In this document: positions 1 through 64,000 of the stretch, piece after piece | Layout of the letters: each line of letters starts with the position of its first letter | How positions within the stretch are numbered: position 1 is the first letter of the stretch | DNA from: Bacteroidota bacterium | GTDB lineage: Bacteria > Bacteroidota > Bacteroidia > Chitinophagales > LD1 | Direction of reading: 5' to 3' | Length of the DNA: 64,000 bases | Assembly: GCA_016722375.1 (NCBI GenBank) | Contig: JADKJG010000004.1 | Location: forward strand, 66,867-130,866 | Position numbers and translations under genes: made by a program | Notes under the pieces: model-generated | Told to the model about the DNA's origin: nothing | What the model saw: only the letters and a program-made list of their open reading frames with translations | The model's database searches: none

Positions 1-1125
1 GTTTTGTTCATAGACCGCGACGGAACCATTATCCTTGAGACGGATAATTTTATGATTGATTCCTTTGATAAACTAAAGTTCTTTCCGAAAGTATTTCAGT
101 ATCTCGCACGGGTTGCCTGCGAGATGGATTTCGAATTGGCTTTAGTCACCAATCAGGATGGGTTGGGAACTAAGGAATTCCCCGAAGAAAATTTCTGGCC
201 TGTCCAAAATTTTATCATGGAGACTTTTAAGGGAGAAGGCGTTGAGTTTAAGGAGGTTCATATTGACAAATCATTTCCGCACGACATGCTGCCAACGCGC
301 AAACCGGGCACCGGAATGTTGACAAAATATTTTTCGCCTGAGTATGATTTGAAAAACTCGTTCGTTATTGGCGACCGGATTACGGATGTGATGCTGGCTA
401 AGAACCTCGGTTGTAAATGTATCTGGCTGAACGATGGCAGAGGCTTAGGCGTAACTGAAATCTCGGAAAAGGAACAGGAACTGGCCGAGTATATTGCCCT
501 CGATACCCGCGACTGGGAAAAGATTTACAATTTTCTGAAAGGCGGATCGAGAAGGACAAGACATATTCGCACTACCAAAGAAACCTCTATCGTGGTAGGA
601 GTTGATTTAGACGGAACCGGTAAGGCGGAAATATCTACCGGTTTGAATTTCTTTAATCACATGTTGGAGCAGATTGCCAGACATGGTGGTATTGATTTGA
701 AGATAGTTGCCAAAGGAGATTTGCACATTGACGAACACCATACTATAGAAGACACCGCGATTACTCTGGGCGAAACATTTCTTAAAGCTTTAGGCGATAA
801 AAGAGGAATTGAGCGCTATGGTTATTGTCTGCCGATGGATGATGCCTTGGCACAAGTGGCCATTGATTTCGGTGGAAGGAATTGGATTGAATGGAACGTT
901 GAATTCAAAAGAGAAAAGGTAGGCGATGTGCCTACCGAGATGTTCTTTCATTTCTTCAAGTCGTTCAGCGATGCAGCCAAATGCAACCTCAACATCAAAG
1001 CCGAGGGCGAAAATGAACATCACAAAATCGAAGCCATCTTCAAAGCATTTGCCAAGGCCATTAAAATGGCGGTGAAGCGTGATGTGACCAACCTTCAACT
1101 ACCTTCCACAAAAGGGCTCTTGTGA
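1..1125 (+). CDS. hisB: bifunctional histidinol-phosphatase / imidazoleglycerol-phosphate dehydratase (5' end a few codons outside window)
   Basis: ORF 4..1125. HAD motif FIDRDGT sits at the very N-terminus. IGPD motifs [12 protein letters not shown] and [10 protein letters not shown] are present. The frame is open to the window edge. Confidence 0.9.
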
Positions 1126-1709
1126 AAGTAGTCATCATCAATTACGGAGCCGGCAATACACAATCCGTGAAGTTTGCATTGCAACGATTAGGCGCAAGCC
1201 CGATATTGAGCGATGATAAAACCGAAATACTTTCCGCCGATAAACTAATCTTCCCAGGTGTCGGTCATGCAAAAGCGGCGATGAATGTGTTGAAGGAGAA
1301 ACAGCTCGACCGTTTGATTCCACAATTAAAGCAGCCGGTGTTAGGAGTCTGTCTCGGCATGCAACTTATGTGCCGATTTAGTGAAGAAGGAAATACAGAC
1401 TGCCTTGGCATTTTTGATGAAACGGTTAAACTCTTTGAGCCAAAACTCAAAGTGCCGCACACGGGCTGGAATCAGGTCATCACTTCTTATCCAGCAACTA
1501 ACAACCAACAACTAACAACTAATGAAGACTGGTTCTACTTCGTTCATAGTTACTACGTTCCAAAAAATGAATACACCACTCTGAGTTGCAATTACATCAC
1601 GGAGTTCTCTGCCGCGATTCAGAAAGACAATTTCTACGGTATGCAGTTTCATCCCGAGAAAAGCGGCGAGGCCGGAGAAAAATTACTCATGAAATTTTTA
1701 GAGCTATAA
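1122..1709 (+). CDS. hisH: imidazole glycerol phosphate synthase, glutamine amidotransferase subunit
   Basis: Class-I GATase motifs GVCLGMQL (Cys nucleophile) and FHPEKS. The GTG start overlaps the hisB stop (GTGA, 1122-1125). Confidence 0.9.
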
Positions 1710-3208
1710 TGTTCATTATACCCGCCATAGATATCATTGACGGACATTGCGTGCGCCTTTCGCAAGGCGACTATGCGCAGAAGAAAATCTACAACGAGAA
1801 CCCGCTCGAAGTCGCGAAAGAATTTGAAGCAGCAGGTATCGAGCGCCTACATCTGGTTGATTTGGATGGAGCGAAGTCGCATCACATCGTTAATCACGCC
1901 GTTCTTAAAGAAGTATCGGGCAACACCTCTCTGCAAATTGATTTTGGCGGCGGAATAAAAAGTGATGAGGATGTAAAGCTCGCCTTTGAAAACGGAGCAA
2001 AACAAATCACCGTGGGCAGTATTGCCGTAAAATCGCGCGAGACAGTTTTAAAATGGTTGAAGCATTATGGCCCCGAGAAAATAATTCTTGGTGCCGATGT
2101 AAAAGGCGAATCCATCGCCATCAACGGATGGCAGGAAAGCAGCTCGCTCAATCTTTTCGACTTCCTAGAAGATTACATTCAGCAAGGTATCCGGTATGTT
2201 ATCTGCACCGACATTTCTAAAGATGGCATGTTGCAGGGACCCTCCTTCAATCTTTATCAAAAAATTCTTTTGCGTTTTCCTGAAGTAAAACTGATTGCCA
2301 GCGGAGGCGTTAGCGAGATGAATGATTTAATCCGTCTGAACGAAATGGGTTTGTACGGCGCTATTGTCGGCAAGGCAATTTACGAGGGAAATATTTCGCT
2401 TGATCAACTCTCTTCATTTCAAAGCCCTTCCCTTCGGGGAGGGTTGGGAGGGCTTGCCAAACGTATCATCCCTTGCCTTGACATCAAAGATGGGCGCACG
2501 GTCAAGGGGGTCAACTTTGTCAACCTGCGCGATGCGGGCGATCCGGTGGAGCTTGCCAAAATTTATGCGGCCGAAGGAGCCGACGAACTCGTGTTCCTCG
2601 ACATCACCGCCACGCACGAGCGCCGAAAAACTTTGATTGAACTGGTAGAGCGCGTGGCGCAGAACATCAACATTCCTTTCACCGTTGGCGGCGGAATTGC
2701 CTCGGTGGATGATGTCTATGCCTTGTTGCAAAGCGGGGCCGATAAAGTTTCGGTCAACTCCGAGGCGGTGCGCCATCCGCAACTGCTGAATGAAATCTCT
2801 GACCGGTTCGGCAATCAATGTTTGGTGTTGGCGATAGATGCCAAAGAGGTGAATGGAATTTGGAAAGTATTTCTCAACGGCGGGCGACTGGAAACCGAAA
2901 GAGAATTGTTTGAGTGGGCGAAGGAGGGCGAGCAACGCGGTGCCGGTGAAATTCTTTTCACCTCTATGAATCACGACGGAACAAAGAACGGATTTGCGAA
3001 CAATGCCTTGCGGCAACTTTCTCAAACCGTCAACATACCGGTCATTGCATCCGGTGGCGCCGGAACCATGCAGCACTTTTTCGATACCTTCACCGAAGGC
3101 AAAGCCGATGCCGCTTTGGCTGCCAGCATTTTTCACTTTAAAGAAATCAGTATCCCCGATTTGAAAGCATATCTCAAACAAAAAGGATTAGTCATACGAA
3201 GCTATTAG
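1709..3208 (+). CDS. hisA/hisF: HisA-HisF in-frame fusion as assembled (ProFAR isomerase barrel about 1709-2425, linker, cyclase subunit about 2444-3208)
   Basis: ATG 1709 overlaps the hisH stop (TAATG). HisA motifs [10 protein letters not shown] and GGGIKS run through to GKAIYEG. The linker [14 protein letters not shown] follows, then His[20 protein letters not shown] through to ASGGAG. No stop codon lies between the two barrels. Confidence 0.8.
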
Positions 3209-3223
3209 GATGAAAAGATATTT

Positions 3224-3278
3224 CGCACAGAGGCACGGAGAATACAATTCTCGGCTGTTATCTCTGTGTCTCCGTGCG
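3224..3278. repeat. REP-like long hairpin (CGCACAGAGGCACGGAGA / TCTCTGTGTCTCCGTGCG) between hisF and hisIE
   Basis: 18-bp arms with 1 mismatch and 2 G-U pairs, and a 19-nt loop. It uses the same CACG..AGAG / CTCTG..CGTG word family as the hairpin at 8178-8270. Confidence 0.6.
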
Positions 3279-3312
3279 ATAAATAATAATTTATAAAAAG
3301 GAAAAACGGACT

Positions 3313-3909
3313 ATGAAAATTGATTTCACCAAAGGCGCGGGACTTGTTCCCGCCATCATCCAGGACGCTGCTACCGGTGCGGTGCTCATGCTCGGCTTTA
3401 TGAACGAAGAAGCCTTTCAGAAAACGCAGACCGAAAAGCGCGTCACCTTTTTCAGCCGCAGCAAAAACCGCTTGTGGACCAAGGGTGAAGAGTCCGGCAA
3501 TTTTCTTGATGTGGTTTCCATCCTGATTGATTGCGACCATGATACGCTTCTTATAAAAGCAAAACCCCACGGACCGGTGTGCCACACCGGTACCGATACC
3601 TGTTGGAATGAAAAGAACAGCGCCCCTCCGCTTGCTTTCCTTGCCGAACTGGAAGCCACCATCGCCGCGCGCAAAAATGCAGCGCCGGAAGATTCATACA
3701 CCGCAAAACTTTTCTCCAAAGGCATCAACAAGATTGCACAGAAGGTGGGCGAAGAAGCCACCGAACTCATCATCGAAGCCAAGGATGACAATCCGGATTT
3801 GTTTCTGAACGAAGCCGCCGATTTGTTGTTCCACTACCTCATCCTGCTGCGTGCAAAGGGCTATGGACTGGCCGATGTCATCACCGTGCTCGAAGGCCGT
3901 AAGAAATAA
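3313..3909 (+). CDS. hisIE: bifunctional phosphoribosyl-AMP cyclohydrolase / phosphoribosyl-ATP pyrophosphatase
   Basis: HisI motifs (FFSRSKNRLWTKGEESGN, CDHDTLL, GPVCHTG) are followed by a HisE region (YTAKLF, KVGEEATE). Confidence 0.9.
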   Translation: MKIDFTKGAGLVPAIIQDAATGAVLMLGFMNEEAFQKTQTEKRVTFFSRSKNRLWTKGEESGNFLDVVSILIDCDHDTLLIKAKPHGPVCHTGTDTCWNEKNSAPPLAFLAELEATIAARKNAAPEDSYTAKLFSKGINKIAQKVGEEATELIIEAKDDNPDLFLNEAADLLFHYLILLRAKGYGLADVITVLEGRKK

Positions 3910-4040
3910 GCAAATCATTTGGGCGGCTTACGGGCTTTCGGCTATATCTTTTTCGACTCGCTTATATTTTAAAGGATGAAAAAGGATGCCGCCTCTATCC
4001 CGGCCGCAGTGCAGCGCTCTTCATCAAGTTCTATAGATAA

Positions 4041-4067
4041 AAACAAAAGTCTTTAGGACGTTTGTTT
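4041..4067 (+). terminator. weak A/T-rich stem-loop downstream of hisIE
   Basis: AAACAAAAGTC-tttag-GACGTTTGTTT, an 11-bp stem with one mismatch followed by TT. Confidence 0.3.
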
Positions 4068-4100
4068 TTGAATAGCACAAAACAAATACTGACTGTGCAT

Positions 4101-4256
4101 TATAGCTCCGTAGGAGCTATATGTTTGGTAGTAAATAAACAGCCACTCATTCAATTTCCGTCGGAACGTTCGATACAAAACATTCGGTCGCCCCGATGGG
4201 GCTTGGCTTGGTTGACTGTAAATTCTCTACCAAAGGCTTTGACCCTACGGGTCAAG
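4101..4256. repeat. cluster of short GC hairpins with 3-nt loops (MITE/REP-like filler)
   Basis: TATAGCTCC-gta-GGAGCTATA (4101-4121), GCCCC-gat-GGGGC (4190-4202) and CTTTGACCC-tac-GGGTCAAGG (4237-4257). There is no convincing ORF. Confidence 0.4.
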
Positions 4257-4411
4257 GAATCAGTGCCACACATCTTTATATAAGCTTTCGAACACTTATG
4301 GGCACAGCCTACGCTCAGTTGGGTTTGATGTTTGCAGAGATTTTTATGCATTACTGCTACCATCCATTTCCCGCAACCAATATCTATTTATTGCGCGAAT
4401 ACAGCCCAAAA

Positions 4412-4655
4412 ATAAGGGCCCTTCGGCACGGCACAAGGGCCCTTCTCTTTCCGATGAGGACCCTTGTCTGACGGATGAGGGTTCTTCTCTGGCAGCGAAG
4501 GGCTCTCCTCTCTGCCATAAGGACCCTTATCCAGAGAATAAGGACCCTTGTTTATTGCGACAAGGACCCTTGACTGGCGCATGAGGTTCCTGTTCTGGAA
4601 AATGAGGGCCCTTGGGTGGCTGACAAGGACCCGAAAATTGAAAATAAGAGTCTAT
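4412..4655. repeat. 12-copy tandem array with 21-bp period, core AAGGRCCCTT
   Basis: Cores start at 4414, 4435, 4456, 4477, 4498, 4519, 4540, 4562, 4583, 4604, 4625 and 4646. The spacers are divergent. Confidence 0.9.
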
Positions 4656-4672
4656 GCTAAGAGCGTAAAACG

Positions 4673-4702
4673 CAAAAACCCCGCAAAAAGCGGGGTTTTT
4701 TG
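4673..4702. terminator. bidirectional rho-independent terminator
   Basis: AAAAACCCCGC-aaaaa-GCGGGGTTTTTT. It has an A-run on one side and a T-run on the other. It sits 25 nt past the stop of the minus-strand gene 4727-5389. Confidence 0.8.
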
Positions 4703-4726
4703 AATAAAATGAACCTTTGAAGGGGT

Positions 4727-5389
4727 TTAAGATGTTGCTCCTAAAGCAATAATAATAGAATTGGCGGCGCTCCAGGGACCTGCACCCGCAGAATTTACCG
4801 CCCGCACCTGTACCCAAACCCGCTGACCTGCATGAGCCGGATTGGAAAGGTCAATAGCAGTAGAAGAAACATCATGGTCGAACGGCACCCAGACGATGGG
4901 GTCTGTGCCAAAAGGGTCATTGAAAGTGTAGCGCATGTTGTACCAAATATGGCCGAAGTGATGCACGGCATCCCAATGCGCATCTATGTGTCCGAACAAG
5001 TCATTGTGCGTTAAAGAAAGATTCTGAGCCTGCGGCGGACTCGTAACATCGGGAGCATTGAAGTCCTGAATAAACATGTTAGCGCTTTCAATAATCGCCG
5101 GGTCGCCACCACTCACGTTTTGAACGTATGCCGTTACTTTTACGCCTATATCCATCGCTGCCTTCTTTTTCAGTTTAGAGTCGGCCACCGCCATGCTCAA
5201 CTGATGCTTTAGAGTGGTTACCAGCGTTTCGGCTGCTTCCCAGGCATCGGTGGCCAGAGTCCAGTCTGCCAAGGATGGAAGGGGTACTGAAAAATTAATA
5301 TTGCCGGTCATCGCTGCGATGCAGGCGCGGAAGAGGGCGATGACCACCGTGGCGGTCTTGCCATACATTTTTAAGATTGCTTTGCTCAT
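4727..5389 (-). CDS. hypothetical protein with helical N-domain and FN3-like C-terminal domain (paralogue P1)
   Basis: 220-aa ORF. It aligns with 28242-28850 (MTGN.NF..P.P.LAD, AYVQ, GG..II.S) and has an FN3-like tail (RVWVQVRAVNSAGAGPWS). Confidence 0.75.
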   Translation of the reverse strand: MSKAILKMYGKTATVVIALFRACIAAMTGNINFSVPLPSLADWTLATDAWEAAETLVTTLKHQLSMAVADSKLKKKAAMDIGVKVTAYVQNVSGGDPAIIESANMFIQDFNAPDVTSPPQAQNLSLTHNDLFGHIDAHWDAVHHFGHIWYNMRYTFNDPFGTDPIVWVPFDHDVSSTAIDLSNPAHAGQRVWVQVRAVNSAGAGPWSAANSIIIALGATS

Positions 5390-5482
5390 ATAGTTTTTGT
5401 TTTAGAACTGCAAAAGTATATGCGGCGGGCATTGCGGCAGAAAAAGGTGATGAATGGCCACCAAGTGGGTATGAACGGCGAT

Positions 5483-5908
5483 TTAGTCCGGTATTTTGGC
5501 CTTTATTTTTCCGTGCGGAAAATAAATTTCGCGCACTTTTTTGATGTGTGTCTTCGAAACGGCCACCGTCATTCCGTTGGACATTAGGAGGTGTAGTTGT
5601 TTACTGGCTGTTTTCGCCTGATAGCAGTCCACCACATGTTTGCGGTTGATAATCACCCCGCGATTGACGGTCATAAACTCGGGGAGCTTCAACAGGTGGC
5701 AGTCCTTTACGGTCAGCTTCACATAGTATTCTCTGGATTTAGGAGACCCGCTCCCTTCGTCCTGCTCCAAGTGGTGATACCGGATGTAGTTAGACAGCTT
5801 GGTGGCCAGCACCAGTTGGTCGTAAAAAATTCTAACAGATCGTTCGAAACCCTGCACAGGTAGCAAGAAATAATCATCCATAGCGATATTGGGTTTTTGG
5901 TGTACCAA
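5483..5908 (-). CDS. stand-alone LytTR-type DNA-binding domain protein
   Basis: 141 aa. LytTR-like core FMTVNRGVIINRKHVV through to MSNGMTVAVSKTHIKKVRE. No receiver domain. Confidence 0.6.
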   Translation of the reverse strand: MVHQKPNIAMDDYFLLPVQGFERSVRIFYDQLVLATKLSNYIRYHHLEQDEGSGSPKSREYYVKLTVKDCHLLKLPEFMTVNRGVIINRKHVVDCYQAKTASKQLHLLMSNGMTVAVSKTHIKKVREIYFPHGKIKAKIPD

Positions 5909-6094
5909 AATGACAATTGTGTATGCCTTGCTAAGATAAAGCGGAAAAGGGAAATTGTCAAGTGGGGGTTATTCAGCTATATGCTGGATGCTTGGAAGGG
6001 TGTGGGCTATGCCTACACCCAGGAGGCGGGATTCCACATTCGCTATGTTTAAATCGAAAAGCTCGACTACTCAAATAATCTTTTTATTCGCCCA

Positions 6095-7582
6095 ATGGCA
6101 AAACACCAACTGAAACCCCACACCATCTATTGCGGCGACAACCTCAAGATGCTGCAAGAAGTGCCCGACGAATCTGTTGACCTTGTTTATATAGACCCGC
6201 CCTTCAACAGCAACCGAAACTATGAAGTGTTTTGGGGCGATGCCGCCGAAAAGCGCGCCTTCAACGACCGCTTTGGCGATGCACAAGCCTACATAGACTA
6301 CATGCGCCCCCGCGCCGAACAACTTTATCGCGTGTTGAAAAAGACGGGCAGTTTCTATTTCCATTGCGACTGGCACGCCGACTCTTATGTGCGCCTCATG
6401 TTGGATGAAATATTTGGGGCAAATAATTTTCGCAATCATATTATTTGGCAAAGAACCAATGCACACAATGATGCAAAGAGTCAGTTTGGTGTAGTGAACG
6501 ATTCTATTTTCTATTATGCTAAATCAGATAAAACTTCTTTTAATGTTCAATACACTGCTTACGATGAAGATTACATCAAGAACTTTTACAGGTTCGATGA
6601 TAATGATGGGAAGGGAGTATATCGGATGGGTGACATGTCAGCACCAGCAGGTGGAGGAATGGCTGCAATAAACAAGAAAACCGGAAAGTCAAATGGATGG
6701 TACTACTATAAAGGATATGAACCACCAGAAAGAGGTTGGAGATATTCCGAAGAAACCATGAAGAAATTGGATGAAGAGGGTAAAATTTATTTTCCGATAG
6801 ATAAAAAAGGAGTTCCTGACTTTAAAAAGCGGCTGGCTTTCAAAAGATATTTGAACGAACAAAAAGGGCAATTGATTTCAAATGTCTGGACGGATATACA
6901 AAACCTGCAAGGTGCATCGAAAGAAGCATTGGGCTACCCTACACAAAAACCCATTGCGCTGATGGAAAGAATACTGGAAGCGAGCAGCAACAAAGGCGAT
7001 ATAGTGTTAGATGCTTTTTGCGGATGTGGCACTACTTTGGTGGCAGCGCAAAAGCTGGACAGAAAATGGATAGGCATAGACATTTCGCCCACCGCTTGCC
7101 GCGTGATGGCGCAAAGACTTTGGGATATTTTTAAACTGGATGAAGGCAAAGACTTTGAACTTTCCGACTTGCCACACACCGAAGAAGAACTGCGGCAGAT
7201 TCCGCACTTCGAGTTTGAGAACTGGGCGGTCATTGCCCTCGGCGGCATTCCAAACAAAATCAAAGTGGGTGATTATGGAATAGATGGAAAACTTTATCCG
7301 GTAGATTTAGTAAAGCAGAAGAAAACCGGCTCCGATTTGTTTGGCGACAGCGATATTTATTATCCCATCCAAGTGAAACAAAAAGACAAAGCGGGCCGAC
7401 CCGACATTGATGCCTTTGAAACCGCCATCCGCCGCGACGGCCGCCGCAAAGGCTACTTCATCTCTTTCGACTACACCTCCGATGCCATCAAAGAAATCAA
7501 GCGCCTCGACAAAGACGGCGAAATAGAAATTGTACCGATTACGGTGAAGGATTTGTTGCGGAAGGAGAGTTGGGGAAATTAG
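6095..7582 (+). CDS. beta-class N6-adenine/N4-cytosine DNA methyltransferase fused to a C-terminal Mrr-like (PD-(D/E)XK) restriction-endonuclease domain
   Basis: Motif IV VYIDPPFNS is N-terminal and motif I VLDAFCGCGTT comes later (beta permutation). The C-terminal about 130 aa (FEFENWAVIALGG, GDYGIDG, IQVKQ, GYFISFDYTSDA) match the Mrr catalytic-domain pattern. Confidence 0.8.
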   Translation: MAKHQLKPHTIYCGDNLKMLQEVPDESVDLVYIDPPFNSNRNYEVFWGDAAEKRAFNDRFGDAQAYIDYMRPRAEQLYRVLKKTGSFYFHCDWHADSYVRLMLDEIFGANNFRNHIIWQRTNAHNDAKSQFGVVNDSIFYYAKSDKTSFNVQYTAYDEDYIKNFYRFDDNDGKGVYRMGDMSAPAGGGMAAINKKTGKSNGWYYYKGYEPPERGWRYSEETMKKLDEEGKIYFPIDKKGVPDFKKRLAFKRYLNEQKGQLISNVWTDIQNLQGASKEALGYPTQKPIALMERILEASSNKGDIVLDAFCGCGTTLVAAQKLDRKWIGIDISPTACRVMAQRLWDIFKLDEGKDFELSDLPHTEEELRQIPHFEFENWAVIALGGIPNKIKVGDYGIDGKLYPVDLVKQKKTGSDLFGDSDIYYPIQVKQKDKAGRPDIDAFETAIRRDGRRKGYFISFDYTSDAIKEIKRLDKDGEIEIVPITVKDLLRKESWGN

Positions 7583-7618
7583 GGAAGAGATCCAGAAGCA
7601 ACAAAGTAAAATAGAAAT

Positions 7619-8089
7619 ATGTCTCAATCATCATTACAAGTGCTAATTGGAGTACTGTCAATATTGGTAGTATTAATTACCGTTTTTTTAAAAAAATCAC
7701 ATGATGAATTAAGAGATGTTAAGTCAAAACTATCTGAAAAAAAATTTGATACCTATAATGAAATACTGGCGGTGCTTTTTGACATTGTAAAGCAGCAACA
7801 GAAGCTAACGACAATATCAGAGGATGAAACTTTAAGTCGTCTAATGAATGTAAAGAGGGACTTAATGTTGTATGGAAATGATAAAATTATTCGAAAGTTT
7901 TTTGAGTGGGAAGAAAATCAACTGAAAGTTGGCTATCGTTTATGGAATTGGGCAGAATTGGCTGCTTTAGCAAGGAGAGATATGGCCTACCAATCTACAT
8001 CTATCACTGCCGACGATATTTTGAGATCTCTATTTAGAAATCGGCACGAGTATTTGGAATTCAAAGAGGAATTTATCCTCAAAAAATAA
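7619..8089 (+). CDS. hypothetical single-pass membrane protein
   Basis: 156-aa ORF with an N-terminal TM helix (VLIGVLSILVVLITVFL). It is AT-rich relative to its neighbours and starts 37 nt after the MTase stop. Confidence 0.55.
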   Translation: MSQSSLQVLIGVLSILVVLITVFLKKSHDELRDVKSKLSEKKFDTYNEILAVLFDIVKQQQKLTTISEDETLSRLMNVKRDLMLYGNDKIIRKFFEWEENQLKVGYRLWNWAELAALARRDMAYQSTSITADDILRSLFRNRHEYLEFKEEFILKK

Positions 8090-8177
8090 TCGAAATTCCC
8101 CTACCGGTAGGCGTCTCACCAAACTAAATAGGTGGACGAAGACTACAAAAGTCTTTAAAACCTTTGGTTTTGACTTT

Positions 8178-8270
8178 ATTTCACGCAGAGGGCGCAGCGT
8201 AGCTGGGAACACAGAGAAAATACAGTAAAAAGACTCCATACTCTGCATCTCTGCGCGCTCCGCGTGAAAT
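8178..8270. repeat. REP-like long hairpin (ATTTCACGCAGAGGGCGCAG / CTGCGCGCTCCGCGTGAAAT)
   Basis: About 20-bp imperfect arms with an approximately 50-nt loop. Same word family as 3224-3278. Confidence 0.55.
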
Positions 8271-8529
8271 GTATTCTTGATTTGAAAAGACCTTGTAAGG
8301 ACAATCTATATTGATGAGCGCTGAGCTGCGCGAGAGATTGCAGTGGAAATCCTTTTCTTCTTTTAAGAATATACGAGTAGAAAAGATTGGAACGTAAAGC
8401 CCGACCGACGCCGAGGAACGAGGCGGGGGACGCGCCATTATTTTTTGCATTGTGTTTGTTTGGGTATTGATTAGGAATAGGTTGTTTAGGGATAATGGGG
8501 GAAGGCGATTGGTGGCGCGATAAAATTTA

Positions 8530-9840
8530 ATGAGGCGCAATACATATTATCTACATCTTCGTCGGATGAAGACAGGTGGTGGTAAATTTTTGTCGGCTCT
8601 TTTCTTTTGCTTGATAGCTATCTGCTTTCTTCAGGGGCAAAGCACGTTTTATGTGTCGGGGAAATATCTTTTGGATCCTTGTGGCGATACGGTGCTGTTG
8701 CGAGGCATCAATTATGCGCCATATAATTGGGGCTATGACCAGAGTAGTGAGGAGACGGTTGAAATAGAGAAGACGGGGGCGAATTGTGTGCGGTTGGTGT
8801 GGTATGCCGATGGCAGTGCGCCTTATTATACGAACGAAAATCTGGATAGCGTGTTGGCGCGTTGTGCTGAACGGCGGATGATACCTGTTCTTGAGTTGCA
8901 TGACCAGACTTGTCAGAATGACAGTGCCCAATTAGTGTCGCTGGCAGATTGGTACACGGGGCCGGATGTGGCGGCTATTTTGCAGAAGCATCAGGCCTAT
9001 TTGATTGTAAACATTGCAAACGAGGTGTTGTATCATCGTTGGGCGGCGGTGCCTTCGGCAGCGGTGAATAGTTATATCAATACGTACAGTACGATTGTCA
9101 ACCGCTTGCGCAACGGAGGGCTTAATTTTCCTTTGATGATTGACGCACCGGATTGTGGCACGGATATTTCGCTCATTGGTTCGGTGGCTGCCGCGTTGCA
9201 AAATGCCGACCCGAAGCATAATCTGATGTTCAGCGCGCATGCTTACTGGTATTCTTATGCGCAAAATGATTCGTTGCAAATGGCCGCGCTGCTTTCTGCG
9301 GCATCTGCGCTGAATTTTCCGGTGATATTGGGTGAGGTGGCTAATTATCAGGATGATGCAAATCCTTGTCAGTACGGTTTAAATTATCGTGCGCTGTTTC
9401 ATCTTTGTGAAACTTTTCAAATGCCGTGGATTTGTTGGGGATGGAGCCACGATAATTGTACAGCGCGACAGTTGAGCACTAATGGGCAGTTCGGTTCTTT
9501 GTCTGCTTATGGAAATGAAGTGGTCAATCATCCGGATTATGGTTTGAAAAATAAAGCGGTGCGGTCTTATTATATGCTCTATAATCAACAGTGTCTTTCT
9601 ACCGGTGTTTTGGATTACAGGCAGGAGGAAGGCTTCGTGGTTTCTCCGGTCGCCAGTGGCTCGTTGACGATTCAATCTACGATGGCTGACGTTCAGCGGA
9701 TCACGATTACCGATATGGCGGGGAGAGTTGTCCGGTCTTGTGTTTTGCCGCCTGATGAAACAACGATAGTCGCATTGCCGTCGGGCATTTACCTGATTGC
9801 ATCTGAAAACAAGAAGGTAATTCGAAAGGTGGTGTATTAG
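8530..9840 (+). CDS. GH5-type endo-beta-1,4-mannanase/cellulase-family glycoside hydrolase with T9SS C-terminal sorting domain
   Basis: Motifs LRGINYA, LELHDQT, NIANEV (acid/base Glu), FSAHAY and ILGEVA (nucleophile Glu). The tail GIYLIASENKKVIRKVVY fits a T9SS sorting domain. The true start may be the internal Met at about 8566. Confidence 0.7.
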   Translation: MRRNTYYLHLRRMKTGGGKFLSALFFCLIAICFLQGQSTFYVSGKYLLDPCGDTVLLRGINYAPYNWGYDQSSEETVEIEKTGANCVRLVWYADGSAPYYTNENLDSVLARCAERRMIPVLELHDQTCQNDSAQLVSLADWYTGPDVAAILQKHQAYLIVNIANEVLYHRWAAVPSAAVNSYINTYSTIVNRLRNGGLNFPLMIDAPDCGTDISLIGSVAAALQNADPKHNLMFSAHAYWYSYAQNDSLQMAALLSAASALNFPVILGEVANYQDDANPCQYGLNYRALFHLCETFQMPWICWGWSHDNCTARQLSTNGQFGSLSAYGNEVVNHPDYGLKNKAVRSYYMLYNQQCLSTGVLDYRQEEGFVVSPVASGSLTIQSTMADVQRITITDMAGRVVRSCVLPPDETTIVALPSGIYLIASENKKVIRKVVY

Positions 9841-9944
9841 GCTTCTGTAGGCTTTTTGCATACGTTCCTTGCGATGGTTGCAACTCGTAGCTGTTTTGGA
9901 ACTTCAAAAACAAAAGGCTTTATGACCTTTGTAGTTTACGGAAA

Positions 9945-9985
9945 TAAAAAAGCCCCGACAAGGAGTCAGGGCTTTTTGGTTTTTA
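9945..9985. terminator. bidirectional terminator between convergent genes
   Basis: AAAAAAGCCCCGAC-aagga-GTCAGGGCTTTTT. Confidence 0.7.
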
Positions 9986-10019
9986 ATGTTTTCGTTTCTA
10001 CCACACAGGCGGGATAGAA

Positions 10020-10898
10020 TTAGTAGGTAATGTTCATTGCATGAATCTTAAAGGTGCCGGTATTAGCGTCTGTTCCTCTATAGAAACCGAAGGAAATTCC
10101 ATCGCCGGGAGCAATCTTGGTTGGGGGATCTGGTGAGAGGATGTATGCTAAGACTTCGATGGGCTTATTGGCCGTCGTAATATTAATAGGACTGATAGTA
10201 AGCCCTGAACCAGCTGTTCCCCCCTGAACAAAGCCGACACCCGCGTGCGCTATGCTGATGGCATTGGGCGAAAAATAGATAGTACCGGTTGCAGTAGAGC
10301 TCACGATAAAATGCAACACAATCGAATCTCCAGCTTTGTAATCGGCAGGAACAGTAAAATTGTGAAAGAAGCTAGAATTCACACCGTCGGGGAACTGGAT
10401 AGCCGCACTAGCTCCAAAGCCATTTGAAAAAGTTGCGTTGCCACTCGGCAGGTAGGCTCCGTAGATGTTTAGCGAAATGCTTCTCTTGGACAGTCTGTCA
10501 GCGGTTTTTGCATTGAGGGCATAAGGCACACTCATCAACTGGCTGGTAGCAGTGACGGAGTACGCAGTGCCTCCGGCAGGGTCTGTTTCGGTTTTGATAA
10601 AATATAATCCTGAGGACCAGTCTATGTTTGCAAAAGTTCCGCTGACCACCGTTCCTGTGCCAATTTCCAGACTAGCGAGTCCGTTGGCGTTGGTGGTGGG
10701 GGTTTGGGTTTCAACATAAACCGCGGTGCCTGAGGCAGAGCTTTTCAAAATGCTGATGCGCATTCCGACGGCGGCAGAGGTTACTAGACTATTGCTGGCA
10801 TTGCGCACCACGGCCTGATAGCTCATTTTTTGGGGTGCTTGCGCGAAAGCAGTATGCAATAGAATCAGGGATAGGAATAAGGTAGATAGTTTACGCAT
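10020..10898 (-). CDS. secreted hypothetical protein
   Basis: 292-aa ORF with a signal peptide (MRKLSTLFLSLILLHTAFAQ) and a beta-rich, Gly/Thr/Ser-rich sequence. Confidence 0.6.
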   Translation of the reverse strand: MRKLSTLFLSLILLHTAFAQAPQKMSYQAVVRNASNSLVTSAAVGMRISILKSSASGTAVYVETQTPTTNANGLASLEIGTGTVVSGTFANIDWSSGLYFIKTETDPAGGTAYSVTATSQLMSVPYALNAKTADRLSKRSISLNIYGAYLPSGNATFSNGFGASAAIQFPDGVNSSFFHNFTVPADYKAGDSIVLHFIVSSTATGTIYFSPNAISIAHAGVGFVQGGTAGSGLTISPINITTANKPIEVLAYILSPDPPTKIAPGDGISFGFYRGTDANTGTFKIHAMNITY

Positions 10899-10903
10899 GG
10901 TTT

Positions 10904-11392
10904 TTAGTTTTTGATGATTTTAAATTGTTTGATTTCCTTTTGATTTTCAGATACGGTTAAAAAATAAATGCCTGCCGCAAATTGCGAAACAGGAATGTTC
11001 GTTTCACTTTCTTCAACAGATCTATTTCCCAAAACCTGTCCCTTTAGGTCAGTAAGACGGTAGGATAAATTCTGCGTTTCGTTGTTTTCGACCTTCAAAG
11101 TCAGTAGGTTGGTTGTCGGGTTTGGATAGACCGACAGCAGCAGGTTAATATACGGTGCTTCATCCTTTACACTTAGGGTGTAGATTTCGTAAGGCTGTTG
11201 CACCCCCTGACTTAGCGAAGCACCTCCACCGGTGGCAGCAATGTAGGCTACCTGTCCTATGGAATAGCTGATGGAGCCTCCGGTGCTTGTTGCATCGCCT
11301 CCGGCAGCCGTGGTTGATTGCTGAGCCTGCACTTTGGTCAGCGCGATACACCACAACATCAGCAGTAGGTATCGGATTTTAATGTTTTTCAT
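10904..11392 (-). CDS. small T9SS C-terminal-domain protein
   Basis: Signal peptide, then GG.A.S.GGSISYSIGQV, then a Por-type tail (VYPNPTTNLLTLKVEN, GIYFLTVSENQKEIKQFKIIKN). Confidence 0.65.
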   Translation of the reverse strand: MKNIKIRYLLLMLWCIALTKVQAQQSTTAAGGDATSTGGSISYSIGQVAYIAATGGGASLSQGVQQPYEIYTLSVKDEAPYINLLLSVYPNPTTNLLTLKVENNETQNLSYRLTDLKGQVLGNRSVEESETNIPVSQFAAGIYFLTVSENQKEIKQFKIIKN

Positions 11393-11562
11393 AAGCAGAT
11401 TGTTTTATTTTGTTGATGTTGTAAAGGTAGATACATAAGCGGAAAGACAAACTGTTCTTTTTCACAAATTAAAATGGTTTGAGCAGAAGATTATCCAATG
11501 CAAAGAAGACAGACAGGCTCTCAAGTCAAATTCGAGCGCTGCAAAATTATCACACAATAATT

Positions 11563-13104
11563 TTACCTCAAGCCCTTGCGCCAATCCACTCTTTCGTTTA
11601 CCACAGATTTTAATTGGTCAATCGAGATACGTTCTTGCTTCATGCTGTCGCGCTCGCGGAGGGTGACGGTATTGTCGGTTAAGGTTTGATGGTCTATGGT
11701 GATGCAGTAGGGCGTGCCGATAGCGTCTTGGCGGCGGTATCGCTTGCCGATGGAATCTTTTTCTTCATAGAAACAACGAAAGTCCCAACGCAGGTCGCTG
11801 AAGATTTCGTCTGCCTTTTCGGGCAATCCGTCTTTTTTGACCAAGGGGAAAATGGCGATTTGTACCGGGGCGAGGAAAGGCGGAAGAGCGAGTACGGTGC
11901 GCTCGCTGCCGTCTTCCAGCTTTTCGTTTTTATAACCGTTGCACAGCACAGCGAGGATGGTGCGGTTCAAACCGACAGAGGTTTCCACTACATAAGGAAC
12001 ATAGCTTTGATTCAATTCCGAATCAAAATATTGCAACTTTTTGGTAGAGAGATTTTGGTGTTGTGTCAAATCAAAGTCGGTGCGCGAATGGATGCCTTCG
12101 ATTTCTTTGAAACCAAAAGGAAAGTTGTATTGAATGTCCACGGCAGCGTTGGCGTAGTGCGCCAACTTGAGGTGGTCATAAAACTTCAGGTTCGTTTCAG
12201 AGAAACCAAGCGAGCGGTGCCACTTCATGCGCGACTCTTTCCAATGGTTGTACCATTGCATCTCGGTGCCGGGACGCACGAAGAATTGCATTTCCATTTG
12301 TTCAAACTCACGGGTGCGGAAGATAAACTGCCGCGCTACGATTTCGTTACGAAAAGCTTTGCCCACCTGTGCAATGCCGAAAGGAATGCGTTGACGGGAG
12401 GTGTTGAGTACGTTTAGGAAATTAACGAAGATCCCTTGTGCCGTTTCGGGGCGTAGGTAAATGGTAGAGGATTCTTCGGCAATAGAACCTACCTCGGTAG
12501 AAAACATGAGGTTGAACTGTCGCACTTCGGTCCAGTTGCGGGTACCGCTGACTGGGCAGGCGATTTCTAAATCAATAATGATTTGACGAACATCTTCGAG
12601 GTTATTGTCGTCTAGTGCTTTTTTGAAGCGGGTTTCAATTCCGTTTAATTTTTCTTTTACACGCAGCACATTTGGATTGGTCTTCAGAAACATCTCCTTA
12701 TCGAAGCTGTCGCCAAATTTTTTCTGTGCCTTGTCCACTTCCTTATTAATCTTCTCCTCCATCTTGGCCATCGCATCTTCAACCAGCACGTCTGCACGAT
12801 AGCGTTTCTTGGAATCTTTATTGTCAATCAATGGGTCATTGAAAGCGTCCACGTGACCGGAGGCCTTCCACGTTTTATGGTGCATGAAGATGGCAGCGTC
12901 CAGACCCACGATGTTTTCGTTAAGCTGCACCATGCTCTTCCACCAGTATTCCTGAATATTCTTTTTCAGTTCGATTCCATAAGGGCCGTAATCATAAACA
13001 GCGCTGAGACCATCATAGATTTCGGAAGATGGAAAGATGAAACCATATTCTTTGCAGTGCGAAATGATTTCCTGAAAAAGGTTCTGTGTATTGACTTGAC
13101 TCAT
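11563..13104 (-). CDS. glyQS: glycine--tRNA ligase (dimeric GlyQS type)
   Basis: Class-II aaRS GlyRS motifs (YDYGPYG, LRPETAQGIFVNF, GKAFRNEI, FEQMEMQFF). The start is taken at MSQVNTQNLF. Confidence 0.9.
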   Translation of the reverse strand: MSQVNTQNLFQEIISHCKEYGFIFPSSEIYDGLSAVYDYGPYGIELKKNIQEYWWKSMVQLNENIVGLDAAIFMHHKTWKASGHVDAFNDPLIDNKDSKKRYRADVLVEDAMAKMEEKINKEVDKAQKKFGDSFDKEMFLKTNPNVLRVKEKLNGIETRFKKALDDNNLEDVRQIIIDLEIACPVSGTRNWTEVRQFNLMFSTEVGSIAEESSTIYLRPETAQGIFVNFLNVLNTSRQRIPFGIAQVGKAFRNEIVARQFIFRTREFEQMEMQFFVRPGTEMQWYNHWKESRMKWHRSLGFSETNLKFYDHLKLAHYANAAVDIQYNFPFGFKEIEGIHSRTDFDLTQHQNLSTKKLQYFDSELNQSYVPYVVETSVGLNRTILAVLCNGYKNEKLEDGSERTVLALPPFLAPVQIAIFPLVKKDGLPEKADEIFSDLRWDFRCFYEEKDSIGKRYRRQDAIGTPYCITIDHQTLTDNTVTLRERDSMKQERISIDQLKSVVNERVDWRKGLR

Positions 13105-13224
13105 AGGCGGCGAAAATAGCAATTGTTCAAATTGAGAATTGCGATAACAATTAGCTTGCATTATCATTACCTTTGTGGACTTTCTTTTTACCTTAAAGAT
13201 GGGAAATTTTAAACGTATTATTTC

Positions 13225-14559
13225 ATGATTAAAATATCTATACTGGTATGTTTTCTGCTTGTCTGCTCGGGGCTATCAGCTCAAAATCAAACCGACTCGC
13301 TGAGCAAGGATGTGGCGGATTTAAAGAAGAAAGTTACCGCCCTCGACATTCTCAACAAGTTTAATCTCTGGGGATATGTTCAGATGCAATATCAGCATGC
13401 GGATACGGCAGGAGCAAAGACATATTCGGGCGGCGATTTCCCTGTGGCATCGTCTGACCGCTTTCGGATAAGGAGAGGACGAGTGAAACTAGAGTTTAAT
13501 CATGCTGATAAAAAGGGACAGAGTCTCTTATATACCGCTGTTCAAGTAAATTTTTCCGAGGCAGGATTTAATCTTGTTGAATATTTCGGTAGGGTTTATG
13601 ATCCGTTCATTCACTGGTTTTCCCTGACCGGAGGCATGATGAACCGTCCGTTTGGATATGAAATCATCTATTCATCGCGCATACGTGAAACACCCGATCG
13701 AGCCAGGATGTCTCAGACACTTTTTCCTCAGGAACGCGATTTGGGCTTTATGGCTACGATTGAACCACCCAAAACGAGTAAATGGGGTTTCTTCAAAATA
13801 AACGCTGGGCTTTATAATGGCACCGGACTTGGTTTTAATGAAATAGATAAGGGTAAAGACTTTATCGGACAGGTGGTTTTAAATAAATTGTTTTTGAACG
13901 ATCACTTGAAACTCTCTGGCGGGGCTTCATATTATAACGGACGGGTTCTTCAAAGTACTCCGGTGTATTATTCTTTGGAGAATACAGCCGGTAGTGGCAA
14001 TCCACCTCGATATACGGCTCATGAGGATTCTACCGGTGTGGGAAAGCGATTTTTCAAGCGGAAATATGTTGGCTTTGATTTGCAGGTTAGCGGGATATAT
14101 AAATGGGGAAGCACAACACTTCGTGGGGAATATATTTTTGGCAAGCAGCCCGGTACGGCATTTGGCAGCGGCACTCCTACCGTTCTCGGTAATGATATTT
14201 ATAATCGGAAATTTCGTGGAGCTTATGCCTACTTTGTGCAGGCGATTCATGATGCAAGGCATTCTATGTGGCACGAGCTGGTGGTGAAGTATGATTTTTT
14301 CGATCCGAACACTCAATTGGCAGGACAGAAACTAAATTCGATTAGTGATTCTAAAGTAAGCGCGGCTGATGTAAAATATCACACGGTGGGCTTGGGTTAT
14401 GTGTTCCGCCCATTGGACTTTTTCAAGTTGATGGTGTATTACGATTGGGTGATTAATGAGTCAACAGGAATTACCGATATAAGCCGTAATTTGAAGGATA
14501 ATATCTTAACGGTGAGGACTCAATTTGAATTGGATGCTAAGTGGTTTAGAAAGAAGTAA
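13225..14559 (+). CDS. outer-membrane beta-barrel porin-like protein
   Basis: Signal peptide, alternating beta-strand pattern and a C-terminal aromatic residue context. Assignment to the porin O/P-like family is tentative. Confidence 0.5.
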   Translation: MIKISILVCFLLVCSGLSAQNQTDSLSKDVADLKKKVTALDILNKFNLWGYVQMQYQHADTAGAKTYSGGDFPVASSDRFRIRRGRVKLEFNHADKKGQSLLYTAVQVNFSEAGFNLVEYFGRVYDPFIHWFSLTGGMMNRPFGYEIIYSSRIRETPDRARMSQTLFPQERDLGFMATIEPPKTSKWGFFKINAGLYNGTGLGFNEIDKGKDFIGQVVLNKLFLNDHLKLSGGASYYNGRVLQSTPVYYSLENTAGSGNPPRYTAHEDSTGVGKRFFKRKYVGFDLQVSGIYKWGSTTLRGEYIFGKQPGTAFGSGTPTVLGNDIYNRKFRGAYAYFVQAIHDARHSMWHELVVKYDFFDPNTQLAGQKLNSISDSKVSAADVKYHTVGLGYVFRPLDFFKLMVYYDWVINESTGITDISRNLKDNILTVRTQFELDAKWFRKK

Positions 14560-14621
14560 AGAGCGTTAGCGTTAGGCCTTTATTCTTCTGCCATGCTTAG
14601 TATTTACCTGTCAATTTAATA

Positions 14622-15017
14622 TTGATTGTATTTTTGGCGTCTATGTTTAGGATATGTTCGGCGAATAAATGGGTGATTATTGGTGCCTGCCTATTTCTGT
14701 TTACCTCTCTTTTCAGTCAGGAAGATAATTTTGAATGGATTCGGAAGATCAATGGGGTGAAAGGAAAGGTCACCATGCTTGAATTTGAACAAACATGGAT
14801 TATTATTCCAGATGAAAACCCAAACGGAAGATATTTTTCTAATCAACTTCCCGATGAATATAAGAAGGAAGGATTGAAGGTTTCGTTTTGTGGAATGGTA
14901 GGGAAAATCCCACCTAATGTACGTTTGTTAGCGACCCCTTTGAAGCTGAGTTGTATTTGTATCAGCAAGAAGGAAAAGAAGAAATTTGGATTGAATAGTC
15001 GGAAGTATAAATTTTAA
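14622..15017 (+). CDS. hypothetical small exported protein
   Basis: 131-aa ORF with an N-terminal hydrophobic segment. The start is uncertain. Confidence 0.4.
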   Translation: MIVFLASMFRICSANKWVIIGACLFLFTSLFSQEDNFEWIRKINGVKGKVTMLEFEQTWIIIPDENPNGRYFSNQLPDEYKKEGLKVSFCGMVGKIPPNVRLLATPLKLSCICISKKEKKKFGLNSRKYKF

Positions 15018-15027
15018 CCAATGAAAT

Positions 15028-15936
15028 ATGTCAGTAATCATTAACGAACTTTCAAAAATTTACGGAACCCAACGCGCAGTGGACAATATCTCCTTTGAAG
15101 CCAAGAAGGGCGAAGTATTAGGTTTTCTCGGACCGAACGGTGCGGGGAAAAGCACGACAATGAAAATGATCACTTGTTTTGTGCCGCAGACATCAGGCAC
15201 AGTCAGCGTCTGTGGACATGATACCTCCTTCGAGCCTTTAGAAGTAACAAAGAAGATTGGTTACCTGCCCGAAAACAATCCGCTCTACTACGATATGTAT
15301 GTGCGTGAATATCTTGAGTTCATGGGTGGGCTTCATAAGATGGGCAGCAAAATACAGACACGCATTGATGAGATGATTGAGGTCACCGGATTGACAGCGG
15401 AACGAAAAAAGAAAGTGGGGCAATTGTCCAAAGGCTATAAACAAAGAGTGGGGCTGGCGCAGGCCATGCTTCACGATCCGGAGGTTCTTATTCTCGATGA
15501 ACCTACTTCCGGTCTTGATCCGAATCAGTTGCTCGAAATCAGGTCGCTGATAAAACAACTGGGGCAGAACAAGACGGTCATTTTCTCTTCTCATATCATG
15601 CAGGAGGTACAGGCAATCGCCGACCGGGTGATTATTATCAGCAAGGGAAAGATTGTCGCAGATGATTTAACCAGTAACCTTCAGAGCCGACTGCGCAACG
15701 AAACAATTGTTACGGTTGAATTCAAACAGCCTGTTGACAAAGCAATGTTGGGCATGATAAAGGGCGTCAAGTCCCTAACAAAATCAAACGATGGAAGATG
15801 GAATCTTGTTTCCTCGGGGAAAGAAGATGTCCGAGAAAGCGTTTTCAATTTTGCTAAAGAAAAAAATCTGACCTTATTGCACTTGAACAAAGAAGAATTT
15901 TCTCTGGAGGATGTGTTTAAAGAATTGACGCAGTAG
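15028..15936 (+). CDS. gldA: ABC transporter ATP-binding protein, GldA-like
   Basis: Walker A GPNGAGKST, signature LSKGYKQR and Walker B LILDEPT. The overall layout resembles the gliding-motility ABC ATPase. Confidence 0.6.
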   Translation: MSVIINELSKIYGTQRAVDNISFEAKKGEVLGFLGPNGAGKSTTMKMITCFVPQTSGTVSVCGHDTSFEPLEVTKKIGYLPENNPLYYDMYVREYLEFMGGLHKMGSKIQTRIDEMIEVTGLTAERKKKVGQLSKGYKQRVGLAQAMLHDPEVLILDEPTSGLDPNQLLEIRSLIKQLGQNKTVIFSSHIMQEVQAIADRVIIISKGKIVADDLTSNLQSRLRNETIVTVEFKQPVDKAMLGMIKGVKSLTKSNDGRWNLVSSGKEDVRESVFNFAKEKNLTLLHLNKEEFSLEDVFKELTQ

Positions 15937-16004
15937 ATACCGGTCGGCATATTCAATTACTTAGCTTCGTTTAGCAGTTTTCTCTATTCATAATTTAAAG
16001 CATT

Positions 16005-17465
16005 TTGAGAAACATTAGTGTTGGGTGGTGGTTAGTCATCGCAATTTCTTGTTTATACTGGCTCCCTTTTCTATTGGCAAAAGGCATGTTTTTAGATGGA
16101 GTGTGCAATGCGCTCTATGCGGTGAACCTTGCAGAAGGCACTGCGTCGTTCTGGGCGCCTAAATCCAACTATATAGGCAATCCCTCAGCATGGGGTTCGG
16201 CTCCGCTAAGTATCTATATCTTATCCGTGCTTTATAAATGTTTTGGCAATTATTTTTTTATTGAAAAGATATACTCTCTGATTTGCGGCTTCATACAAAT
16301 GGCCTTAATCGCGTGGGCATGGAAGCTCTGTTTCGATAAGAACGATGAGCGCGGAAAATATGGATGGTTTCCTTGTTTGCTTTGGCTCGCTTCTCCTTTG
16401 ACCGGCTGGTGCTATTCCAATAATCTGATGGAAAACTCCATGTCCATTTTCACCACCTCTTCCATCGTGGTCTGGTTACTGTATCTGCGAAATCAGCAAA
16501 TACAATACGCCGTTGCCGGAGGGATCTTGATTTTTCTTGCTCTATTATCAAAAGGCCCCGTAGGCCTTTTCCCCCTAGCGGCGCCTTTGGTGTTTATGTT
16601 AATGAACAAAAATATTATCCGACAAAGATTTTTCTACTTCACTTTCGTTCAAGCCTTCGTATTCTTTTTGGTCTTTGTGGTGGTGTTTTCAATGGAGGCT
16701 CCGCAAACTTTTTTACATCAATATTTAGACGTGCAATTAAGGCCGGCCTTGAATCATCAAAACGGAGGAATTTCTTTTGAAATCATCTTGCAACTTCTAT
16801 TGGCTTTGCTTCCAATATTCGGGGCAGTAATTATCGTGGTTTTATACACCGCGATTAAAAAGGATGATAGCCTGCTGTCTCGAAACGACAAGAACCTAAT
16901 CGGTCTTTCCTTTTTGTTGATAGGCCTAACCGCTTCTATACCTATCATGATGAGTACGAAGCAAAGCAAATTCTATCTGCTGCCTTCTCTGAGTATTTTT
17001 TCTTTAGGGTTTTCACTGCTTCTGCTTCCTGCGTTAAAAAAATCAATGGACTTATTTGACAGGTATCCTCTTAGGTATAAAATACTAAGCGCCACAAAAT
17101 TTCTATCTGCTAGCATCATCATATTGTGTATTGTTCTTTGCATTAACAACCGAGGGATTTATTCAAGAGACAAGGCGCTATTAAATGACCTAGCGGAGAT
17201 GCAAACTTTAACCGGCGATGGTGCTATTCTGCGAGGACCGTGGGAATTAAACAGCGAATGGCATCTCTTTTCCTATTTATCTCGTCTTTATAAGATCAAG
17301 ATATGTATGCCAGATTCGGAAATAGAAACCAACTATTATATTACTTACTCCGGAAAATCAGATAAGGTGCCCTCACAAGACTTTATAAAAATTTATAGCG
17401 GAAACAAATTTGATTTGTATCAATTAGCAAGTGCTGATAATTTTCACAAAAGGAAAATAAATTAA
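16005..17465 (+). CDS. polytopic membrane glycosyltransferase (GT39/ArnT-like)
   Basis: 486 aa with more than 10 predicted TM helices. Non-ATG (TTG) start. Confidence 0.5.
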   Translation: MRNISVGWWLVIAISCLYWLPFLLAKGMFLDGVCNALYAVNLAEGTASFWAPKSNYIGNPSAWGSAPLSIYILSVLYKCFGNYFFIEKIYSLICGFIQMALIAWAWKLCFDKNDERGKYGWFPCLLWLASPLTGWCYSNNLMENSMSIFTTSSIVVWLLYLRNQQIQYAVAGGILIFLALLSKGPVGLFPLAAPLVFMLMNKNIIRQRFFYFTFVQAFVFFLVFVVVFSMEAPQTFLHQYLDVQLRPALNHQNGGISFEIILQLLLALLPIFGAVIIVVLYTAIKKDDSLLSRNDKNLIGLSFLLIGLTASIPIMMSTKQSKFYLLPSLSIFSLGFSLLLLPALKKSMDLFDRYPLRYKILSATKFLSASIIILCIVLCINNRGIYSRDKALLNDLAEMQTLTGDGAILRGPWELNSEWHLFSYLSRLYKIKICMPDSEIETNYYITYSGKSDKVPSQDFIKIYSGNKFDLYQLASADNFHKRKIN

Positions 17466-17581
17466 CCGGATATAAACAACGCGAGGCACCTAGATAAACT
17501 CAATATTATGGAGAACCTTTATGATTGCTAATTTCATTCACGCTATTACATGGGAAAAATAGCTTTATGTTTATCATAACT

Positions 17582-20500
17582 ATGCGTATCAAAGCAAAGC
17601 TGTTTTATTGTTTTCTAATCGGATTCGCTTCGTTGATTTTACCCAACACCGTCTCTGCACAAGTAAATTGCAACAACGTTGACTTTGAAAGCGGCACTTT
17701 TGCAAACTGGACAGGATATACAGGCGTTTGTTGTCCCATTACCGCCGATACAGTCGGTTTTGTTTCTACCCGCCACACCATTATGACCGGGGCAGGTAAT
17801 GATCCGGTCATCCCGCAGATTCCCGTCGTATCGCCTTATGGAGGCACCTATTCTGTTCGCCTCGGAAATTCTTCTATAGGAGCACAAGCCGAGCGTTTAA
17901 CTTATACCCTTAACGTAACTGCTGCCAATCCCAATTTCACCTATCAATATGCGGTAATACTCGAAGACCCCAGCCACACTCCGGCCCAGCAACCGCGCTT
18001 TCAGGTAAATGTGATGGATACAGATGGCGCTACCATTCCCTGTGGCTTTTATAACGTAGTTGCCAGTGGCAACATCCCCGGCTTTCAACGCACGGGGAGC
18101 ATAGTTTGGAAGAACTGGTCATTTGTTGCGGTGGATTTGTCCTCATATATAGGACAAAATATCACGGTGGAGTTTTCTACCGGCGATTGTGATTTGGGTG
18201 GCCATTACGGCTATGCATATATTGATGCCTCTTGTGCGCCCCTCCGAATATTTACCAACTATTGCCCCGGCGACCCTATTGCCGACCTCACCGCTCCACC
18301 TGGTTTTCAGTTTTATCAATGGTCCACCGGAGAATCTGCTCAAGCCATTACGGTCACTAATCCGGTTCCCGGCGACTCTATTACTGTGGTATGTGTTCCT
18401 TTCCAAGGGGTTACTTGTACCTCTACTTTGAAATACATATTCCTTCAAAACCCACCGGTCGAGGCCAACTACAGCATCAACACTGTCTGCGGAAACAATC
18501 AGGTGGTGTTCTCTGATTCCTCTACCATATCGGCCACCGGTGCGCAGGTCACCGGCTGGAAATGGATTATTAATGATTCGATTATCTCCACCCAGCCAGC
18601 GGCTACCTTCTCTTTTCCCGCTGCAGGCAGCTATGATGTCACCTTAATTGCCGAATCCTCGTATGGTTGTCCCGATACGCTTCATAAACAAGTATTAATT
18701 CCGCAGGGATTGCTCGTTACGGCTAACATCCGCTCCGGCAGCGGAGGCTTTGCTTTGCAATGTATCGGCGATAACAATGCGGTGCTCAAGGCTAATGCAA
18801 ACCTGGGTATCCCTCCTTATTCCTATCAATGGAATACCATACCGGTCTCGACAGGCGATTCCATATCAAATCTTTCTGCGGGCACTTATACAGTGAGTGT
18901 CACCGATTCGACAGGCTGCATAGCCACGGCCAGTGCGGTCATCAGCGCGCCACCGCCTGCGGTCATGGATCCGGTTATAAAAAACGTATCCTGCTATAAC
19001 GGAAACAATGGACAGATTACCGCGCTCATGAGCGGCGGCACACCGCCCTACACCTATTCCTGGAATACAAATCCTCCCCAATCGTTTCAAACTATTTCCA
19101 ATCTCGGTGCCGGCAGCTATACGGTAACTATTACCGACAACAACCAGTGCACAACCCTTGTTTCATCTGTGGTCAGCGAACCTTCCCAATTGAATATCTC
19201 CATCACCTCCAAAACCGACAACGTCTGCTTTGGCGGTCATACCGGTAGGGCAACTGCCTCTGCCTCAGGCGGCAATGCACCTTATATATATTCATGGAAT
19301 ACAAACCCCATCCAAAATGATACGGCGGCTTCAAACCTATCCGCCGGAAATTATGTGGTGACCGCCACCGACGACAGCCTTTGCACGGCCACCACAACGG
19401 TTGTTATTAATGAACCCACCAAACTTTCTTCTACCTCCACCGTTGATAATGTCTTGTGCCATGACAGCGCACAAGGCTCTATTGCGCTAATCGTATCTAA
19501 CGGAACAGCGCCCTACACCTATTCCTGGCAGCCATCTGTTAGCACCACCGCCGCCGCCCAGAATCTAAAAATGGGTACTTATGATGTAACTATCACCGAC
19601 AATAACGGATGCACCCTATCCAATTCATTTATCGTCATTGAACCACCTGCATTAAACATTCAAACGCAATCAACGAATGTTCTTTGTTCCGGAAACCTCG
19701 ACGGCACAATCACCGCCACCGGTGTGGGAGGAATTCCAACCTATACCTATTCTCTACTTCAGAATGGGAATACTATATCTACCAACACCACCGGATCCTT
19801 CACCGGCCTCGGTGTAGGAAACTATACCATCATTTTTTCTGACGGAAATAATTGTGCGGTATCTCAGCAACTGACCGTCAACGAGCCGCCGCTAATCAGC
19901 ATTCAAAGTATCGTGGCCGATTCTGTTAACTGTTATGGCTACAACGACGGCGCTATCTCCATAGTTGCTACCGGCGGAGTGCCACCATTCGAATATGTGC
20001 TCAATAACAATGCCCCTTCTTCTTCCGGAAATTTCAACAATCTACCTCCCGGAAATTATTCCATCACCATCAACGACGCAGGAGGATGTTCTTTGCAAAC
20101 AGCCACCAACATCAACGAACCCCCACCGCATATCCTTTCCATCATTCCCGATTCTATCCAAATGAATTTGGGTGAAAGCCGTGCGGTCCAAATCATCAGC
20201 AACTTTGCGCCGAACGTTATCTATTCCTGGTCGCCCGAAAGCGGCACCGATTGCCCTACCTGCCCCAACGCCAATGTCGGCACCTATAACAGCCTCGAAT
20301 ATTCTATTCGCGCAGTGGCGCACCCACATCAACTGGATTGTGAGGCTACAATTAAACTACCGGTAACGGTCACGGCCAACTACGATATTTTCATTCCCAA
20401 TGTGTTCACTCCAAACAATGATGGAGTAAACGATTTTTTTGAATACTTCGGAAACAAATCCGGTGTAAAATATTTGGATGTAGAAGTCTTCAACCGTACC

Positions 20501-20662
20501 GGCGAAAAAGTTTTTGAATCAAACGACATCAACTTCCGGTGGGATGGAAAGTTCAAAGGCGTGGTGCAAAACCCCGGTGTATATGTTTACCAGTTCAAAG
20601 TAATTTTTGTGGACGGCTATACCGAGAAATTATATAAAGGAAGCGTTACGATTCTTCGCTAA
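17582..20662 (+). CDS. large SprB-repeat adhesin-like protein with gliding-motility-associated (T9SS type B) C-terminal domain
   Basis: Signal peptide MRIKAKLFYC through to VSAQ. Repeated C.G.N.G.I.A..SGG.PYTYSWN units. C-terminal FIPNVFTPNNDGVNDFF through to GVYVYQFKV. Confidence 0.8.
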   Translation: MRIKAKLFYCFLIGFASLILPNTVSAQVNCNNVDFESGTFANWTGYTGVCCPITADTVGFVSTRHTIMTGAGNDPVIPQIPVVSPYGGTYSVRLGNSSIGAQAERLTYTLNVTAANPNFTYQYAVILEDPSHTPAQQPRFQVNVMDTDGATIPCGFYNVVASGNIPGFQRTGSIVWKNWSFVAVDLSSYIGQNITVEFSTGDCDLGGHYGYAYIDASCAPLRIFTNYCPGDPIADLTAPPGFQFYQWSTGESAQAITVTNPVPGDSITVVCVPFQGVTCTSTLKYIFLQNPPVEANYSINTVCGNNQVVFSDSSTISATGAQVTGWKWIINDSIISTQPAATFSFPAAGSYDVTLIAESSYGCPDTLHKQVLIPQGLLVTANIRSGSGGFALQCIGDNNAVLKANANLGIPPYSYQWNTIPVSTGDSISNLSAGTYTVSVTDSTGCIATASAVISAPPPAVMDPVIKNVSCYNGNNGQITALMSGGTPPYTYSWNTNPPQSFQTISNLGAGSYTVTITDNNQCTTLVSSVVSEPSQLNISITSKTDNVCFGGHTGRATASASGGNAPYIYSWNTNPIQNDTAASNLSAGNYVVTATDDSLCTATTTVVINEPTKLSSTSTVDNVLCHDSAQGSIALIVSNGTAPYTYSWQPSVSTTAAAQNLKMGTYDVTITDNNGCTLSNSFIVIEPPALNIQTQSTNVLCSGNLDGTITATGVGGIPTYTYSLLQNGNTISTNTTGSFTGLGVGNYTIIFSDGNNCAVSQQLTVNEPPLISIQSIVADSVNCYGYNDGAISIVATGGVPPFEYVLNNNAPSSSGNFNNLPPGNYSITINDAGGCSLQTATNINEPPPHILSIIPDSIQMNLGESRAVQIISNFAPNVIYSWSPESGTDCPTCPNANVGTYNSLEYSIRAVAHPHQLDCEATIKLPVTVTANYDIFIPNVFTPNNDGVNDFFEYFGNKSGVKYLDVEVFNRTGEKVFESNDINFRWDGKFKGVVQNPGVYVYQFKVIFVDGYTEKLYKGSVTILR

Positions 20663-20679
20663 GCGCCGATTGCCGCCCC

Positions 20680-21961
20680 TCACTCCTTCACAAACTTCCT
20701 CACCACTCTTTGTCTGTCATCTTGCACTAGCATGAAGTACAAACCTGAGGACAAGCCAGATATATTAACTCCCGCCTCCTCACCGTTTAGGCGGCCTTGC
20801 AAAACTAACCGACCATCCGGAGTCAATATTTGGAAGCTCAGAATTGAAGAGATTGGACTTAAAGAAATTGAAATTCTCTCCCTGGCTGGATTGGGATAAA
20901 TAGTGAACATTTCATTGCCTTTAGCTTCTGTTAACCCTGTCATCAATCCACCTTTATTCTCAGTGATAAATACCCTGCCATATTCGCCGAAGGTTATCCA
21001 TTTATTTTCAGTAATTGCTACTATGTATTGAAGGGCAGGATATGCATAGCCATAAATGGCCATGTTAGCGGTGGAATCGTATGGTTCCATATCTGTATAT
21101 ACCCAGTTTTCCCCTCCATCTTCTGTTCGCATCACCCTACTTCCAAATGCTATCATGCCCAACTTCTCCGAATAAAAATGGATGTTTCGAGGATAAACAT
21201 TTCCTCCTGTGCGACCTTTTTCAAGTAATACTCTGCCCTGGATACTATCAATATGACCTTTAACCAACTTATATCGGTCGCTAATTCCAATATAGATCGA
21301 ATCGTTTAGCATACATGCATAACCTATGCCAAACATCTGATACGTCAAATTGTCACAATGTGTTTTCCAAGTCATACCTCCATCTTTAGTTGTAGTTACC
21401 CCCCAACAAAACTATAAGCCCGCATCGCTGAAACATATACCCGGAGGTATCGTTAAAAAGCGGATATCGGTAATCTCCAGCGCGTCTAAAAATTCCATGT
21501 CCATTGCCCGCCATTATAGGTGGTAAAATAAAGACCAACACCACAACCTACAATCCAGTATCTGGGTTCAAAAAATAAAGCCCGTAGGCAAAGCCCATTT
21601 TATTGCCTCTGCCCACATCAGACCATGTAGACCCGCCATCTGTAGTTTTCAAAACTGTACCAATGATTTGATAATTACCACCACCAACAGTCATATAACC
21701 GATATCATTTGTAGCAAAGAATATCCGTTTCAATGAGCCGCCAGGGTTTACAGTATCAAATGTCCATGAATATCCGCCGTCACGTGTTTTATAAAGCACT
21801 CCATTTTTTGTTGTTAAATACCCCGTATCTGTATTGATAAAATAGGCATCGTATATCTGATCTGTTACTAAAACATCATTACGCAACATGACCTTTGTCC
21901 ATTGACCGAATGAATGGATAGCGAAACAAAAACTCAGTAATAGCAAAAAGAGCGGCTTCAT
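20680..21961 (-). pseudogene. BNR/Ycf48-like beta-propeller T9SS cargo gene, disrupted by several frameshifts
   Basis: The N-terminal piece (21548-21961) has a signal peptide and the motifs DGGYSW and TDGGSTW. The C-terminal piece (20680-21375) has a Por tail. The 21376-21547 segment still reads as coding (GCGVGLYFTTYNGGQWTW) but in other frames. Confidence 0.65.
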
Positions 21962-22053
21962 TGTTTGATGAAATTAGTATTAAAAAGTTTGTTGCCAGAT
22001 TTTAATCGCAAAATATAATAGCCCTGCCCGCGTTGGTGTTCGTTTCACCAGCC

Positions 22054-23394
22054 TCACTCCTTCACAAACTTTCTCACCACCCGCTGTTTATCATCCTGTA
22101 AAACCAGAAAGTAAAGACCGGGAGAAAAAGTAGAAACATCAATTTCAACGTCTTTCTTTAGAACTGCCAGATTATCCATAATTATTTTCCCTTCCAGATT
22201 ATAAATTTGGATAAAGGCGTTGGTGGCAAGAGAATGAGAAATACAATGTAAGTGATTTGAAACAGGGCTAGGAAATATACCTACGTGAAAAGTTCCATTG
22301 TTGATTTCATCCACGCTTGTTATAGTGCTACAAGTATCCGAATAATCACCCCCCAACCACTTCGCCACATAGTTAACCGTATCTCCATCAATAGCTAAAA
22401 AGGGGCCTCCGACATAAAGTTCATTATTATATACCGCCATGCAGTTCATTGCAATTGTAAAATTCGGAATGAATTTTTGGCCTAATCCACACCATTTGTA
22501 ACCATCCCACTTCGCAATGGCCAAGATAGGTACATCCCCTATCCTTGTAAATCTCCCACATGCATATAGCTCACCGTTAAAAACCTGTAGGTCGCTGATA
22601 AAAGCGTTTAAACTGGTCATTCCTGCTCCCGCATCTTTCCATAGTGTTCCGTTCCACCGGGCGACACAAAATCCAGGATTACCAAGCGTGGTGTCAAAAC
22701 CTCCACCGATGTAAAGATCATCTTCATATATCTCAAAACTTCCCACACCGGCAGCCCCGCCTCTTATGCCGTTGCCGACCGGAAGCCATTTAGCGCCGTT
22801 CCAATAAGCCAGGCGATCAAGCACCCCATCCTTAGTCACAAAATTGCCCCCTATGTATAAATTGCCTTGATACTCTACTGCTACACCAATTGGTCCATTT
22901 CCCCAGTTAGTAGTGTCAATCGCGCTCCACGACACCCCATTCCATTTCGCAATTGATTTAGCGGCCACTCCGGCTATGCTGTCAAAAAGACCATAAACCA
23001 CCAGATCATTTTTGTAAATTGTTGTTCCAAAGATAGATCCTCCGGAAACTTTGGCAAAAGTATCTACCTGATTGCCATCCCAACTTAAAAGAGTGATCGC
23101 ACCAAAAAGAATTTTACCCTGAAATGAAGTGATGTTATAGTCTGCGTAGTATTGGTGCAAAAATGGAATAGAATCCCAATCGGTTCCGTCAAACTGGGCC
23201 GCATAATGTACAGGTATTTCACCCACTTTAGTAAAGCTTCCAGAAGCATACATTAAATTACTTGCATTATCCACTTTAAACACATCAGGGGAGAAATTAA
23301 AGCCTGTGCCGGCCTTACTCCAGTGTTGCGAAAAGGATGAAGCGGGAGAAAGCAAAACAAATCCCATGAAAATCAATCTCATTTTATTAATCAT
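22054..23394 (-). CDS. T9SS C-terminal-domain protein (repeat/propeller-like)
   Basis: Signal peptide, repeated W.G..W units and the tail GLYFLVLQDDKQRVVRKFVKE. The start overlaps the stop of the upstream gene by 8 nt. Confidence 0.7.
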   Translation of the reverse strand: MINKMRLIFMGFVLLSPASSFSQHWSKAGTGFNFSPDVFKVDNASNLMYASGSFTKVGEIPVHYAAQFDGTDWDSIPFLHQYYADYNITSFQGKILFGAITLLSWDGNQVDTFAKVSGGSIFGTTIYKNDLVVYGLFDSIAGVAAKSIAKWNGVSWSAIDTTNWGNGPIGVAVEYQGNLYIGGNFVTKDGVLDRLAYWNGAKWLPVGNGIRGGAAGVGSFEIYEDDLYIGGGFDTTLGNPGFCVARWNGTLWKDAGAGMTSLNAFISDLQVFNGELYACGRFTRIGDVPILAIAKWDGYKWCGLGQKFIPNFTIAMNCMAVYNNELYVGGPFLAIDGDTVNYVAKWLGGDYSDTCSTITSVDEINNGTFHVGIFPSPVSNHLHCISHSLATNAFIQIYNLEGKIIMDNLAVLKKDVEIDVSTFSPGLYFLVLQDDKQRVVRKFVKE

Positions 23395-26300
23395 GCTTAA
23401 CTATTTGCTTAGCGGTACGCTGACTACCTACGTTGATTACCAGAAGATATATACCATTAGTCAAATCGCTCAAATCCATCTGATAACTTAGCGCGGTATT
23501 ACTACTAGCTCTTGATGTTTTGAGAATTTGACCGGTTATTGAAAGTAATTCAAAAGAAACGTTTTCTGTTATTGAGTTAGGCAATCTAATCGTTATCGTG
23601 TTCGATGATGGATTGGGAAATACCTGCACTTCTAATCCTGATGAATAAATATCTTTCACATCGACCATCCAATGCTCGTTAAAGTTAAAACGTGCCATAA
23701 TCGCATCGGAATTGATAACCGGAGGGGCAAGTTGCCTGTAAGCATTGGAACAACATAAGGTGAAAAAATTATCAGACCAGTTAGTTGCAACTTTATAATT
23801 AGGGCTAGTTGTGCTGCCGGCTATATACCAGTAGTGATTATCGCTACTAGTGGAGTTTACAACTATCGCATTGCTTTTATCAGACAAGATACCGCCATAA
23901 TATGTGGCCCAGATTCTTTCGTTATCAGAATTAAAATAACCCAGAAAGGCATCATCATAACCAAATGCCCTAATTGATCCCTCATTATAAAACCATGGGA
24001 TGCCTGATGAGGGCTGATAAATATAAGAACTACTAGTGCTGTTTGTTTGGCCGGAAAAGAAAAGCCGGTTTTCAAAATCCACGGATAGTCCATTGATAAC
24101 ATCTTCACCCGATCCACCGTAATATGTGCCCCATTCAAAAGCTCCGGCAGCGCTCAACTTTGCCATAAATCCGTCTGAAGCTCCGCCTCCATAAATGTAG
24201 GCTCCGATACCATTATCTTGGAAATATTTTGTTCCGCTCTTGCAAACAGGAAAACCACCACTGGTTGGCTCTTCACATAAAGTTGAATTAGGTGTAGATG
24301 AAGATGTACTCCCCCCGATATAAACATTGTTATTTCCGTCTAGGGCTATTGTTCTGGCCTCGTCGTTTCCTCCACCACCAAAATAAGTACTCCAATTATT
24401 TACCCCGACAGAAGTGAAACGTGCGAGGAAAGCATCTTCGTTACCTCCGATAGTTCCTTGATTATAAGCCCCGATAGAAGCATTGTTTGTGATTGGCAAA
24501 TTACCTGTTGTTTTACCTGTTACAAATAAGTTTGAGTTGCCGTCCATAGCTATGTCATAAATATAATCATCGTCTATACCTCCAAAAAAAGTACTCCAGG
24601 TAAGCTCACCCGTAGGGTCAAACCTCGCAATGAAACCATCAGTTGCCCCGCCCTCTCCGTCGCTGTTATACGCGCCAACGGGATGGCACTTGGGAAATTC
24701 ACCATCTCCCGGAACATCACAACTGGTTGAGGAGTAAGCATTTGTCGACGTATATCCACCCACGAAAAGGTTGTTAGATCCATCGTTCGTGATGGAACGT
24801 CCCGTTTCTTCTCCGCTTCCTCCAAAATAAGTAGCCCAACGGCTTAAAGGAAGCTGACCTCCACGCGCATTATCCAATCCTACAATAAAAGCGTCTCTGC
24901 TACCTTCAAGAGCGGTTTGGTGATAAACACCGCTATTTGAAAAAGTAGGAAAGTCATCGCTTTCGGTATATCCAGTGATAAAAACTTTGCCAGTGGCCGT
25001 ACCATTCCCAATCGTTTTAATCCCATAAGATTTTTCATCTGAGGTTCCTCCCCAGTAAGTTGCCCACAGGAATCGGTCTGCATCCTCCACTACCCCTTGT
25101 GTTGCGCCATTGGCAGAACCAAATTTGGATATAAAAGCATCATAGCCTCCAGCCGAAAACCTAAATGCTCCCAAAGATACACCCTTATTAACGGGAAAAT
25201 CAGTGCTTTGCGTAAAGCCGCACACATAGACATTCCCGTCGCCATCTACTGCAAGATCTGTTCCTTCATCTGACCCTAACCCACCTAAATAAGTGGACCA
25301 GTCAGGTGAGCTTATGTGTTCAATATCGCGAGGCCCGCTTCTTTGCTCAATCACCAAATTTTTTCCATCATCAAAATCCCCCAACTCGAACCCGAACTCA
25401 TTATCTCCCAAATCTTCATAAGCAATATCCACATAAACTTTCTCATCTCCATCAAATTGATAGGCAATGAGGGTATCTTCTGATATATATGAACCACCTG
25501 CATAAATACGCAACTTGTTGGCTTCTGCAATTATGCTGTCGGCTCCGTCATACTTCAACGCTCCGGTAGAAAATGTAACCGTGGGGTCTATCACCAATAA
25601 TGATTTCATTCCCTCGCCGCTGGAATGAACCTGCCAATCTATACCGTTGTAAACATTTTTTTGAACAATTCGGCTATGCCCTTCAACTCCGGTAATAGCT
25701 TCCGGCAAATAGCCAAGAAAATAGTTCAGAAAAGCTTCTGTTTTTTCGGAAGTATAAGTTTTGAATTTTGAGTAAACATATTCTCCTCTTGATATGAAAC
25801 TCATATCTATCCGGTATAAGGTATCTGTGGTGTTTACCGTGTCATCCGGCGCGTGAAGATGTGCAGTGACATAAGATAACCTTCCATCGCCCACATACAT
25901 TTGCGGGTTTCCGGCATTGGTATAGTAAAACACGCTATCTGCTGGTAGGAGTCGGTACCTAATATTTGCCCCCGGTTTTCATAGAAGGCATAAGCCTCAT
26001 TAGCGCCAGAGGTATCTATTGGGATAAATGCGGTTGTTTGTTGGTAAAACACCGTAGCATATACCGTATCCACAGGTCCGGTGCTGCGCCCTGTCACTAG
26101 TAAAAAAAACCGACTGACTAATTGCTCAATATATGTGCCACCCCAGGTCTTGGCAAAACTGTAAGCTACATCATCACAATCCGCACAGCGACTGTATGTT
26201 TTTGTCCACTGCGCAGCGACATCCGCCTGATAGCTACTGGTCAGGAAGTTGATATGGCTGCCATTCTGAATACCTCCGGTAATAAAAACATTGCTGCTGT

Positions 26301-27418
26301 CATCCATCGCAACCGCATTGGCTATAGCAATACCCCCGGGAATGGAGGAAGTAATTGTCCTGTCCCATAAGAAAGTACTGTCGCTTTGATATGTCAGCGC
26401 TACAGCATTTTTTTCGCCAGTGTATTTGATCGCCGTAGCAGAAACGGCCAAAACTTGTGTAAATGGATTATAGGCCAATCCGGTGGGTAGCGTAGCAACA
26501 CTACCCGGCGCTCTCCATTCTTCCACCCATTTTACGTTTAGCCCTACATCAAATTTCATCAGTTTTACATGCGGATCTAATCCGGCAGAATCAGCCAGAG
26601 CCAACAGGTAAATATCACGAGTGACGCCATCTACGGCTATATCTATGGCTTTCGTAAATTGATTTCTATCATTGCTTCCATAATTGATATGGTCAATTTC
26701 CCCATCATCTTTATAAAATGCTACCATCTGAGGTATCCACTCCGTGGTGCTGACTCCCACTCCGCCAATCAATCCAATACAAGGCCCGCCCCCTATTTGT
26801 TGAGCTATAACTTCATCTTTCAATAACCGGACAGCAACATCCGGAGCCCCTACACTGTCGTGATATGCAATCCATATTTCATTTCCGGCAGTGTCATATT
26901 TCAGTAAGGTGAGCATGTAATCATCTACGTCCGTCTGCTCGGTCACCGCCACATAAACAAATCCCGAATCATCTACGAGCATCGAGGAGGAAATATCGTC
27001 ACCCTCATAATCACCCTCATAATACTGTACCCAAAGCACATTCCCTTCGTTATCTACCCTACCGAAAATGACATCTCTGGAATCAGGTTCACCAAAAGTG
27101 CCCACTAAGTAAATATCATCTCCCTTTACTACCGCATCAGTAGCATAGGCTTCTACATTTTCAAGCATGGTTTCCCAAAGCACCACCCTCAGAGTCATAT
27201 TTGCGAATGGCAATGTTATCTCCCAAAAGCGTGGAATAATCGCTGGTGATGACAATGGTATTATCCTCCTGATCTACATAGTTAAGGATATGATAGTCGG
27301 CTTGGTTAGCTATCGAGCTGGTAAGCGCCCATCGCTGATTTAACAGAGTTTGAGAAAATGAATTGCTAAAAATTAAGGATAGGAGTGTAATAACTCCAAG
27401 ATGTAAAACTGTTTTCAT
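23387..27418 (-). pseudogene. about 1340-aa SBBP (beta-propeller) repeat T9SS cargo gene split into three ORFs by two frameshifts (as assembled)
   Basis: ORFs 27161-27418 (signal peptide), 25834-27255 and 23387-25933 are contiguous in sense. They carry repeated D.GN.YV.G.T.S.DFP-type units and a Por tail (VFPNPSSNTITIRL, GIYLLVINV). Confidence 0.7.
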
Positions 27419-27662
27419 TGTATTTATTTTGAGGTTAATAAATCAACTCATGTACCGCTAAACAATATTCAAAATCTCTACATTCCTATCTATCTAAATG
27501 CGGCGTATTTTATACCAATTGAACAGCAAGCTAAATTTATTTTTGTATTTGGTAAGCTTTGTTTTTTAACAGTCCTTGGCTTTATCCTTTAAATAGCTTA
27601 TCTCGTCATTGAAATCCACAAACCCCATATTGTTTTCCCCCATTTTCAATCACTTAATTTCT

Positions 27663-27876
27663 ATTCGCAGCAAGTCAGCGGCTATTCGTAACAGAATGAA
27701 AGCTAAGCGTGGCAGCTTAAACTTCAATCGTAACAGAATAGACATTAATCGTAGCAAGTTAAAGTCTATTCGGAAAAAAAAAAAAAGTAGCGGTATAGCT
27801 TCTAATCGTAGCAGAATGAAAGCTAATTCGTAACAGATTAGACTTTAATCTAGCAGAATAGAAGCTAATCGGTGCT
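27663..27876. repeat. tandem array of about 11 copies with about 21-bp period, core AATCGTARCA
   Basis: Cores at 27663, 27684, 27705, 27726, 27747, 27768, (27789), 27804, 27826, 27847 and 27867. The phase is broken once, by an A13 tract at 27774-27786. Confidence 0.85.
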
Positions 27877-28129
27877 AGTTCATGTCTGTTTGCAGGTTAG
27901 CTTTGGGTTTATATAATTTGGTTAGCCAAATGTTCCATAACCATAAGGCTAATTAGCGGCATTGACCGCTTTATTATATGTATTAGCCTAAAAATAAAGT
28001 ACTATTAGTATAATACAAAGTATATGTTTTATAATATGCTTATAAAAATGAAACAAGCTGAAATGTACTGCCGTATAATATTGTATATGCTTTTGCTTTA
28101 TGTACATAATATCGTTCTTGTAAATAAAC

Positions 28130-28215
28130 AGAGGGGAATGAAGTCCCGCTTTAAAAAACTTCTACTATGGTTTCACCAAAAGAGAGGAATGAAGTCTCGC
28201 TTGAAAAAACTTCTA
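28130..28215 (+). promoter_or_regulatory. duplicated 35-nt leader element (two copies, 51-bp offset) upstream of paralogue P2
   Basis: AGAGGGGAATGAAGTCCCGCTTTAAAAAACTTCTA (28130-28164) versus AGAGAGGAATGAAGTCTCGCTTGAAAAAACTTCTA (28181-28215). Both form a small stem, and the stem carries one compensatory G:C to A:T change between the copies. Confidence 0.45.
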
Positions 28216-28241
28216 AACTTGTTCAACAAAAACTAAATGTC

Positions 28242-28850
28242 ATGAAACTAAAAATGGGCTTTTTAGGATTGAGTATCGCTGAGGTGATAGATAGATCCAC
28301 GCTTATAGTGACTAAGATGACGGGAAACCCGAACTTTCCCACACCTGATCCGACGCTGGCTGATGTAACGACCGCTGCGGATGCACTTCTGGCTGCGTAC
28401 AACAATTCGCGCGACGGAGGTAAGACACTGACAGCCACCATGCGTTTGCGCCTGAAAGAGCTAATGGAGCTTAACAGGAAGCTGGCAGCGTATGTGCAGG
28501 CAGAGTCTTCGGGGGGTGAGGAAATCATCTTGTCCAGTGGTTTTGACGTGGTAAGGAGAGGTGATCCTACTCAGGTGGCGCAGGTGCATAACCTGCGCCT
28601 CCAACACGGCATTCCTGTCGGTAGCATTCGTGCTATCTGGGACAGAGTCGTGGGAGCGGGTGCCTATGTAGTGGAGCTTTCGGATACGGATGCCAATGGT
28701 CCGTTCAGTTTCCACCTTTGCACACTCAAAACCCGGTTAGATTTCACTGGTTTGGTGCCTGGTAAATTGTACTGGATACGTATCTACGCAGTAGGTCGTC
28801 ACAGTACCGGATTGCCGAGCGACATCAGTGTACACACCGCGAGCATCTAA
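28242..28850 (+). CDS. hypothetical protein with helical N-domain and FN3-like C-terminal domain (paralogue P2)
   Basis: The start is taken at MKLKMGFLGLS. Motifs TKMTGNPNFPTPDPTLADV and AAYVQAESSGGEEIILSSGF. FN3-like tail LYWIRIYAVG. Confidence 0.75.
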   Translation: MKLKMGFLGLSIAEVIDRSTLIVTKMTGNPNFPTPDPTLADVTTAADALLAAYNNSRDGGKTLTATMRLRLKELMELNRKLAAYVQAESSGGEEIILSSGFDVVRRGDPTQVAQVHNLRLQHGIPVGSIRAIWDRVVGAGAYVVELSDTDANGPFSFHLCTLKTRLDFTGLVPGKLYWIRIYAVGRHSTGLPSDISVHTASI

Positions 28851-28931
28851 CATGTTGGAGTCCGCCCTTGGCGGACTATTTCAAAAAAAATGATTCACAT
28901 CATTTTCGTCACAGGCTCTTATAGCCTGAAT

Positions 28932-28966
28932 GAAAGTCCCGCCGAGGCGGGACTTTCTGTTTTTAA
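28932..28966 (+). terminator. rho-independent terminator
   Basis: GAAAGTCCCGCC-ga-GGCGGGACTTTC followed by TGTTTTT. A weaker hairpin, AGTCCGC-ccttg-GCGGACT, lies at 28859-28877. Confidence 0.75.
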
Positions 28967-29088
28967 TCGAAAATTAACTTGATTGGAAGAGAATATGGAA
29001 AAAGAAACAATCTCCGCCAATTTGTATACCTTCAAAACTTCCCTACTGCTTAAATTCTTTTTTCTTTGCGACAATCAAAACAGAAGGG

Positions 29089-29832
29089 ATGTTATTAAAA
29101 AACAAAACAGCACTCATCACCGGCGGCTCCCGCGGAATTGGCTATGCCCTCGTCAAGCGGTTTGTCGCCGAAGGATGCAACGTGGCTTTCACCTACCTAA
29201 GCTCGGATGAAAAAGCAAAAAAGTTTGAAGAAGAACTGGCTGCTTCGGGTGTCAAAGCCAAGGCATATAAAAGTGATGCAGGCTCCTATTCCGATTCCGA
29301 AAAGTTAGTCGAGGAAGTGGTAAAAGAATTTGGAACGATAGATATATTGGTGAATAATGCAGGCATTACACGCGACAACTTAATCCTTCGGATGAATGAA
29401 CAGCAGTGGGATGAAGTGATAGCCGCCAATCTGAAATCTGTTTTCAACCTGACCAAACACGTATCGAAAGTGATGTTGAAGAATAGAAACGGTTCCATCA
29501 TCAACCTCACATCCATTGTGGGAGTCAAGGGCCAAGCCGGCCAATCAAACTACGCAGCATCCAAAGCCGGAATCATCGGGTTCACCAAATCTATTGCCGA
29601 AGAATTTGGCTCGCGCAATATCCGTTGCAACGCCATCGCGCCCGGTTTCATCGAAACCGACATGACCGCTGTGCTGCCCGAAGAAACACGGAAAAACATT
29701 CTCGCTCAGGTGCCTATGAAACGCATGGGGCAGCCCGAAGAAGTGGCGAGCGTAGCGGTGTTTCTCGGCTGCGACCTGTCGAGTTATGTTTCGGGACAGG
29801 TCATCAGCGTATGCGGAGCGATGAGTCGCTAA
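29089..29832 (+). CDS. fabG: 3-oxoacyl-[ACP] reductase
   Basis: SDR motifs TGGSRGIG, NNAG and YAASKAG. 247 aa. Confidence 0.85.
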   Translation: MLLKNKTALITGGSRGIGYALVKRFVAEGCNVAFTYLSSDEKAKKFEEELAASGVKAKAYKSDAGSYSDSEKLVEEVVKEFGTIDILVNNAGITRDNLILRMNEQQWDEVIAANLKSVFNLTKHVSKVMLKNRNGSIINLTSIVGVKGQAGQSNYAASKAGIIGFTKSIAEEFGSRNIRCNAIAPGFIETDMTAVLPEETRKNILAQVPMKRMGQPEEVASVAVFLGCDLSSYVSGQVISVCGAMSR

Positions 29833-29898
29833 GATACATCTCCCTCGCGGAGACCGGCCCATTTGATATTGGTTAATATTACTCCCTAAAACTTCATT

Positions 29899-32010
29899 TT
29901 GAACAGCGGCCTTTCTTTTCAATATCCTGTCTGGTTTCTTTTGCTGTGCTTTGCATTGGGCGCAGCTTATGCTTTCATTCTTTATTACCGCGACCATACC
30001 TTTGATGAAAAATCTTCCGGCACCGCAAACTGGAAACGAGGCATGGCTTTGTTTCGCTTTCTGGCCGTTTCTATCTTGGCGATATTGCTTTTGTCCCCCT
30101 TCATCCGTGCCAGAAATACGCAAACCTTCAAACCGATAGTTGCCATTGTTCAGGACAATAGTGAATCCGTTAAAACTGGTTTGGGAAAGGATACTGCTGC
30201 TTATGCAGAAAGGTTAACGAAACTAGAGGAAGAACTAAGCGGAAAATATGAAGTGCAAGAATTTTCGGCGGGCGATGATTTGAGAAAGGGAATTGATTTC
30301 TCGTTCCGTGATAGATCTACCAATCTGAGCGAAGCCATCGAGCAGATAAACGATCTGTTTTATAATCAGAATCTCGGTGCCGTGGTCATTGCCTCAGATG
30401 GCATCTATAATCGGGGTATCAATCCGGTTTATTCGGCGGCCAAAGCAAGCTATTCTATCTATACCATAGCCTTGGGAGATACTACGATTCAAAAAGATCA
30501 GAAGGTTTCCAACGCTTATTTCAACAACATCGCTTTTTTGAATGATCAATTCGCTATGCGGGTAGATGTGGAGGCAACCAACTTGTCGGGGAAAAATTCA
30601 ACGCTACATATCTACGAACTGCAAGCCGGTGGTCAAGCTAAGTTGCTTCAGTCGAAGGAGGTGAATTATAATTCAGACAATTTCTTCCAATCCCTTGATT
30701 TCATTCTGCCTGCCGACAAAACCGGAATCATTCATTATCGGATAACACTGGCGAACGTAGATGGAGAAGTTACTTACAAGAACAACAGCCGCGATATTTT
30801 TATAGAAGTATTGGACGGAAGGCAGAAGATTTTGTTGGTAGCAAATTCCCCGCATCCCGATATCGCTTGCTTCAAAGCCGCTATTGAAAGCAACCGGAAT
30901 TATCAATTGGATGTAGAATACGCTCAAACATTTTCGAAAAAACTGAATGAATATAATCTGGTGATACTTCATCAATTACCTTCGTCCGTCAATCATGTCA
31001 GCAATATATTAAAGGAGGCTGCCGAGCAGAAAAAGTCTTTGTTGTTTGTTGTGGGTTCGCAAACGCTGTTGACTGAATTCTCAAAGGTGCAGAATGCAGT
31101 TTCCATTCGTGGCAATGGTACACAGTTGAATGAGGTAACCGCAAATGTGTCTAAGGAGTTTGCTCTGTTTACGTTGTCAGACCGCACCCTGCAAACCGTT
31201 TCCAAATTGCCGCCATTCTTTTGTGCCTTTGGGGAATTCACCGCTAATCCGTCTTCTAAAATAATGCTTTACCAGAAAATCAATTCAGTTCTAACGGATT
31301 TTCCGCTCTGGCTCTTTAACGAAACGGGCGAGGTGAAAACAGGAGTGATTTGCGGCGAGGGTTTATGGCGGTGGCGCTTGCAGGACTTCATGATGAATAA
31401 GAATCAAGAGGCCACAGATGAGTTGATCAACAAAACGGTTCAATACTTATCTGTGAAAGGCGACAAGCGCCCATTTCGTGTTTCCTTGCCTAAAAACATT
31501 TTTCAAGATAATGAGGCAATTACTTTTGATGCACAACTCTATAATGCGAATTATGAGTTGGTCAACGCGCCAGAGGTTGCGATGCTTATAAAAGATGAAG
31601 AAGGAAAGGAGTACAAATATTCGTTCAATAAAACAGAGCACGCTTACAACCTGAATGCCGGATTTCTACCGGTGGGAAATTACTCCTACGAAGCATCAGC
31701 CCGATTTGGCAATGCAACGTTAAACACCCAAGGTAAGTTTTCTGTCAGCCCGCTTCAATTAGAAGATGTTAGAACTAGGGCAGATCACCAAGTGATGTAT
31801 CAACTAGCATCGCAGCATCAGGGCAACATGCACCATCTGAATGACATGGATAAAATCGCCGGTGAAATTGATGCAGCAAACCATTTGAAACCCGTTCTAT
31901 ACGACACCTTCACCACAGAAAATGCGATTCATTTCAAGTGGATTTTGTTGTTGTTGCTGTCGCTGATTTCCGCTGAGTGGTTCATTCGGAAATATTTGGG
32001 TGGTTATTAG
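29899..32010 (+). CDS. membrane protein with N-terminal double-TM (BatA-like) segment and large extracytoplasmic region
   Basis: 703 aa. N-terminus FQYPVWFLLLCFALGAAYAFILYY, plus a C-terminal TM helix. TTG start. Confidence 0.55.
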   Translation: MNSGLSFQYPVWFLLLCFALGAAYAFILYYRDHTFDEKSSGTANWKRGMALFRFLAVSILAILLLSPFIRARNTQTFKPIVAIVQDNSESVKTGLGKDTAAYAERLTKLEEELSGKYEVQEFSAGDDLRKGIDFSFRDRSTNLSEAIEQINDLFYNQNLGAVVIASDGIYNRGINPVYSAAKASYSIYTIALGDTTIQKDQKVSNAYFNNIAFLNDQFAMRVDVEATNLSGKNSTLHIYELQAGGQAKLLQSKEVNYNSDNFFQSLDFILPADKTGIIHYRITLANVDGEVTYKNNSRDIFIEVLDGRQKILLVANSPHPDIACFKAAIESNRNYQLDVEYAQTFSKKLNEYNLVILHQLPSSVNHVSNILKEAAEQKKSLLFVVGSQTLLTEFSKVQNAVSIRGNGTQLNEVTANVSKEFALFTLSDRTLQTVSKLPPFFCAFGEFTANPSSKIMLYQKINSVLTDFPLWLFNETGEVKTGVICGEGLWRWRLQDFMMNKNQEATDELINKTVQYLSVKGDKRPFRVSLPKNIFQDNEAITFDAQLYNANYELVNAPEVAMLIKDEEGKEYKYSFNKTEHAYNLNAGFLPVGNYSYEASARFGNATLNTQGKFSVSPLQLEDVRTRADHQVMYQLASQHQGNMHHLNDMDKIAGEIDAANHLKPVLYDTFTTENAIHFKWILLLLLSLISAEWFIRKYLGGY

Positions 32011-32016
32011 GCATAT

Positions 32017-32982
32017 ATGTTTCATACAGAGATTGGCCAGGACATTCACAAAGCCAAAGCACTTTTATTAGAGGACTCGGTTGTCGCTATTCCCACCGAA
32101 ACGGTCTATGGATTGGCTGCTAACGCATTGTCTGAGGAAGCGGTCGTAAAAATATTTGCTGCGAAGAATCGCCCTTTTTTCGACCCGCTGATTGTACATA
32201 CCTATTCATTAGATGCGATGAGAAAGTATGTGGAAGACATACCGGCAAAAGCAATAATACTATTGCAGCAGTTCTCGCCCGGCCCCATCACACTACTTCT
32301 TAAAAAGAAAATAATTATTCCTGACTTGGTTACTTCCGGTTTGGATACCGTAGCCATGCGCATCCCCAATCATCCTTTGACCCTCTCTTTGCTTAGGGAA
32401 CTAGAATTTCCTTTGGCTGCGCCCAGCGCCAATCCATTCGGATATATCAGCCCAACAACAGCGCAGCACGTGGCTGACCAACTGCAAGGGAAAATTCCCT
32501 ACATCCTTGATGGCGGAGTGGCTACGGTAGGAGTAGAGTCCACCATAGTAGGTTTTGAAGGCGAGCAACCGGTAGTCTTCCGACTTGGTGGATTGACGAT
32601 TGAAAAAATCGAAAGGGTCATTGGCAAGGTTCAGATACGGATACAGGATAGTTCCAATCCGGCTGCTCCGGGCATGTTGAGCAGTCATTATGCACCGATT
32701 AAAAAATTGAGGTTAGTAGGAGAGGAGAGTCATGAACTTGAGAAGTTGGACAAGCGAAGGATGGGAGTCATTGCTTTTGATAAATATATAGAAACGATTT
32801 CGAAGGAAAACCAAATTTTACTTTCCCCTAAAGGAGATTTGAGCGAGGCAGCAAAGAACTTATTTGCCGCCATGAGAAGGTTAGATAATAGTAATGTGGA
32901 TTTGATTTTGGCAGTACACTTTCCTGACATTGGGTTGGGAAGAGCTATAAATGACCGGTTAAAAAGAGCGAGTACGACATAG
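32017..32982 (+). CDS. tsaC: L-threonylcarbamoyladenylate synthase (Sua5/YwlC type)
   Basis: Motifs PTETVYGLAANA, KNRP and SANPFG. At 321 aa it includes the Sua5 C-terminal domain. Confidence 0.85.
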   Translation: MFHTEIGQDIHKAKALLLEDSVVAIPTETVYGLAANALSEEAVVKIFAAKNRPFFDPLIVHTYSLDAMRKYVEDIPAKAIILLQQFSPGPITLLLKKKIIIPDLVTSGLDTVAMRIPNHPLTLSLLRELEFPLAAPSANPFGYISPTTAQHVADQLQGKIPYILDGGVATVGVESTIVGFEGEQPVVFRLGGLTIEKIERVIGKVQIRIQDSSNPAAPGMLSSHYAPIKKLRLVGEESHELEKLDKRRMGVIAFDKYIETISKENQILLSPKGDLSEAAKNLFAAMRRLDNSNVDLILAVHFPDIGLGRAINDRLKRASTT

Positions 32983-33060
32983 GTATCTCAAAAATCCGAG
33001 ACCACTTTTATGAGATGGACAACTGGTTTTAATGTAGAAATCGCGTTTACTTTGTTAGAA

Positions 33061-33068
33061 TATATTTG
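33061..33068 (+). promoter_or_regulatory. candidate Bacteroidota -7 box (TAnnTTTG) for tyrS
   Basis: TATATTTG sits 22 nt upstream of ATG 33090. No clear -33 TTG was found. Confidence 0.3.
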
Positions 33069-33089
33069 CGTCAAAATTCAAAACAGTTT

Positions 33090-34367
33090 ATGGGGCTAAT
33101 AGAAGAGTTAAGGTGGCGGAATATGTTGCAGGACATCAAGCCTGGTACCGAAGATTTATTAAACCGCGAATTGGTTACCGGTTATATTGGTTTTGATCCT
33201 ACCGCCGATTCCTTGCATATAGGCAGTTTGCTTCAAGTTACCCTATTAATGAGATTCCAAAAGGCGGGACATAAACCTATTGCCTTGCTTGGTGGAGCCA
33301 CAGGAATGATTGGGGATCCTTCGGGAAAATCTACTGAAAGAAACTTACTGGATGAAAAGACGCTTCAACACAACTTGGCCTGTCAAAAAAAACAGCTTGA
33401 AAAGTTTTTAAACTTTAACTGTGGGGCTACCTCAGCAGAATTCGTCAACAACTTTGACTGGTTTAAGGGAATGAGTTTTCTCGACTTTCTCCGTGATGTT
33501 GGAAAGCGACTCACCGTCAACTATATGATGGCAAAGGATAGTGTGAAATCCAGAATGACCTCTGATGAAGGAATTAGTTTTACCGAATTTTCCTACCAAT
33601 TAATTCAAGGGTACGATTTCTATTACCTCTGGAAAAACAAGGGAGTAAAACTACAAATGGGAGGTAGCGATCAATGGGGTAATATCATTACAGGTACAGA
33701 ATTGATTCGGCGAAAGGATGGAGGGGAAACCTTTGCCTTTACCATTCCCTTGGTTACCAAATCAGATGGGAAGAAATTCGGAAAATCGGAACAGGGAAAT
33801 ATTTGGTTAGACCCGAAAAAGACCTCTCCATATCGCTTCTATCAATATTGGCTGAATGTTTCAGACGAAGATGTATCTAAACTCGTTCGATATTTCTCTA
33901 TGAAAGACAAAGAGGAAATAGAAATACTGGAAAAAAAACATATCGAAGCATTACATCTTCGCCTGCTGCAAAAAGACCTTGCTGATGAAATCACAGAGCG
34001 GGTTCACTCGATTGAAGATTTGACTCGTGCGAAGCAAACTACCGAAATCCTTTTTGGTTCTTCCTTTGATGAATTCAAAAAACTGGATGGAAAGGATATT
34101 GAAGATGCCTTTGATGAAAACCTCATTTTTCGCGTTGAGCAGGATTTATTTTCTGCCGAAGTTGAACCGGTCAGTCTGCTCGCAGAAAAGACGGATATTT
34201 TCCCATCAAAAGGTGAAGCGCGAAAAAGTATTCAGGGAAATGGAGTGAGTATTAACAAAGAAAAGTTGTTGTTGGAAAAGAGAATCACCAAAGCTGATTT
34301 GTTGCACGGCAGATATCTTTTGGTTCAGAAAGGAAAGAAGAACTATTATCTTATCATCGCTGGATAG
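33090..34367 (+). CDS. tyrS: tyrosine--tRNA ligase
   Basis: HIGH-type motif (DSLHIGSL), KMSKS-type motif (KFGKS) and a C-terminal S4-like domain. Confidence 0.9.
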
Positions 34368-34370
34368 GTT

Positions 34371-34700
34371 ATGAAGCAGGGGGCATCATTTTTTATCGCT
34401 TCTGTCGCTCTTGTAATAGTGCTGTTTAATTCCTGTGGATTAAAACCTTTTCCTTGCTATATTACAAATGTCCCCATGGATAGTATTCATGTTAACCAAG
34501 AAGTGAGTTTCGATGCTACTTGTAGCGATTCGGGGAAAGAATTCTATTGGGAGTTCAACACTCCTTCTGATACTTCCACCTATATCCAGAAAATTGTAAC
34601 CCGTTCCTTCGATAGCGCAGGAACCGTTGAGATATTCCTTCTGGTAATAAATGGAGGCAAGCAAGCATCCAAGAAGGATTATATCACTATCCTTCCCTAA
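34371..34700 (+). CDS. small PKD-like domain lipoprotein
   Basis: Signal/lipobox (LFNSC) and a PKD-like VSFDATCSDSGKEFYWEF. Confidence 0.5.
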   Translation: MKQGASFFIASVALVIVLFNSCGLKPFPCYITNVPMDSIHVNQEVSFDATCSDSGKEFYWEFNTPSDTSTYIQKIVTRSFDSAGTVEIFLLVINGGKQASKKDYITILP

Positions 34701-34772
34701 ATCTACGTGGAATAGCGCCGACGCTCTTCTCTGGTTTATTTTAACTCTAACACCGTTTATTCCACAGACTCG

Positions 34773-36692
34773 CTAAATCGCTACAACGATAAATTCCGTC
34801 CGACGATTTTTGGCTTTGCCTTCTGCTGTTGAATTAGACGCAATGGGACGTGATGAGGCATAGCCTTTGTAGCTAATTCGCGATGCCTCAACGCCTTTGC
34901 TGACCAGATATTCAAATACTTGCTTGGCCCGGTTCTGCGACAGTGTTTTGTTCTTTTCTTCTATGCCGCTATTATCGGTATGACCGCTGATTTCAATTTT
35001 CAATTCTGGATTTTTCTCCAATAATTTAATCATGACTCCCATTTCGGTTTTCGATTCAGGTTTCAATTCATATTTTTCAGGTTCAAAGAAGATATTGTTT
35101 AGCACTACCACTTGGCCCACTTTAATTTTCAGCAGTGGTATATCCACATCAAAGGGTTTTCCTCCCTTCACATTTTTCAAGGAAATATTGTGTGAATAGA
35201 AAAGATAGCCGTCTTTCAGCACTTCCACTGCATAATCTTTTCCGGCAGGAAGGGTGGAGAGAAAAGTTCCGTTCACCTTATCGGAGGATAGAGTAGTATA
35301 CAAGTTTCCGGTTTCAAGGTCATAAATCTGTATATTGGCTGACACTGGTTCTCTGCTTTCATCATCGAATACGTTGCCACGAATGTAAGAGGTAAAGCTC
35401 GGGCGGAAGTCACTGGAAAGTTCAAAGCTGTATAGGTCTTTTTGCCCATAACTGTCTTTTTGTTCCGAGGCATAGTACGCCCTGCTGCCGTCCGTAGTAA
35501 TATGAATACCCAGTTCATCGCCTGCTGTATTAATCGGATAGCCCAAATTTACCGGTTGACCACAAGTACCATCAGCTTGTTTTCGACTCATAAAAATATC
35601 GAAGTTTCCCATGCCAGGCCAGCCATTAGAAGAGAAATAGAGCGTTTGACCATCGGGATGAATAAAAGAACGCATTTCATCGAACATGATATTGATTGAT
35701 TCCCCCAGATTCTCGGGTTGGCTCCAACCAGTTTTGTTTTCATAATGGCTTACATATATATCGCTTCCTCCTTGTCCACCTGCGCGCACAGAGGCAAAAT
35801 ATAATGTTCTTCCATCGGAACTGATGCAGGGCTGGGCATCCCAGCCGGGGCTGTTGATCGGCGGACCCATATTGTTAGCGCGCTCCCAAGTCTCACCGGT
35901 CTTTCGGGTCATATAGATATCGGCTCTGCCTTCTCCATCTTTGCGATCTGCACTGGTAAAGAACAGGTATTTGCCACTGGGAGAAATACTCTGTGCGCCT
36001 TCTACATAGTTTTCAGTGTTAATGGCGGATATTGGATTGGCCTGAGAAAATATTCCATGTTCATTCTTCGAAACATACAAATCTTCATCTTGATATCTTC
36101 CTGAACCGGTATGGCGGGTGAAATACAGATACGCTTCGTCGGCGGTGAGCGAAGGCATACTTTCATCGTTTGATGTATTGACGCCGGGTCCAAGGTTCAC
36201 AGGTTTAAAATCCAAAGGGTGCTTTATCGCTTCGGCGGCGAAACCACAATCCAACAACATTTTGTCAGCCATGATTTTGTTTTGAGCCGGAATTTTTGGT
36301 GTTTGTAAATAGGTATTTAGCAATTCTTTTGCCTGTGCATAATCGCTCATATTGAAATGGCATTTAGCAAGTTGAAAGTCCACATCACTTAGATAGTTTG
36401 CCTGTAAAGTCTTAACCGTTTGGTATGCTTGAAAGGCTTTTTCATATTGATTCAGATACTCCAAATTTATTTGACCTATCAGCAACCAGGCGTCTATGAA
36501 TGTAGGTTTCTCTTGAACCGCAAGGCGCAACAAGGAGTCGGCCTGTTCGAGTTTGCCAAAGGCATAGCTGTTATCGCCCCTCTCATAAAATTCTTTTGCG
36601 TTTCCTCGCACGGTTTCCTTTGTAATCACCTGAGCCATGGTGAAAGCAGGCATAAGAAATACGATATAAAAAATTATTCGGTTCAACTTCAT
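34773..36692 (-). CDS. OmpA-family protein with TPR and TolB-like propeller regions
   Basis: Signal peptide, TPR-like N-terminus and repeated SPDG..LYF units. C-terminal OmpA motif (GHTDNSG, NRRTEF). Confidence 0.8.
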   Translation of the reverse strand: MKLNRIIFYIVFLMPAFTMAQVITKETVRGNAKEFYERGDNSYAFGKLEQADSLLRLAVQEKPTFIDAWLLIGQINLEYLNQYEKAFQAYQTVKTLQANYLSDVDFQLAKCHFNMSDYAQAKELLNTYLQTPKIPAQNKIMADKMLLDCGFAAEAIKHPLDFKPVNLGPGVNTSNDESMPSLTADEAYLYFTRHTGSGRYQDEDLYVSKNEHGIFSQANPISAINTENYVEGAQSISPSGKYLFFTSADRKDGEGRADIYMTRKTGETWERANNMGPPINSPGWDAQPCISSDGRTLYFASVRAGGQGGSDIYVSHYENKTGWSQPENLGESINIMFDEMRSFIHPDGQTLYFSSNGWPGMGNFDIFMSRKQADGTCGQPVNLGYPINTAGDELGIHITTDGSRAYYASEQKDSYGQKDLYSFELSSDFRPSFTSYIRGNVFDDESREPVSANIQIYDLETGNLYTTLSSDKVNGTFLSTLPAGKDYAVEVLKDGYLFYSHNISLKNVKGGKPFDVDIPLLKIKVGQVVVLNNIFFEPEKYELKPESKTEMGVMIKLLEKNPELKIEISGHTDNSGIEEKNKTLSQNRAKQVFEYLVSKGVEASRISYKGYASSRPIASNSTAEGKAKNRRTEFIVVAI

Positions 36693-36701
36693 GCGTTTGA
36701 T

Positions 36702-37322
36702 TTAAGGCACCAACATGTATTTATGTATCTGCAAAGATATTTCCCAAACTTGATGTTGTTTCACATATTCAACGATTATTGGCAACATTTCCTTTTCAAC
36801 ACTCCACTCCGGCTGAAAAAAAAGCTTGCAATCTTTGTTTACTTTTCTTGCATGTTCTTCGCCGAAACGCAAATCATTTCGGTGAGCTACAATTACTTTC
36901 AGTTCATCTGCAACATTCAAGCATTTTTCTAATGGCAATTTGAATCTTTTAGGTGACATACAAATCCAGTCCCAGTTACCACTAATTGGATAAGCACCTG
37001 AAGTTTCCAGATGAGCTCTAATTTGATTGGCTTGAAGTTGGCTTGTCAATTCTGTTAAATCATACATCATGGGTTCCCCACCGGTGATCACACATATTTG
37101 TGAGCCGGAACGCGTCACTTCATTGATGATCTCTTCTACAGTCCAAAGTGGATGCTTTTCGGAAAGCCAGCTTTCCTTTACATCACACCAGGAGCAGCCT
37201 ATATCACAGCCGCCTAGTCGCACGAAATACGCTGCTTTCCCCTGATAAAAACCCTCCCCCTGAATGGTGTAGAAGTGCTCCATAACGGGAAGAAGGTTGG
37301 GAGATTTATTGCTTAATTGCAT
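36702..37322 (-). CDS. queE: 7-carboxy-7-deazaguanine synthase (radical SAM)
   Basis: FYTIQGEG and the cluster motif CDIGCSWCD. Confidence 0.8.
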   Translation of the reverse strand: MQLSNKSPNLLPVMEHFYTIQGEGFYQGKAAYFVRLGGCDIGCSWCDVKESWLSEKHPLWTVEEIINEVTRSGSQICVITGGEPMMYDLTELTSQLQANQIRAHLETSGAYPISGNWDWICMSPKRFKLPLEKCLNVADELKVIVAHRNDLRFGEEHARKVNKDCKLFFQPEWSVEKEMLPIIVEYVKQHQVWEISLQIHKYMLVP

Positions 37323-37358
37323 AAAACAATAATTAGAGCGATCGGTAACAGGAAAGAG

Positions 37359-38396
37359 CTACGGTGTTTTCTCATGTAGTTCAAAGACTTCCTTATCAAA
37401 TAGGGCATGAGCTAAATCCAAGCGATTATGTTCTACCGGTATGATGATGGTAGTAAATTCGTTATCGTCGCCATAATAAAAAGTCATTTTTATTGAAAAA
37501 TCTTTAATGTCAGCTGAGGTGAAGTGCTCATCTGCTTTCATCAAGATAATGGTTTTGCCATTATCTATGGCCGTGGTAGCACCTTCAACAGCTTCAAATA
37601 TCATATCGGGGGTAGCGTGCTGTATTCTATTAGCCACTTTTGAGCGTTTTAACTTAACCATGATCTGGTTAATCTTGCTCTGCCCATCAGAATACATTAA
37701 AATACCCAATAGGTTTTCCTCTTGCATCTGTTGAATGGGTTCGGAAGTGGCATCCAACGAGGTAAAACCCACAAAATATTTGTCTTTTACGTTGGGAATA
37801 ACCACTTTTAATTCTCCGTAAGAGCAACTAAATATTTCCTCACCAGTCGTCAGGCTAAACCGTTTGAAATAATCTTCTTCCTGCCCAACACCTTCATGAA
37901 TTGCCAACAAGGTATTGTCAGTAAATTGCAAATCAGTGGCTGCAAATTTTGCTTCCCAATGCAACGGCTCCGCAGCGTTCACGCTCTTCGCTGAAATTTC
38001 GTAAACCTTGTGCTTGTTGATGGAATCAGCAAAACACAATTCCGTTTTTTTTATCTTCAGCAACAGAGGGATTTTAATCCTGCGGTTGTAAACGTTTATT
38101 ACCTCATAGTTAGTGTTGCTCTGTTGAATGCATACCCTTCCGTTTTCATCAAATACACGAACCGAAGATGACCCTGTGTCTATATATGTTTCTTTTCCAG
38201 AAATAGCCGCGGTATCGCTTTGGGGTTTTTTGCTTGAATTTCTACATGATGAAACAAAGAATAAGGTGATAAGAAACAGAGAACAGAACACCAGAAATAT
38301 GGTCTTATGCTGAACATGGCAATTCGGATTTCCCCCTTTAAGTAAGGAGAATTTTCGGTCTTTTGATTTAGGATTGCTGATTTTGTCAAAATTCAT
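37359..38396 (-). CDS. hypothetical membrane-anchored protein
   Basis: 345-aa ORF with one TM helix. It overlaps the folD stop by 11 nt. Confidence 0.5.
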
Positions 38397-39260
38397 GTTT
38401 AGCGGCTTTTAACGTGTTGAGTAATAAAGATACTACGGTCATCGGACCTACCCCACCGGGTACGGGTGATATAACCCGGCATTTAAGCGCAACCTCATCA
38501 AAACAAACATCTCCTTTCAATCTCCATCCGTTTTTTGCCGTGGGATCGCCCACCCGAGTAGTTCCTACGTCAATTACTACTGCTCCTTCCTTTACCATAT
38601 CGGCAGTTAGGAAGCCAGGTTTACCGAGGGCTGCAATAATAATATCTGCCTGAACCGTAACCTCTTTGATATTCTTGGTCTTAGAGTGACAGATAGTAAC
38701 TGTGGCATTTCCCGTCTTACCCGAACCACTCATCAAGATACTCATTGGCCTGCCTACAATATTACTTCTGCCAATAATCACACAATGCTTTCCAGAAGTT
38801 TCGATATCATAGCGTTCAAGCAATTTGGTAATACCAAGAGGAGTGGCAGACACATAAGCAGGCATCCCCAGAGTGACTTTACCCACATTCTCAGGATGAA
38901 AGCCATCTACATCCTTGCCAGGATGAATACTCATAATAATTTGGTCCGTATCAATATGTTTCGGTAGCGGTAGTTGAACAATGAACCCGTCAATATCCGG
39001 ATGGTCATTTAGCTTTCTGACTTCTTCAAGTAAGGATGGTTGTGATATAGATTTATCAAAGCGAAGTAGGGTGGATTTAAATCCAACTTCTTCGCAGGAT
39101 TTCATTTTTTTTCGACGTAGGTTAGGCTGCCTCCGTCATCACCAACCAGAATGGTAGCCAGATGTGGTACTTTGCCTCCGTTTGCTTTTATCTTTTGAAC
39201 TTCTTGGCGAATTTCAGCTTTAATTTCTTCCGAAATCTTTTTTCCGTTCAACAATAACAT
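38386..39260 (-). CDS. folD: bifunctional methylenetetrahydrofolate dehydrogenase/cyclohydrolase, interrupted by a 1-nt frameshift in an A8 tract (as assembled)
   Basis: The 52-codon N-terminal piece (ATG 39260, [12 protein letters not shown] through to [10 protein letters not shown]) ends in TGA. The remainder (ORF 38386-39105, MKSCEEVGF through to PGGVGPMT) is in the +1 frame. One extra A would give [12 protein letters not shown]. Confidence 0.85.
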
Positions 39261-39395
39261 CTCTCTTTTGTGTTTAAAATTAAGGGGGTAAAGGAAAAAT
39301 TTTTATAAAGGAAATCTGGGGAAAATTGCCAACAGATTAAAATGGAAGAACAATGAATAGTAGATATGAGAACTATATAGCTCTAGAACCTGACA

Positions 39396-40199
39396 TTAGG
39401 CTTTTTTCATTCGCTCTTTTATCTCTGTCAGTTTTTGTTTGGTGTGTTGAGCAAAGTCTCCCTGCATTATCCAGCTATAATATCCCGGATCAGTTTTCAA
39501 AACATCCACGACAGGTCTTCCCTTGTATTTGCCAAAATTAAAAACCGCTTTTCCTCCTGAAAAAATAAACCGTCTTCCACTGTCAATAAAGCGTTCCTCA
39601 TTGGAAAAGTCATGAAGAAACTGTATATCTGGTTTTAGCTCGGTATTATATCGTTCAAGTTGCGCTAAAAATACTTCATAAGTAGCAGTTGTATCTGCTT
39701 CAGCGCTATGAGCATTATCTAGATTTTTTTCGCAGTAAAACTGGTAGGCTGCTTCGAGCGTACGTTTTTCAAAATGGGTGTATATTCGATGGACATCAAT
39801 TAATGCTCGGTTATCAATACTAAAACTAAACCCAGCCCGAATGAATTCTTCCATCAGCATTGGAACGTCGAACCGGTTGGAATTGAATCCTGCAAGGTCT
39901 GCTGGGTCCATCAGGTCAAAAATTTCTTTTGCGGCCTCCTTAAAAGTTGGACAAGTGATAATGTCTTCATCGTATATCCCGTGAATTTTAGAAGCTTCGA
40001 TTGGAATGGGAATTGTAGGATTAATCCTAATTGTTTTGCTGGATTTACTTCCATCGGGGTTCAATAACAAAATACTGATTTCCACTATGCGGTCCTTGGC
40101 AAAGTCAACTCCTGTGGACTCAATATCAAAAAAAGCTAATGGTCGCTTCAGGTTTAGCTTCGAAGTGGCAGCGCCGAAAAGATTTAGTTGGTCAGGCAT
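39396..40199 (-). CDS. DnaQ-like 3'-5' exonuclease domain protein
   Basis: Exo I motif FFDIESTG and Exo III motif HSAEADTTATYEV. Confidence 0.75.
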   Translation of the reverse strand: MPDQLNLFGAATSKLNLKRPLAFFDIESTGVDFAKDRIVEISILLLNPDGSKSSKTIRINPTIPIPIEASKIHGIYDEDIITCPTFKEAAKEIFDLMDPADLAGFNSNRFDVPMLMEEFIRAGFSFSIDNRALIDVHRIYTHFEKRTLEAAYQFYCEKNLDNAHSAEADTTATYEVFLAQLERYNTELKPDIQFLHDFSNEERFIDSGRRFIFSGGKAVFNFGKYKGRPVVDVLKTDPGYYSWIMQGDFAQHTKQKLTEIKERMKKA

Positions 40200-40242
40200 T
40201 TTTAGATTAATAATGTATTGTTTAGAAAATTTGAGATACTGG

Positions 40243-41601
40243 TCAATTCAGAATGACTGAAAATAAGGTTTTAATATCCATCCCACCAAAATGACCTGAG
40301 GACATCAGTAACAAGTTTTTATTTTTCCAGTTTTGCTTTTGGAGAAACTCTGCCAGCGATTCGGGAGCGGTGAAAATATTTAAATGTGGGTTATTGAAGG
40401 ATTTCCTAACAAAATCATCATTTAGGATTGGCATTTTCTTTAGTTCAAATGTTTCCCGGTCATAAAACACCACCGGAATATCAGCTTCGTTCATGGCATC
40501 TTTATATTGACTTAAAAACTCACGGTTTAAACTGCTAAACGTGTGAAGTTCCATTACGGCCAACAATTGTTTTCCTGCAAATTGTTGTTTAACCGCCTTG
40601 ATAGTGGCTTTAAGTTTAGACGGGGAGTGTGCGAAATCCTTATAAATAACCGTGTGTGCATTTTTGCCAGCAAGTTGTAGTCGGTTTTCTGCTCCTTCAA
40701 AGGAAGAGATAGACTGGTAAAATGCCATGTCCGTTACGCCCAACTGATTACAAACAATTTTAGCGCCAGCAATATTCTGAAGGTTATGGTCACCAAATAC
40801 CTTTAAAGCAAATTCGCCAGTAGGAGTAGAAAGAAAAGAAGTATCGCCGCGAATGATATTGGGATGCGTGTGATATGGAATTGTAGCTGCCTTCCCCGGG
40901 TAATTCTTGAAAATATTTTTCAATTCTGCGTCTTCAGCAAACCAAGTGATAACCCCACCTTCTTCAAGGCTTAAACCGAATTTTCTGAATTGATTAACAT
41001 ATTCTCCGTAATCTGGGAAAACGTTGACATGATCCCAGGCCACACCACTGATCAGTGCAATATGCGGTTTGTAAAACATAAATTTAGATTCCGGATGAAT
41101 AGGGGATGCTAAATATTCATCGCCCTCCAGAATGATTAACGGGGCCGATTCAGTAATCTTTACTCCCGTATCAAATCCTTTCACTTTTGCACCGACCATG
41201 TAGTCAAAATCATAGGCACATTCTTTCAACACGTGCATCACCATAGAGGTTATCGTTGTCTTTCCATGGCTCCCTGCGATTACTACCCTCTTCTTTTCCT
41301 TGGAGACCTCATAAAGATATTCAGGAAAGGAATAAATTTTCAAACCTAATTCTTGAGCCTTCAATAATTCAGGGTTATCAGCACGTGCGTGCATTCCCAG
41401 TATAACAGCGTCCAAGTTCCTAGTAATTTTATCCGGGAAAAAGCCAACTTGAGCGGGTAAAATTGATTCAGATTTGAGATTGGTTTTAGCCGGGTCTACA
41501 ATTTTATCGTCTGAGCCGGTAACATTATTACCCTTCCTGCGTAAAACTATAGCAAGGTTGTGCATCACCGCCCCGCCTATTGCTATAAAATGAATATTCA
41601 C
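40243..41601 (-). CDS. mpl: UDP-N-acetylmuramate:L-alanyl-gamma-D-glutamyl-meso-DAP ligase
   Basis: Mur ligase family. Motifs IHFIAIGGAVMHNLA and GSHGKTT. The 452-aa length and N-terminus are typical of Mpl. Confidence 0.8.
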   Translation of the reverse strand: MNIHFIAIGGAVMHNLAIVLRRKGNNVTGSDDKIVDPAKTNLKSESILPAQVGFFPDKITRNLDAVILGMHARADNPELLKAQELGLKIYSFPEYLYEVSKEKKRVVIAGSHGKTTITSMVMHVLKECAYDFDYMVGAKVKGFDTGVKITESAPLIILEGDEYLASPIHPESKFMFYKPHIALISGVAWDHVNVFPDYGEYVNQFRKFGLSLEEGGVITWFAEDAELKNIFKNYPGKAATIPYHTHPNIIRGDTSFLSTPTGEFALKVFGDHNLQNIAGAKIVCNQLGVTDMAFYQSISSFEGAENRLQLAGKNAHTVIYKDFAHSPSKLKATIKAVKQQFAGKQLLAVMELHTFSSLNREFLSQYKDAMNEADIPVVFYDRETFELKKMPILNDDFVRKSFNNPHLNIFTAPESLAEFLQKQNWKNKNLLLMSSGHFGGMDIKTLFSVILN

Positions 41602-41675
41602 GGATTCTTTATTTGTACATAAGTTAACAAAATATTTCTGGTACCTTTGCGTTTATAAATCAAAAGTAAACTTCT

Positions 41676-41810
41676 ATGAAAACTGTCATGAAAAAAATTG
41701 TGGTTGTAGGTGCTTTGTTCATATTTATATTTGGATTTACTGCCTGTTCCAAGCAAACATGCCCAACCTATTCAAAGGTTACCTTTAGCCAAATTGAAGA
41801 AAGGGTTTAG
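41676..41810 (+). CDS. possible 44-aa lipoprotein
   Basis: MKTVMKKIVVVGALFIFIFGFTAC has a lipobox. It is below the ORF-track size cut-off and I translated it by eye. Confidence 0.3.
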   Translation: MKTVMKKIVVVGALFIFIFGFTACSKQTCPTYSKVTFSQIEERV

Positions 41811-41995
41811 AAGGTTCGTTTCATCAAGGAAGACCAGTTCAGCCTGCTTGTTTTCATTATGAAATTTTAGATCGCTAAATGACTACAATCATTGTCTATC
41901 CTTAGTTAGTCAGCAGAGTTTTATTACTTTTGTTGAACTCTGCTTCCTGACACTAGTACAACTAATATTGGTTTAAATTATTTACTGCTCTGATT

Positions 41996-43519
41996 ATGAG
42001 GGCTAACGTTAGTCTATTAACCATTCAGAAATTCGTTTCTCTACTGGATGATTTTCATTTTGAAGTGTTTATCGGTCATTTGGCTGATCTCAAAGCTGTA
42101 CTCCCTGAGAAACTGGTAAAGTCCATTCGCAAAAAGCTTCCAGATTTCCATACACCGGCAGAGTTATGTACAGTTATGTATGGCAACAATCAAACTATAG
42201 AGAAGCGGAATTTTAATCAACTAACCGCGCACACTTTTCGCCTTTCGGCCTATTTATCAAGAAACTACCCTTCCTACCTCCTACACAACATATCTTTAAT
42301 CGAACAGCTCATTAACAAAGGACAACTGATTGAAGCTCAGATAGTTGCAGACAACTTATTGGATATATCGGGATTAGTAGAAGATTTTCATTGTGAAATC
42401 CGTGTTCTTAAAATCTTAGCACAGCAGGCCTTTTTAACGAAAGATATTGCCATAGGGTTTCAACTAAATTCGCGTTTAAAAAAGGCCTATGAAAACGAGG
42501 CAAACTATCAACAGATAATTTTATCGCTGCGCAAAACATTTTATCAGCCAGACTCAGGCCATAAGCCTGAGAACCTGAAGAATTTAATTCTGTTCTACAA
42601 GAAGTTCCAGAATGATGTGTCCGCTTCTATCCGCATTGTAAGCAAATACGCGCACATCTATTCTTTATACTATTACAACCCGGGTATGTTTGACAAAGCT
42701 CAGGATTTGATTCTTATCAAATCACTTGAAAAAGACCTACGGGATAGTAGTTATGTGGTTTTTCATTTCCTCCTTGATATCAAAGGGGTGCTGGGCTTTC
42801 TAGTACTTAATTCTTCTCTCATCAAATCTGGATCAAAGGAAGGAGAAAAATTCCTGCAAGAACTTCATAAGCATTTTGATTCTATATTGTTTTGGAAGCA
42901 TTTTCTCAATGTGCCACTCATGTTTCTTATAGCCATTCGTGCTTCAGAATTTCTATCTCGGTATCACTTCCAGATTCATAGGGTTGACTATCATGATGTC
43001 ATACGTCCTAAGGATCTTGCAACCATAGAATCGTTAATCACAAAAACTGGAGAGGTGCTGCAGAAGTACAGCGGAGGGGCCATTTATAAAAATGATATAA
43101 TCAGCCTCCGGATGTTATACGGGAGTTTATTGATTTTTTCAGGGGGTAAAAATGTTTCTAGGGGGATTAAAGAGTTAGAGTCGCTCCTTCTCTCATATCA
43201 ACAAATCAATCTCTCGGGTAGTACGGATAGCGTATTTCTGAGTCTGATGGTAGGGTATTTTTCAATAGGGAATTATGAGAAATGTAACGAGACTTTTAGG
43301 CGGTATCAAAAAACCATAAAGAACAAACCAATCTACGAGGGCAATGACATTAGTATTCATACCTACTATTATCTTGCAAAATGGTTAAGTACTCAGAGTG
43401 TACAGTATCTAAAAAAATTAGAGGATAATTATAAGCGCACCTCAAAGGATGAAGGTCCACGGAGAGCTATGGATGCCTTGATTTCTTATTTTAAAGTGCC
43501 GGTTCGTCTAAAGCGATAG
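41996..43519 (+). CDS. hypothetical helical-repeat protein
   Basis: 507-aa ORF with no recognised motif. Confidence 0.5.
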   Translation: MRANVSLLTIQKFVSLLDDFHFEVFIGHLADLKAVLPEKLVKSIRKKLPDFHTPAELCTVMYGNNQTIEKRNFNQLTAHTFRLSAYLSRNYPSYLLHNISLIEQLINKGQLIEAQIVADNLLDISGLVEDFHCEIRVLKILAQQAFLTKDIAIGFQLNSRLKKAYENEANYQQIILSLRKTFYQPDSGHKPENLKNLILFYKKFQNDVSASIRIVSKYAHIYSLYYYNPGMFDKAQDLILIKSLEKDLRDSSYVVFHFLLDIKGVLGFLVLNSSLIKSGSKEGEKFLQELHKHFDSILFWKHFLNVPLMFLIAIRASEFLSRYHFQIHRVDYHDVIRPKDLATIESLITKTGEVLQKYSGGAIYKNDIISLRMLYGSLLIFSGGKNVSRGIKELESLLLSYQQINLSGSTDSVFLSLMVGYFSIGNYEKCNETFRRYQKTIKNKPIYEGNDISIHTYYYLAKWLSTQSVQYLKKLEDNYKRTSKDEGPRRAMDALISYFKVPVRLKR

Positions 43520-43748
43520 CTTCAGCTGTCATTTTCCTGCCTTTCGTTTCGTTTCCAGAAAACAATCTGTGTTATAACTCATTTATTCTTTCAAAATAAT
43601 GAAATAATAGTGGTTTGGGTATTGACAAAAGTATAGGTCACCCATATCTTATCGGTGAGCAGTACAATCCAAATTGAGTAGATGGTTTGGATCAAGCACT
43701 TAGTTCAAGTGACTTGTCGTACTGCTGATAACATATTTAAAAGCCAAT

Positions 43749-44621
43749 ATGCGCAGGATAAGAATTAGTCAAAGGGTTACCACAAGGGATAGCAACTCCC
43801 TGAATCGCTATTTAAAAGAAATTGGTGATATCGAAGTCCTTTCCTGTGAGGAGGAAATTGCTCTTTTAAAAAGGATAAGAGTTGGTGATACGAATGCCTT
43901 AGAGCATTTTACAAGAGCCAATCTCCGATTTGTGGTTGCGGTAGCTAAACAATATCAGAATAATGGTATGAGTTTACCCGATTTAATTTGTGAAGGGAAT
44001 TTAGGCCTGCTGAAGGCTACGGAACGATTTGATGAAACTAGAGGATTCAAATTTATATCTTATGCCATTTGGTGGGTTCAGCAGTGCATAATGAAGGCGC
44101 TATCAGAACATTCGAGGATTATCAGGCTTCCTCAAAATCAGCTAGGGTCACTCAACAAAATAAAAAATGCATTTGCCATGCTTGAGCAGGAATTTGAGCG
44201 AGAGCCCAGTTGCGAAGAATTGTCACGTATTTTAGAAGTAGATACCAATGAAATACATCTTCTGATTGAATTGGATAAAAACCAGGTTTCAGTAGATGCC
44301 CCTATTTCTCTAGATGCTGACGGTTCTTGGTTAGATGTGTTGGAGAATAAAGATGCTGAACCGACGGACTATGAGATTGTTCATAACGAATCATTGCGAG
44401 AGGAGTTACATAGTTCGCTTTCTTTACTTACCGAAAAACAAGCGCAGGTTATTAAACTCTATTTTGGCATTGGGGAACAAGAGCCGTTAAATTTACAAGA
44501 GATAGGACAAAGAATGAAGGTCTCTAATGAACGAGTAAGACAACTAAAAACTGCGGCACTAAAACGTCTACGTCAAACTACTCGTTCAAAAATACTGAAA
44601 GATTATTTTGGCAAACCATAG
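43749..44621 (+). CDS. rpoD: primary-type sigma-70 factor
   Basis: Region 2 (NLRFVVAVAKQY, GNLGLLKA, FISYAIWW) and region 4 (NERVRQLK). 290 aa, as is typical of the Bacteroidota SigA. Confidence 0.85.
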   Translation: MRRIRISQRVTTRDSNSLNRYLKEIGDIEVLSCEEEIALLKRIRVGDTNALEHFTRANLRFVVAVAKQYQNNGMSLPDLICEGNLGLLKATERFDETRGFKFISYAIWWVQQCIMKALSEHSRIIRLPQNQLGSLNKIKNAFAMLEQEFEREPSCEELSRILEVDTNEIHLLIELDKNQVSVDAPISLDADGSWLDVLENKDAEPTDYEIVHNESLREELHSSLSLLTEKQAQVIKLYFGIGEQEPLNLQEIGQRMKVSNERVRQLKTAALKRLRQTTRSKILKDYFGKP

Positions 44622-44761
44622 TTCGCTATAAGCCATCATTCATTCCACCAGGGCTATAAGTTCCCATGACAAAAATAAATTTGTCTTATCGTCGGATTCT
44701 GGATAACTTTGAAACGTCAAGAGAATAACTTGCTATTGTTTCAAATTTCTAATTCCTTTTT

Positions 44762-45919
44762 ATGCCACATTATGTAACGAGAGGCAAAGTGCCTCACAAA
44801 CGCCATACTCAGTTTCCCAAACCCAAAGGAGGGCTTTATAGCGAAGAGTTGGTTTCGACCGAAGGATTTTCCAGTGTTTACTCACTTATATACCACTGCT
44901 ATCCACCTACCATGGTGAAGAAAATTGATGATCCGATAGATGTGAGTCCAAAGGTCGCTATGAAGAAAAGTTTGCAGAACCGTTGCTATAATGGTTTCCA
45001 GGTGGCGGCTCAAGATGATTTTCTAAAATCCAGAGTTCCGGTGTTGGTCAATAATGATTGCCACATCATATTGTCTGCCCCGCGCAAATCCACTAAAGGC
45101 TACTTCTATAAAAACAGTGATGCCTGTGAATTGATTTTTGTCCACGAAGGAACCGGGACGCTGAAAAGTATTTATGGCGATTTGAAATTCAGTTACGGAG
45201 ATTATATCAACATCCCTCGCGGAACCATTTACCAAATTGAATTTGATACTAAGGCTAATCGCCTGTTGATTGTAGAGTCTTTCTCCCCCTTGGCTTATCC
45301 CAAACGTTATCGCAATGAATTTGGACAATTATTAGAGCATTCTCCATACTGCGAACGCGATATCCGCGCCCCCAAAAATCTTGAGACTATTGATAAGAAA
45401 GGTGATTTTCTAGTTTATATAAAAAAACAGGGGCAATTGTGGCCCTACCACTATGCTGCGCATCCTTTCGATGCTATAGGATGGGATGGGCAACATTATC
45501 CATACATCTTTTCCATTCATGACTTTGAACCGATTACCGGCCGATTGCATCAGCCGCCACCAATTCATCAAACTTTTGAAGCCCACAACTTGGTGATCTG
45601 CTCTTTTGTCCCTCGTCTTTATGATTATCATCCTAAGGCAATCCCTGCTCCATATCATCACAGCAATGTGGATAGCGACGAAGTACTCTATTATGTTGAT
45701 GGCGACTTCATGAGCCGCAAACATGTAGAGCGCGGAATGATTACTCTGCATCCTATTGGAATTCCCCACGGTCCGCATCCCGGAACGGTGGAAAAAAGCA
45801 TCGGGGCAAAGGAGACTAAAGAGTTAGCCGTCATGGTAGATACTTTTAACCCTTTATGGATTACCGAAGAGGCCTTGAAAATTGAAAGTCCGGACTATTA
45901 TAAGAGTTGGATAGACTAA
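44762..45919 (+). CDS. hmgA: homogentisate 1,2-dioxygenase
   Basis: 385 aa. HgmA-type motifs (FYKNSDACELIFVHEG, YHHSNVDSDEVLYY, IPHGPHPG). Confidence 0.75.
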   Translation: MPHYVTRGKVPHKRHTQFPKPKGGLYSEELVSTEGFSSVYSLIYHCYPPTMVKKIDDPIDVSPKVAMKKSLQNRCYNGFQVAAQDDFLKSRVPVLVNNDCHIILSAPRKSTKGYFYKNSDACELIFVHEGTGTLKSIYGDLKFSYGDYINIPRGTIYQIEFDTKANRLLIVESFSPLAYPKRYRNEFGQLLEHSPYCERDIRAPKNLETIDKKGDFLVYIKKQGQLWPYHYAAHPFDAIGWDGQHYPYIFSIHDFEPITGRLHQPPPIHQTFEAHNLVICSFVPRLYDYHPKAIPAPYHHSNVDSDEVLYYVDGDFMSRKHVERGMITLHPIGIPHGPHPGTVEKSIGAKETKELAVMVDTFNPLWITEEALKIESPDYYKSWID

Positions 45920-46207
45920 ATGTCGCGCAAGCATTTAATTATTGAAGTTTTAGAAATGAGAAAGATGGAACAATTAGAAGACTTAGACTGCCGTAAAGCG
46001 GTAAGAAAGTTGGTGAACTGTTCCTGTGGTTTGCTTGTGCTGCGACCATTGTCAAAAGACTATACTATCAAAGATCAACTAAAACGGACAGCACTTTCCA
46101 CCATGAATAATATCGCTGAAAGGCCTAGGAGATATAGTGATAGTAGTGCTATTCGCCATCTCGAAATATCTTTTACATCAAGACAAGAAGACCGGAGCAT
46201 TTTATAA
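45920..46207 (+). pseudogene. degenerate/truncated four-helix-bundle (23S rRNA IVS-type) protein gene
   Basis: LEDLDCRKA through to KDYTIKDQLKRTALSTMNNIAE fits the family pattern. At 95 aa it ends early, directly before hppD. Confidence 0.45.
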
Positions 46208-46232
46208 CCAATTACTTAAACACAGCTATATC

Positions 46233-47363
46233 ATGGAAACAGCAACAAAAAAAAGCAAACAAACCCCTATAGTTGAAGATTTCCTTCCGCTTAACGGTAC
46301 CGACCACATTGAATTCTATTGCGGCAATGCCAAACAATCTGCCTATTATTATCAAGCAGCTTGGGGCTATGAACTGGTAGCTTATGCGGGGCCAGAAACC
46401 GGGTTGCGTGATCGTGCCAGCTATGTACTGCAACAAGATAAAATCCGGATCGTACTCACCTCCGGTATGCACCCCGAAAGCGAAATCAATAAACATTATC
46501 TAAAACACGGTGACGGTATCAAGGTACTAGCCTTGTGGGTGGATGATGCGCGTAAGAGTTATGAAGAGACAACGAAGCGCGGCGGTATAGGGATCATGGA
46601 ACCAACTGTACTGAAGGATGAATTCGGTGAGGTGGTGATTTCGGCTATTAAAACCTATGGAGAAACCATCCACAAGTTTGTGGAACGTAAAAATTATAAG
46701 GGAGCATTTCTACCTGGCTATCAGCCAAAGAAATCTAACTTTCCTGTTAAAGGAGTAGGTTTGAAATATGTGGACCACTGTGTTGGCAACGTGGAACTGG
46801 GCAAGATGAATGAATGGGTAAAGTTCTATGAACAGGTGATGGGTTTTAAACTTCTTATCACCTTTGATGACAAAGATATTTCTACCGAATACACTGCCCT
46901 GATGAGCAAAGTAGTGAGCAACGGCAACGGGTACGTCAAATTCCCCATCAATGAACCGGCAAATGGAAAAAAGAAATCACAGATTGAGGAATACATCGAG
47001 TTTTATCACGGTGCTGGTGTACAACACATTGCCGTTGCCACAGATGATATAATAGCAACAGTTACTGAACTGAGAGCGCGGGGAGTAGAGTTTCTTTATG
47101 TTCCCGAAACCTATTATGACGAGGTGTGGAGTAGAGTCGGCGAAATCAATGAAGACCATCAGGCGATTAAAAAACTCAATATACTCATTGATCGTGACGA
47201 AGAAGGTTACCTCCTTCAACTATTCACTAAACCTGTTCAGGACCGACCTACGGTATTCTTCGAAATCATTCAGCGCTGCGGTGCCAAGAGTTTTGGCAAA
47301 GGAAATTTCAAAGCGCTGTTTGAAGCGATTGAGAGAGAGCAGGATCTACGGGGTAATTTATAG
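46233..47363 (+). CDS. hppD: 4-hydroxyphenylpyruvate dioxygenase
   Basis: The start is taken at METATKK. Motifs HIEFY, VQHIAVATDDI and FFEIIQR. Confidence 0.85.
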   Translation: METATKKSKQTPIVEDFLPLNGTDHIEFYCGNAKQSAYYYQAAWGYELVAYAGPETGLRDRASYVLQQDKIRIVLTSGMHPESEINKHYLKHGDGIKVLALWVDDARKSYEETTKRGGIGIMEPTVLKDEFGEVVISAIKTYGETIHKFVERKNYKGAFLPGYQPKKSNFPVKGVGLKYVDHCVGNVELGKMNEWVKFYEQVMGFKLLITFDDKDISTEYTALMSKVVSNGNGYVKFPINEPANGKKKSQIEEYIEFYHGAGVQHIAVATDDIIATVTELRARGVEFLYVPETYYDEVWSRVGEINEDHQAIKKLNILIDRDEEGYLLQLFTKPVQDRPTVFFEIIQRCGAKSFGKGNFKALFEAIEREQDLRGNL

Positions 47364-47397
47364 ATTTTGAAGGGTTTATGTACGAAGGCATGGATAG

Positions 47398-47616
47398 TTA
47401 CATCCCGTCCCAATCTCTTTCGACGTTGTGCATGTCGGCAATCTTCTGCCAGTCGCCATTGGCGGCGGCCGTGATGGCGGTGCGCAGTTGATTATTCTTT
47501 GGGGTCATATCCGCGAGGGTCACGTTGGGGGTGACAAAGGTGCCGGGGTTGGCCGCAATCTTCGCAATGTTACTATCTCCCAGCGCCACTTTCTCTGTGG
47601 CAGATTTTTTAAAAAT
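47398..47616 (-). pseudogene. truncated third paralogue (P3) of the FN3-tailed family
   Basis: The open frame reads KKSATEKVALGDSNIAKIAANPGTFVTPNVTLADM, matching the N-domains of P1 and P2. It has no ATG, only about 70 aa, and the FN3 part is missing. Confidence 0.6.
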
Positions 47617-47721
47617 TTAAGTGCTACCCTTACTCTTCTCATGTTGTTTAGGTTTTAATGGTTAAAAAATAATGGTGCATTGATTTTCGGAAATAAAAGG
47701 ACCGGAAGGGGCATTTGCATA

Positions 47722-47971
47722 GCCTGTTTTCCTATAGGAAAAATACTTTTTCCTATTTGCTTGACTCGTTTTCCTATAGGGAAAACCCCTTTTCCCTATT
47801 AGCTTGCCCTGTTTTCCTATAGGAAAAACACTTTTTCTAATTAGCTTGTCCTGATTCCTATAGGAAAAAAGCTTTTTCCAATTAGCTTGTCCTCTTTTCC
47901 TATAGGAAAAACACTTTTTCTAATTAGCTTGTCCTGATTCCTATAGGGAAAACACTTTTTCCAATTAGCTT
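47722..47971. repeat. six-copy tandem array with 42-bp period, containing a perfect 16-bp palindrome TTTTCCTATAGGAAAA
   Basis: Palindromes at 47727, 47769, 47812, 47853, 47895 and 47937. Units 3+4 and 5+6 form a near-identical 83-84-bp higher-order repeat. Confidence 0.9.
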
Positions 47972-48157
47972 TTGAGGCCGGAATTGCTGAAAAAGGCTGA
48001 TTTTGGTTCATTTTCGGGTTTTTTCGGGCTTTTGAGCGCTTTCAACCCAAATGACGCAATAGAAAAAAGGGGTATTTTTTCAGCTTAAAATCCTAATGCG
48101 TAGAGCGTTAGAGAAAGTAGCCTATGGAATTCGATGTATCCTTAACTAACAAAGAGA

Positions 48158-48529
48158 TTGCGCCTGTTTGCCGAAGATGAAACCTGTCGAAACTATCGCT
48201 ATTCTACCTATGTTACCAATCTCGAGTTTGCTCCCGCAGAAGTGTGGCGGATGTACCGTGGCAGAGGGGATGCGGAAAACAGAATTAAGGAACTGAAACA
48301 AGACTTTGGTTTTGACAGCTTTAACTTAAATGGATTTTACCCAACCGAAGCCGCACTGACTTTTGCCATGATTGCTTATAATCTAATGTCGCTTTTTAGA
48401 ACCTTTGCCATTGGAGCATATTTTGAAAAGCAAAATGGTAAACTCGACCTAAATAAAAAACGAAGAAAATGGTTTTCCTGTTTATGGAATTATCCACTTA
48501 AAATTCCTTTTCATTTTTCTAATCCGTAA
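48158..48529 (+). mobile_element. C-terminal fragment of a DDE (IS4/IS1380-like) transposase; IS remnant
   Basis: YRGRGDAENRIKELKQDFGFDSF matches the Y-2-R-3-E-6-K signature. Only about 120 aa remain and no inverted repeats were identified. Confidence 0.65.
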
Positions 48530-48564
48530 TCTGGGATAAACAAGAACAGAGGTGCTATAAAAAA

Positions 48565-48600
48565 GCGAAACGCCTTGAGAATCAAGGCGTTTCGGCTTTT
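48565..48600 (+). terminator. rho-independent terminator
   Basis: CGAAACGCCTTGA-gaa-TCAAGGCGTTTCG followed by GCTTTT. Confidence 0.7.
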
Positions 48601-49024
48601 CTAAGTTGGCCCAGCAGGACAGCAGAAAGGCGAGGAGTTTTCACATCGCTGTATATAGAGTTGTGTAATGAGGCCGCGAAACGCTTGCCGGCCTTGCTCC
48701 CCGGCCTCCATTAAATACATAAAGTGAGGAAAGCCATGTGCAACGATGGTGAATCCTGTGGAAAAAAGTGTATGTAAAGAGTGTGTGTAGGTGGTAGTTG
48801 GCAGACAGCATATTCTATGGGCTAAACGGGCGTCGCAGGAACCACAAATCGGATTACGAAAACAGATGTTCTAGGTTATAACACACAAAATAATTAACAA
48901 ATTTTTTTTATTAAGAATGAATCGTAGGTTTGAATCACAATTAGCGGATTTGCACACGAACACGTCGCAAATAATTTGACATAAAAAATGAACCCCTTCC
49001 GCTAATAAAGCCGGAAGAAATTTA

Positions 49025-50095
49025 TTGGACGAAATAGAAAATGCCACCAATGGTGCGGCATTGAAAACATATCTTTCAGGCTTAGCTCCGAACCTGAGCC
49101 AGGAGGTTTTAGAGAGTAGCATTCAAAGTATGTCGTTGCTGGGCAGCATTGGTGTTTATCGAATTTTACGTGATAATGCGGAAGCGGTGAACGATAGTGT
49201 AATCAGCCGATTTATAGTTAAGTATAACGAACTTTACACGGAAATGCCTGAATATATGATTGATAGCATTAGGATGCGGATGGACAGCCTGACCTACAGA
49301 ACGTTTTTGTATGATACGCTCAGCTTTCACTCCGAAGCTAAAGATTATGCGGCTTTCAACGCCCTGAGTTTAATCGTGAAGGATACCGGCGATTTGGATA
49401 TGAATTTGTACCGCCAATGGTTGGACAGCCTAGGCGGTTCGTGGGCGAAGTGTGAAAAAATAAATAGCTATCTGCATGAAGGGAAGCTGGATACCGTTAT
49501 CCAGTTGTTAGACAGCACTGCTTTGCAAATCAGCGGTGAACATGACAGTATTTCCTTTTCCAGTTTCAAAAATTACTTGGTGGATATGATTGATTGGTTG
49601 ACGGAGGACTCTTCCGTCATGCGAATGTCAGCAACGCATATCGAAGCGCTGAATGAACACGCGCAGGCAGATGATTACCTTCCCGGCTCTGCATTAGCGA
49701 GAAATTTGTTAAATTTCTTTACTGATAGCAGTTACTTTACTCCGATAAGATTACCGGACGAGGTATTACCATTCATGGGTAAAAGGGATATGAATGAATC
49801 GGCACAAAATCCGAATCCTTATGTGGTAAAGTCTTTGGAACAAGAAGATGTACCAATGTTAAAAATTTACCCTAATCCCGCAACTGAAATGGTTAATATT
49901 GAAATGAATCCGGTTTGTGAGGGTTGTACTGTTGAAATTATTGATGTATTTGGCAGATTGCTTCTAAAGGAAATTATTGGAGAGCAATATAAGATTACAA
50001 TTTCAACCAACGAATGGGCGACCGGCATGTATCTTGTCAAGATAATCCGCGAGGGCGAAAAAATAAAGGATGGAAAATTTAATGTTGCGAAGTGA
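49025..50095 (+). CDS. T9SS C-terminal-domain protein, apparently 5'-truncated (no signal peptide)
   Basis: Por tail LKIYPNPATEMVNIEM through to GMYLVKIIREG. The ORF opens with TTG and has no leader peptide. It is adjacent to the IS remnant. Confidence 0.5.
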   Translation: MDEIENATNGAALKTYLSGLAPNLSQEVLESSIQSMSLLGSIGVYRILRDNAEAVNDSVISRFIVKYNELYTEMPEYMIDSIRMRMDSLTYRTFLYDTLSFHSEAKDYAAFNALSLIVKDTGDLDMNLYRQWLDSLGGSWAKCEKINSYLHEGKLDTVIQLLDSTALQISGEHDSISFSSFKNYLVDMIDWLTEDSSVMRMSATHIEALNEHAQADDYLPGSALARNLLNFFTDSSYFTPIRLPDEVLPFMGKRDMNESAQNPNPYVVKSLEQEDVPMLKIYPNPATEMVNIEMNPVCEGCTVEIIDVFGRLLLKEIIGEQYKITISTNEWATGMYLVKIIREGEKIKDGKFNVAK

Positions 50096-51617
50096 CAGTA
50101 GAAAGGTTTTGAAAGGAGCGCTATTGTTGCTATACCTTGTAATTTGCCTTGATGCTAATTCTCAATTATTTTCATCGGTCTATCAGAAAGATAGACCGGC
50201 TATGGTTTTTGACAATGTTGTAACTAACAATGATACGGTATACATTCTTGGACTTACAGCAAAAGCACAACCCGTCGGTTTTAATTTCCGATTACTTTTA
50301 GGAAAGGTACCGCTGTATGAACCAGATAGTTTAAATGCTGAAGTATTTATTGATTCCCAACCAGTAGATTATGCTGCCTGGTACAACTCTTTGTCGAGAG
50401 ATAAAATTTCGAATGGCTATAGTGCTACCGGTTATATATACAGAGAGAGAGAGGGGGTCCTATTACTAACATTGGATGAGAATTTCAATCCAACTCTTCT
50501 TAAAGAGATTTTCAATACTGATACGTCTTTGCTTTCCTACAAAGGAATGAAAGTTTTAAGGTATGACAGTTCAACATTTTTCATAAGCGGAATTATTCAG
50601 CATGCTAATGGGAATAGCAATACTCTATTATTAAAGACGGATATTAGCGGAAACCTGATTTTTCAGAAAGAATTTGGAACGGGTACATGGTATGAATATG
50701 CCTCTAGTATGGCAAAGTTGAAAAATGGACGGATACTAATTGGCAGTAGCAAAAGCTATGAAAACCGACCTTATGCAGTATCACAGACATGGCTGTTAGA
50801 AGTAGATACAAATGGAGTTTTGAAGCGGCAATGGTTCGACCCAAATGACAGTACCTATGGCGCGTATAGTCTTAGGCAGACCAAGGATGGAGGTTATGTT
50901 TATGCTGCGCAAAAAGCGGAATGGCAAACGATAAACAATGCATTTTGCGTAGCTACCATCGTAAAAATGGATAGCGCATTTAATAAGCAGTGGACTTTTA
51001 GGGGGGGAGGAGTGACACCTGAAACCGGAATTTTTGATATAGAGGAATTAGAAGAGGGTACTTTTATCGCTTGTGGAAATACAAGTTATGCTCATCCTGA
51101 CTCTACCATTACTAGCGGATGGATTATTAAATTATCCTCTACAGGAGAGATGATCTGGCAAAAGAATTATGAGGGCTTTGCCACGTATGGGGCAATTAAT
51201 TATTTATATGACGTTGATGTATTGTCAGATGGTGGTTTTATAGCCTGCGGGGAAGCAAATGGAGATAATGGACAGTTTGGATGGCTACTGAAAGTGGATA
51301 GCAATGGGTGTGAAGTGGAGAATTGTGGGGTGGGAATAGACGAAGTAGTCAAGCCTGAAATTAGTGGGATAAAAGTATACCCGAATCCAGCCTCTACGGA
51401 AATAACACTTGATTACACATCTATTGATTGGGCTCAGCAAGGTGAGTTAAGCATTGTATTGATGAATAGTTTAGGTCAAATTATTCATCATGAAAAATTG
51501 CCGATGTATTCAGTCTTTCAGCGCATTGATGTTTCAAAGTTTCCGGTTGGCTTTTACCTCGCGCATATCAAGCGCAACAACACCACCATAGCAACTTCAA
51601 AATTTGCAAAGCAATAG
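50082..51617 (+). CDS. T9SS C-terminal-domain protein (propeller-like)
   Basis: Signal peptide and the tail IKVYPNPASTEITLDY through to GFYLAHIKRNN. Confidence 0.7.
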   Translation: MLRSDSRKVLKGALLLLYLVICLDANSQLFSSVYQKDRPAMVFDNVVTNNDTVYILGLTAKAQPVGFNFRLLLGKVPLYEPDSLNAEVFIDSQPVDYAAWYNSLSRDKISNGYSATGYIYREREGVLLLTLDENFNPTLLKEIFNTDTSLLSYKGMKVLRYDSSTFFISGIIQHANGNSNTLLLKTDISGNLIFQKEFGTGTWYEYASSMAKLKNGRILIGSSKSYENRPYAVSQTWLLEVDTNGVLKRQWFDPNDSTYGAYSLRQTKDGGYVYAAQKAEWQTINNAFCVATIVKMDSAFNKQWTFRGGGVTPETGIFDIEELEEGTFIACGNTSYAHPDSTITSGWIIKLSSTGEMIWQKNYEGFATYGAINYLYDVDVLSDGGFIACGEANGDNGQFGWLLKVDSNGCEVENCGVGIDEVVKPEISGIKVYPNPASTEITLDYTSIDWAQQGELSIVLMNSLGQIIHHEKLPMYSVFQRIDVSKFPVGFYLAHIKRNNTTIATSKFAKQ

Positions 51618-51653
51618 TCCCAACATTACTCCCCTCTCGCTCCACACAACAAC

Positions 51654-52142
51654 TTGCGTCCAAAAAGTATGGACGCCATCGAATTCATCCGCCGTTATCC
51701 GGTGTATCTAGCCCAACTCAAAAGAGTGGTGAAGCCGGAATACCACTTTATCATAACAACCCTTAGAGACCTCGACCCGCACGACATAGTAGAGCCACAG
51801 CACTACTTTAACAGCGAGGCAGAGGCAATCGGCCTAGTCTTCACCCTATTCCAGAAGAAATTAAAATCTCTACCTGACACTGGCAAAGATTCAAAAGAAG
51901 AACTGCAAACTAAGGTTGACGCCGCCAAGAACCTCCTCGCTGAGAATGGCATCCAATCAGTTGGGCTGTGGTGTATTGAAGATATAATAGACAAGGCTAA
52001 CGAGTTGAAAATTCGTTGTAGCAAGCAAGATGCTCACGCTATATTGACCCGGATAGAGAAAGAATTCGATGCGGAGTTCGGAATAAACTGGCAAACGATT
52101 GAGAACCATATCCTGGAGTATTTCAAAAACAAGAAAGCATGA
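51654..52142 (+). CDS. hypothetical protein (island gene 1)
   Basis: ORF of 162 aa; the ATG at 51669 is the more likely start. Its stop overlaps the next start (ATGA at 52139). Confidence 0.5.
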   Translation: MRPKSMDAIEFIRRYPVYLAQLKRVVKPEYHFIITTLRDLDPHDIVEPQHYFNSEAEAIGLVFTLFQKKLKSLPDTGKDSKEELQTKVDAAKNLLAENGIQSVGLWCIEDIIDKANELKIRCSKQDAHAILTRIEKEFDAEFGINWQTIENHILEYFKNKKA

Positions 52143-52690
52143 GGGCGGTCACAAATCAGATATTGCTGTTGCCGGTTTTGTCCGGTCAACGGTTTTGTGT
52201 TGTATCTGCCTGGCGCGGTGAACAGTCTGATGAAGTGAACGGCACCCAGCACGAAGACCTAAGAATCCGGCTTAAGGATCTTCACCTGAGTATAATTGAA
52301 CTCAGGTGTACCTATTTTTATCTGAATCATGGGCAACCAATGGGTGCAGAAGAGAAATCCTTCTTCGTGCCGAAGGCAGACCTATATGAGATAATGCTAA
52401 TCGCAGAGAAGTACCAGCAAACTTCCATCCTTTATAAAAGAGAAGGCAGGATAGAAATAGTTCAAGTGAAAGTAGGCCGGGTGTTGCATACCATCCCATT
52501 AAGGGAAGAGTATCAGACTGAAAATTTCAGGACGGCGTATATACATTATGTACTGAGCAGAAATCAAAATGTAGGTGAGATTACAGACATCAACATTGCT
52601 AAACTGCACCTGCCTACACGTCTGGAATCTCTGCTGCGTCTGAAGAATAAAGAAGATTTGTCCGCAACAGAGTGGATGGAATTGTTTTGA
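52139..52690 (+). CDS. hypothetical protein (island gene 2)
   Basis: 183-aa ORF, translationally coupled to the gene upstream. Confidence 0.5.
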   Translation: MRAVTNQILLLPVLSGQRFCVVSAWRGEQSDEVNGTQHEDLRIRLKDLHLSIIELRCTYFYLNHGQPMGAEEKSFFVPKADLYEIMLIAEKYQQTSILYKREGRIEIVQVKVGRVLHTIPLREEYQTENFRTAYIHYVLSRNQNVGEITDINIAKLHLPTRLESLLRLKNKEDLSATEWMELF

Positions 52691-52711
52691 TAAATACAAT
52701 AAACATAAAAG

Positions 52712-53278
52712 ATGGAAATCGCTATCAGCCATACCGACACCGGCTACAAAGTCTATGTAGAAGGTCTATCCTGGCAAACCTTGACCAAACAACTGCTGGA
52801 TGAATCATTCAATATCTACTTACTATCCATCTACATCGACGGAAGATATACCGGATATGATGACAGAGTAAAAGTGAATGATGGTAAGCTTAGTTTTTGT
52901 AAACAGCATATCAGCATGAAAGAACTTCTGAGCTTTCTTTCCGAGTTAGAAGGCGAAGAAGTTTATGAAGTTCGGCTGGGTAACGGTCAGTTTTTTCTTG
53001 AAAGTTTGTATCCGGGTGCTTGGGTAGTGACTTTTCAGCAAAAGGAAGATGCCTGGGGATTCCTGGCAGGTATTCAGGAAGGTATGTCGGAATTCATTAA
53101 TCCCCTGCTCACGTCCGGATTGCCTGTTAGCTCTGTTGCTTTAACTGATGATATTACAGGGGTACCTACATGGGAAAGGTTCGTTGATCGCCGTTATAAC
53201 CGATGGCACGACAAAGTGGTAAGGGAATTTGAAGAAGGTGTCAAAAACGGGACCATTTCGTGTCCCGGTTGCAAGTGA
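52712..53278 (+). CDS. hypothetical protein (island gene 3)
   Basis: 188-aa ORF with a C-terminal CPGC. Confidence 0.5.
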   Translation: MEIAISHTDTGYKVYVEGLSWQTLTKQLLDESFNIYLLSIYIDGRYTGYDDRVKVNDGKLSFCKQHISMKELLSFLSELEGEEVYEVRLGNGQFFLESLYPGAWVVTFQQKEDAWGFLAGIQEGMSEFINPLLTSGLPVSSVALTDDITGVPTWERFVDRRYNRWHDKVVREFEEGVKNGTISCPGCK

Positions 53279-53424
53279 ACATACTACCGGCTTATCCGTT
53301 CACTTCCTTTTGCGCTCCTTTTCGCTCCTGGGCTCACTTTTTATCCAAAGAGGCTAAATAGCTTGACGGTTCACCGGCGTGTCCCAGGAGTGGTGTAATG
53401 AGCCAGTCCAGAAAATGTCTTCTA

Positions 53425-53506
53425 GCATTTTTTAGCAAGTTGTGGAACATCACTGCTTGGAAATTTAAGCGATACCAAACACGCCGACCACCTGTATTCT
53501 TCCGAG
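53425..53506 (+). repeat. intergenic element, copy A
   Basis: GGAACATCACTGCTTGGAAAT through to ATTCTTCCGAG. About 75% identical over 63 bp to 54193-54255, with about 20 nt of weaker similarity upstream. Confidence 0.7.
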
Positions 53507-53669
53507 TTCTTCTTCTTTTCACAGCAGAGCAAAGAAGGTAAGCGGGTAATGCTCACCGGCGTGGGACGTAGCAGGTCAAAGTGCCATAAAATTGATTGAC
53601 TTCAATCGCAGTTCATTTCGTTCAAGCTCTATCCGCTCAGTATCAAGAATTAACTTGCACTTAATTTTT

Positions 53670-54158
53670 ATGGAGCTGGTCAAAGACATACAAATATTTT
53701 ATTTCTGGGACGTCAACAGCGGGGAACTATCCCCTACATTTAACCGGATCAAGGAAGTATTTTCTAATACACAACTATTGAAGTTTAACTTCTTGGAGTA
53801 TGATAAAGCATACAAGGAGGTTGAATCATTTCTGCGAAATCAGACGCTGGATGATCTCCAGACCGTTTTCATCGGTTCTGGTCTTGGTGGTTATTGGGCG
53901 AATTTATTTTGCTCTGTCTTTGGCATTCAGACGATTCTTATCAATCCCTCTCTGCGACCAAGCGATATTTCGATTAGAATTTATCCAAGAGTTGTATTCA
54001 TCGGATTGCAGGATAAGGTGGTGAACTATCAGGAGACTAAAAAAGTGCTTGGAAACAATGCTCGGTTCATATTTCTGCCTTATGAAGGGCATGAGTTAAA
54101 GAATGTGCAACCGGTTCTCGATTTGATACCCAAGTTCGTTAATACGGTATCGGGATAG
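53670..54158 (+). CDS. YqiA-like alpha/beta-hydrolase fold protein lacking the nucleophile Ser
   Basis: FIGSGLGGYWANLF compares with YqiA GSSLGGYYA. INPSLRP, the Asp region (LQDKVV) and the His region (YEGHE) are retained. Confidence 0.55.
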   Translation: MELVKDIQIFYFWDVNSGELSPTFNRIKEVFSNTQLLKFNFLEYDKAYKEVESFLRNQTLDDLQTVFIGSGLGGYWANLFCSVFGIQTILINPSLRPSDISIRIYPRVVFIGLQDKVVNYQETKKVLGNNARFIFLPYEGHELKNVQPVLDLIPKFVNTVSG

Positions 54159-54172
54159 CGAATTTCAAATCG

Positions 54173-54255
54173 TTCATTTTCTAATGAAAGGCGGAACATC
54201 ACTTCTTGGAAATGGAAGTGATGCCACTCACGGTGGCTATCTGGATTCTTCCGAG
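54173..54255 (+). repeat. intergenic element, copy B
   Basis: GGAACATCACTTCTTGGAAATGGAAGTGATG through to ATTCTTCCGAG. It contains a perfect 9-bp inverted repeat, CATCACTTC/GAAGTGATG. Confidence 0.7.
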
Positions 54256-54400
54256 GCTTTCGCCTTTTCTCAATCCATTATAGCTACATCCAATCGCTAA
54301 AATTCGCAAGCGTAAGGAAAGTTTTCCATCACAGATTTCCCCTTTTCCACGGTTTCCCGCACTCTCGTGTTGTCATTATTTTCTAAACAAAAAACACAGC

Positions 54401-55006
54401 ATGAAACTGGAAACAGCAGTAAAGAAGGTTGCAGAATTCCTTGCAAGCAATCCTGGCTCTACAAAAGAGGCCATAGGTAAAGCCACCAATGTAAAGGGTA
54501 TCGAATTGACCAATGTTATAAAGCGCTTGCGAAAAGAAGAGCAGCTGGTCGAAGAATTTCCTGATGGGGAAGTGCCTACCTTCTCTATCAAAACCGAAGA
54601 GCAGACAGAAACTGTCACGAATGAAACCGAAATACCGGTTGAAGATGAGCAACTTCCTGCTAAGAAAGGCCGGAACAATGACAAGTATCAGTTCAACGGG
54701 AACAGCTATGGCAAGGGAAAACTTGTTCTTGAAGTAGTCAGGCAGTATGTGGCCGGACATCCTAAAACAACTTACAAGCAATTGAAGGAAATCTTCCCTG
54801 ACACCCTGCTAACCCGCTTTGGTATTGCAAAGTCAGAAAATGAGGCTCGTTCACTTTCGGGTGCGAGAGAAAGGTACTTTTTCAGTGAGCTGCACCAAAT
54901 CTTGCTAAAGGACAAAACAGTGGTGGTTGTGTGTAACCAGTTCACGGCTCAGAATATCCAGCCTTTCTTAAAAGCGGCCAAGGCCCTCGGGTTCAAAATC
55001 AAGTAG
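54401..55006 (+). CDS. hypothetical DNA-binding-like protein (N-terminal winged-helix-like, acidic linker, conserved C-domain)
   Basis: 201 aa. The N-terminal about 50 aa look wHTH-like. The C-domain runs KYQFNGNSYGKGKLVLEVV through to CNQFTAQNIQPF. The family could not be named with confidence. Confidence 0.5.
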   Translation: MKLETAVKKVAEFLASNPGSTKEAIGKATNVKGIELTNVIKRLRKEEQLVEEFPDGEVPTFSIKTEEQTETVTNETEIPVEDEQLPAKKGRNNDKYQFNGNSYGKGKLVLEVVRQYVAGHPKTTYKQLKEIFPDTLLTRFGIAKSENEARSLSGARERYFFSELHQILLKDKTVVVVCNQFTAQNIQPFLKAAKALGFKIK

Positions 55007-55036
55007 CATTCTTTTTTGTTGTCTCTCTCCATGGTT

Positions 55037-55070
55037 GAAACGGGCGCTCCAAAGGCGTCCGTTTTCATTT
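55037..55070 (+). terminator. imperfect stem-loop terminator
   Basis: GAAACGGGCGC-tccaaag-GCGTCCGTTTTC. Confidence 0.45.
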
Positions 55071-55185
55071 ATAGCAGTTCTGCTCAGTTTTATGACTAGG
55101 CATTGAACGTGGGCTCCTAATGACGTCGCTGCATTCCCTGCTTCTGCATTTCTTTTTTAAGGTGTCCAGTTTTCCAGTTGATCCG

Positions 55186-55216
55186 ATTCAATCATGTACA
55201 CGAATTTGATTGAATA
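55186..55216. promoter_or_regulatory. 9-bp inverted repeat ATTCAATCA-N13-TGATTGAAT (candidate operator)
   Basis: Perfect arms, located 60 nt upstream of ATG 55276. Confidence 0.35.
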
Positions 55217-55275
55217 CTGGCTGAGGATAAAAGGGGCCTATCACCTGTGTACCATGAACCCATTTGCAAGGATAA

Positions 55276-56403
55276 ATGTCTTTTCCTAAGTTTGGGTCTA
55301 TGACTTTAGAGAGATTAGCTTATACCCTGGCAAAAACATTAACGGAACCGGTGCGAGAATATTCTGATCTTGTATATACAGGTTTCATGGATTCTGTCGA
55401 AGTGCTCCGGGACGAATATCCGATAGATGAAGAATACAAAAAGGAGTTAATAAAGTTCGTCAAAGACAAATACACCTTGGTAGAAAAACATTGGCAGTAC
55501 GGCTCTTTTGACACTGCCCGGTTCCTGAAAAAATACATCTTAAAGAGCTTCCATAGTTTAGGCCCTGATGGCGGAACATATTTTGAACATCCCCAGATTA
55601 GGGGCTTGATGAAGCTCTATGAAAATAAATTCGATGTCAATTATAAATTTGATTACAAGCCGGGGAAGAATTTCGGAAAAGTGCTTGTTGTAGCAACAGC
55701 GAGGAAAGGCAAAAAAGAGAAAGAAATTGCTTTTGCCTTTGAATACCTAAAGTCGGTCATGACAAATGCAGCATGGGTGCTGGCATATTTGAAATTCAGG
55801 GAGAATTTCAAGAACGAACTCGCTGAAGATAGCTCAAGTTCTATTGAGCCAGAAAACACGAAGCATGAATACAAGCCGGAAAATAGTTCTAATAGAATGA
55901 AGTGGCGTGTTGACCGAAAACATCTTGAATCCATTTTTGGAAAATTGGCAAGGCAAACGCTAACAGAAGATGGCAGATTAACGCTTGTTGCGAAACCGAC
56001 AGAAATACAAAAGTTAATTGAACGAAATTTTGAATTCTCCGACACGAAACAAAAAGTGAATTATCCGGACAAGAATAGTCGCCTGATTTACAACGGGCAG
56101 ATGGTATCTTTTCTCAGGTTATTATTTTATCTGTCTGAGAAGAAAATGAAAGGAAAAGACAAGCCGGCTTTCTCACCACCGGATTCCTGGATAATCAATT
56201 TTGTGTGCAGAAACTTCATGCGATATAACAAACAGGGAGTGGAAGAAGAGATTCCGGTTAAGTCGGTCAAAGATGAATGGCTAAGAATCAGACGCAAATT
56301 TGATAAAGCGGGAACTGAGAAGCAATATGACACGCTGCGCGCCGGAAACACAAATCACAACCTGCTGCATATTCTCGAACCGGAACTTTCCATTTTTGTA
56401 TAA
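55276..56403 (+). CDS. hypothetical protein (375 aa)
   Basis: Long ORF with no recognised motif. Confidence 0.5.
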   Translation: MSFPKFGSMTLERLAYTLAKTLTEPVREYSDLVYTGFMDSVEVLRDEYPIDEEYKKELIKFVKDKYTLVEKHWQYGSFDTARFLKKYILKSFHSLGPDGGTYFEHPQIRGLMKLYENKFDVNYKFDYKPGKNFGKVLVVATARKGKKEKEIAFAFEYLKSVMTNAAWVLAYLKFRENFKNELAEDSSSSIEPENTKHEYKPENSSNRMKWRVDRKHLESIFGKLARQTLTEDGRLTLVAKPTEIQKLIERNFEFSDTKQKVNYPDKNSRLIYNGQMVSFLRLLFYLSEKKMKGKDKPAFSPPDSWIINFVCRNFMRYNKQGVEEEIPVKSVKDEWLRIRRKFDKAGTEKQYDTLRAGNTNHNLLHILEPELSIFV

Positions 56404-56422
56404 ATCCTTCCCGATACGCGCC

Positions 56423-56514
56423 TGTCGCCTGTCGCACCTGTAGCCTACTTTTTTTGTCGCTCCCTTGCTTAAACTGTGTCGCAGTATTGTCGCTGTCTTG
56501 CGACAAAAGCGACA
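56423..56514. promoter_or_regulatory. cluster of seven TGTCGC/GCGACA hexamers (candidate operator or centromere-like site)
   Basis: TGTCGC at 56423, 56430, 56455, 56477 and 56488. GCGACA at 56500 and 56509. The cluster ends 41 nt upstream of the ParB-like gene. Confidence 0.55.
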
Positions 56515-56554
56515 GTAGCATATCTCGAGCTTCACCGCTCAAAACAAAAAAGTT

Positions 56555-57469
56555 ATGTCTAGCGAAAAAACAGAAATCACAGAGTATGGACTCGTAAACG
56601 TGGACGAGTTGACAAGAGCGAAAGACCATGAAACTACATTTCCCTACACGGACACAACCGAGTTCGAGGGCACCAATGATTCCTACAAAAAATTCAAGCG
56701 AATTTTTCCGGTAGTGTATGTTATTATGAATATCAACGACGTACCGGTAAAGGTCGTGGTTGATGGATGGAAGTACGTAGTGTTTGCTCGTGCAAATGGT
56801 ATATCCGAGATATACGCCTGCGAGCTAACCGTCGAGAATCAGGAGGATTTGATTGCAATTATGATTCAGTTGCAGCGCACAAACCATCAATCCTACTTAG
56901 CGCTGTATTACATGATTGAGGCGCTTTGGGAAAAGCACTACCTTGGTAAGGGATACCGCAGTGACCTTCAGGAGAATGAGTTGGACAATCCGGTTGAAGG
57001 AGCAGATGGCAAGAAAGAAACAATCTACGACCGCATAGGAAGGGAGCTGAATCTTAAACCTCATAAGGTCAAATATCTCCGCAAGATTGGGCAGGTCAAC
57101 AAGCGTCAGTTTATTCAAATGGATAGCGAGCGGCCCAGTTTGTATAAACTGTATAAAGCATGCGTCAGTGAGCAGAGCGGTGATGCTCCTGCATTACCTG
57201 CCTATAAAACGCCGGTTTATCACTCGAACGCAACTCCGGTGCCTGTCTTCACTACTCCGACACCCGAAGCGAATGTTGTAACCCACACGTCAAACAGCAC
57301 CGGAACAAATAAAGTCCATGCGGATTCAGATCAGGCGAGCAGCACCAAGCGGGAAACGCCTATTGGAGGAATAATCAAACAGGACGGCGATTGCATTACC
57401 GTTCAGGCGATATGTCAGTGCTGCAGCAACCCAACTTTTTTAATCATTTCCAAAAGTCAACTACTATGA
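56555..57469 (+). CDS. ParB N-terminal-domain-like (ParB/Srx fold) protein
   Basis: VVVDGWKYVVFARANGISEIYACEL followed by IQLQRTNHQS fits the ParB-like nuclease-domain pattern. It has an S/T/P-rich tail ending in a Cys cluster. Confidence 0.5.
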   Translation: MSSEKTEITEYGLVNVDELTRAKDHETTFPYTDTTEFEGTNDSYKKFKRIFPVVYVIMNINDVPVKVVVDGWKYVVFARANGISEIYACELTVENQEDLIAIMIQLQRTNHQSYLALYYMIEALWEKHYLGKGYRSDLQENELDNPVEGADGKKETIYDRIGRELNLKPHKVKYLRKIGQVNKRQFIQMDSERPSLYKLYKACVSEQSGDAPALPAYKTPVYHSNATPVPVFTTPTPEANVVTHTSNSTGTNKVHADSDQASSTKRETPIGGIIKQDGDCITVQAICQCCSNPTFLIISKSQLL

Positions 57470-59529
57470 GTACACCTAATAACAAACCACTGAGGAAACG
57501 AATTATCGTCGTTTCACTTTTCTCTGGGATGGATTTGTTCTTATTGGGCATGGTCAAAGCAGGGATGCAGCCGGGATACGCTGTAGAAAAGAACTTCTAC
57601 GCGTGCCTGATGCACAAAGGCGTATTCAAGCACCCCGACGGCACACCGGTAATGGAACCTTTTGTTATAATAACTAAGGAGGAGTACACATTCAAGAAGA
57701 ACCACCGCGACAAGAACGGTAAGAAGGATATGGAAGATGAGGTGGGCCAGATCAATGGTGTTTATTACCGGACGAAGCTCATCCAGGAAATAAATGGAGG
57801 AACTATCCGGGCGGCCCTGGAGAAGAGGTATGGGAAGGACATCATCATCGTTGTCATAGGCGGCCCCCCTTGTCAGGATTTCACCAACCTTAACTCCGCC
57901 AAAAATACCGGCGAAGACAGCCGTAACCAATTAGTATTTGAGTTCCTGCGGATTGTGGAAGAGTTGAAGCCGGATGTAGCCCTGATGGAACAGGTTCCGG
58001 ACTTTGGTCCCAGTGGAAAGTTCGAAGAGATATATAATTCCTTTCTTGAAGATACGTTCAAGCTACCCTATGAAATCATGGACTGCGAGATGTGTTCAAT
58101 CCACTATCACGGTAGACAGCTTCGGTGGCGAAGGGTATTCCAGTTCGTTCATAAGAGTTACAACACCAAACCTGTATTCCCGAAACCAGAATTAAACAAT
58201 ACGGTATTGGTTAAGGACTTTCTGGACATTGACTACTTTGTGATGGGAGGTTACGACCGGGTGATGCGGCATCCAAACCAATACATGCTGACAGTGACAT
58301 CCGGGAATCCTACGGACTTCTTTAAAGGTGAAATAAAACGACCACCAACTATAGATGAACTCCTGGATTGCTTTGATGTCCCACGGGGTGGTTATCCAAT
58401 ACCTGAAGGCATACCCTTTCAGCAGAAACGGAAAGCAATAGGTAATGGTGTATGTGTCAGTGTGGCCTATGCTTTGGGTAAGACGGTTATCAGTGAGGTA
58501 TTGCGTCTAAAGCCAGATGGTGACGGTTATTTTATTCCTATCGATTCTTCGCCAGATAATCCAGACCTGATGCTGGTGGAGGTGCCACCAACGAATCCTG
58601 CACCGGATGGAGATACTGCTGTCGCTGATCCACTCGATGCCGCACCGGCAACCGACCCAACTCCTATTGAAGAGGAAGTCAAGGAAGAAACTACTCCTCC
58701 CACGGTGCTTCGTAACATCATAACGACAGACGCGAATCACAATAAGATTGAACCACCAAAAATCATCAGCAGCACGTCGCTAGAACAGATGCAGTTTCAG
58801 TCACTCAACTTTGATGGCCTTTGGAACGAATTCTTCGGTTATCCATCCATAAACTTCCATTGCCTTATTCACGGACTCTCCGGTCACGGTAAGAGCACCT
58901 TTGCAATTCAGTTCGCCAAATATCTCGCTGACTATTTCGGACGCGTCATTTATATCAGCGGCGAGGAAGGATTCTCCATGACGTTCAAAGACAAGTTTGT
59001 GAATAACGGCGCCGGGTCGGAGGCGCTTGACGTAGCCGACCTACGGAGCTATGATGATATAATCCAGCACGTGCCACGTTCCGCATACAACTTCATTTTC
59101 ATCGATAGCCTTAATACGATGAAGATTGACGTGAACAAACTAAAGGAGTTACGCACCATGTTTGAAAATACCGCATGGGTCACCATTTCACAATCCACTA
59201 AGGGCGGAGAGATGAGGGGTTCCTACGAAATCGTACACGACTCGGATGTAGCTGTCAAAGTGACTAATGGAATGGCGGTTACTACCAAGAACCGGTTCAA
59301 ACCTCTGGGCTCCAATTTTAGGGTGTTCAAACCGAATAACGATTCACAAAGTATCTTGGAAAGATACCACGACAATCCAGACGAGTCGCCTGGTACTCAA
59401 CCGTCATCCGACAATGGAGTCAGAATATCGAATCTGAAAATTCAGTTAGACGACGCTCTGGCCGCCGAAAACTTTGAACTCGCAGCAAAGCTGAGGGATG
59501 AGATAAATCGCATAGAGGAGCAGAAATAA
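57466..59529 (+). CDS. DNA (cytosine-5) methyltransferase fused to a RecA/KaiC-like P-loop ATPase and a C-terminal UVR motif
   Basis: C5-MTase motifs I (LFSGMD), IV (GGPPCQDFT), VI (MEQVPDF), VIII (QLRWRR) and X (IGNGV). A Pro/Asp-rich linker follows. Then Walker A GLSGHGKST and Walker B FIFIDSL. The sequence ends with ENFELAAKLRDEINRIEE. ATG 57466 overlaps the upstream stop (ATGA). Confidence 0.75.
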   Translation: MSTPNNKPLRKRIIVVSLFSGMDLFLLGMVKAGMQPGYAVEKNFYACLMHKGVFKHPDGTPVMEPFVIITKEEYTFKKNHRDKNGKKDMEDEVGQINGVYYRTKLIQEINGGTIRAALEKRYGKDIIIVVIGGPPCQDFTNLNSAKNTGEDSRNQLVFEFLRIVEELKPDVALMEQVPDFGPSGKFEEIYNSFLEDTFKLPYEIMDCEMCSIHYHGRQLRWRRVFQFVHKSYNTKPVFPKPELNNTVLVKDFLDIDYFVMGGYDRVMRHPNQYMLTVTSGNPTDFFKGEIKRPPTIDELLDCFDVPRGGYPIPEGIPFQQKRKAIGNGVCVSVAYALGKTVISEVLRLKPDGDGYFIPIDSSPDNPDLMLVEVPPTNPAPDGDTAVADPLDAAPATDPTPIEEEVKEETTPPTVLRNIITTDANHNKIEPPKIISSTSLEQMQFQSLNFDGLWNEFFGYPSINFHCLIHGLSGHGKSTFAIQFAKYLADYFGRVIYISGEEGFSMTFKDKFVNNGAGSEALDVADLRSYDDIIQHVPRSAYNFIFIDSLNTMKIDVNKLKELRTMFENTAWVTISQSTKGGEMRGSYEIVHDSDVAVKVTNGMAVTTKNRFKPLGSNFRVFKPNNDSQSILERYHDNPDESPGTQPSSDNGVRISNLKIQLDDALAAENFELAAKLRDEINRIEEQK

Positions 59530-59533
59530 GTCA

Positions 59534-59560
59534 GTCGTGGGTGGGCGGGTATTCCACGAC
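59534..59560. terminator. stem-loop between convergent genes
   Basis: GTCGTGG-N13-CCACGAC. Confidence 0.3.
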
Positions 59561-59567
59561 AATCTGC

Positions 59568-61058
59568 TTAAGCAAGTGTTTTGAGGAACCGGTATATCAC
59601 CACCATCGCCCAGGTATCCAGTCCACAGTATTCGACGAGGTTCTTTCTTTCGGTTGACCAGTCTTTATCAGGTTCGGCCATCATCTTCATGAACAAGACA
59701 CTGGCATCATCGCCGTTATTCACAGTAAGATTCTTATAACTGAGCTTAGGTGCGACCACCGGCAACACCTGCTTGATGCTATACGAGCCGCTGAATTTGT
59801 AATGATAGAACCACTTCTTGTAGAAAGGGAGGGCAAGGTCAATCAAGCGTTCAATTACCGCCTCAATTTGTGATTCATACTTTGGAAACAAAATTGACAG
59901 GTGCCGCAACTTGGAGCGCTCAAAGCCGACGTTCCAAACCAGAATTGTCCCATCTGTGCCTAAGTCGCGAAGCAGAGTAATCAAAAAGTCTTCCCTGAAA
60001 TCTTTACCGGGTTCGGCAAGGTAAGCGCGGCTGACCGGTTCATAGTTTTTCGATTCAATGGTGTGAAGTGAATACTGAAAAGGCGTCTGTTCGTAAGGAT
60101 TTGTACGCTGGAATTTCGGGACGGCGAACCGGATGGTCTCAAAATCAAGGAAGTGAATCGGGTAAACAATCTTGTCAAGAAACTCTCTCAGTGGTTCCTT
60201 GTTCAGGTATATCCCGCGATTGATATGCGCTTCAACCACATAGTTATATGGCGGCTTAAACTGCTTCCATTCCTTTACATCAGAAATCTTACGGACACCT
60301 GAGTGGTACTGCCGGAATCGTTCTTCCGTTTTTCTATAATAACCAAGATCCAGAATGGATTCATCCGGTACATCCTTCCAGCAATGTTCTTTGAAATCAC
60401 AAGTCCAAGGGCTGGTACATTGTTTGCCTATGAGGGTTTCAGGGCAGTTACTACCGATCACTACGTTTTTTAGCTCGGCCACCATCTCGCTTATCTCGTC
60501 CTGCAAGGCCACCGCAAGTGGGTATACCGATTCAATCGTGAACAGCTTCTCAACTTCTATTTCACCGTGCCGTTCATATTCATTATTGAGGTGGATGATG
60601 GAAATATCCTTCAATTCAATCCCGCAATTAGTCATGACCCAAAATTGCAGTGCAGCGTCTGTGATATTGATGTCATGAACTCTAGTGGATGATTTTACCT
60701 CGTAGGCATACCATCCGTCTTCTTTCTTAACCAGTATATCCAGCGCCGCTAGAACGCCGTCGTACTGAAAAGCCGCCTCGTAAATCACGGGTGCACCTTC
60801 CGCCACTAACTTCACCGTCATTTCTATGGAAGGCTGATAGTTGTAGGGTGTGGCCGGACTTGCATCAACGCCACCGGGGAATAATTGATGCGCGAGTTCA
60901 CCGACCTGATGTCCCTGATCGAAAATGAACTGCTTGCTTTCAGAAATAGCGGGAATTAGGTCCCTTCTGTTCTTGTAAAGCCATAGGCTCTTTTTACAAA
61001 TACTACCGCGGATAAAGGTGGATTTAGAGAGGATGTGGTTCGTTTTATTGTGATTCAT
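59568..61058 (-). CDS. DUF2779-type protein: Cas4/RecB-like PD-(D/E)XK nuclease with Cys cluster plus DEDD-like exonuclease half
   Basis: N-terminus LSKSTFIRGSICKKSLWL. Nuclease motif AYEVKSS. Cys cluster C-TSPWTC-DFKEHC. The second half has HFLDFETI and YCGLDTWAMV. Confidence 0.6.
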   Translation of the reverse strand: MNHNKTNHILSKSTFIRGSICKKSLWLYKNRRDLIPAISESKQFIFDQGHQVGELAHQLFPGGVDASPATPYNYQPSIEMTVKLVAEGAPVIYEAAFQYDGVLAALDILVKKEDGWYAYEVKSSTRVHDINITDAALQFWVMTNCGIELKDISIIHLNNEYERHGEIEVEKLFTIESVYPLAVALQDEISEMVAELKNVVIGSNCPETLIGKQCTSPWTCDFKEHCWKDVPDESILDLGYYRKTEERFRQYHSGVRKISDVKEWKQFKPPYNYVVEAHINRGIYLNKEPLREFLDKIVYPIHFLDFETIRFAVPKFQRTNPYEQTPFQYSLHTIESKNYEPVSRAYLAEPGKDFREDFLITLLRDLGTDGTILVWNVGFERSKLRHLSILFPKYESQIEAVIERLIDLALPFYKKWFYHYKFSGSYSIKQVLPVVAPKLSYKNLTVNNGDDASVLFMKMMAEPDKDWSTERKNLVEYCGLDTWAMVVIYRFLKTLA

Positions 61059-61359
61059 TGCATGAAAATAGAGATAAGAAAATTAGAAACCCTCATCAGG
61101 TAAAATCTATTTTATATTGCGTGTTCTTAGAATGAACGGATATAAAAGAGCAAAATTAGAGTTACAGAATAATTCGACACTGAGGTCACAATCGAACAGT
61201 TATTCAGCTTATTTATTGAATCGCCAAAAACGGAATTTGATATAATGAATTTACCATTTGATGGTATCCTACTGAAAGAACGTCGTGAATTAAGAGACTG
61301 GAACTCTTTCATGTTAAAATTTAGAAGGAGGTGATGCCTTTTTTTGCTTATGGTTTGAG

Positions 61360-61731
61360 ATGCTAGTTGATAAATCTAAACTCAAGATTATTTCAGGTGA
61401 GAACCTTAATAAATATTTTCCAGCTCATTTATTGCCTTACCGCGACAAGGATGAATTTACAATGCCTTTGCCACATTTCTATAAGATGCAATTTTACTTT
61501 AGTTCCATTGAAACACTTATCGTTATAGGGTGGAAAGGTAATGAGGCATCGTTCGTCGAACAACTATTACAGCATGCTCGAAAGGTCAAAAAAGTAATTA
61601 AAGTTGACCCTGAGCCAGAATCTGTAAAGAAGAATCTCGTATCACTCATTTCAAGAGACTACGTTGTAACTAAAATTTATAATTCCTTTGAAAGTTTTGT
61701 GATGAGCAATTTTGAAAAAGACCTGAATTGA
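61360..61731 (+). CDS. hypothetical small protein (123 aa)
   Basis: ORF in an AT-rich segment. Its stop lies 8 nt before the next gene. Confidence 0.45.
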   Translation: MLVDKSKLKIISGENLNKYFPAHLLPYRDKDEFTMPLPHFYKMQFYFSSIETLIVIGWKGNEASFVEQLLQHARKVKKVIKVDPEPESVKKNLVSLISRDYVVTKIYNSFESFVMSNFEKDLN

Positions 61732-61738
61732 TACTACT

Positions 61739-63427
61739 ATGGACCGAGGTGTGAAATTTTCAGGTCATCCGGTTATATCCTATAAGGACATTTACGGGGA
61801 AATTGTGTCCGAGCAATTTGCAGATTTATTTAAAGATATTCCTACAAATGTTGTAATTGAAATTGTCTCAAACTTCATGGCTAAAATCCATACAGAAGAG
61901 ACCAGTGCTATTCATCAAGAAGAAATAGTAAAAAACTGGATTGAAAGATTTCCAAACCAAGATAGGAATGAAATCTTGGAAAAATTATCAGAATTCGATT
62001 TCATTTTTTTCAACAACGTATCATCTCTATTTTTCATTGAACATGCGTTACTTAATTTTCAGCCCCACAGAGAAATTGATGACCTAACTCCTAAAGAAGA
62101 GTACCAGCTATTCCGAGCATATTTAAAAGCTACACAAGAATGGACGGAGGCTCAGCATGCTTCGATGAATGTGAAGGCAATCAAGGATACGGAGGATTTT
62201 ATCAAACTTATACTACCTGCATATTTGCCTTACTATGAATTTCGAAAGTTCAAAACCTTTTGGATAGAGTTAGCTAAAGCGATTTATTTCTTCAAATTTA
62301 TTGAACGTGATAATAAATTAGGCCCCTATCTCAACGATTTCTTAACAGTTCAGAAAGTAGCAACTTGGGAGGAATATCTTTTTCGTTTAACCTCAATGTA
62401 CATTCAACCTTTTATATTGGGGAGAAAATCTGTTTTGATTGTTGATGATAAAGATGACGAGACGGACAAATTTCTTGAAAATATAGTGATTGAAGTTTCT
62501 GAGTTTAAGAAAGAGCAAGACTTTCTTAAACTCAGACTTAAACCGGTATACAAGTTGAGTAATCGGCACTTTTCGTTTTTCAATTTCAATTTTTTGGTCG
62601 ACAAAATATTTCAATCAATCCAATTTGACTTTGCCACAATATTGAAAAATAAAGGAGTAGTAAAAGGCTTAGACGAGTTTAAAACCACTTACTACTCTGA
62701 AGAATTCGCGGAAAAATATTTTCTCAACGAAGTGGTGCCTTATCTAATTGGGAAACGAGATAGGGTTATTTCATTAAATGGAGATAAATTAGCTAATCAG
62801 TTGGGTGCTAAAGGGCCGGATTATTATTTAAGGTGTGGCACCAAAATATTTGTCATTGAATTAAAGGATATATTGATTTCAGCTAAAGTAAAATGGTCGC
62901 TTGATTTTGATGTAGTCAAAGATGAAATACTTAGAAAGTTGATGGTAAACGAAAGAGGGAAACCGAAAGGGATAACTCAACTGGTTAACTTCATTACAAC
63001 CTTTAAAAAAGACGGGTTTTTCTTTGATAAACTTAATATTGTGGACGCGAATATCTATCCTATTTTGATTTGCACCGATGATTCTTTAAATGCATTCGGA
63101 GTAAATCGAATTCTTACAACCGAGTTTCGAACTATGTTGCGTTCTCATTCTATTCCTGCAAAAGTTAATGACCCTATTTTAATCCATATTGATACAATAA
63201 TTCAATATCAGGATATAATACATGATAAGAAAATCCCGGTCGCACATCTTTTCAATGCCTATATCGACTTCGTTACTAGGCTAAATAAGTGGGATGAAAT
63301 TCCATTCCATTGGTTTATATCCTTCAAAGATTTTTTACCCAAATACTTATATGATAAAGGGATCCGGGTATCTTTGTTTCCGAGAAGTCTGGGAAAGGTG
63401 CTTTCCGAAATCATTAAAGAGAAATGA
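61739..63427 (+). CDS. hypothetical 562-aa protein with a PD-(D/E)XK-like motif in the C-terminal third
   Basis: GPDYYLRCGTKIFVIELKD fits D-x13-E-x-K, followed by KGITQL. The gene is AT-rich. Confidence 0.5.
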   Translation: MDRGVKFSGHPVISYKDIYGEIVSEQFADLFKDIPTNVVIEIVSNFMAKIHTEETSAIHQEEIVKNWIERFPNQDRNEILEKLSEFDFIFFNNVSSLFFIEHALLNFQPHREIDDLTPKEEYQLFRAYLKATQEWTEAQHASMNVKAIKDTEDFIKLILPAYLPYYEFRKFKTFWIELAKAIYFFKFIERDNKLGPYLNDFLTVQKVATWEEYLFRLTSMYIQPFILGRKSVLIVDDKDDETDKFLENIVIEVSEFKKEQDFLKLRLKPVYKLSNRHFSFFNFNFLVDKIFQSIQFDFATILKNKGVVKGLDEFKTTYYSEEFAEKYFLNEVVPYLIGKRDRVISLNGDKLANQLGAKGPDYYLRCGTKIFVIELKDILISAKVKWSLDFDVVKDEILRKLMVNERGKPKGITQLVNFITTFKKDGFFFDKLNIVDANIYPILICTDDSLNAFGVNRILTTEFRTMLRSHSIPAKVNDPILIHIDTIIQYQDIIHDKKIPVAHLFNAYIDFVTRLNKWDEIPFHWFISFKDFLPKYLYDKGIRVSLFPRSLGKVLSEIIKEK

Positions 63428-63442
63428 AAGAAACATTTATAT

Positions 63443-64000
63443 CTAAGCCCAATTTACGGAAATAGTCGGTGGTGGTATCGACAGTGTGTCAAAAGCCTCT
63501 ATGAAAATCTTGTTAGCTAGCGCCGCGTCATCTGGTAAGCACATTATTGAATCATGAATCGTCACAAATCTGATTCCCTTCTCTATGAGCCGAGGCGCCA
63601 CAACCTGATACATCAGCGCCGCTTCGCTCCGCTGCATGAGGCAGGCGACAAGTGTATAGGCATTGTTGCTTTTCGCATACCGGAACTTCTTTCCGGGAGG
63701 CCGGATTATATCTCTTAACTTGGGAAGTAACATTTCATCCGCATGTTTTATATCCTGAAACATCTTGTGAACGCTGGAAAATGCGTGCCGAAACATCTCG
63801 CGGAACCTGCTATTTTCTCCGTAAACGCGGGTTTTAGAGAATAATACAGAAGAGAAAAACAACTTCTTTATCTTATCTCTCGCTTCCTTGTCTTTGGTAT
63901 CTAAGCCCATACCCCCCATAATGAACTCATATAACCTGCCTTCCACACACAATCTTCTATATAGTAGAAAGTCCGCGTTCCGGGTGTATGGTTCAGCGAT
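63443..64000 (-). CDS. C-terminal part of a divergent family-A polymerase-like protein (5' end outside window)
   Basis: The frame is open to the window edge. Motif-B-like RDKIKKLFFSSVLF, MQRSEAA (compare PMQGTAAD) and motif-C FVTIHDS (compare VHDE in Pol I and IHDS in T7 RNAP). The tail is SVNWA. Confidence 0.55.
   Translation of the reverse strand: MAEPYTRNADFLLYRRLCVEGRLYEFIMGGMGLDTKDKEARDKIKKLFFSSVLFSKTRVYGENSRFREMFRHAFSSVHKMFQDIKHADEMLLPKLRDIIRPPGKKFRYAKSNNAYTLVACLMQRSEAALMYQVVAPRLIEKGIRFVTIHDSIMCLPDDAALANKIFIEAFDTLSIPPPTISVNWA

Follow-up and report, generated by a model that had tools for sequence, protein, structure and literature searches.

Rows of phased protein-binding sites have been described at the BvgA-activated promoters of Bordetella. 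At Pptx and Pfha, dyad sites recur every two helical turns on one face of the DNA, and the row ends at the core promoter (PMC7250471). Six BvgA dimers, arranged head-to-head, are bound 22 bp apart, the final site adjoins the -35 element, and many weak sites act together (PMC7250471). The LytTR regulators provide a second geometry, in which repeats of 9-10 bp and a spacer of 12-11 bp add up to a 21-bp period (PMC2766830). The sites of the AgrA/AlgR/ComE type are two direct, non-palindromic repeats, usually located by the -35 element. Plasmid iterons, sopC, and parC are tandem, phased protein-binding repeats with double-digit copy numbers; in sopC of F, a 43-bp repeat that contains an inverted repeat occurs 12 times. 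At the RNA level, the CsrB/RsmZ-type sponge RNAs carry many A(N)GGA-like motifs followed by an intrinsic terminator.

The locus analysed here has features in common with each of these systems. It is an array (array 1; 4412..4664, no strand assigned) of 12 head-to-tail units of 21 bp with one step of 22 bp, located in a 64-kb stretch of Bacteroidota DNA that is called the window below. Array 1 resembles a BvgA-like row in its 21-bp step, its dyad cores, and a -7 box that abuts unit 1, with protein binding being predicted. The differences are 12 or more units instead of 3-6, a step of 21 instead of 22 bp, a core of its own at each locus, and, in array 1, a row that overlaps the -7/-33 region. 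The 21-bp centre-to-centre period is also that of the LytTR sites, and a LytTR gene is adjacent here; however, array 1 consists of 12 mostly palindromic cores, so that it shows the LytTR geometry without the direct-pair form.

In each unit of array 1, the conserved core AYRAGGRCCCTT precedes a spacer of about 9 bp. The 12-mers of the units are ATAAGGGCCCTT (unit 1, start at 4412), ACAAGGGCCCTT (unit 2, 4433), ATGAGGACCCTT (unit 3, 4454), ATGAGGGTTCTT (unit 4, 4475), CGAAGGGCTCTC (unit 5, 4496), ATAAGGACCCTT in both unit 6 (4517) and unit 7 (4538), ACAAGGACCCTT (unit 8, 4560), ATGAGGTTCCTG (unit 9, 4581), ATGAGGGCCCTT (unit 10, 4602), ACAAGGACCCGA (unit 11, 4623), and ATAAGAGTCTAT (unit 12, 4644). 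Units 9, 11, and 12 are degenerate. Direct reading of the sequence confirmed the strictly phased 12-unit array of the initial annotation, and the unit starts reproduce its ten steps of 21 bp and one of 22 bp (the step tally gives 21 bp for 9/11). The two best cores, at 4414-4423 (unit 1) and 4435-4444 (unit 2), are indeed the perfect 10-bp palindrome AAGGGCCCTT. The core is more conserved than the spacer, as had been proposed, and the information content peaks in the core. The spacers had been called nearly unrelated, which is wrong: they are diverged copies, and some units share 71-76% identity across the whole 21-mer.

The core was found only in array 1 within the window. On the plus strand, all seven matches of the motif AGGRCCCTT in the 64 kb fall inside the array. 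Both strands together gave nine matches, against 0.81 expected, and 0/100 shuffles reached nine. A repeat search recovered the same 12-mer family, with spacings of 21, 21, 63, 21, 22, and 42. The core at 21-bp spacing was also searched in larger collections, and no homologous copy was recovered. The genome collection yielded only hairpins and apparent coding repeats in unrelated phyla, the metagenome collection four unrelated matches with no homologous array, and the viral collection zero matches. At three unrelated loci from Actinomycetota and Verrucomicrobiota (L202, L206, L208), AGGRCCCTT recurs at 21-bp intervals within a 63-bp super-period, and the lag-21 identity is 0.96-0.99; coding repeats are the probable explanation. 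Among 80 loci examined for hisIE synteny, synteny stops at the hisIE stop codon, and 0/80 have an array there. A dispersed REP, BIME, or MITE, the last of which would have refuted the initial reading, was rejected, given that the core is confined to the array in the window and that the pattern scans of the collections recovered no homologous copy. A CRISPR array was rejected as well, the core being 12 nt with related 9-nt spacers, compared with repeats of at least 23 nt and unique spacers of about 26 nt or more.

Array 1 lies in non-coding DNA, as was first suggested, and open frames through the arrays are inconsistent. It might otherwise be read as a coding heptad repeat, for 21 bp equal seven codons and the product of a minus-strand ORF with an ATG (4388-4582) would be a 64-aa peptide that contains a KGPY heptad; gene callers also call such ORFs over other arrays. 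Against this, the frame is lost at the 22-bp step, the ORF does not extend over units 9-12, and it lies just downstream of a terminator. Homologous arrays are open in differing frames, sometimes in two at once. Since the open frames disagree between paralogues and between loci, the coding reading was discarded and is hardly credible. Predicted heptad-repeat proteins over arrays occur at L227 (224-502), L236 (1359-1691), and L235 (1-273). These predictions are probably spurious, arising from a 21-nt period without stop codons.

Autocorrelation at lag 21 identified exactly three regions in the window (4376-4623, 27625-27838, and 47698-47853), and lags 20 and 22 identified none. A profile HMM of the protein family encoded beside array 1 also found exactly three members in the 64 kb, each with one array about 70-350 bp away. 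The first member is p220 (4727..5389, minus strand; 220 aa; HMM E = 1e-55), which has a helical hairpin and an FN3 domain. The second is p227 (28242..28850, plus strand; HMM match 28155-28847, E = 5e-60), a p220 paralogue with 29% identity (E = 2e-13). Array 2 (27661..27890, plus strand) lies 5' of p227 and contains about 11 units of 21 bp with the unit CTAATCGTARCAGAATGAAAG. It is interrupted by a poly-A run. In the leader of p227, just before the start codon, a direct repeat of about 45 bp, aacagaggggaatgaagtcccgctttaaaaaacttcta, is present twice (28128-28225). The third member is an N-terminal fragment (47401..47616, minus strand; HMM positions 10-77, E = 1.2e-8). Array 3 (47715..47975, minus strand) is located 5' of this truncated gene; its units of 21 bp, about 12 in all, are paired into 42-bp double units that carry the palindrome TTTTCCTATAGGAAAA. 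A transposase fragment (DDE_Tnp_1_4, 48158-48529) flanks array 3. Arrays 2 and 3 are thus on the 5' side of their genes, whereas array 1 is on the 3' side. Elsewhere in the window, about 1.5 kb of the minus strand (25900-27418) beside a beta-propeller T9SS cargo gene (23387-25900) has no long ATG-initiated ORF, and may be a degraded or frameshifted gene.

The initial annotation had used the FN3-tailed gene as a landmark for array 1. The position was correct, and family profile and structure both support the FN3 tail; the family turned out to be more than a landmark, as it is the conserved partner of such arrays across phyla. The family proteins are mostly about 207 aa long, with an N-terminal helical hairpin bearing the motif MTGNxNFPTPxPxLA and a C-terminal FN3 domain. 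Profile search recovered at least 250 members (E <= 1e-5), all of them unnamed or labelled merely as FN3-domain proteins. Close homologues of p220 are few, and exact look-up of p220 and of the protein P0003 returned no record. A structural model based on 117 sequences (pLDDT 93.5) contains a short helix, a conserved loop with MTGNxNFPTPxPxLA, a 54-residue helix, and the FN3 domain. In the fold search, FN3 domains were the sole matches, with no known DNA-binding fold. The N-terminal domain had no Pfam, NCBIfam, PADLOC, or meaningful PHROG match. The family proteins are mostly acidic (pI about 5-6). On these grounds (charge, FN3-only fold matches, and an unannotated N-terminal domain), the family protein was disfavoured as the binder of the array; judged from the model, it would be a poor candidate for a sequence-specific DNA-binding protein.

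With its 12 phased repeats, array 1 looks like an iteron array or a sopC-like centromere, and it might accordingly have belonged to a plasmid-type replication origin or partition centromere of an integrated element. Unlike iterons, sopC, and parC, the array has no Rep, ParA, or ParB gene, and no rep, par, or integrase gene is nearby. It is chromosomal, flanked by the histidine-biosynthesis gene hisIE and other chromosomal genes. Neither 72,556 plasmids nor 50,697 phages gave a match to the family. There are several arrays per genome, three of them with different cores within 64 kb, and they are tied to the FN3-tailed family. The plasmid analogies of the initial annotation were dropped, and an origin or centromere seems very improbable.

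The same pairing was found in other genomes. Every related locus that was fetched, from Bacteroidota, Planctomycetota, and Acidobacteriota, contains an array and a family gene; the pairing loci are L214, L215, L217-L220, L221-L224, L227, L228-L232, L233/L234, L235/L236/L238, and L239/L240. In a control set of 644 kb of Bacteroidota loci, four lag-21 matches were obtained, and 213 earlier loci (about 1.6 Mb, including those 644 kb) contained zero family genes. The class comprises lag-21 arrays within about 600 bp of a family gene. Array 1 belongs to it and lies on the 3' side, like L214. No description of a module of array and family gene was found in the literature.

The closest p220 homologue with retrievable DNA is P0002 of L214, which has about 71-73% protein identity (73% by BLASTP). 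The order of gene, bidirectional terminator, and 21-bp-phased array is the same as with p220. The cores of L214 are unlike those of array 1, namely TTAGAGCTCTAA, TTAGTGCACTAA, and ATCAATGCACTAA paired with TTAGTGCATTGAT. Between the two loci, the arrangement has been kept and the cores have been replaced. On its non-terminator side, the L214 array faces a 107-aa gene. The position 3' of the family gene and past a terminator occurs only at this locus and L214, and all other arrays are 5'.

The more distant homologues of L215-L220 have their arrays directly 5' of the gene. L215 has the core AGGTCTGACCT; a DUF805b RNA motif (RF02914, 1107-1143, 45 bits, above the gathering score) lies directly 5' of its family gene, P0004. 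One Bacteroidia MAG contains five paralogues with 21-bp arrays (L216-L220). L218-L220 have 16-18 units with the core TTCAATGTTGAA or TTCAATATTGAA, L217 has the core AATCC-N6-GGATT, and L216 shows two units alone, at the start of the fetched stretch. In the marine Bacteroidota L221-L224, the array is upstream of the gene, with the core TGACGTAACA. L225/L226 have the core GTGAATTCAC, repeated at a 42-bp period only. The planctomycete L227 has 12 or 13 near-perfect units around ATGAGCTCAT, and L228-L232 share the core TGTGACG. L233/L234 (Bryobacteraceae) contain about 12 units of GGCGAGTTTTGACTCTCTGGC and L239/L240 about 10 units of CCGGACGGCGTTTGGGAGTCA, and the arrays of L235, L236, and L238 are weaker. 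The leaders from array to start codon at L221 5890-6000 and L228 3890-4000 have in common TGTCTGAAAG, two hairpins with compensatory changes, and GCTGAGGCCGTTAACTAAAA, which suggests a structured, conserved 5' UTR in this subfamily.

Comparison of the arrays showed that the 21-bp step is the universal feature of the class. Steps of exactly 21 bp account for 14/14, 10/10, 14/15, 17/17, 11/11, 11/11, and 9/9 in the arrays tallied elsewhere, and for 9/11, 7/10, and 8/11 in the window arrays. The arrays consist of 5-18 units, in which the information content is high over a core of 10-12 bp and lower in the spacer, and each array has its own core. A palindromic core is common but not universal; dyad symmetry is strong in most arrays and weak in L233, L239, and array 2. 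The array sequence changes more quickly than the protein does. Consensus units agree at 21/21 positions where the proteins are 92% identical, at 16/21 where they are 68% identical, and at 12/21 where they are 57% identical. L217 and L218, which are 86% identical paralogues in the same genome, have unrelated cores. Between near-identical strains, the arrays differ by one substitution and one 1-bp indel. Since these arrays are all but identical, they are not slippage-hypervariable.

The constant step, together with cores that differ by locus and outpace the protein, would also fit a structural role independent of sequence, in which in-phase bends would curve or wrap the DNA or provide a nucleoid protein with a nucleation site. 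GGGCCC is a known bending element, and many arrays contain phased A/T tracts. Against this, a specific core is kept within each array while the spacers drift, which points to sequence-specific selection. A purely structural element is, in our judgement, improbable.

The unusual 3' position of array 1, unlike the canonical 5' position, and its degenerate units 9, 11, and 12 might instead mark a decaying, functionless minisatellite, left behind after loss of a family gene or inversion of the p220 cassette. On the same side, the family HMM detected no gene remnant in 3910-4410. Against a relic, seven units are still exact matches to the core, and a perfect -7 box abuts the array. Moreover, the order of gene, terminator, and array has been kept in L214 at 71% protein identity despite the replaced cores. 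An orphan relic is regarded as doubtful.

By Pfam, the neighbours of array 1 encode HisIE, the FN3-tailed protein, a LytTR protein, and a methyltransferase. A bidirectional intrinsic terminator (4673..4702), with an A-run, an 11-bp G+C-rich stem, and a T-run, separates the array from the 3' end of p220. This feature of the initial annotation is well founded, in that the arms (4674-4684 and 4690-4700) are 100% complementary and lie between an A-run and a T-run; it is also kept in the relative L214. The array ends 17 bp before the terminator and 72 bp from the p220 stop codon. To the left of array 1, about 490 nt of non-coding DNA are rich in hairpins (z about -4.7 for each strand). Perfect hairpins, short and with loops of 3-5 nt, occur between hisIE and the array at 4039-4069, 4100-4122, 4187-4207, and 4236-4258, the first of which looks like a second bidirectional terminator. 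A Flavo-1-like RNA motif is also present between hisIE and the array (3924..4009, minus strand), scoring 40.9 bits against an Rfam threshold of 42. Another Flavo-1 RNA, at 8320-8410 on the plus strand, is above the Rfam gathering score (55.1 bits).

The LytTR-only gene (5483..5908, minus strand) reported at first is supported by Pfam (E = 7e-6). It is directly upstream of p220 on the same strand, in an apparent operon, and 0.8 kb from array 1. For this locus only, its product is a candidate binder of the 12 units, and the array period equals the documented 21-bp geometry. The known LytTR sites, however, are paired, non-palindromic direct repeats and not 12 palindromes. Arrays 2 and 3 have different cores and no adjoining LytTR gene. 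No LytTR gene is among the called neighbours at any other array locus, that of the closest relative (L214) included, and the idea of the LytTR gene as a general partner did not hold. It is quite unlikely that array 1 is a LytTR operator.

The Bacteroidota -7 consensus is TAnnTTTG. Perfect matches occur about once per 2.3 kb per strand in the window. One perfect match, TATTTTTG (4407..4414, minus strand), abuts unit 1 with a 1-base overlap and points leftward. A second, TAGCTTTG (27898-27905, plus strand, sense for p227), abuts array 2. A third box, TACTTTTG (5411..5418, minus strand), is 21 nt upstream of the p220 start codon and is likely p220's own promoter. Promoter activity at 4407..4414, and its direction, are predicted from the match to the consensus. 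The minus-strand order would thus be p220, terminator, array 1, promoter, about 490 nt of non-coding DNA, and the Flavo-1-like motif, which is downstream of this -7 box. In the other genomes, no perfect -7 box is adjacent to the arrays, and the putative contact with a promoter is limited to this genome.

The terminator after the array on the plus strand also raises the reading that array 1 acts as RNA. The mutually complementary cores of the transcribed array would fold into a chain of hairpins and serve as a small RNA, a protein sponge, or an mRNA leader. Transcription would be of the plus strand, up to the terminator at 4673-4702, or of the minus strand, as a leader or read-through product. 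Shuffled sequences fold far less well than array 1, for which z is -7.3 (plus strand) and -6.0 (minus strand). Counting G-U pairs, unit 3 is complementary to unit 4 over its full length, and the array contains ACAAGGA and AUAAGGA, which we take to be similar to the CsrA-type GGA motifs. In L214, the two strands fold at -131 and -105 kcal/mol, with 22 G-U pairs. This G-U asymmetry looked promising in L214, but it was gone across 12 arrays, where the better strand was sense in two, antisense in five, and neither in five, and it was abandoned as evidence for RNA. Palindrome arrays fold well on both strands in any case. The A-for-G changes in GGACCC, found in five units, are mostly without compensation in the partner unit. 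Arrays with weak dyad symmetry exist, and the fixed 21-nt spacing has no obvious RNA rationale. In contrast to CsrB/RsmZ, the motifs lie in self-complementary cores and not in hairpin loops, the class has no strand bias, and other arrays are without any GGA motif. A search of Rfam 15 found no family over array 1; the RsmY/rsmX matches (15 bits) cover the terminator only. An RNA element, by either route, is considered rather unlikely.

The two-turn period is fixed regardless of sequence, which favours a function of the double-stranded DNA over one of RNA. The phase, the core that is better conserved than the spacer, and the link to a gene family argue in the same direction, as do the lack of an RNA strand signal and of a coding signal. 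We consider it about an even prospect that array 1 is a double-stranded DNA operator or enhancer array, on which a dimeric factor would occupy one helix face and which would abut a promoter. Protein binding, as originally proposed, is still the best reading of the array, though it is predicted from the sequence pattern; the iteron, plasmid-centromere, and general LytTR analogies attached to it were not sustained. In this reading, the arrays are a recurrent cis-element inherited with the genes of the FN3-tailed family (about 207 aa), and a sequence-specific protein would occupy each core as a single dimer. With a step of 21 bp, equal to two turns of B-DNA, the dimers would come to lie on the same helix face as a cooperative row, and the row would end at a core promoter and control it. 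At this locus, the controlled transcript would run leftward on the minus strand from the 4414-4407 box, from about 4400 to 3910, through the hairpins and the Flavo-1-like region. p220 would not be the controlled transcript, because it has a promoter box of its own.

Several observations do not fit the DNA operator reading easily. The sole conserved neighbour, the FN3-tailed protein, is mostly acidic and shows no known DNA-binding fold. Array 2, L233, and L239 have little dyad symmetry. The 3' position of the array here and in L214 is unlike that at the other loci, and the perfect -7 boxes next to arrays are limited to this genome. The locus-specific cores imply that no single regulator serves all loci, and the different cores even in 86% identical paralogues mean that several different binders would be needed.

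The gene at 6095..7582 (plus strand) encodes a DNA methyltransferase with a fused Mrr-like nuclease domain. It has 52% identity to a methyltransferase beside the module in an Acidobacteriota MAG (Bryobacteraceae, L233 928-2472), and MmeI-type enzymes flank the module of gene and array in L221-L224. The linkage of methyltransferase and module might reflect a defence island or a functional tie, both being possible from gene order. Since a methyltransferase-Mrr fusion or an MmeI-type enzyme is adjacent in three lineages, a connection with defence or DNA modification is possible. We tentatively suggest that the FN3-tailed protein and the phased array could form an undescribed module across phyla, which would be read by locus-specific recognition and maybe tied to defence. 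The reader would then be a co-evolving factor or the family protein itself via a novel mode, with the core evolving fast and in concert while the phase stays fixed.

Array-spanning heptad-repeat proteins in current annotation are probably spurious entries. If the pairing holds, hundreds of uncharacterised FN3-tailed genes in environmental bacteria carry an unusually long, strictly phased regulatory array with a sequence of its own at each locus. In that case, they would provide a natural system for the study of concerted evolution in rows of sites, the upkeep of helical phasing, and the role of this widespread protein family.

Follow-up and report, generated by a model that had tools for sequence, protein, structure and literature searches.

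Why should one small gene family occur three times within 64 kb, each copy beside a tandem array that is phased with the DNA helix and has a sequence of its own? The question arose from the initial annotation of the window (the whole 64-kb stretch of DNA analyzed here), which described three paralogous genes with adjoining arrays and could not assign the pattern to a known system. The features involved are listed below.

4412–4643: array 1, 11 units of 21 bp (one unit is 22 bp long) with core A[TC]RAGGRCCCTT, located 3′ of P1 past its terminator
4674–4701, minus strand: terminator hairpin CCCCGC-loop-GCGGGG followed by a T-run, separating P1 from array 1 and near-identical in locus L237
4727–5389, minus strand: P1, an intact paralogue of 220 aa (ORF and alignment)
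5411–5418, minus strand: -7-type promoter box TACTTTTG, ~25 nt before the P1 start codon
27663–27876: array 2, ~10 units of 21 bp with core AATCGTARCAG, including 20- and 22-bp units and an A13 run, located 5′ of P2
27898–27905, plus strand: candidate promoter TAGCTTTG, which fits the Bacteroidota -7 box TAnnTTTG, 22 bp past array 2
28127–28228, plus strand: 51-bp direct repeat, two copies with 78% identity, forming the leader immediately before the P2 ATG
28242–28850, plus strand: P2, intact, 202 aa, with an orphan N-domain (residues 1–104) and an FN3 domain (residues 105–202)
28932–28957, plus strand: intrinsic terminator 3′ of P2
47374–47616, minus strand: P3, a truncated pseudogene copy covering N-domain residues ~14–93
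47713–47971: array 3, 12 units of 21 bp arranged as 6 units of 42 bp with 83–87% identity, located 5′ of P3

A tblastn search with 36 family members as queries returned exactly these three copies in the 64-kb window. P1 and P2 align end to end with 33% identity over the full length, while P3 can be aligned to the family N-domain alone (tblastn match at 47374–47610, E = 6e-8). The paralogy through a shared N-domain and FN3 domain that had been proposed is thus supported, and the coordinates, distances and orientations given for genes and arrays proved correct. One amendment is needed for P3, which is truncated as described but also abuts the end of the gene at 46137–47363, presumably encoding a 4-hydroxyphenylpyruvate dioxygenase-like protein as read from its translation; we therefore regard P3 as a pseudogene. 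The longest ORF of P2 opens at 28167, and the family alignment favors the start at 28242. The intrinsic terminator behind P2 indicates that this gene is monocistronic. Matches to the -7 box occur across the window at chance level, which makes TAGCTTTG weak evidence for a P2 promoter.

Exactly three arrays were found in the 64 kb, by Tandem Repeats Finder as well as by lag-autocorrelation. They are separated from their genes by 72 bp (array 1 and P1), 366 bp (array 2 and P2) and ~100 bp (array 3 and P3), and their positions, 5′ of the gene for arrays 2 and 3 and 3′ for array 1, are those originally reported. Their sequences are indeed unrelated, as had been claimed: the consensus units resemble each other no more than shuffled units do, and each core is confined to its own array within the window. 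Unit type A of array 3 carries a 16-bp palindrome (TTTTCCTATAGGAAAA), for which a genome-wide scan gave chance single matches only. Array 3 is the most homogeneous of the three, although P3 is a pseudogene. Transposon-like ends were considered and rejected, as the inverted repeats that flank arrays 2 and 3 are found in none of the other loci examined.

The pairing of gene and array extends far beyond this window. Loci were gathered from representative genomes, metagenomes and assemblies, and the 80 non-redundant loci that offered 450 bp or more of upstream sequence formed the base of our counts. In 56 of these 80 loci, lag-autocorrelation detected an array in the 1.1 kb that precede the gene. 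The lag of the upstream arrays is always 21, 42 or 63 bp, with a single array at 44 bp as the sole exception. Array sizes vary between 8 and 26 units, and the gap between array and start codon is mostly 200–420 bp. In the remaining 361 kb of the family loci, arrays were registered 3′ of the genes of L033 and L113 and once in L037 (upstream of unrelated genes), together with one weak match; 154 kb of control loci contain two small arrays, both in L048. Over ~575 kb of sequence elsewhere (361 kb of flanks and 218 kb of control sequence including the window), only ~3–4 arrays lie away from family genes, and arrays are enriched more than 100-fold beside them. The claim that the family travels with a locus-specific phased array thus withstood the comparison with sequence next to unrelated genes. 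Its limits are the ~30% of loci at which no array was detected, among them tandem gene clusters (L105–L110), and the L037 array at unrelated genes. According to the source annotations, the loci belong to Bacteroidota, Verrucomicrobiota, Planctomycetota, Acidobacteriota, Abditibacteriota, Hyphomicrobiales and Methylococcaceae (the proteobacterial ones being MAGs). Genomes with the family include CP064999.1 and that of the cultured isolate Ginsengibacter hankyongi BR5-29, which carries locus L027.

The genomic surroundings point to an accessory element of chromosomes. In the window the flanking genes, as read from their translations, presumably have housekeeping functions (his, FabG-like, hydroxyphenylpyruvate dioxygenase-like). 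A synteny comparison revealed relatives that retain the FabG-like gene and the gene for a 703-aa protein in order, without P2; since these are the two genes downstream of P2, we consider the module accessory. The relatives without P2 are also without a matching upstream gene, and insertion boundaries were not definable from this empty-site comparison. A phage or plasmid origin was rejected, as the family is absent from PLSDB, INPHARED and IMG/VR, and tblastn against 72,556 plasmids (PLSDB) gave no match. No conserved partner protein gene was found near the module. DNA-binding regulators are the immediate upstream neighbors in 7 of 39 loci (three GerE, two LytTR and two XRE-type HTH), a mild enrichment, and no regulator family recurs beside the arrays among these 39 neighbors. 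One of the seven is a LytTR-only protein that adjoins P1.

The protein itself has 63 homologues of ~205 aa, for which ‘FN3 domain-containing protein’ is the best label. A family profile searched against the PDB matches FN3 over residues ~105–202 (FN3con, E = 5e-12; multi-domain titin, E down to 1e-47), and Foldseek assigns the FN3 fold to the C-terminal half with a probability of 1.0. P2 by itself stays under the Pfam cutoff for FN3 (PF00041; 20.1 vs. 25 bits). The AlphaFold (AF2) model, built from 36 sequences and with a pLDDT of 95, predicts a short strand, three long helices (residues 12–26, 39–56, and 61–89) and an FN3 sandwich. At this pLDDT, the N-terminus is modeled as a conserved strand and helix, which would fit a protein lacking a signal peptide, and the family protein is probably cytoplasmic. 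A name for the N-domain was sought by Pfam, PDB sequence and fold searches, and none was found: searches of Pfam, PHROG, NCBIfam, PADLOC and the PDB sequences gave no match, and neither did a comparison with PDB folds (best E = 0.9). A profile search with the N-domain only yielded 193 proteins; among the 120 matches listed, all are shorter than 200 aa, so that in these the N-domain is seen with FN3 or as fragments only. The best-conserved parts of the family are two loops, MTGNPNFPxPxP and AAYVQ..S.GD...ILSSGF. The family alignment contains no invariant basic residue, and pI values range from 4.8 to 10.2. Members with an array have N-domains with a median pI of 6.4 and a net charge of 0, compared to +2 for members without one (p = 0.009).

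What kind of sequence the arrays represent was approached from several sides. A coding function, in which 21 bp would correspond to a heptad, was rejected, as no frame stays open through the units of 20 or 22 bp and the stop codons; no ORF spans any of the window arrays. CRISPR arrays were rejected as well, with a period of 21 bp instead of 23–55 bp and with duplication of whole units including the spacer (L023, L021, L009). The one CRISPR-DR match within 27300–28300 lies outside array 2 and scores 17.5 bits, far below the threshold of 35 bits, and neither the scanned genes of the window nor the 39 upstream neighbors included cas genes. Dyad symmetry is not a feature of all arrays, given that 5 of 29 consensus units beat shuffles, but long perfect dyad cores do exist in some of them (these 5 of 29 at p < 0.05 vs. 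1.5 expected).

Across loci, the period is fixed and the sequence is not. The GC content of the arrays ranges from 23 to 70% and their sequences are wholly different between loci. Periods of 42, 63, 84, and 126 bp often show a higher identity than the 21-bp period, and such higher-order units argue for unequal crossing-over. Pairs of related proteins differ in what their arrays have kept. L015 and L017 (76% aa identity) retain a related core, CTTYGATTGCY, as do L033 and L113 (75% aa identity), AMCATGTRATG, while L017 and L019 (74% aa identity) have no core in common. P0329, the orthologue of P1 at locus L237, is 73% identical to P1. In L237 the gene is followed by a near-identical terminator and then by a ~15-unit 21-bp array with the unrelated core TTAGNGCWYTRA. 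Nucleotide homology between the P1 locus and L237 is confined to the stretch that starts ~34 bp before the ATG, approximately at the -7-type box of P1, and ends with the terminator. As L237 keeps the layout of gene, terminator and array, the 3′ array of the P1 clade is a conserved partner and not a leftover. The 3′ position of array 1, unlike that of arrays 2 and 3, had been noted; it stands, and it is no oddity but a conserved trait of this clade. L033 and L113 also carry their array 3′, in the same layout as P1 and L237. In P3, L093, L104, and L114, truncated genes are accompanied by intact arrays, and the array of L033 contains an IS element.

Within the units, conservation is uneven. Degenerate arrays (W_A1, which is array 1, L104, L089, L025, L028) retain a core of 6–12 bp at a fixed position of the unit, the remainder being randomized. 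The per-position conservation deviates from uniformity in W_A1 (p = 9e-6), L104 (p = 4e-10), L089 (p = 3e-5) and L025 (p = 1e-4), in a test for which the amplification of 42-bp units is a partial confounder. The 21-bp period corresponds to two turns of B-DNA. The fixed core in degenerate arrays, the dyads and the strict two-turn period together argue for rows of sequence-specific double-stranded DNA sites facing one side of the helix.

Promoter motifs were found between array and gene in two subclades. In the first, comprising five loci (L015, L017, L019, L028, L067), a conserved -24/-12 promoter motif (TTGGCAYG-N4-nnGC) precedes the ATG by ~155 nt, and 120–280 bp separate it from the end of the array upstream. 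This sigma-54-type promoter subclade has a structured leader of ~140 nt between array and gene. The -24/-12 promoter was not found before P1, P2 or other Bacteroidota members. In the second subclade, L040 and L042 share a -7 box ~265–290 nt before the ATG, which in L040 lies 330 bp below the array. Given these motifs, the array would be far-upstream DNA in both subclades, outside the mRNA.

The explanation that we consider the best, and hold tentatively, is that the array is a helically phased row of putative double-stranded DNA binding sites that acts in cis on the gene. The module would then consist of two parts, a monocistronic gene for a ~205-aa protein with a predicted three-helix bundle and FN3 domain, and a tandem array of 8–26 units with a strict 21-bp period. 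Each unit would provide a core of ~6–12 bp recognized by a protein and a free spacer, with the sites sharing one face of the helix. A putative DNA-binding protein may occupy the row of sites cooperatively and so build up a phased nucleoprotein complex, which would act in cis like a multi-site operator, enhancer or silencer and so could work 120–330 bp upstream of the promoter or just past the terminator. Unequal crossing-over would homogenize or replace the repeat, while selection would hold the period and the core. Protein binding, cooperativity and cis-regulation are what we infer; what was observed is the pairing of gene and array, the constant period, the turnover of the sequence, the core kept in degenerate arrays and the promoter motifs of two subclades. 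The putative binder is probably not the family protein, since the N-domains of array-bearing members are neutral and those of array-less members more basic.

The inheritance of the core in L015/L017 and L033/L113 counts in favor of such binding sites, as do the DNA-binding regulators upstream of 7 of 39 loci, although these are only mildly enriched. Several observations count against them. With three unrelated cores inside 64 kb, three specificities would be required, and 8–26 sites far exceed ordinary bacterial operators and upstream activating sequences. The complete change of the core between P1 and L237, and between L017 and L019, would be awkward for a fixed host regulator. An array past the terminator (P1, L237, L033, L113) is an unusual position for a promoter element, and the array-less loci, including the array-free clusters L105–L110, weigh in the same direction.

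A second explanation, possible but doubtful in our view, is a new class of cognate array–protein pair in which both partners recognize each other, the array taking part as RNA or as DNA. If so, each paralogue would be an independent self-recognizing unit, for example a toxin–antidote, defense or locus-marking system, spread by horizontal transfer over at least seven bacterial lineages.

Recognition at the RNA level is unlikely. Here the array would be transcribed and its 21-nt RNA units would bind, neutralize or regulate the cognate protein in the manner of type III toxin–antitoxin (TA) systems, the fixed unit length reflecting the binding geometry of the protein and the locus-specific sequence the coevolution of cognate pairs. 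The private array of each gene, with its constant unit length and its own sequence, would suit this arrangement, as would the chromosomal, multi-copy and patchy occurrence of the modules, the truncated genes that keep full arrays (P3, L093, L104, L114) and the methyltransferase–Mrr fusion that neighbors P1. Known type III systems have units of 31–62 nt in 1.9–5.6 copies, and further families are expected to be discovered; swapped 3′ orders, although rare, and truncated toxins with full arrays have been described among them (PMC3401426). The present units of 21 nt in 8–26 copies fall outside these dimensions, and many arrays are degenerate, with 45–60% identity between units. In type III systems, a single promoter ahead of the repeats serves both repeats and gene, and a short palindromic terminator separates the two. 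The promoter motifs between array and gene in two subclades speak against co-transcription there, and terminator-like hairpins are rare in the array–gene spacers (1 of 57 on the gene strand, 2 of 57 on the opposite strand). Signs of RNA structure are also lacking in the tests performed. Arrays of RNA or single-stranded DNA hairpins were rejected, as the covariation apparent by eye was not found in a permutation test (dyad arms within units covary at p ≤ 0.05 in 4 of 34 arrays). G.U is not in excess on either strand among the non-Watson–Crick cells (148 vs. 168, with 413 other), no consistent strand skew relative to the gene was observed and Rfam gave no match of the arrays to a known RNA family. 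The protein offers no counterpart either: no RNase-like fold or motif was recognized, the PADLOC search was blank and the N-domains that accompany arrays are neutral to acidic.

It is similarly improbable that the array is the DNA target of the family protein itself, serving autoregulation, pairing (handcuffing) or anchoring of the locus as in centromeres and iterons, with a coevolved specificity that would keep paralogous modules independent. No protein gene other than that of the family accompanies the array throughout. The arrays adjoin the family gene on its 5′ or 3′ side, phased and specific for each paralogue, as in sopC, parC and iterons, and the turnover of the core follows protein divergence in some orthologue pairs. 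Array 3, with its 6 units of 42 bp and its 16-bp palindrome, resembles sopC, in which an inverted repeat of 16 bp is present in every one of 12 units of 43 bp (PMC3177203). Against a role as DNA binder, no HTH, RHH or winged-helix fold was recognized in the family protein and no basic residue is invariant. The wide range of pI values and the lower charge of array-bearing members (0 vs. +2) point in the same direction. There is no NTPase or replication partner, the context is chromosomal and of housekeeping type, and the family is absent from the plasmid and virus collections (PLSDB, INPHARED, IMG/VR). Finally, array 3 is the most homogeneous array of the window next to a gene that is a pseudogene.

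Very unlikely, lastly, is that the arrays are sequence-independent structural DNA (curved or anisotropically flexible, insulating, or topological) or a neutral by-product of slippage: a period that is kept while the sequence is not, 42-, 63-, and 84-bp units from unequal crossing-over, the complete replacement between P1 and L237, the IS element tolerated in L033 and the persistence of array 3 beside the dead P3 would agree with it, but drift would erase a core retained at a fixed position in degenerate arrays, slippage would not produce a single 21-bp period across phyla or the more than 100-fold enrichment, and the predicted curvature of 35 arrays does not exceed that of permuted and flanking sequence. 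Curvature was calculated with two wedge models, for which a phased A-tract control behaved as expected (41–47 degrees). The medians per 21 bp for the 35 arrays, column-permuted arrays and flanks were 14.5, 13.7, and 12.9 degrees in one model and 11.3, 12.0, and 10.9 degrees in the other, without an excess for the arrays (p = 0.34 and 0.22).

Whichever of these explanations applies, several hundred database proteins labeled at best as ‘fibronectin type III domain-containing’ gain a genomic signature and an experimental handle. Arrays that might otherwise pass for variable-number or CRISPR-like repeats are now recognizable by their companion gene. A period fixed at two helical turns, with the sequence replaced and across several phyla, is an uncommon constraint on evolution and suggests a molecular ruler, either a binder or an assembly, that has not yet been described. 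If the arrays are binding sites, as we tentatively prefer, they would provide many natural and independent pairs of site and binder. If they pair with their own protein instead, a new gene–repeat system would have to be placed beside type III TA systems, centromeres and iterons.

These three come closest among known systems, as each joins a gene to a private phased repeat; the resemblance is partial in each case. Type III TA systems (ToxIN, CptIN, TenpIN) likewise couple a gene to a private repeat that is mostly upstream and mostly chromosomal, with a repeat length characteristic of the family and a sequence specific to the locus, an occasionally swapped order and truncated genes with intact arrays. 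Their layout, with an upstream array, is that of the 56 of 80 loci and of P2 and P3, while P1 has its array 3′. Unlike in these systems, the repeats are short and numerous (21 nt × 8–26), terminators between array and gene are not enriched, no signal of RNA structure was detected and the protein is a predicted helical bundle with FN3 instead of a ToxN, CptN or TenpN endoribonuclease.

Partition centromeres (F sopC, R1 parC and single-protein systems such as pSK1 par) share phased repeats that adjoin the gene using them and have a system-specific sequence. In contrast to these, the present modules lack ParA, ParM or TubZ and a recognizable DNA-binding fold, are chromosomal with three copies in 64 kb and none on known plasmids, and encode proteins that are not basic where an array is present. 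The spacing of parC and iteron arrays is ~21–22 bp. Iterons of theta replicons (P1, F, R6K, RK2) are direct repeats of 17–22 bp with this spacing on either side of one gene. Such replicons have a winged-helix Rep initiator and an origin that comprises DnaA boxes and an AT-rich unwinding element. The likeness to iterons is thus restricted to the repeat geometry, the adjoining gene and a replicon-specific sequence, whereas a winged-helix Rep is missing, the modules of ~1.2 kb lie among housekeeping genes and the arrays, with 8–26 units, are longer.

Sigma-54 enhancers and tandem response-regulator sites are also phased, lie 100–300 bp upstream and may act from either side of a gene. LytTR sites are 9-bp repeats at a 21-bp period (9 + 12 bp), the period found here, and two loci have a LytTR protein as neighbor. 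Sites for OmpR-, PhoB- and LytTR-type regulators and sigma-54 activators typically number two to four. Sigma-54 enhancers lie upstream of a -24/-12 promoter (GG-N10-GC). Here a sigma-54-type promoter was seen in the five loci of a single subclade only, and a linked activator gene is lacking; moreover, the known sites of this kind are not tied to a single gene family with a changing core. Literature searches retrieved no account of the family or of 21-bp arrays. At least one defining feature of type III TA systems, of centromeres, of iterons and of CRISPR arrays is missing here, and the promoter of sigma-54 enhancers was found in five loci only, which agrees with the initial view that the pattern is not assignable to a known system. 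The association of gene and array is robust across several phyla, and the two likely represent a module of a new kind.

The 21-bp arrays are not strictly exclusive to the family of P1, P2 and P3 relatives, since at one family locus from a complete genome (L037, CP064999.1) the array lies upstream of unrelated genes. This array consists of 14 units (locus positions 1954-2248; core TTGCAGGGGTGCAA) and is found 240 bp upstream of a pair of genes encoding 274 and 107 aa, which are unrelated to the family. The family gene itself is located 3.7 kb further on from the array, past 90-bp repeats. In addition, convergent genes at a control locus without a family gene (L048) flank a small run of 4.5 units with a 21-bp period (7226-7320), which shows that such repeats have a low background level. 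Family genes are also found apart from arrays: a divergent branch with a GC content of about 70% (L105, L106, L109 and L110) has two to four tandem gene copies, and no 21-bp array is present at these copies.

The 21-bp array of another locus, L033, is split into two parts (3707-3895 and 5092-5200) by the insertion of a roughly 1.2-kb IS element, whose inverted ends are GGCAGGGCAAACGCAT and ATGCGTTTGCCCTG. In the window, the surroundings of arrays 2 and 3, which accompany P2 and P3, respectively, contain the following features:

Window 27423-27443 and 27978-27998: AT-rich inverted repeat pair around array 2
Window 47648-47671 and 48073-48096: AT-rich inverted repeat pair around array 3
Window 48158-48529: DDE transposase fragment (DDE_Tnp_1_4), about 190 bp beyond array 3

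The truncated gene P3 (47374-47616) is located on the opposite side of array 3 from the transposase fragment. This spot is rearranged, and array 3 has outlasted its gene. The bracketing inverted repeats are 21-24 nt long and 79-86% complementary; they may have arisen by chance, because the other loci examined showed no such repeats.

The last 100 nt 5' of the P2 start codon are made up of a 51-bp repeat in two tandem copies with 78% identity (window 28127-28228). In some other loci, too, a second and distinct short repeat lies between array and gene: L002 has two copies of GGCTGTAACGC at this position, and L022 has GCAATC-type repeats of roughly 10 bp.

Two genes on the upstream side of P1 were identified, and the window also contains an RNA element:

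Window 5483-5908, minus strand: 141-aa protein made up solely of a LytTR DNA-binding domain, directly upstream of P1 and on the same strand
Window 6095-7582, plus strand: DNA methyltransferase (N6_N4_Mtase) fused to an Mrr-type nuclease domain, past the LytTR gene
Window 8320-8410, plus strand: Flavo-1 RNA (Rfam, 55 bits, E=3e-9), located 5' of a GH5 cellulase-like gene

Flavo-1 is the only above-threshold Rfam match in the window. The members of one subclade (L015, 2824-3003; L017, L019, L028 and L067) have in common a sigma-54-type promoter, TTGGCAYG-N4-nnGC, and downstream of it a conserved 5' leader approximately 140 nt long. The predicted fold of this leader is a long hairpin, with compensatory changes at 8 of the 35 predicted pairs. 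Compared with Rfam, the leader matches no family, and it may represent a new cis-regulatory RNA.

Follow-up and report, generated by a model that had tools for sequence, protein, structure and literature searches.

Phages and plasmids are known to counter restriction with methylases fused to DNA motors, and the known cases join an adenine methylase to an SF2 (SWI2/SNF2) ATPase. For the methylase-helicase dyad of DarB-type proteins, motor-assisted methylation of element DNA has been proposed to serve anti-restriction (PMC5512222). The plasmid single-stranded DNA methylases M.EcoGIX and M.BceJIII work together with DNA polymerase I and protect entering DNA (PMC7736820). ParB-type proteins also take part in DNA modification: a ParB homologue activates the phage DNA-modifying enzyme 5mYOX on double-stranded DNA (PMC13229309), an activator role that is left unaffected by mutations of the ParB NTP-binding residues (PMC13229309; PMC12704722). 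Among DNA motors, RadA carries a KNRFG motif described as specific to it, and its Lon-like domain supplies most of the interface of its hexamer (PMC5512693).

The locus described here lies in a 64-kb stretch of Bacteroidota DNA, called the window below. Like the DarB dyad of phage P1, its fusion protein places a methylase N-terminal to a putative ATP-driven DNA motor, in one polypeptide encoded by a mobile element. DarB-type proteins are very large and combine an N6-adenine (EcoKI/TaqI-like) methylase with an SF2 SWI2/SNF2 ATPase, whereas the fusion joins a C5 methylase to a minimal RecA-fold domain of RadA/SF4 type with a UVR tail (Table 1). A sequence-only reading had proposed that one 687-aa ORF holds methylase, linker, RecA-superfamily ATPase and UVR motif, and that its ATG overlaps the stop of the gene upstream; ORF analysis and profile searches bear out the first point and the ORF coordinates the second. 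No internal stop interrupts the ORF between the ATG at 57466 and the stop at 59527-59529, and the upstream ORF (56555-57469) closes with TGA at 57467-57469, which confirms the ATGA overlap. An upstream TTG at 57391 was considered as an alternative start and rejected, since the N-terminus of the family fits the ATG at 57466. All the motifs quoted in that reading (GGPPCQDF, GNGV, GLSGHGKST, FIFIDSL, STKGGEMRGSYEIVHDSD and ENFELAAKLRDEINRIEE) are present in the ORF. PF00145 and PF02151 match above their cut-offs, and phrog_116 and phrog_6891 match methylase and ATPase.

Table 1. Features of the fusion module and its neighbours (window coordinates)
Feature	Position	Strand	Remarks
201-aa island-associated protein	54401..55006	+	PADLOC candidate PDC-S57, E 6e-14
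375-aa gene, possible third operon gene	55276..56403	+	directly upstream of partner; no family match
Conserved partner gene, 304 aa, weakly ParB-like	56555..57469	+	stop overlaps fusion ATG
Fusion ORF: C5 methyltransferase, linker, RadA-like ATPase, UVR	57466..59529	+	687 aa, uninterrupted
C5 DNA methyltransferase domain	57466..58575	+	aa 1-370; PF00145, phrog_116, PDB 3g7u and M.HhaI
Pro/Asp/Thr-rich linker	58576..58755	+	aa ~371-430; unconserved consensus, variable length
RadA/Sms-like RecA-fold (SF4-type) ATPase domain	58756..59340	+	aa ~431-625; phrog_6891, TIGR00416, RadA 5lkm
UVR helical hairpin	59422..59523	+	aa 653-686; PF02151
DUF2779 and Cas4/RecB-like nuclease	59568..61058	-	PF11074 E 3e-38; Cas_Cas4 E 1e-5; convergent with fusion
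C-terminal part of ~480-aa island protein	63443..64000	-	frame open to window end

The methylase domain matches PF00145 with 66 bits (cut-off 22; E 4e-18), phrog_116 (methyltransferase; aa 5-349, E 1e-29) and, in the PDB, the methyltransferases 3g7u and M.HhaI. Motif invariance was scored across 27 full-length family members. Motif IV, GGPPCQ with the catalytic Cys, occupies aa 132-137, and G132, G133, P134 and C136 never vary; the same holds for M174 and E175 of motif VI (MEQV), Q218, R220 and R222 of motif VIII, N327 and V329 of motif X (GNGV), and F19, D23 and E41 in the motif I/II region. The motif I loop reads LFSGMDLF, so that Asp and Leu replace Gly in the last two positions of FxGxGG. 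Judged by its intact catalytic motifs, the methyltransferase appears complete and has the look of an active enzyme.

The ATPase had been described as RecA/KaiC-like. Its place in the RecA superfamily stands, and the KaiC likeness gives way to another: by sequence and by structural model, its closest likeness is to the RadA/Sms helicase domain, of the DnaB type within SF4. The Pfam P-loop families AAA_24 and KaiC yield sub-threshold matches to the fusion protein, phrog_6891 (ATPase) aligns with aa 431-605 (E 1e-28), and the best PDB profile match is RadA (5lkm). TIGR00416 (RadA) is the commonest NCBIfam match and hits all 55 members scanned, scoring 26-28 bits for the fusion ATPase against an equivalog cut-off of 403. 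The AF2 model of the domain (pLDDT 88) finds RadA at the top of the Foldseek search (8rxc, E 4e-9; 5lkm), with further matches to DnaB (4esv), G40P (3bh0), T7 gp4 (1cr1/1e0j) and RecA; in BFVD the top structural matches are viral DnaB-like and primase-helicase proteins (E 1e-14). With RadA/Sms the fusion ATPase shares Walker A and B, SGEE, the H-D-x-D segment and KNRF(G). The family motifs GxxGxGKST, SxEEG, DSL, QxTK, HDxD and KNRF are invariant in the 27 full-length members; this protein has GLSGHGKST, SGEEG, FIFIDSL and TTKNRFK, with K608, N609, R610 and F611 invariant, and the fifth residue of the RadA motif is K or E in the family, not G. Unlike RadA/Sms, the fusion has no N-terminal C4 zinc finger, the methylase holding that end, and no C-terminal Lon-like P domain: Lon_C gives no match, and the protein ends in a disordered stretch and the UVR hairpin. 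The ATPase is therefore not a RadA orthologue, and for want of the Lon-like domain its assembly into a hexameric ring is uncertain.

The domain order is also that of the T7 gp4-type primase-helicases (SF4), with an N-terminal DNA-acting enzyme, a linker and a C-terminal RecA-fold domain. In T7 gp4 the N-terminal enzyme is a primase, which acts on the strand that passes through the ring of the C-terminal helicase; in the fusion it is a methyltransferase, and the helicase role is predicted. The linker between the two is long, disordered and variable, as judged by AF2 and alignment, and long relatives carry a Cys-rich domain of ~250 aa at its position. The UVR hairpin scores 35.4 bits against PF02151 (gathering score 21.5; E 8e-9), and AF2 models its two helices at pLDDT >90 after a disordered linker of low confidence. 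About one third of family members carry it, and it may serve as an optional protein-protein contact.

How singular is this arrangement? The earlier suggestion that no characterised enzyme has this domain order agrees with our searches, in which no such enzyme and no paper describing a C5-methylase/RecA-like fusion were found. The arrangement is not unique: it defines an unnamed family that recurs in the mobile islands of Bacteroidota. Thirty-four further protein clusters (at 90% identity) show the fusion architecture, at 40-54% identity to the window protein, with linkers that differ in sequence and length and from many independent assemblies and sources. A second lineage of C5 methylases is fused to a related ATPase. 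The ATPases are 50-58% identical across the two lineages, and the methylases at most ~28% identical (in partial alignments, with E no better than 1e-4). That two barely related methylase lineages have come to sit on one type of ATPase points to a functional link, not to chance adjacency.

Relatives of the ATPase number 198 clusters at E <= 1e-30. In 150 of the 150 best the ATPase lies at the C-terminus, the place of the helicase in primase-helicases, and the recognisable N-terminal domains among the relatives sampled are C5 methylases or else a zinc ribbon. Stand-alone ATPases bear an N-terminal Cys4 ribbon and are found both in small int-xis islets and in Mu-like phages, where they follow MuA/MuB; about 55 Bacteroidota loci have the ATPase without any methylase. 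A scan of IMG/VR found no full-length fusion in viral contigs, and the phage and plasmid databases hold distant ATPase-only relatives and nothing closer. The upstream partner and the methylase are in turn also found as a pair without the ATPase, so methylation does not depend on the motor. What is conserved is the pair of partner and methylase, to which both ATPase and UVR hairpin are optional additions.

That pairing is strict. All seven independent loci for which upstream sequence exists (L001, L004, L005, L007, L009, L011 and L091) have a homologue of the partner directly before the methylase gene, and the two genes usually overlap by 4 nt. A homologue also precedes a stand-alone methylase, and it is missing from every ATPase-only locus. 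The upstream gene had been called ParB-like, and that likeness is weak. The resemblance comes from fold searches with an AF2 model of low confidence (pLDDT 59, pTM 0.44): the top 24 Foldseek matches in the PDB are all ParB, Spo0J or Noc proteins, with TM scores of just 0.16-0.38 and E values of 3.5e-4 to 0.4 (22 of the 24 at or below 0.034). Profile searches do not back it: Pfam, NCBIfam, PHROG, PADLOC and PDB return no match for the window protein. Weak ParB-like PHROG matches (E about 1e-3) fall in an N-terminal extension of the L004 homologue and in the partner of the second methylase lineage, where the gene that carries them likewise precedes the fusion. That second-lineage partner has no Pfam match, and an hhalign comparison of the two partner lineages gives a weak helix-turn-helix match at 24% probability. 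The arginine box of ParB (GxxR / GERRxRA) is also missing; the corresponding segment reads VVDGWKYV, has no conserved Arg, and keeps D70 and G71 as its sole invariant residues. The partner is probably a small DNA-binding protein of degenerate ParB type. As with the phage ParB-methylase fusions and ParB-activated 5mYOX, a ParB-type protein would here be genetically coupled to a base-modifying enzyme (PMC13229309; PMC12704722), with the differences that this partner is separate, highly divergent and lacks a Pfam ParBc match, and that its C5 methylase comes with a motor.

The loci are integrase-bearing mobile islands of Bacteroidota with defence cargo. An integrase gene, an excisionase-like gene or both adjoin the fusion module in L005, L007, L009 and L175, and the surrounding defence genes include CBASS/SMODS, SIR2, an Eco57I-type RM system, Ssp-like phosphorothioation genes and BrxL. 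The window's own island contains a SAM-lyase-like gene. Conjugation, relaxase and phage structural genes were not seen in the flanks, the 64-kb window has no tRNA genes, its 46-64 kb part has no att-like repeats, and GC content does not set the island apart. A scan for sigma-70 promoters and terminators was uninformative, with fewer sites than in shuffled controls.

Apart from the partner, neighbours vary across the seven loci, and no conserved cognate endonuclease stands beside the methylase. The Cas4/RecB-like nuclease has a homologue (65% identical) in one other fusion locus only, L004; present in two of seven loci, it counts as cargo of the island rather than as a fixed partner. The 375-aa gene upstream of the partner has a homologue in the same position in L011 only (35% identity). 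It matches no family, a large protein database returned the protein itself alone, and an HMM built from it and the L011 homologue matched nothing in the other loci. The 201-aa protein has homologues in L001, L004, L007, L041 and L175. At the window's end, the truncated product resembles the C-terminus of a 482-aa L007 protein (E 7e-14), which is itself matched over its full length by proteins of 487 aa in L175 and 443 aa in L005. This protein of ~480 aa matches nothing in Pfam, other family collections or the PDB; in our own reading it bears some resemblance to family-A polymerase motifs. The PADLOC matches of the fusion itself are the generic methylases DruM, DrmMII and MTase_II, with no system signature, and membership of Druantia, DISARM or BREX was rejected, the remaining genes of those systems being absent.

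What might such a module do? Starting from the observed domain identities, intact motifs, recurrent fusion, strict partner linkage and mobile-island setting, the explanation that we tentatively favour, at slightly below an even chance, is a DNA-modification module of mobile islands: a methylase tethered to a RadA/DnaB-type motor and served by a ParB-type partner, which protects or marks the DNA of the element. The partner would be co-translated with the C5 methyltransferase, which the flexible linker would tether to the C-terminal ATPase. The ATPase may oligomerise on single-stranded or branched DNA, such as intermediates of element replication, transfer or recombination, and its ATP-driven movement would bring DNA within reach of the tethered methylase heads, while the partner might recruit or activate the enzyme on DNA. 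The outcome would be fast methylation that protects or marks element DNA against restriction. M.EcoGIX and M.BceJIII are comparable with this proposal as mobile-element orphan methylases tied to a DNA-processing enzyme, to single-stranded intermediates and to anti-restriction during establishment; they differ from the fusion in making m6A, in associating non-covalently with the DNA polymerase I of the host, and in belonging to conjugative plasmids. On our analysis, coupling of methylation to ATP-driven DNA handling for the protection of element DNA is plausible and serves as the leading hypothesis. A truly processive, motor-driven cytosine methyltransferase seems improbable. In such a gp4-like machine, with a methylase where gp4 has its primase, the partner would load a RadA/SF4 ring onto element DNA, and during translocation the tethered heads would methylate the strand that is threaded or displaced; if true, it would give near-instant, possibly strand-specific m5C protection during replication, transfer or integration.

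Could the module instead be a weapon? The defence cargo of the islands would suit that role just as well. The module would then be a compact RM- or BREX-like system in which the methylase marks self and the ATPase and partner sense or block unmethylated invaders, the partner acting as an NTP-regulated nuclease or recruiter of ParB type. Consistent with this are the defence genes among which the loci lie, the PDC-S57 match of the neighbouring 201-aa gene, the Cas4-like nuclease that adjoins in two loci and, in L007, a weak Mrr-like domain encoded two genes upstream, and ParB-family domains can be nucleases (PMC5512222). However, the loci have no conserved nuclease in common, the conserved arginine required for ParB-type nuclease and NTPase activity is missing from the partner, no PADLOC system model matched beyond the generic methylases, and stand-alone ATPases occupy element-core sites next to integrase/excisionase or MuA/MuB genes, not defence operons. 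We consider this reading unlikely.

The two halves might also serve two independent functions: the ATPase would be a replication or recombination helicase of the island, like its stand-alone versions, and the methylase an ordinary orphan enzyme joined to it for co-expression and mechanistically uncoupled from it. The ~55 ATPase loci without a methylase, the methylases known without an ATPase and the long, disordered, variable linker are all in keeping with such a division. The fusion of two methylase lineages in one order is difficult to account for unless physical coupling was selected, and C5 methylases are, the zinc ribbon apart, the sole recognisable N-terminal domains in the sampled relatives; both observations make independence rather unlikely. 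Practically no credence is left for a sequencing or assembly frameshift that joined two adjacent genes: the ORF is continuous in the window, and 34 other clusters repeat the fusion in independent assemblies with differing linkers.

Set against the known methylase-motor fusions, what is new is a C5 cytosine methylase joined to a minimal RecA-fold domain of RadA/DnaB type, with two methylase lineages fused in this way. If the methylase is fed its DNA by the motor, as in the favoured explanation, that would open a new route to fast or strand-selective m5C marking, and the protein would be a compact candidate for a tool to methylate DNA in a targeted or processive way. The locus adds a further example to a pattern now emerging, in which ParB-type proteins act as partners of enzymes that modify DNA. 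Through this family one can also approach an unnamed RadA-like ATPase that is widespread in the mobile elements of Bacteroidota.

A single uninterrupted reading frame, 687 codons long, encodes the fusion, and all the motifs quoted in an earlier sequence-only reading are found in its translation. The start codon ATG (57466-57468) shares two bases with the stop codon TGA (57467-57469) of the preceding gene, forming an ATGA, an overlap that the coordinates bear out. A TTG at 57391 would allow a longer reading, but alignment of the family N-termini favors the ATG over the TTG. Could the fusion be an artefact? A large protein search finds methylase and ATPase together in 34 other clusters (90% identity level), which are 40-54% identical to the window protein. 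This recurrence removes the artefact explanation, leaving it a vanishingly small probability. The clusters have lengths of 640-770 aa, or of 900-990 aa when a Cys-rich domain of ~250 aa lies inside the linker, and about a third of them carry the UVR tail. The insert corresponds to one half, the C-terminal, of phrog_2554, a family of unknown function (E 6e-67), and matches DUF7227 weakly at best; one related protein (P0039) combines methylase and Cys-rich domain without the ATPase. The full-length fusion is present in 4 of 185,579 GTDB species representatives, all four of them Bacteroidota MAGs, and in none of the IMG/VR viral contigs. In their source annotations the clusters go by generic names (“DNA cytosine methyltransferase”, “DUF2075 domain-containing protein”). 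Uncultured Bacteroidota are the sole known source of this rare family.

The N-terminal ~370 residues form a C5 DNA methyltransferase, as the sequence-only reading had it: they score 66 bits against PF00145 (Pfam cut-off 22), phrog_116 “DNA methyltransferase” matches aa 5-349 (E 1e-29), and the closest solved structures are the bacterial C5 methylases 3g7u and M.HhaI. Across 27 aligned full-length members of the family, the catalytic motif IV residues GGP-C, the Glu residues of motifs II and VI, Q-R-R of motif VIII and N-V of motif X are invariant. Motif I is a variant, FSGMD in place of FxGxGG, so that SAM binding is likely rather than proven. At the other end, the last 34 residues make up the UVR motif that had been recognized by eye (35.4 bits, Pfam threshold 21.5), which the AF2 model renders as a confident two-helix hairpin following a disordered stretch.

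The ATPase domain had been described as RecA/KaiC-like. The RecA-type fold stands and the KaiC likeness gives way to RadA/Sms, which is nearer by both profiles and structure. Pfam P-loop models (AAA_24, KaiC) match below threshold, and phrog_6891 “ATPase” covers aa 431-605 (E 1e-28). TIGR00416 (RadA/Sms) is matched by 55 of 55 aligned domain members (best E 2e-13), against 42 for RadB and 31 for KaiC in the same scan, and the best PDB sequence for the domain profile is Streptococcus pneumoniae RadA. An AF2 model of aa 420-687 (mean pLDDT 88) superposes best on RadA (8rxc, 5lkm; E 4e-9 to 8e-8), followed by DnaB, G40P, T7 gp4, RecA and KaiC; its best predicted viral structures are DnaB-like helicases and primase-helicases. 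Invariant residues comprise GxxGxGKST, S-x-EEG, DSL, Q-x-TK, H-D-x-D and K-N-R-F, the last of these described as unique to RadA (PMC5512693). On present evidence from profiles and modelling, the domain appears to be a RadA/SF4 helicase-like core. Identity as a RadA orthologue was considered and rejected, because the fusion lacks both the C4 zinc finger and the Lon-like P domain and scores 28 bits against an equivalog cut-off of 403. The P domain provides most of the RadA ring interface (PMC5512693), and its absence puts hexamer formation by the fusion ATPase in doubt.

A second lineage of C5 methylases (P0080, P0083, P0187, P0054, P0149) is joined to the same ATPase. These methylases align only partially with that of the window, at 22-28% identity and E 1e-4 or worse, and their ATPases are 50-58% identical to the window's, with or without the Cys-rich insert. 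Two methylase lineages combined with one ATPase in the same order make the strongest argument for a functional link between the domains.

Seven independent loci include sequence upstream of the methylase gene (L001, L004, L005, L007, L009, L011 and L091), and in each of them a homologue of the upstream partner (28-42% identity) comes directly before that gene, overlapping it by 4 nt in five loci and by 1 nt in one. The partner is found in none of the ATPase-only loci. In L091 the methylase stands alone (392 aa) with the partner still upstream, which argues that partner and methylase are the conserved unit and the ATPase an addition. The partner had been called ParB-like, a description which family profiles do not support: it has no match in Pfam, NCBIfam, PHROG, PADLOC or PDB sequences, and the segment at the position of the ParB arginine box reads VVDGWKYV, without a conserved Arg. 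What favors the description is a poor AF2 model (pLDDT 59) whose best 24 Foldseek matches are all ParB/Spo0J/Noc, with E from 3.5e-4 upward and low TM scores. The L004 homologue has an N-terminal extension weakly matching a ParB-like PHROG (E about 1e-3). Second-lineage fusions are preceded by a gene for a protein of 264-269 aa (L175, L176) with no BLAST similarity to the window partner; the L175 copy, when scanned, weakly matches ParB-like PHROGs (E about 1e-3). The partner is probably a degenerate ParB-type DNA-binding protein, a putative member of the family.

The window is a Bacteroidota-type chromosome with T9SS sorting domains, in which housekeeping genes (TyrRS, Sua5, FolD, a Mur ligase) extend to about 47 kb and island-like genes run from about 51.65 kb through the window end; these are, in order, the SAM-lyase-like ORF, the 201-aa protein, the 375-aa orphan, the partner, the fusion, the convergent nuclease and the ~480-aa protein (table). 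Several island genes are common to related loci, and the 201-aa protein is kept in most related islands (L001, L004, L007, L041, L175). The ~480-aa protein, also conserved among these islands, has no Pfam or PDB match; judged by eye, motifs A, B and C of family-A polymerases may have counterparts in its conserved segments (DIKNSQP..., K..IK.K.F, TIHD). A tyrosine integrase adjoins the module in L005, L007, L009 and L175; in L007 an excisionase-like gene separates it from the fusion. Related islands carry CBASS/SMODS, SIR2, HipA, an Eco57I-type RM system and Ssp-like genes as cargo; the L011 set is one that we take to resemble an Ssp-type phosphorothioation system. No relaxase, T4SS or virion genes are seen within the 10-kb flanks.

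Features of the window and of related loci (L numbers) and proteins (P numbers)
Feature	Source	Position	Strand	Remarks
FolD-like ORF	window	38386-39105	-	
Tandem array	window	47695-47971		
123-aa ORF	window	48158-48529	+	
SAM-lyase-like ORF	window	52139-52690	+	S-adenosylmethionine lyase family PF23780, 35.7 bits (cut-off 28)
201-aa protein	window	54401-55006	+	PADLOC defence candidate PDC-S57, E 6e-14
375-aa orphan	window			
Partner	window	56555-57469	+	304 aa
Fusion	window	57466-59529	+	
DUF2779/Cas4-like nuclease	window			convergent
~480-aa protein	window	63443-64000	-	3' part of gene, which exits the window end
~480-aa protein homologue	L007	11069-12517		
~480-aa protein homologue	L175	3983-5446		
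~480-aa protein homologue	L005	4267-5598		
DUF4007 protein, 1072-aa AAA ATPase, PAPS-reductase-like protein	L011	12515-17728		directly downstream of fusion; Chitinophagales MAG
Long variant (P0017)	L004	10001-12982		Cys-rich domain between methylase and ATPase
Long variants	P0002, P0012, P0083			Cys-rich domain between methylase and ATPase
Integrative islet	L088	6934-11419		
Integrative islet	L090	6930-11410		
ATPase relative, Mu-like phage	L173	3427-4104		Bacteroides phage jmh47_hp
ATPase relative, Mu-like phage	L174	4828-5454		Elizabethkingia phage TCUEAP3

Some further observations concern the window itself. With the SAM-lyase-like ORF, the island has a SAM-degrading, anti-restriction-type gene 5 kb upstream of its own SAM-dependent methylase. 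The tandem array (6-7 copies, period 41-43 nt, each unit holding the palindrome TTTTCCTATAGGAAAA) lies between an HPPD-like gene and a fragment of a DDE transposase. This fragment, the 123-aa ORF, is probably a remnant, since its matches are confined to the C-terminal part of the transposase models PF13701 and PF01609. Alignment of the FolD-like ORF with the catalytic domain in Pfam starts only at profile position 50, so that about 50 N-terminal residues seem to be missing; a frameshift or an unusual start could be responsible.

Among known systems, the methylase-motor dyads of mobile elements come closest; one of them, the DarB-type methylase-helicase, has been proposed to use its motor to help methylate injected DNA (PMC5512222). 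The dyad pairs an N6-adenine methylase with an SF2 SWI2/SNF2 motor, whereas the fusion pairs a C5 methylase with a RecA-fold SF4/RadA-like domain and adds the UVR tail and the obligatory ParB-like partner gene. Literature searches found no paper or curated family describing a C5-methylase/RadA-like fusion, in agreement with the initial impression that no characterised enzyme has this architecture.

What might such an enzyme do? Its anatomy is solid, and its function we infer entirely. Judged by its motifs, the methylase looks catalytically intact and is joined covalently, through a predicted disordered linker, to a RadA/SF4-type ATPase whose nucleotide-binding and KNRF residues are all intact; the fusion is strictly coupled genetically to a small putative DNA-binding partner, and the module resides in integrative islands. 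The ATPase may assemble on single-stranded or branched DNA of the element and translocate, and the tethered methylase would modify the DNA so presented, by analogy with the primase-helicase T7 gp4, the closest structural paralogue of RadA (PMC5512693). The partner would recruit or activate the enzyme, and methylation would then protect or mark the DNA. Each step is made plausible by a published precedent: beside DarB, single strands are modified by two plasmid methylases, M.EcoGIX and M.BceJIII, which work alongside DNA polymerase I and protect DNA on entry (PMC7736820), a phage DNA dioxygenase acts on dsDNA only with its cognate ParB homologue, whose NTP-binding residues are not needed for this role (PMC13229309), and prophages are enriched in ParB-methylase fusions (PMC12704722). 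As a whole, this reading of a partner and a motor-tethered methylase acting on element DNA is held tentatively, with slightly less than even confidence. That the chain merely houses two independent functions is unlikely; it would suit the modularity of the family, in which each half is known alone, but leaves unexplained why two barely related methylase lineages were fused to the ATPase. An RM/BREX-style defence system is quite unlikely, since a conserved nuclease is missing and the partner lacks the catalytic Arg, although the defence-island neighborhood would fit.

The ATPase also occurs outside the fusion. Among 1.84 billion representatives searched with HMMER, 198 clusters contain relatives at E <= 1e-30, a number that rises to 1277 when the limit is E <= 1e-10, and the domain is C-terminal in all of the 150 best. 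Most of these proteins measure 430-520 aa; they begin with a Cys4 ribbon, and their middle section is a coiled coil or Gly-zipper. Several MAGs have 2-4 copies of the gene. Two relatives lie in integrative islets of 5-7 kb with the order integrase, 260-277-aa unknown, HTH_17 excisionase-like gene, extremely acidic 80-aa protein, Zn-ribbon-ATPase and cargo, such as AbiEii/DUF6088. More distant relatives, ~210-225 aa long, sit directly 3' of the MuA-like and MuB-like transposase genes in Mu-like phages of Bacteroides and Elizabethkingia, where they bear the annotations “helicase”, “ATPase” or “ATP-dependent serine protease”. Its presence in both islets and phages makes the ATPase domain a core gene of Bacteroidota mobile elements and suggests that it takes part in replicating or recombining their DNA.

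Follow-up and report, generated by a model that had tools for sequence, protein, structure and literature searches.

A low-GC block of a Bacteroidota contig carries a predicted stand-alone PD-(D/E)xK nuclease, a candidate defence protein, beside a SIR2-like gene remnant

Organization of the low-GC block

Between the start of a DUF2779 gene and the stop of a 169-aa open reading frame (ORF) lies an AT-rich block near the end of the window, by which we mean the whole 64,000-nucleotide stretch of DNA analysed. The block holds a spacer followed by two ORFs on the + strand:

61059–63442, no strand assigned: low-GC block (GC 0.335), from the DUF2779 gene start to the stop of the 169-aa ORF
61059–61359, + strand: AT-rich non-coding spacer of 301 nt (GC 0.32), at the position expected for the missing 5′ two-thirds of a SIR2-like gene
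61360–61731, + strand: 123-aa ORF, 3′ remnant of a SIR2-like gene (family alignments, HMM)
61739–63427, + strand: 562-aa gene, predicted stand-alone PD-(D/E)xK nuclease (ORF list, family search, AF2)

A preliminary description of this DNA judged the segment to be clearly more AT-rich than its flanks, and windowed GC values bear this out: the block is the minimum among all 2.4-kb windows of the 64 kb, at 0.335 against a mean of 0.43 (sd 0.028) outside it (z = −3.5). The sliding profile runs at 0.32–0.35 over 61000–63500 versus 0.45–0.47 on either side, changing level within ~100 bp of where the flanking genes end, and GC3 is 0.33 in the 123-aa and 562-aa ORFs alike, compared with 0.51–0.53 in the flanking genes. 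The segment 61059–63442 is thus compositionally foreign to its surroundings. Because both junctions are spanned, with identical sequence, by independent contigs of other activated-sludge runs, the arrangement is no assembly artefact. An empty-site variant was sought in other metagenomes and none was found, all contigs showing the same arrangement; no direct or inverted repeats or target-site duplications were found flanking the block. Promoter scans (sigma-70 and the Bacteroidota −7 element) gave matches at or below chance, and RNA runs were looked for and none found.

On the left flank, the earlier assignment of a DUF2779 gene holds (Pfam E = 2.6e-38), and this gene also has a Cas4-like segment. 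The nearest methylase in the window (57391–59529) lies in the higher-GC flank, with the DUF2779 gene in between. The label of polymerase-like given to the right-flank gene at 63443–63952 gained no support from Pfam, PADLOC, NCBIfam or PDB sequence searches. Within the block, the two ORFs do share a strand as described, but the spacing between them is 7 nt (61732–61738) and not 8.

The 123-aa ORF

The 123-aa ORF aligns solely to the C-terminal third of a SIR2-like family (aligned homologues of 203–345 aa), intact members of which are ~340–440 aa long. It matches positions 21–142 only of the HMM (E = 2e-60), and the homology begins exactly at its Met. Retained are the motifs PYRDKDEFTMP and IGWKGNE; lacking are the NAD-binding glycine motif GAGAS, FNQDTIL and the His motif KPHGSWNWGW, and in intact homologues GAGAS, FNQDTIL and KPHGS map upstream of the point at which the homology of the window ORF starts. 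Judged from its sequence, this ORF preserves just the 3′ end of a SIR2-like gene, unrelated to the nuclease gene, and is catalytically dead.

Intact homologues give weak matches to SIR2_2 and to the SIR2 models of PADLOC, all below curated thresholds. Like the SIR2-like defence NADases, they carry GAGAS, the N-D motif FNQDTIL and KPHGS in the typical SIR2-like order, whereas the window copy is the C-terminal third alone with none of these motifs. One intact copy adjoins TIR-COR and PIN genes, and the parent gene was probably defence-associated. The ORF itself is uninterrupted, and all residues invariant in the family are present over the part it covers, so the remnant might have a residual role.

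Upstream of the remnant, where only short broken ORFs had been reported, the segment 61059–61359 indeed has no long ORF and, at 301 nt, is too short to encode the missing SIR2-like motifs. Significant homology of this spacer to anything tested was not found, the SIR2-like family HMM being negative; a faint colinear but out-of-frame trace (LLKERRELRDW, 61269–61328) has a non-significant E of ~0.04, calculated over a very small search space.

Architecture of the 562-aa protein

The larger gene divides into three regions, listed here with conserved positions of the second:

61739–62653, + strand: N-terminal region, residues 1–305 (AF2, Foldseek, conservation)
62654–63238, + strand: predicted PD-(D/E)xK nuclease core, residues 306–500, basic, pI 8.4 (AF2, Foldseek, invariant residues)
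62711–62713, + strand: codon of E325, 95% conserved, in the first core helix (family alignments)
62819–62866, + strand: putative catalytic motif D361-x12-E374-x-K376, plus Y363 and R365 (D, E and K 100% conserved)
62978–62980, + strand: codon of Q414, 100% conserved, in the helix following the ExK strand (family alignments)
63239–63427, + strand: C-terminal helical tail, residues 501–562, pI 9.4, with the stop codon (AF2, pI)

The gene caller's product (P0001) has 558 aa and presumably starts at the GTG at 61751. The full-length AF2 model has a pLDDT of 84.9 and a pTM of 0.85, and the N-terminal 305 residues predicted alone reach 82.8 and 0.80. Residues 1–230 form a predicted all-alpha domain and residues 231–305 a small beta-hairpin/helix sub-domain with conserved R266, P269 and F296; the N-domain is acidic (pI 5.35). 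Forming the C-terminal half is a predicted alpha-beta-beta-beta-alpha-beta PD-(D/E)xK core built around the conserved residues, comprising a helix (311–337, with E325), strands 343–347, 362–366 (D361) and 369–376 (E374, K376), helices spanning 390–425 (Q414) and a further strand at 438–445. D361, E374 and K376 sit on predicted core strands.

The motif GPDYYLRCGTKIFVIELKD, singled out in the preliminary description, is present, but its spacing is D361-x12-E374-x-K376 where D-x13-E-x-K had been given. Whether these residues are conserved in homologues was the check proposed at the time: D361, E374 and K376 are invariant in alignments of 16, 144 and 147 homologues, and the motif is therefore beyond chance. 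Q414 is invariant across 144–147 diverse representatives with mutual identities of only 20–45%, and R266, E325, R365 and K385 are at least 95% conserved in the same set. The restriction-endonuclease-fold signature recognized earlier thus corresponds to a conserved active site in the C-terminal half.

Compared with PDB structures by Foldseek, the full model gave partial matches almost exclusively to PD-(D/E)xK nucleases; none reaches E <= 0.001 (best 2e-3), and TM is 0.2–0.44. The matches, all weak, include Upx, Nt.BspD6I/R.BspD6I, McrC, Hjc, LmuA and DdmD, the defence protein Upx ranking first (probability 0.99, E = 2e-3, global TM 0.26). Against viral structures, the full model retrieved weak nuclease-fold fragments only, and PDB sequence and profile searches with a 16-sequence profile, a 144-sequence profile and a tandem family member (P0115) returned 0 matches at E <= 10. 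The conserved residues and the predicted fold argue strongly that the 562-aa protein is a PD-(D/E)xK nuclease, an activity we infer from sequence and model.

As first described, a long unrecognised region precedes the nuclease domain: the N-terminal 305 residues alone have no Foldseek match in the PDB (best E = 2, TM < 0.2), and the modelled N-domain would represent a fold not seen before. A likeness to the recognition regions of Upx or of BspD6I/FokI was considered and rejected because the domain-level Foldseek search found nothing.

A patchy, largely Bacteroidota family

An exhaustive search with the 562-aa protein identified 2,338 cluster representatives (50% identity) at E <= 1e-3, nearly all of ~560 aa, of which 976 remain at E <= 1e-30; a word-index search gave 16 matches. 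The family is almost entirely from Bacteroidota (24 of 26 genomic loci, the other two being from Fodinibius and a Candidatus Gastranaerophilales MAG), its distribution is patchy, and homologues occur on eight Hymenobacter plasmids, one plasmid copy being split in two ORFs. No homologue was found in 50,697 phage records. Among the variants are a tandem duplication (P0115, 1,185 aa), proteins with one more nuclease domain, and a weak fusion to a RES-like domain; these may reflect the modularity typical of defence effectors.

Members are annotated 'hypothetical protein' in RefSeq, and no description of the family was found in the literature. Pfam, NCBIfam, PADLOC v2 (2023) and PHROG contain no model for it, although newer catalogues might already list the family. 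The block had been said to have the general look of a defence module; PADLOC gave no significant match of either protein to a catalogued system, and scans of both against Pfam, NCBIfam and PHROGs were likewise without significant results. In PADLOC-DB v2.0.0 the window's 562-aa protein has no match at E <= 0.1, and seven other members gave a single weak match, to BrxF (P0010, E = 0.0035), which is presumably spurious. Scattered sub-threshold Pfam matches among 79 members fall on models of the PD-(D/E)xK clan (NERD, PDDEXK_9 and L_protein_N).

Genomic contexts

A conserved neighbour was sought in 30 loci, and no gene cluster is common to more than three of them. Directly upstream of one homologue, with zero gap, is SPARTA (locus L001); the 505-aa gene upstream of this homologue, considered as an intact form of the 123-aa ORF, is actually a short pAgo. 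Within two genes of other homologues are Type I and IIG restriction–modification (R-M) systems, pAgo, ThsB, PD-T4-1, NsnA, AbiV and PLD genes. Surrounding the plasmid homologues are MmeI (IIL R-M), AbiEii/DUF6088, HigB, integrases, IS3 and traK/M/N. The closest homologue adjoins an integrase and another adjoins the mobile-element genes DUF3853/DUF3987, while several neighbours are housekeeping or metal-resistance genes. Methyltransferases occur in few neighbourhoods, and none is conserved beside the family. The association with defence genes is qualitative: members often lie among defence and mobile-element genes.

Comparison with known systems

Upx (PDB 9wuf) is a single-protein PD-(D/E)xK anti-phage system without partner genes or an NTPase, 1,272 aa long and composed of three domains, of which a beta-strand-containing sensor binds terminase via beta-augmentation (PMC13099982, PMC13601566). 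Its motif residues are D1161/E1176/K1178, its core is at the C-terminus, and HpUpx is an example from Bacteroidota (PMC13099982, PMC13601566). The Upx family is defined by a length of ~1,200–1,300 aa and three domains, with the N-terminal sensor and a conserved central region as PSI-BLAST seeds (PMC13601566). The 562-aa protein resembles Upx in being one polypeptide with a large unannotated N-terminal region followed by a PD-(D/E)xK core with D...ExK, and the C-terminal ExK is present and invariant in its family. The tandem member P0115, at 1,185 aa, approaches Upx in size and, like Upx, has two nuclease modules. In contrast to Upx, the window protein has 562 aa, a predicted all-alpha N-domain for which a domain-level search fails to retrieve 9wuf, and a 60-aa tail after the nuclease core, and neither the family profiles nor P0115 match the Upx chain even at E <= 10. 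Membership as a 'half-Upx' was considered, and tests of size, N-domain and profile all fail, although tandem forms exist.

With McrC, LmuA/Cap4-type proteins, the DdmD nuclease, HerA-DUF4297 and Shedu-type systems, the family shares the catalytic fold (as weak partial matches) and a defence-island habitat. To our knowledge, all of these are fused to or work with NTPase or helicase partners, whereas the 562-aa family has no conserved partner, no NTPase domain and no match to their PADLOC models.

Alternative explanations

The preliminary description took the block for a separately acquired two-gene cassette in which a small partner accompanies a large nuclease; the foreign composition stands, but the two-gene unit does not. 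A 123-aa protein that regulates or neutralises the large nuclease, as in a toxin/partner or Abi cassette, would suit the common strand, the 7-nt spacer and the identical low GC of the two ORFs, as well as an intact smaller ORF with all family-invariant residues present in its span. That ORF is, however, a truncated third of a SIR2-like protein, whose family occurs in 0 of 30 metagenome and genome loci carrying homologues of the large gene and has no annotated member next to any of the six plasmid homologues that were inspected. The nuclease gene, for its part, is absent from all four contexts examined of the SIR2-like family (L005, L006, L033 and L036), and the nuclease family lacks a conserved neighbour of any kind. 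Such a pairing is very improbable, and we read the block as one functional unit, not two; a caution to be drawn is that adjacency and common composition gave a gene fragment the look of a partner. Unlikely, though less so, is a solitary restriction endonuclease, Type IV or orphan Type IIS, whose N-domain would read a DNA sequence or modified base while a FokI/BspD6I-like domain cuts nearby with no protein trigger. Nt.BspD6I/R.BspD6I and FokI-type IIS enzymes have a comparable layout (~580–600 aa, an N-terminal domain and then a C-terminal PD-(D/E)xK cleavage domain); the ~560-aa protein aligns with Nt.BspD6I over 578–599 columns, and in this second-best Foldseek group the R.BspD6I small subunit has the best target-normalised TM (0.44, probability 0.89). 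R-M genes are often neighbours, and the absence of a conserved adjacent methyltransferase is expected of a Type IV enzyme. Against this, BspD6I is matched with a global TM of only 0.21, and the acidic N-domain is unrelated in fold, with no match to BspD6I, FokI or any DNA-reader fold such as winged-helix or SRA; sequence searches linked the protein neither to restriction endonucleases in the PDB nor to PADLOC R-M models. A cognate methyltransferase, as accompanies Type II/IIS R-M enzymes, is not conserved across the 30 loci, and in the window the nearest methylase lies beyond the DUF2779 gene. The gene is solitary, as that of a Type IV enzyme would be, and no known reader domain was detected in the N-domain of its product.

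A quite unlikely reading is that the gene serves its mobile element, through plasmid or ICE competition, exclusion of rival elements or post-segregational stabilisation. The gene is recurrent cargo of conjugative plasmids, near tra genes, integrases, IS elements and toxin–antitoxin pairs, and its absence from phage records fits this role; many copies are nevertheless chromosomal, beside classical anti-phage systems, and where they lie with respect to transfer or integration genes varies. This reading also overlaps with a defence function instead of excluding it. A housekeeping DNA repair or recombination nuclease in a coincidentally low-GC patch is the least probable explanation, close to negligible: many PD-(D/E)xK nucleases are repair enzymes and Hjc resolvases are among the weak fold matches, but the foreign composition of the block, the variable contexts (including plasmids) without conserved synteny, the patchy distribution, the duplications and fusions and the split plasmid copy all argue against it.

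Proposed role

We favour, at roughly even odds (probability about 0.5), a stand-alone, mobile PD-(D/E)xK sensor-nuclease defence protein, with the 123-aa ORF as the severed tail of a SIR2-like gene and not a partner. A defence function is plausible from the genomic context, and we infer both the nuclease activity and the sensor role of the N-domain. The C-terminal domain, with E325, D361, E374, K376 and Q414 as its active site, would cut DNA, probably in a metal-dependent manner, and the acidic, mostly alpha-helical N-domain of ~300 residues may restrain it. When an invading phage or some other foreign DNA element supplies a cue, the N-domain would release or target the nuclease; the protein would then be a one-protein sensor-effector defence, working much as Upx or solitary restriction enzymes do. 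The nuclease gene probably moves without partner genes, carried within Bacteroidota by conjugative elements, plasmids and defence islands, and the SIR2-like gene may have been severed during acquisition or rearrangement of a low-GC piece of the donor's island. A more specific proposal, which we advance tentatively and at somewhat under even odds, is that the family is an undescribed, widespread single-protein immune sensor-nuclease of Bacteroidota in which a new alpha-helical sensor fold unleashes a FokI/Upx-like domain on a phage or mobile-element cue.

Most discovery screens rely on E. coli or Bacillus systems, which leaves the immune repertoire of Bacteroidota under-sampled even though the phylum dominates communities in the gut, in soil and in wastewater. 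The family described here is large and strongly constrained, a predicted nuclease without an entry in Pfam, NCBIfam, PHROGs or PADLOC v2 and with a confidently predicted N-terminal fold that lacks structural relatives. Should the family prove to act in defence, it would contribute a new sensor domain to the few one-protein sensor-nuclease systems, Upx among them, and would offer a compact, directly testable candidate. The tandem and RES-fused variants, together with the apparently operonic SPARTA neighbour, hint at further modular systems built on the 562-aa family.

Low-GC block and its flanks

Spanning window positions 61059–63442 is a block with a GC content of 0.335, the minimum among all 2.4-kb windows of the 64 kb; outside it the mean is 0.43 (sd 0.028), which places the block at z = −3.5 and bears out the preliminary description of an AT-rich segment. 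In a 500-bp sliding profile, GC is 0.32–0.35 over ~61000–63500 against 0.45–0.47 before it, recovering after, with transitions within ~100 bp of the flanking gene ends. At third codon positions, both ORFs of the block have a GC of 0.33 and the flanking genes 0.51–0.53.

Features of the block and its flanks (window coordinates)
59568–61058, minus strand: DUF2779 protein with a Cas4-like PD-(D/E)xK segment (Pfam Cas_Cas4, E = 1.4e-5; PADLOC Cas4, E = 3.5e-6)
61360–61731, plus strand: small ORF, 123 aa
61739–63427, plus strand: large ORF, 562 aa
63443–63952, minus strand: 169-aa ORF

The coordinates, lengths and common strand of the two ORFs are as first described, with a spacer of 7 nt rather than 8 nt. 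The DUF2779 gene on the left is likewise confirmed and, given its Cas4-like segment, a second nuclease-fold gene directly adjoins the block; for the ORF on the right, searches of Pfam, NCBIfam, PADLOC and PDB sequences gave nothing significant, leaving its 'polymerase-like' label unsupported. Contigs of independent activated-sludge runs span both block junctions with identical sequence, which rules out an assembly artefact; no block-free variant was seen among those contigs. T9SS sorting domains in genes nearby point to a Bacteroidota host.

The large protein

The 562-aa protein has no match in Pfam, NCBIfam, PHROGs or PADLOC v2, in which its family is unlisted. A word-index search yielded 16 relatives, and an exhaustive HMM search seeded with their alignment expanded the family to 2,338 cluster representatives (50% identity) at E ≤ 1e-3, of which 976 reach E ≤ 1e-30; nearly all are ~560 aa in length. 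Bacteroidota account for 24 of the 26 loci from species-representative genomes, the remaining two belonging to Fodinibius and a Candidatus Gastranaerophilales MAG. Homologues are also carried by eight Hymenobacter plasmids, always annotated 'hypothetical protein', and by 0 of 50,697 phage records.

Invariant among 144–147 full-length representatives (20–45% identity to the query) are D361, E374, K376 and Q414; R266, E325, R365 and K385 are conserved at ≥95%. The D...ExK motif noted earlier is present, although its spacing is D361-x12-E374-x-K376 and not x13, and the invariance of its three residues clearly marks it as real rather than a fortuitous match that varies among homologues. Family profiles have zero matches to PDB chains even at E ≤ 10, and Pfam clan matches (NERD, PDDEXK_9 and L_protein_N) are scattered and sub-threshold among 79 members.

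With the 16-sequence alignment as input, AlphaFold2 gives a confident model (pLDDT 84.9, pTM 0.85). Its predicted C-terminal core has the canonical α-β-β-β-α-β order, with the conserved residues placed on it: helix 311–337 carries E325, strand 362–366 runs from D361, strand 369–376 carries ExK and the next helix Q414. Foldseek searches of the PDB with the full model give no strong global match; the partial matches are almost entirely PD-(D/E)xK nucleases, among them the single-protein anti-phage system Upx (PDB 9wuf; E = 2e-3, probability 0.99, TMq 0.26) and Nt.BspD6I with the small subunit R.BspD6I (TMt 0.44), and also include McrC, Hjc, LmuA, DdmD and HerA-DUF. Motif and predicted fold together agree with the earlier PD-(D/E)xK assignment, and the C-terminal half is likely to be a genuine, uncatalogued branch of this superfamily.

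Preceding the core are a predicted all-α region (residues 1–230) and a small hairpin/helix unit (231–305) with conserved R266 and P269. Modelled alone, the N-terminal region is confident (pLDDT 82.8, pTM 0.80) and has no match in the PDB (best E = 2, TM < 0.2), in keeping with its description as unrecognised; neither Upx nor BspD6I is recovered, so that the nuclease half accounts for the matches of the full-length model. The N-domain is acidic (pI 5.35) whereas the core is basic (pI 8.4), which hints at a sensor or regulatory role rather than DNA reading.

The small ORF

In the preliminary description the small ORF was a partner of the large nuclease. It belongs to a family of ~20–30 detectable members and aligns solely with the last third of these proteins. 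In longer members the sequence opens with an invariant KPHGSWNWGW, and the longest (285–345 aa as called) add FNQDTIL and an N-terminal GAGAS; the member at locus L033 is longer still once upstream homology is counted. The order of these three motifs, which are found together with PYRDKDEFTMP and IGWKGNE (L033:135–1467; proteins P0184, P0188, P0190 and P0191), is that of SIR2-like NAD-binding domains, and intact members have weak, sub-threshold matches to SIR2_2 and PADLOC SIR2 models. This SIR2-like family is itself uncatalogued; one intact copy adjoins TIR-COR, PIN and LRR-Roc-COR genes.

The family HMM fits the small ORF from its first residue (HMM positions 21–142, E = 2e-60) and finds nothing significant upstream, where a colinear, out-of-frame trace (61269–61328) is faint and not significant. 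As merely 301 nt lie between the small ORF and the DUF2779 start, the missing ~200–300 residues could not be encoded there. Because the homology starts at the first residue and this interval is too short, the small ORF is, by sequence comparison, a catalytically dead 3′ fragment of a SIR2-like gene. Its family occurs at 0 of 30 metagenome and genome loci carrying a large-gene homologue and is not annotated beside the homologues on six inspected plasmids, and the nuclease gene is absent from all four SIR2-like family contexts examined. A two-gene model is thus disfavoured. Fragment, spacer and nuclease gene are equally GC-poor, and the simplest history would be the acquisition of a piece of a low-GC donor island whose left end fell inside the SIR2-like gene, or was later trimmed to it.

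Neighbours and variants of the nuclease family

When ORFs were called in the 30 loci and clustered, no neighbour cluster was common to more than three of them; the nuclease gene thus moves without a fixed companion. At several loci the homologue has defence genes no more than two genes away. At L001 (3104–7692), a SPARTA pair, TIR-APAZ (3104–4480, E = 1.6e-146) and short pAgo (4483–6000, E = 6e-198), is followed with no gap by the homologue (6001–7692), and the three may form an operon that joins the nuclease to SPARTA. Elsewhere the neighbours include Type I and IIG R-M, another pAgo, ThsB, PD-T4-1/PLD, NsnA, AbiV and DUF559. Mobile-element genes are common nearby (resolvase, XisH/XisI, VapE, YWFCY, DUF3853/DUF3987), the closest homologue is adjoined by a CTn-type integrase, and some neighbours are plainly housekeeping genes. 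On Hymenobacter plasmids the homologue adjoins MmeI in one case, and in others has a heavy-metal resistance block on one side and AbiEii/DUF6088 with traN/M/K on the other, or lies beside an integrase, IS3 and HigB. The SPARTA, R-M and Abi genes, integrases and tra genes at these loci are in keeping with the mobile-element and defence setting originally suggested.

A divergent sub-branch (~24% identity) occupies one plasmid position, immediately downstream of a P-type ATPase/cupredoxin/AraC metal-resistance block, in the Hymenobacter plasmids L038, L040 and L042, followed in two of these by AbiEii/DUF6088 and traN/M/K; on the L041 plasmid the homologue is split into two ORFs.

The family shows effector-like modularity. 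In P0115 (1,185 aa) the whole module is tandemly duplicated, with D...ExK kept in both halves; P0111 has an additional second nuclease domain, and P0082 is extended at its N-terminus by 417 aa, which match a RES domain weakly (E = 1e-3) and miss the Pfam cut-off.

Putative function

The large ORF is a foreign, stand-alone gene, itself variable cargo among defence and mobile-element genes, in which a nuclease active site under strong purifying selection is fused to a conserved domain of unknown fold. We infer that the protein is a nuclease that defends on its own (or acts against mobile elements), and that its N-domain would sense a cue or restrain the catalytic domain. The protein would work most like single-polypeptide sensor-nuclease defences such as Upx, which phage terminase triggers and which no longer protects once its ExK motif is mutated (PMC13099982, PMC13601566). 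The likeness is that of a single protein with an ExK nuclease as candidate defence effector; membership of Upx is rejected, since the two differ in size, domain plan and sensor and are not linked by sequence. Effector and logic are familiar, and the family and N-terminal fold uncatalogued. Candidate defence nucleases are common; this one represents a large family under strong constraint that is open to direct testing.

The main rival to a one-protein defence nuclease is a restriction enzyme of the Type IV or IIS-like kind, encoded alone and reading DNA through its N-domain, an alternative that suits the BspD6I-like size and the lack of a methylase but fits poorly with an acidic N-domain devoid of a reader fold. 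A Type II/IIS R-M enzyme is rejected because no cognate methylase recurs beside the gene at the 30 loci. Element-selfish and housekeeping roles seem less likely.

Genes to the left of the DUF2779 gene

Encoded at 57391–59529 (plus strand) is a 712-aa fusion of unusual architecture, in which a C5 cytosine DNA methylase domain is joined to a RadA/KaiC-like ATPase segment, with a UvrB/UvrC (UVR) motif at the C-terminus; when read from the listed TTG start it shares 79 nt with the ORF before it, and translation may instead begin at ATG 57412. Upstream of it, and sharing its higher-GC island, are three consecutive ORFs (54401–57469, plus strand; 201, 375 and 304 aa) without family assignment, the sole exception being a weak HTH/MarR-like PHROG match of the 201-aa ORF.
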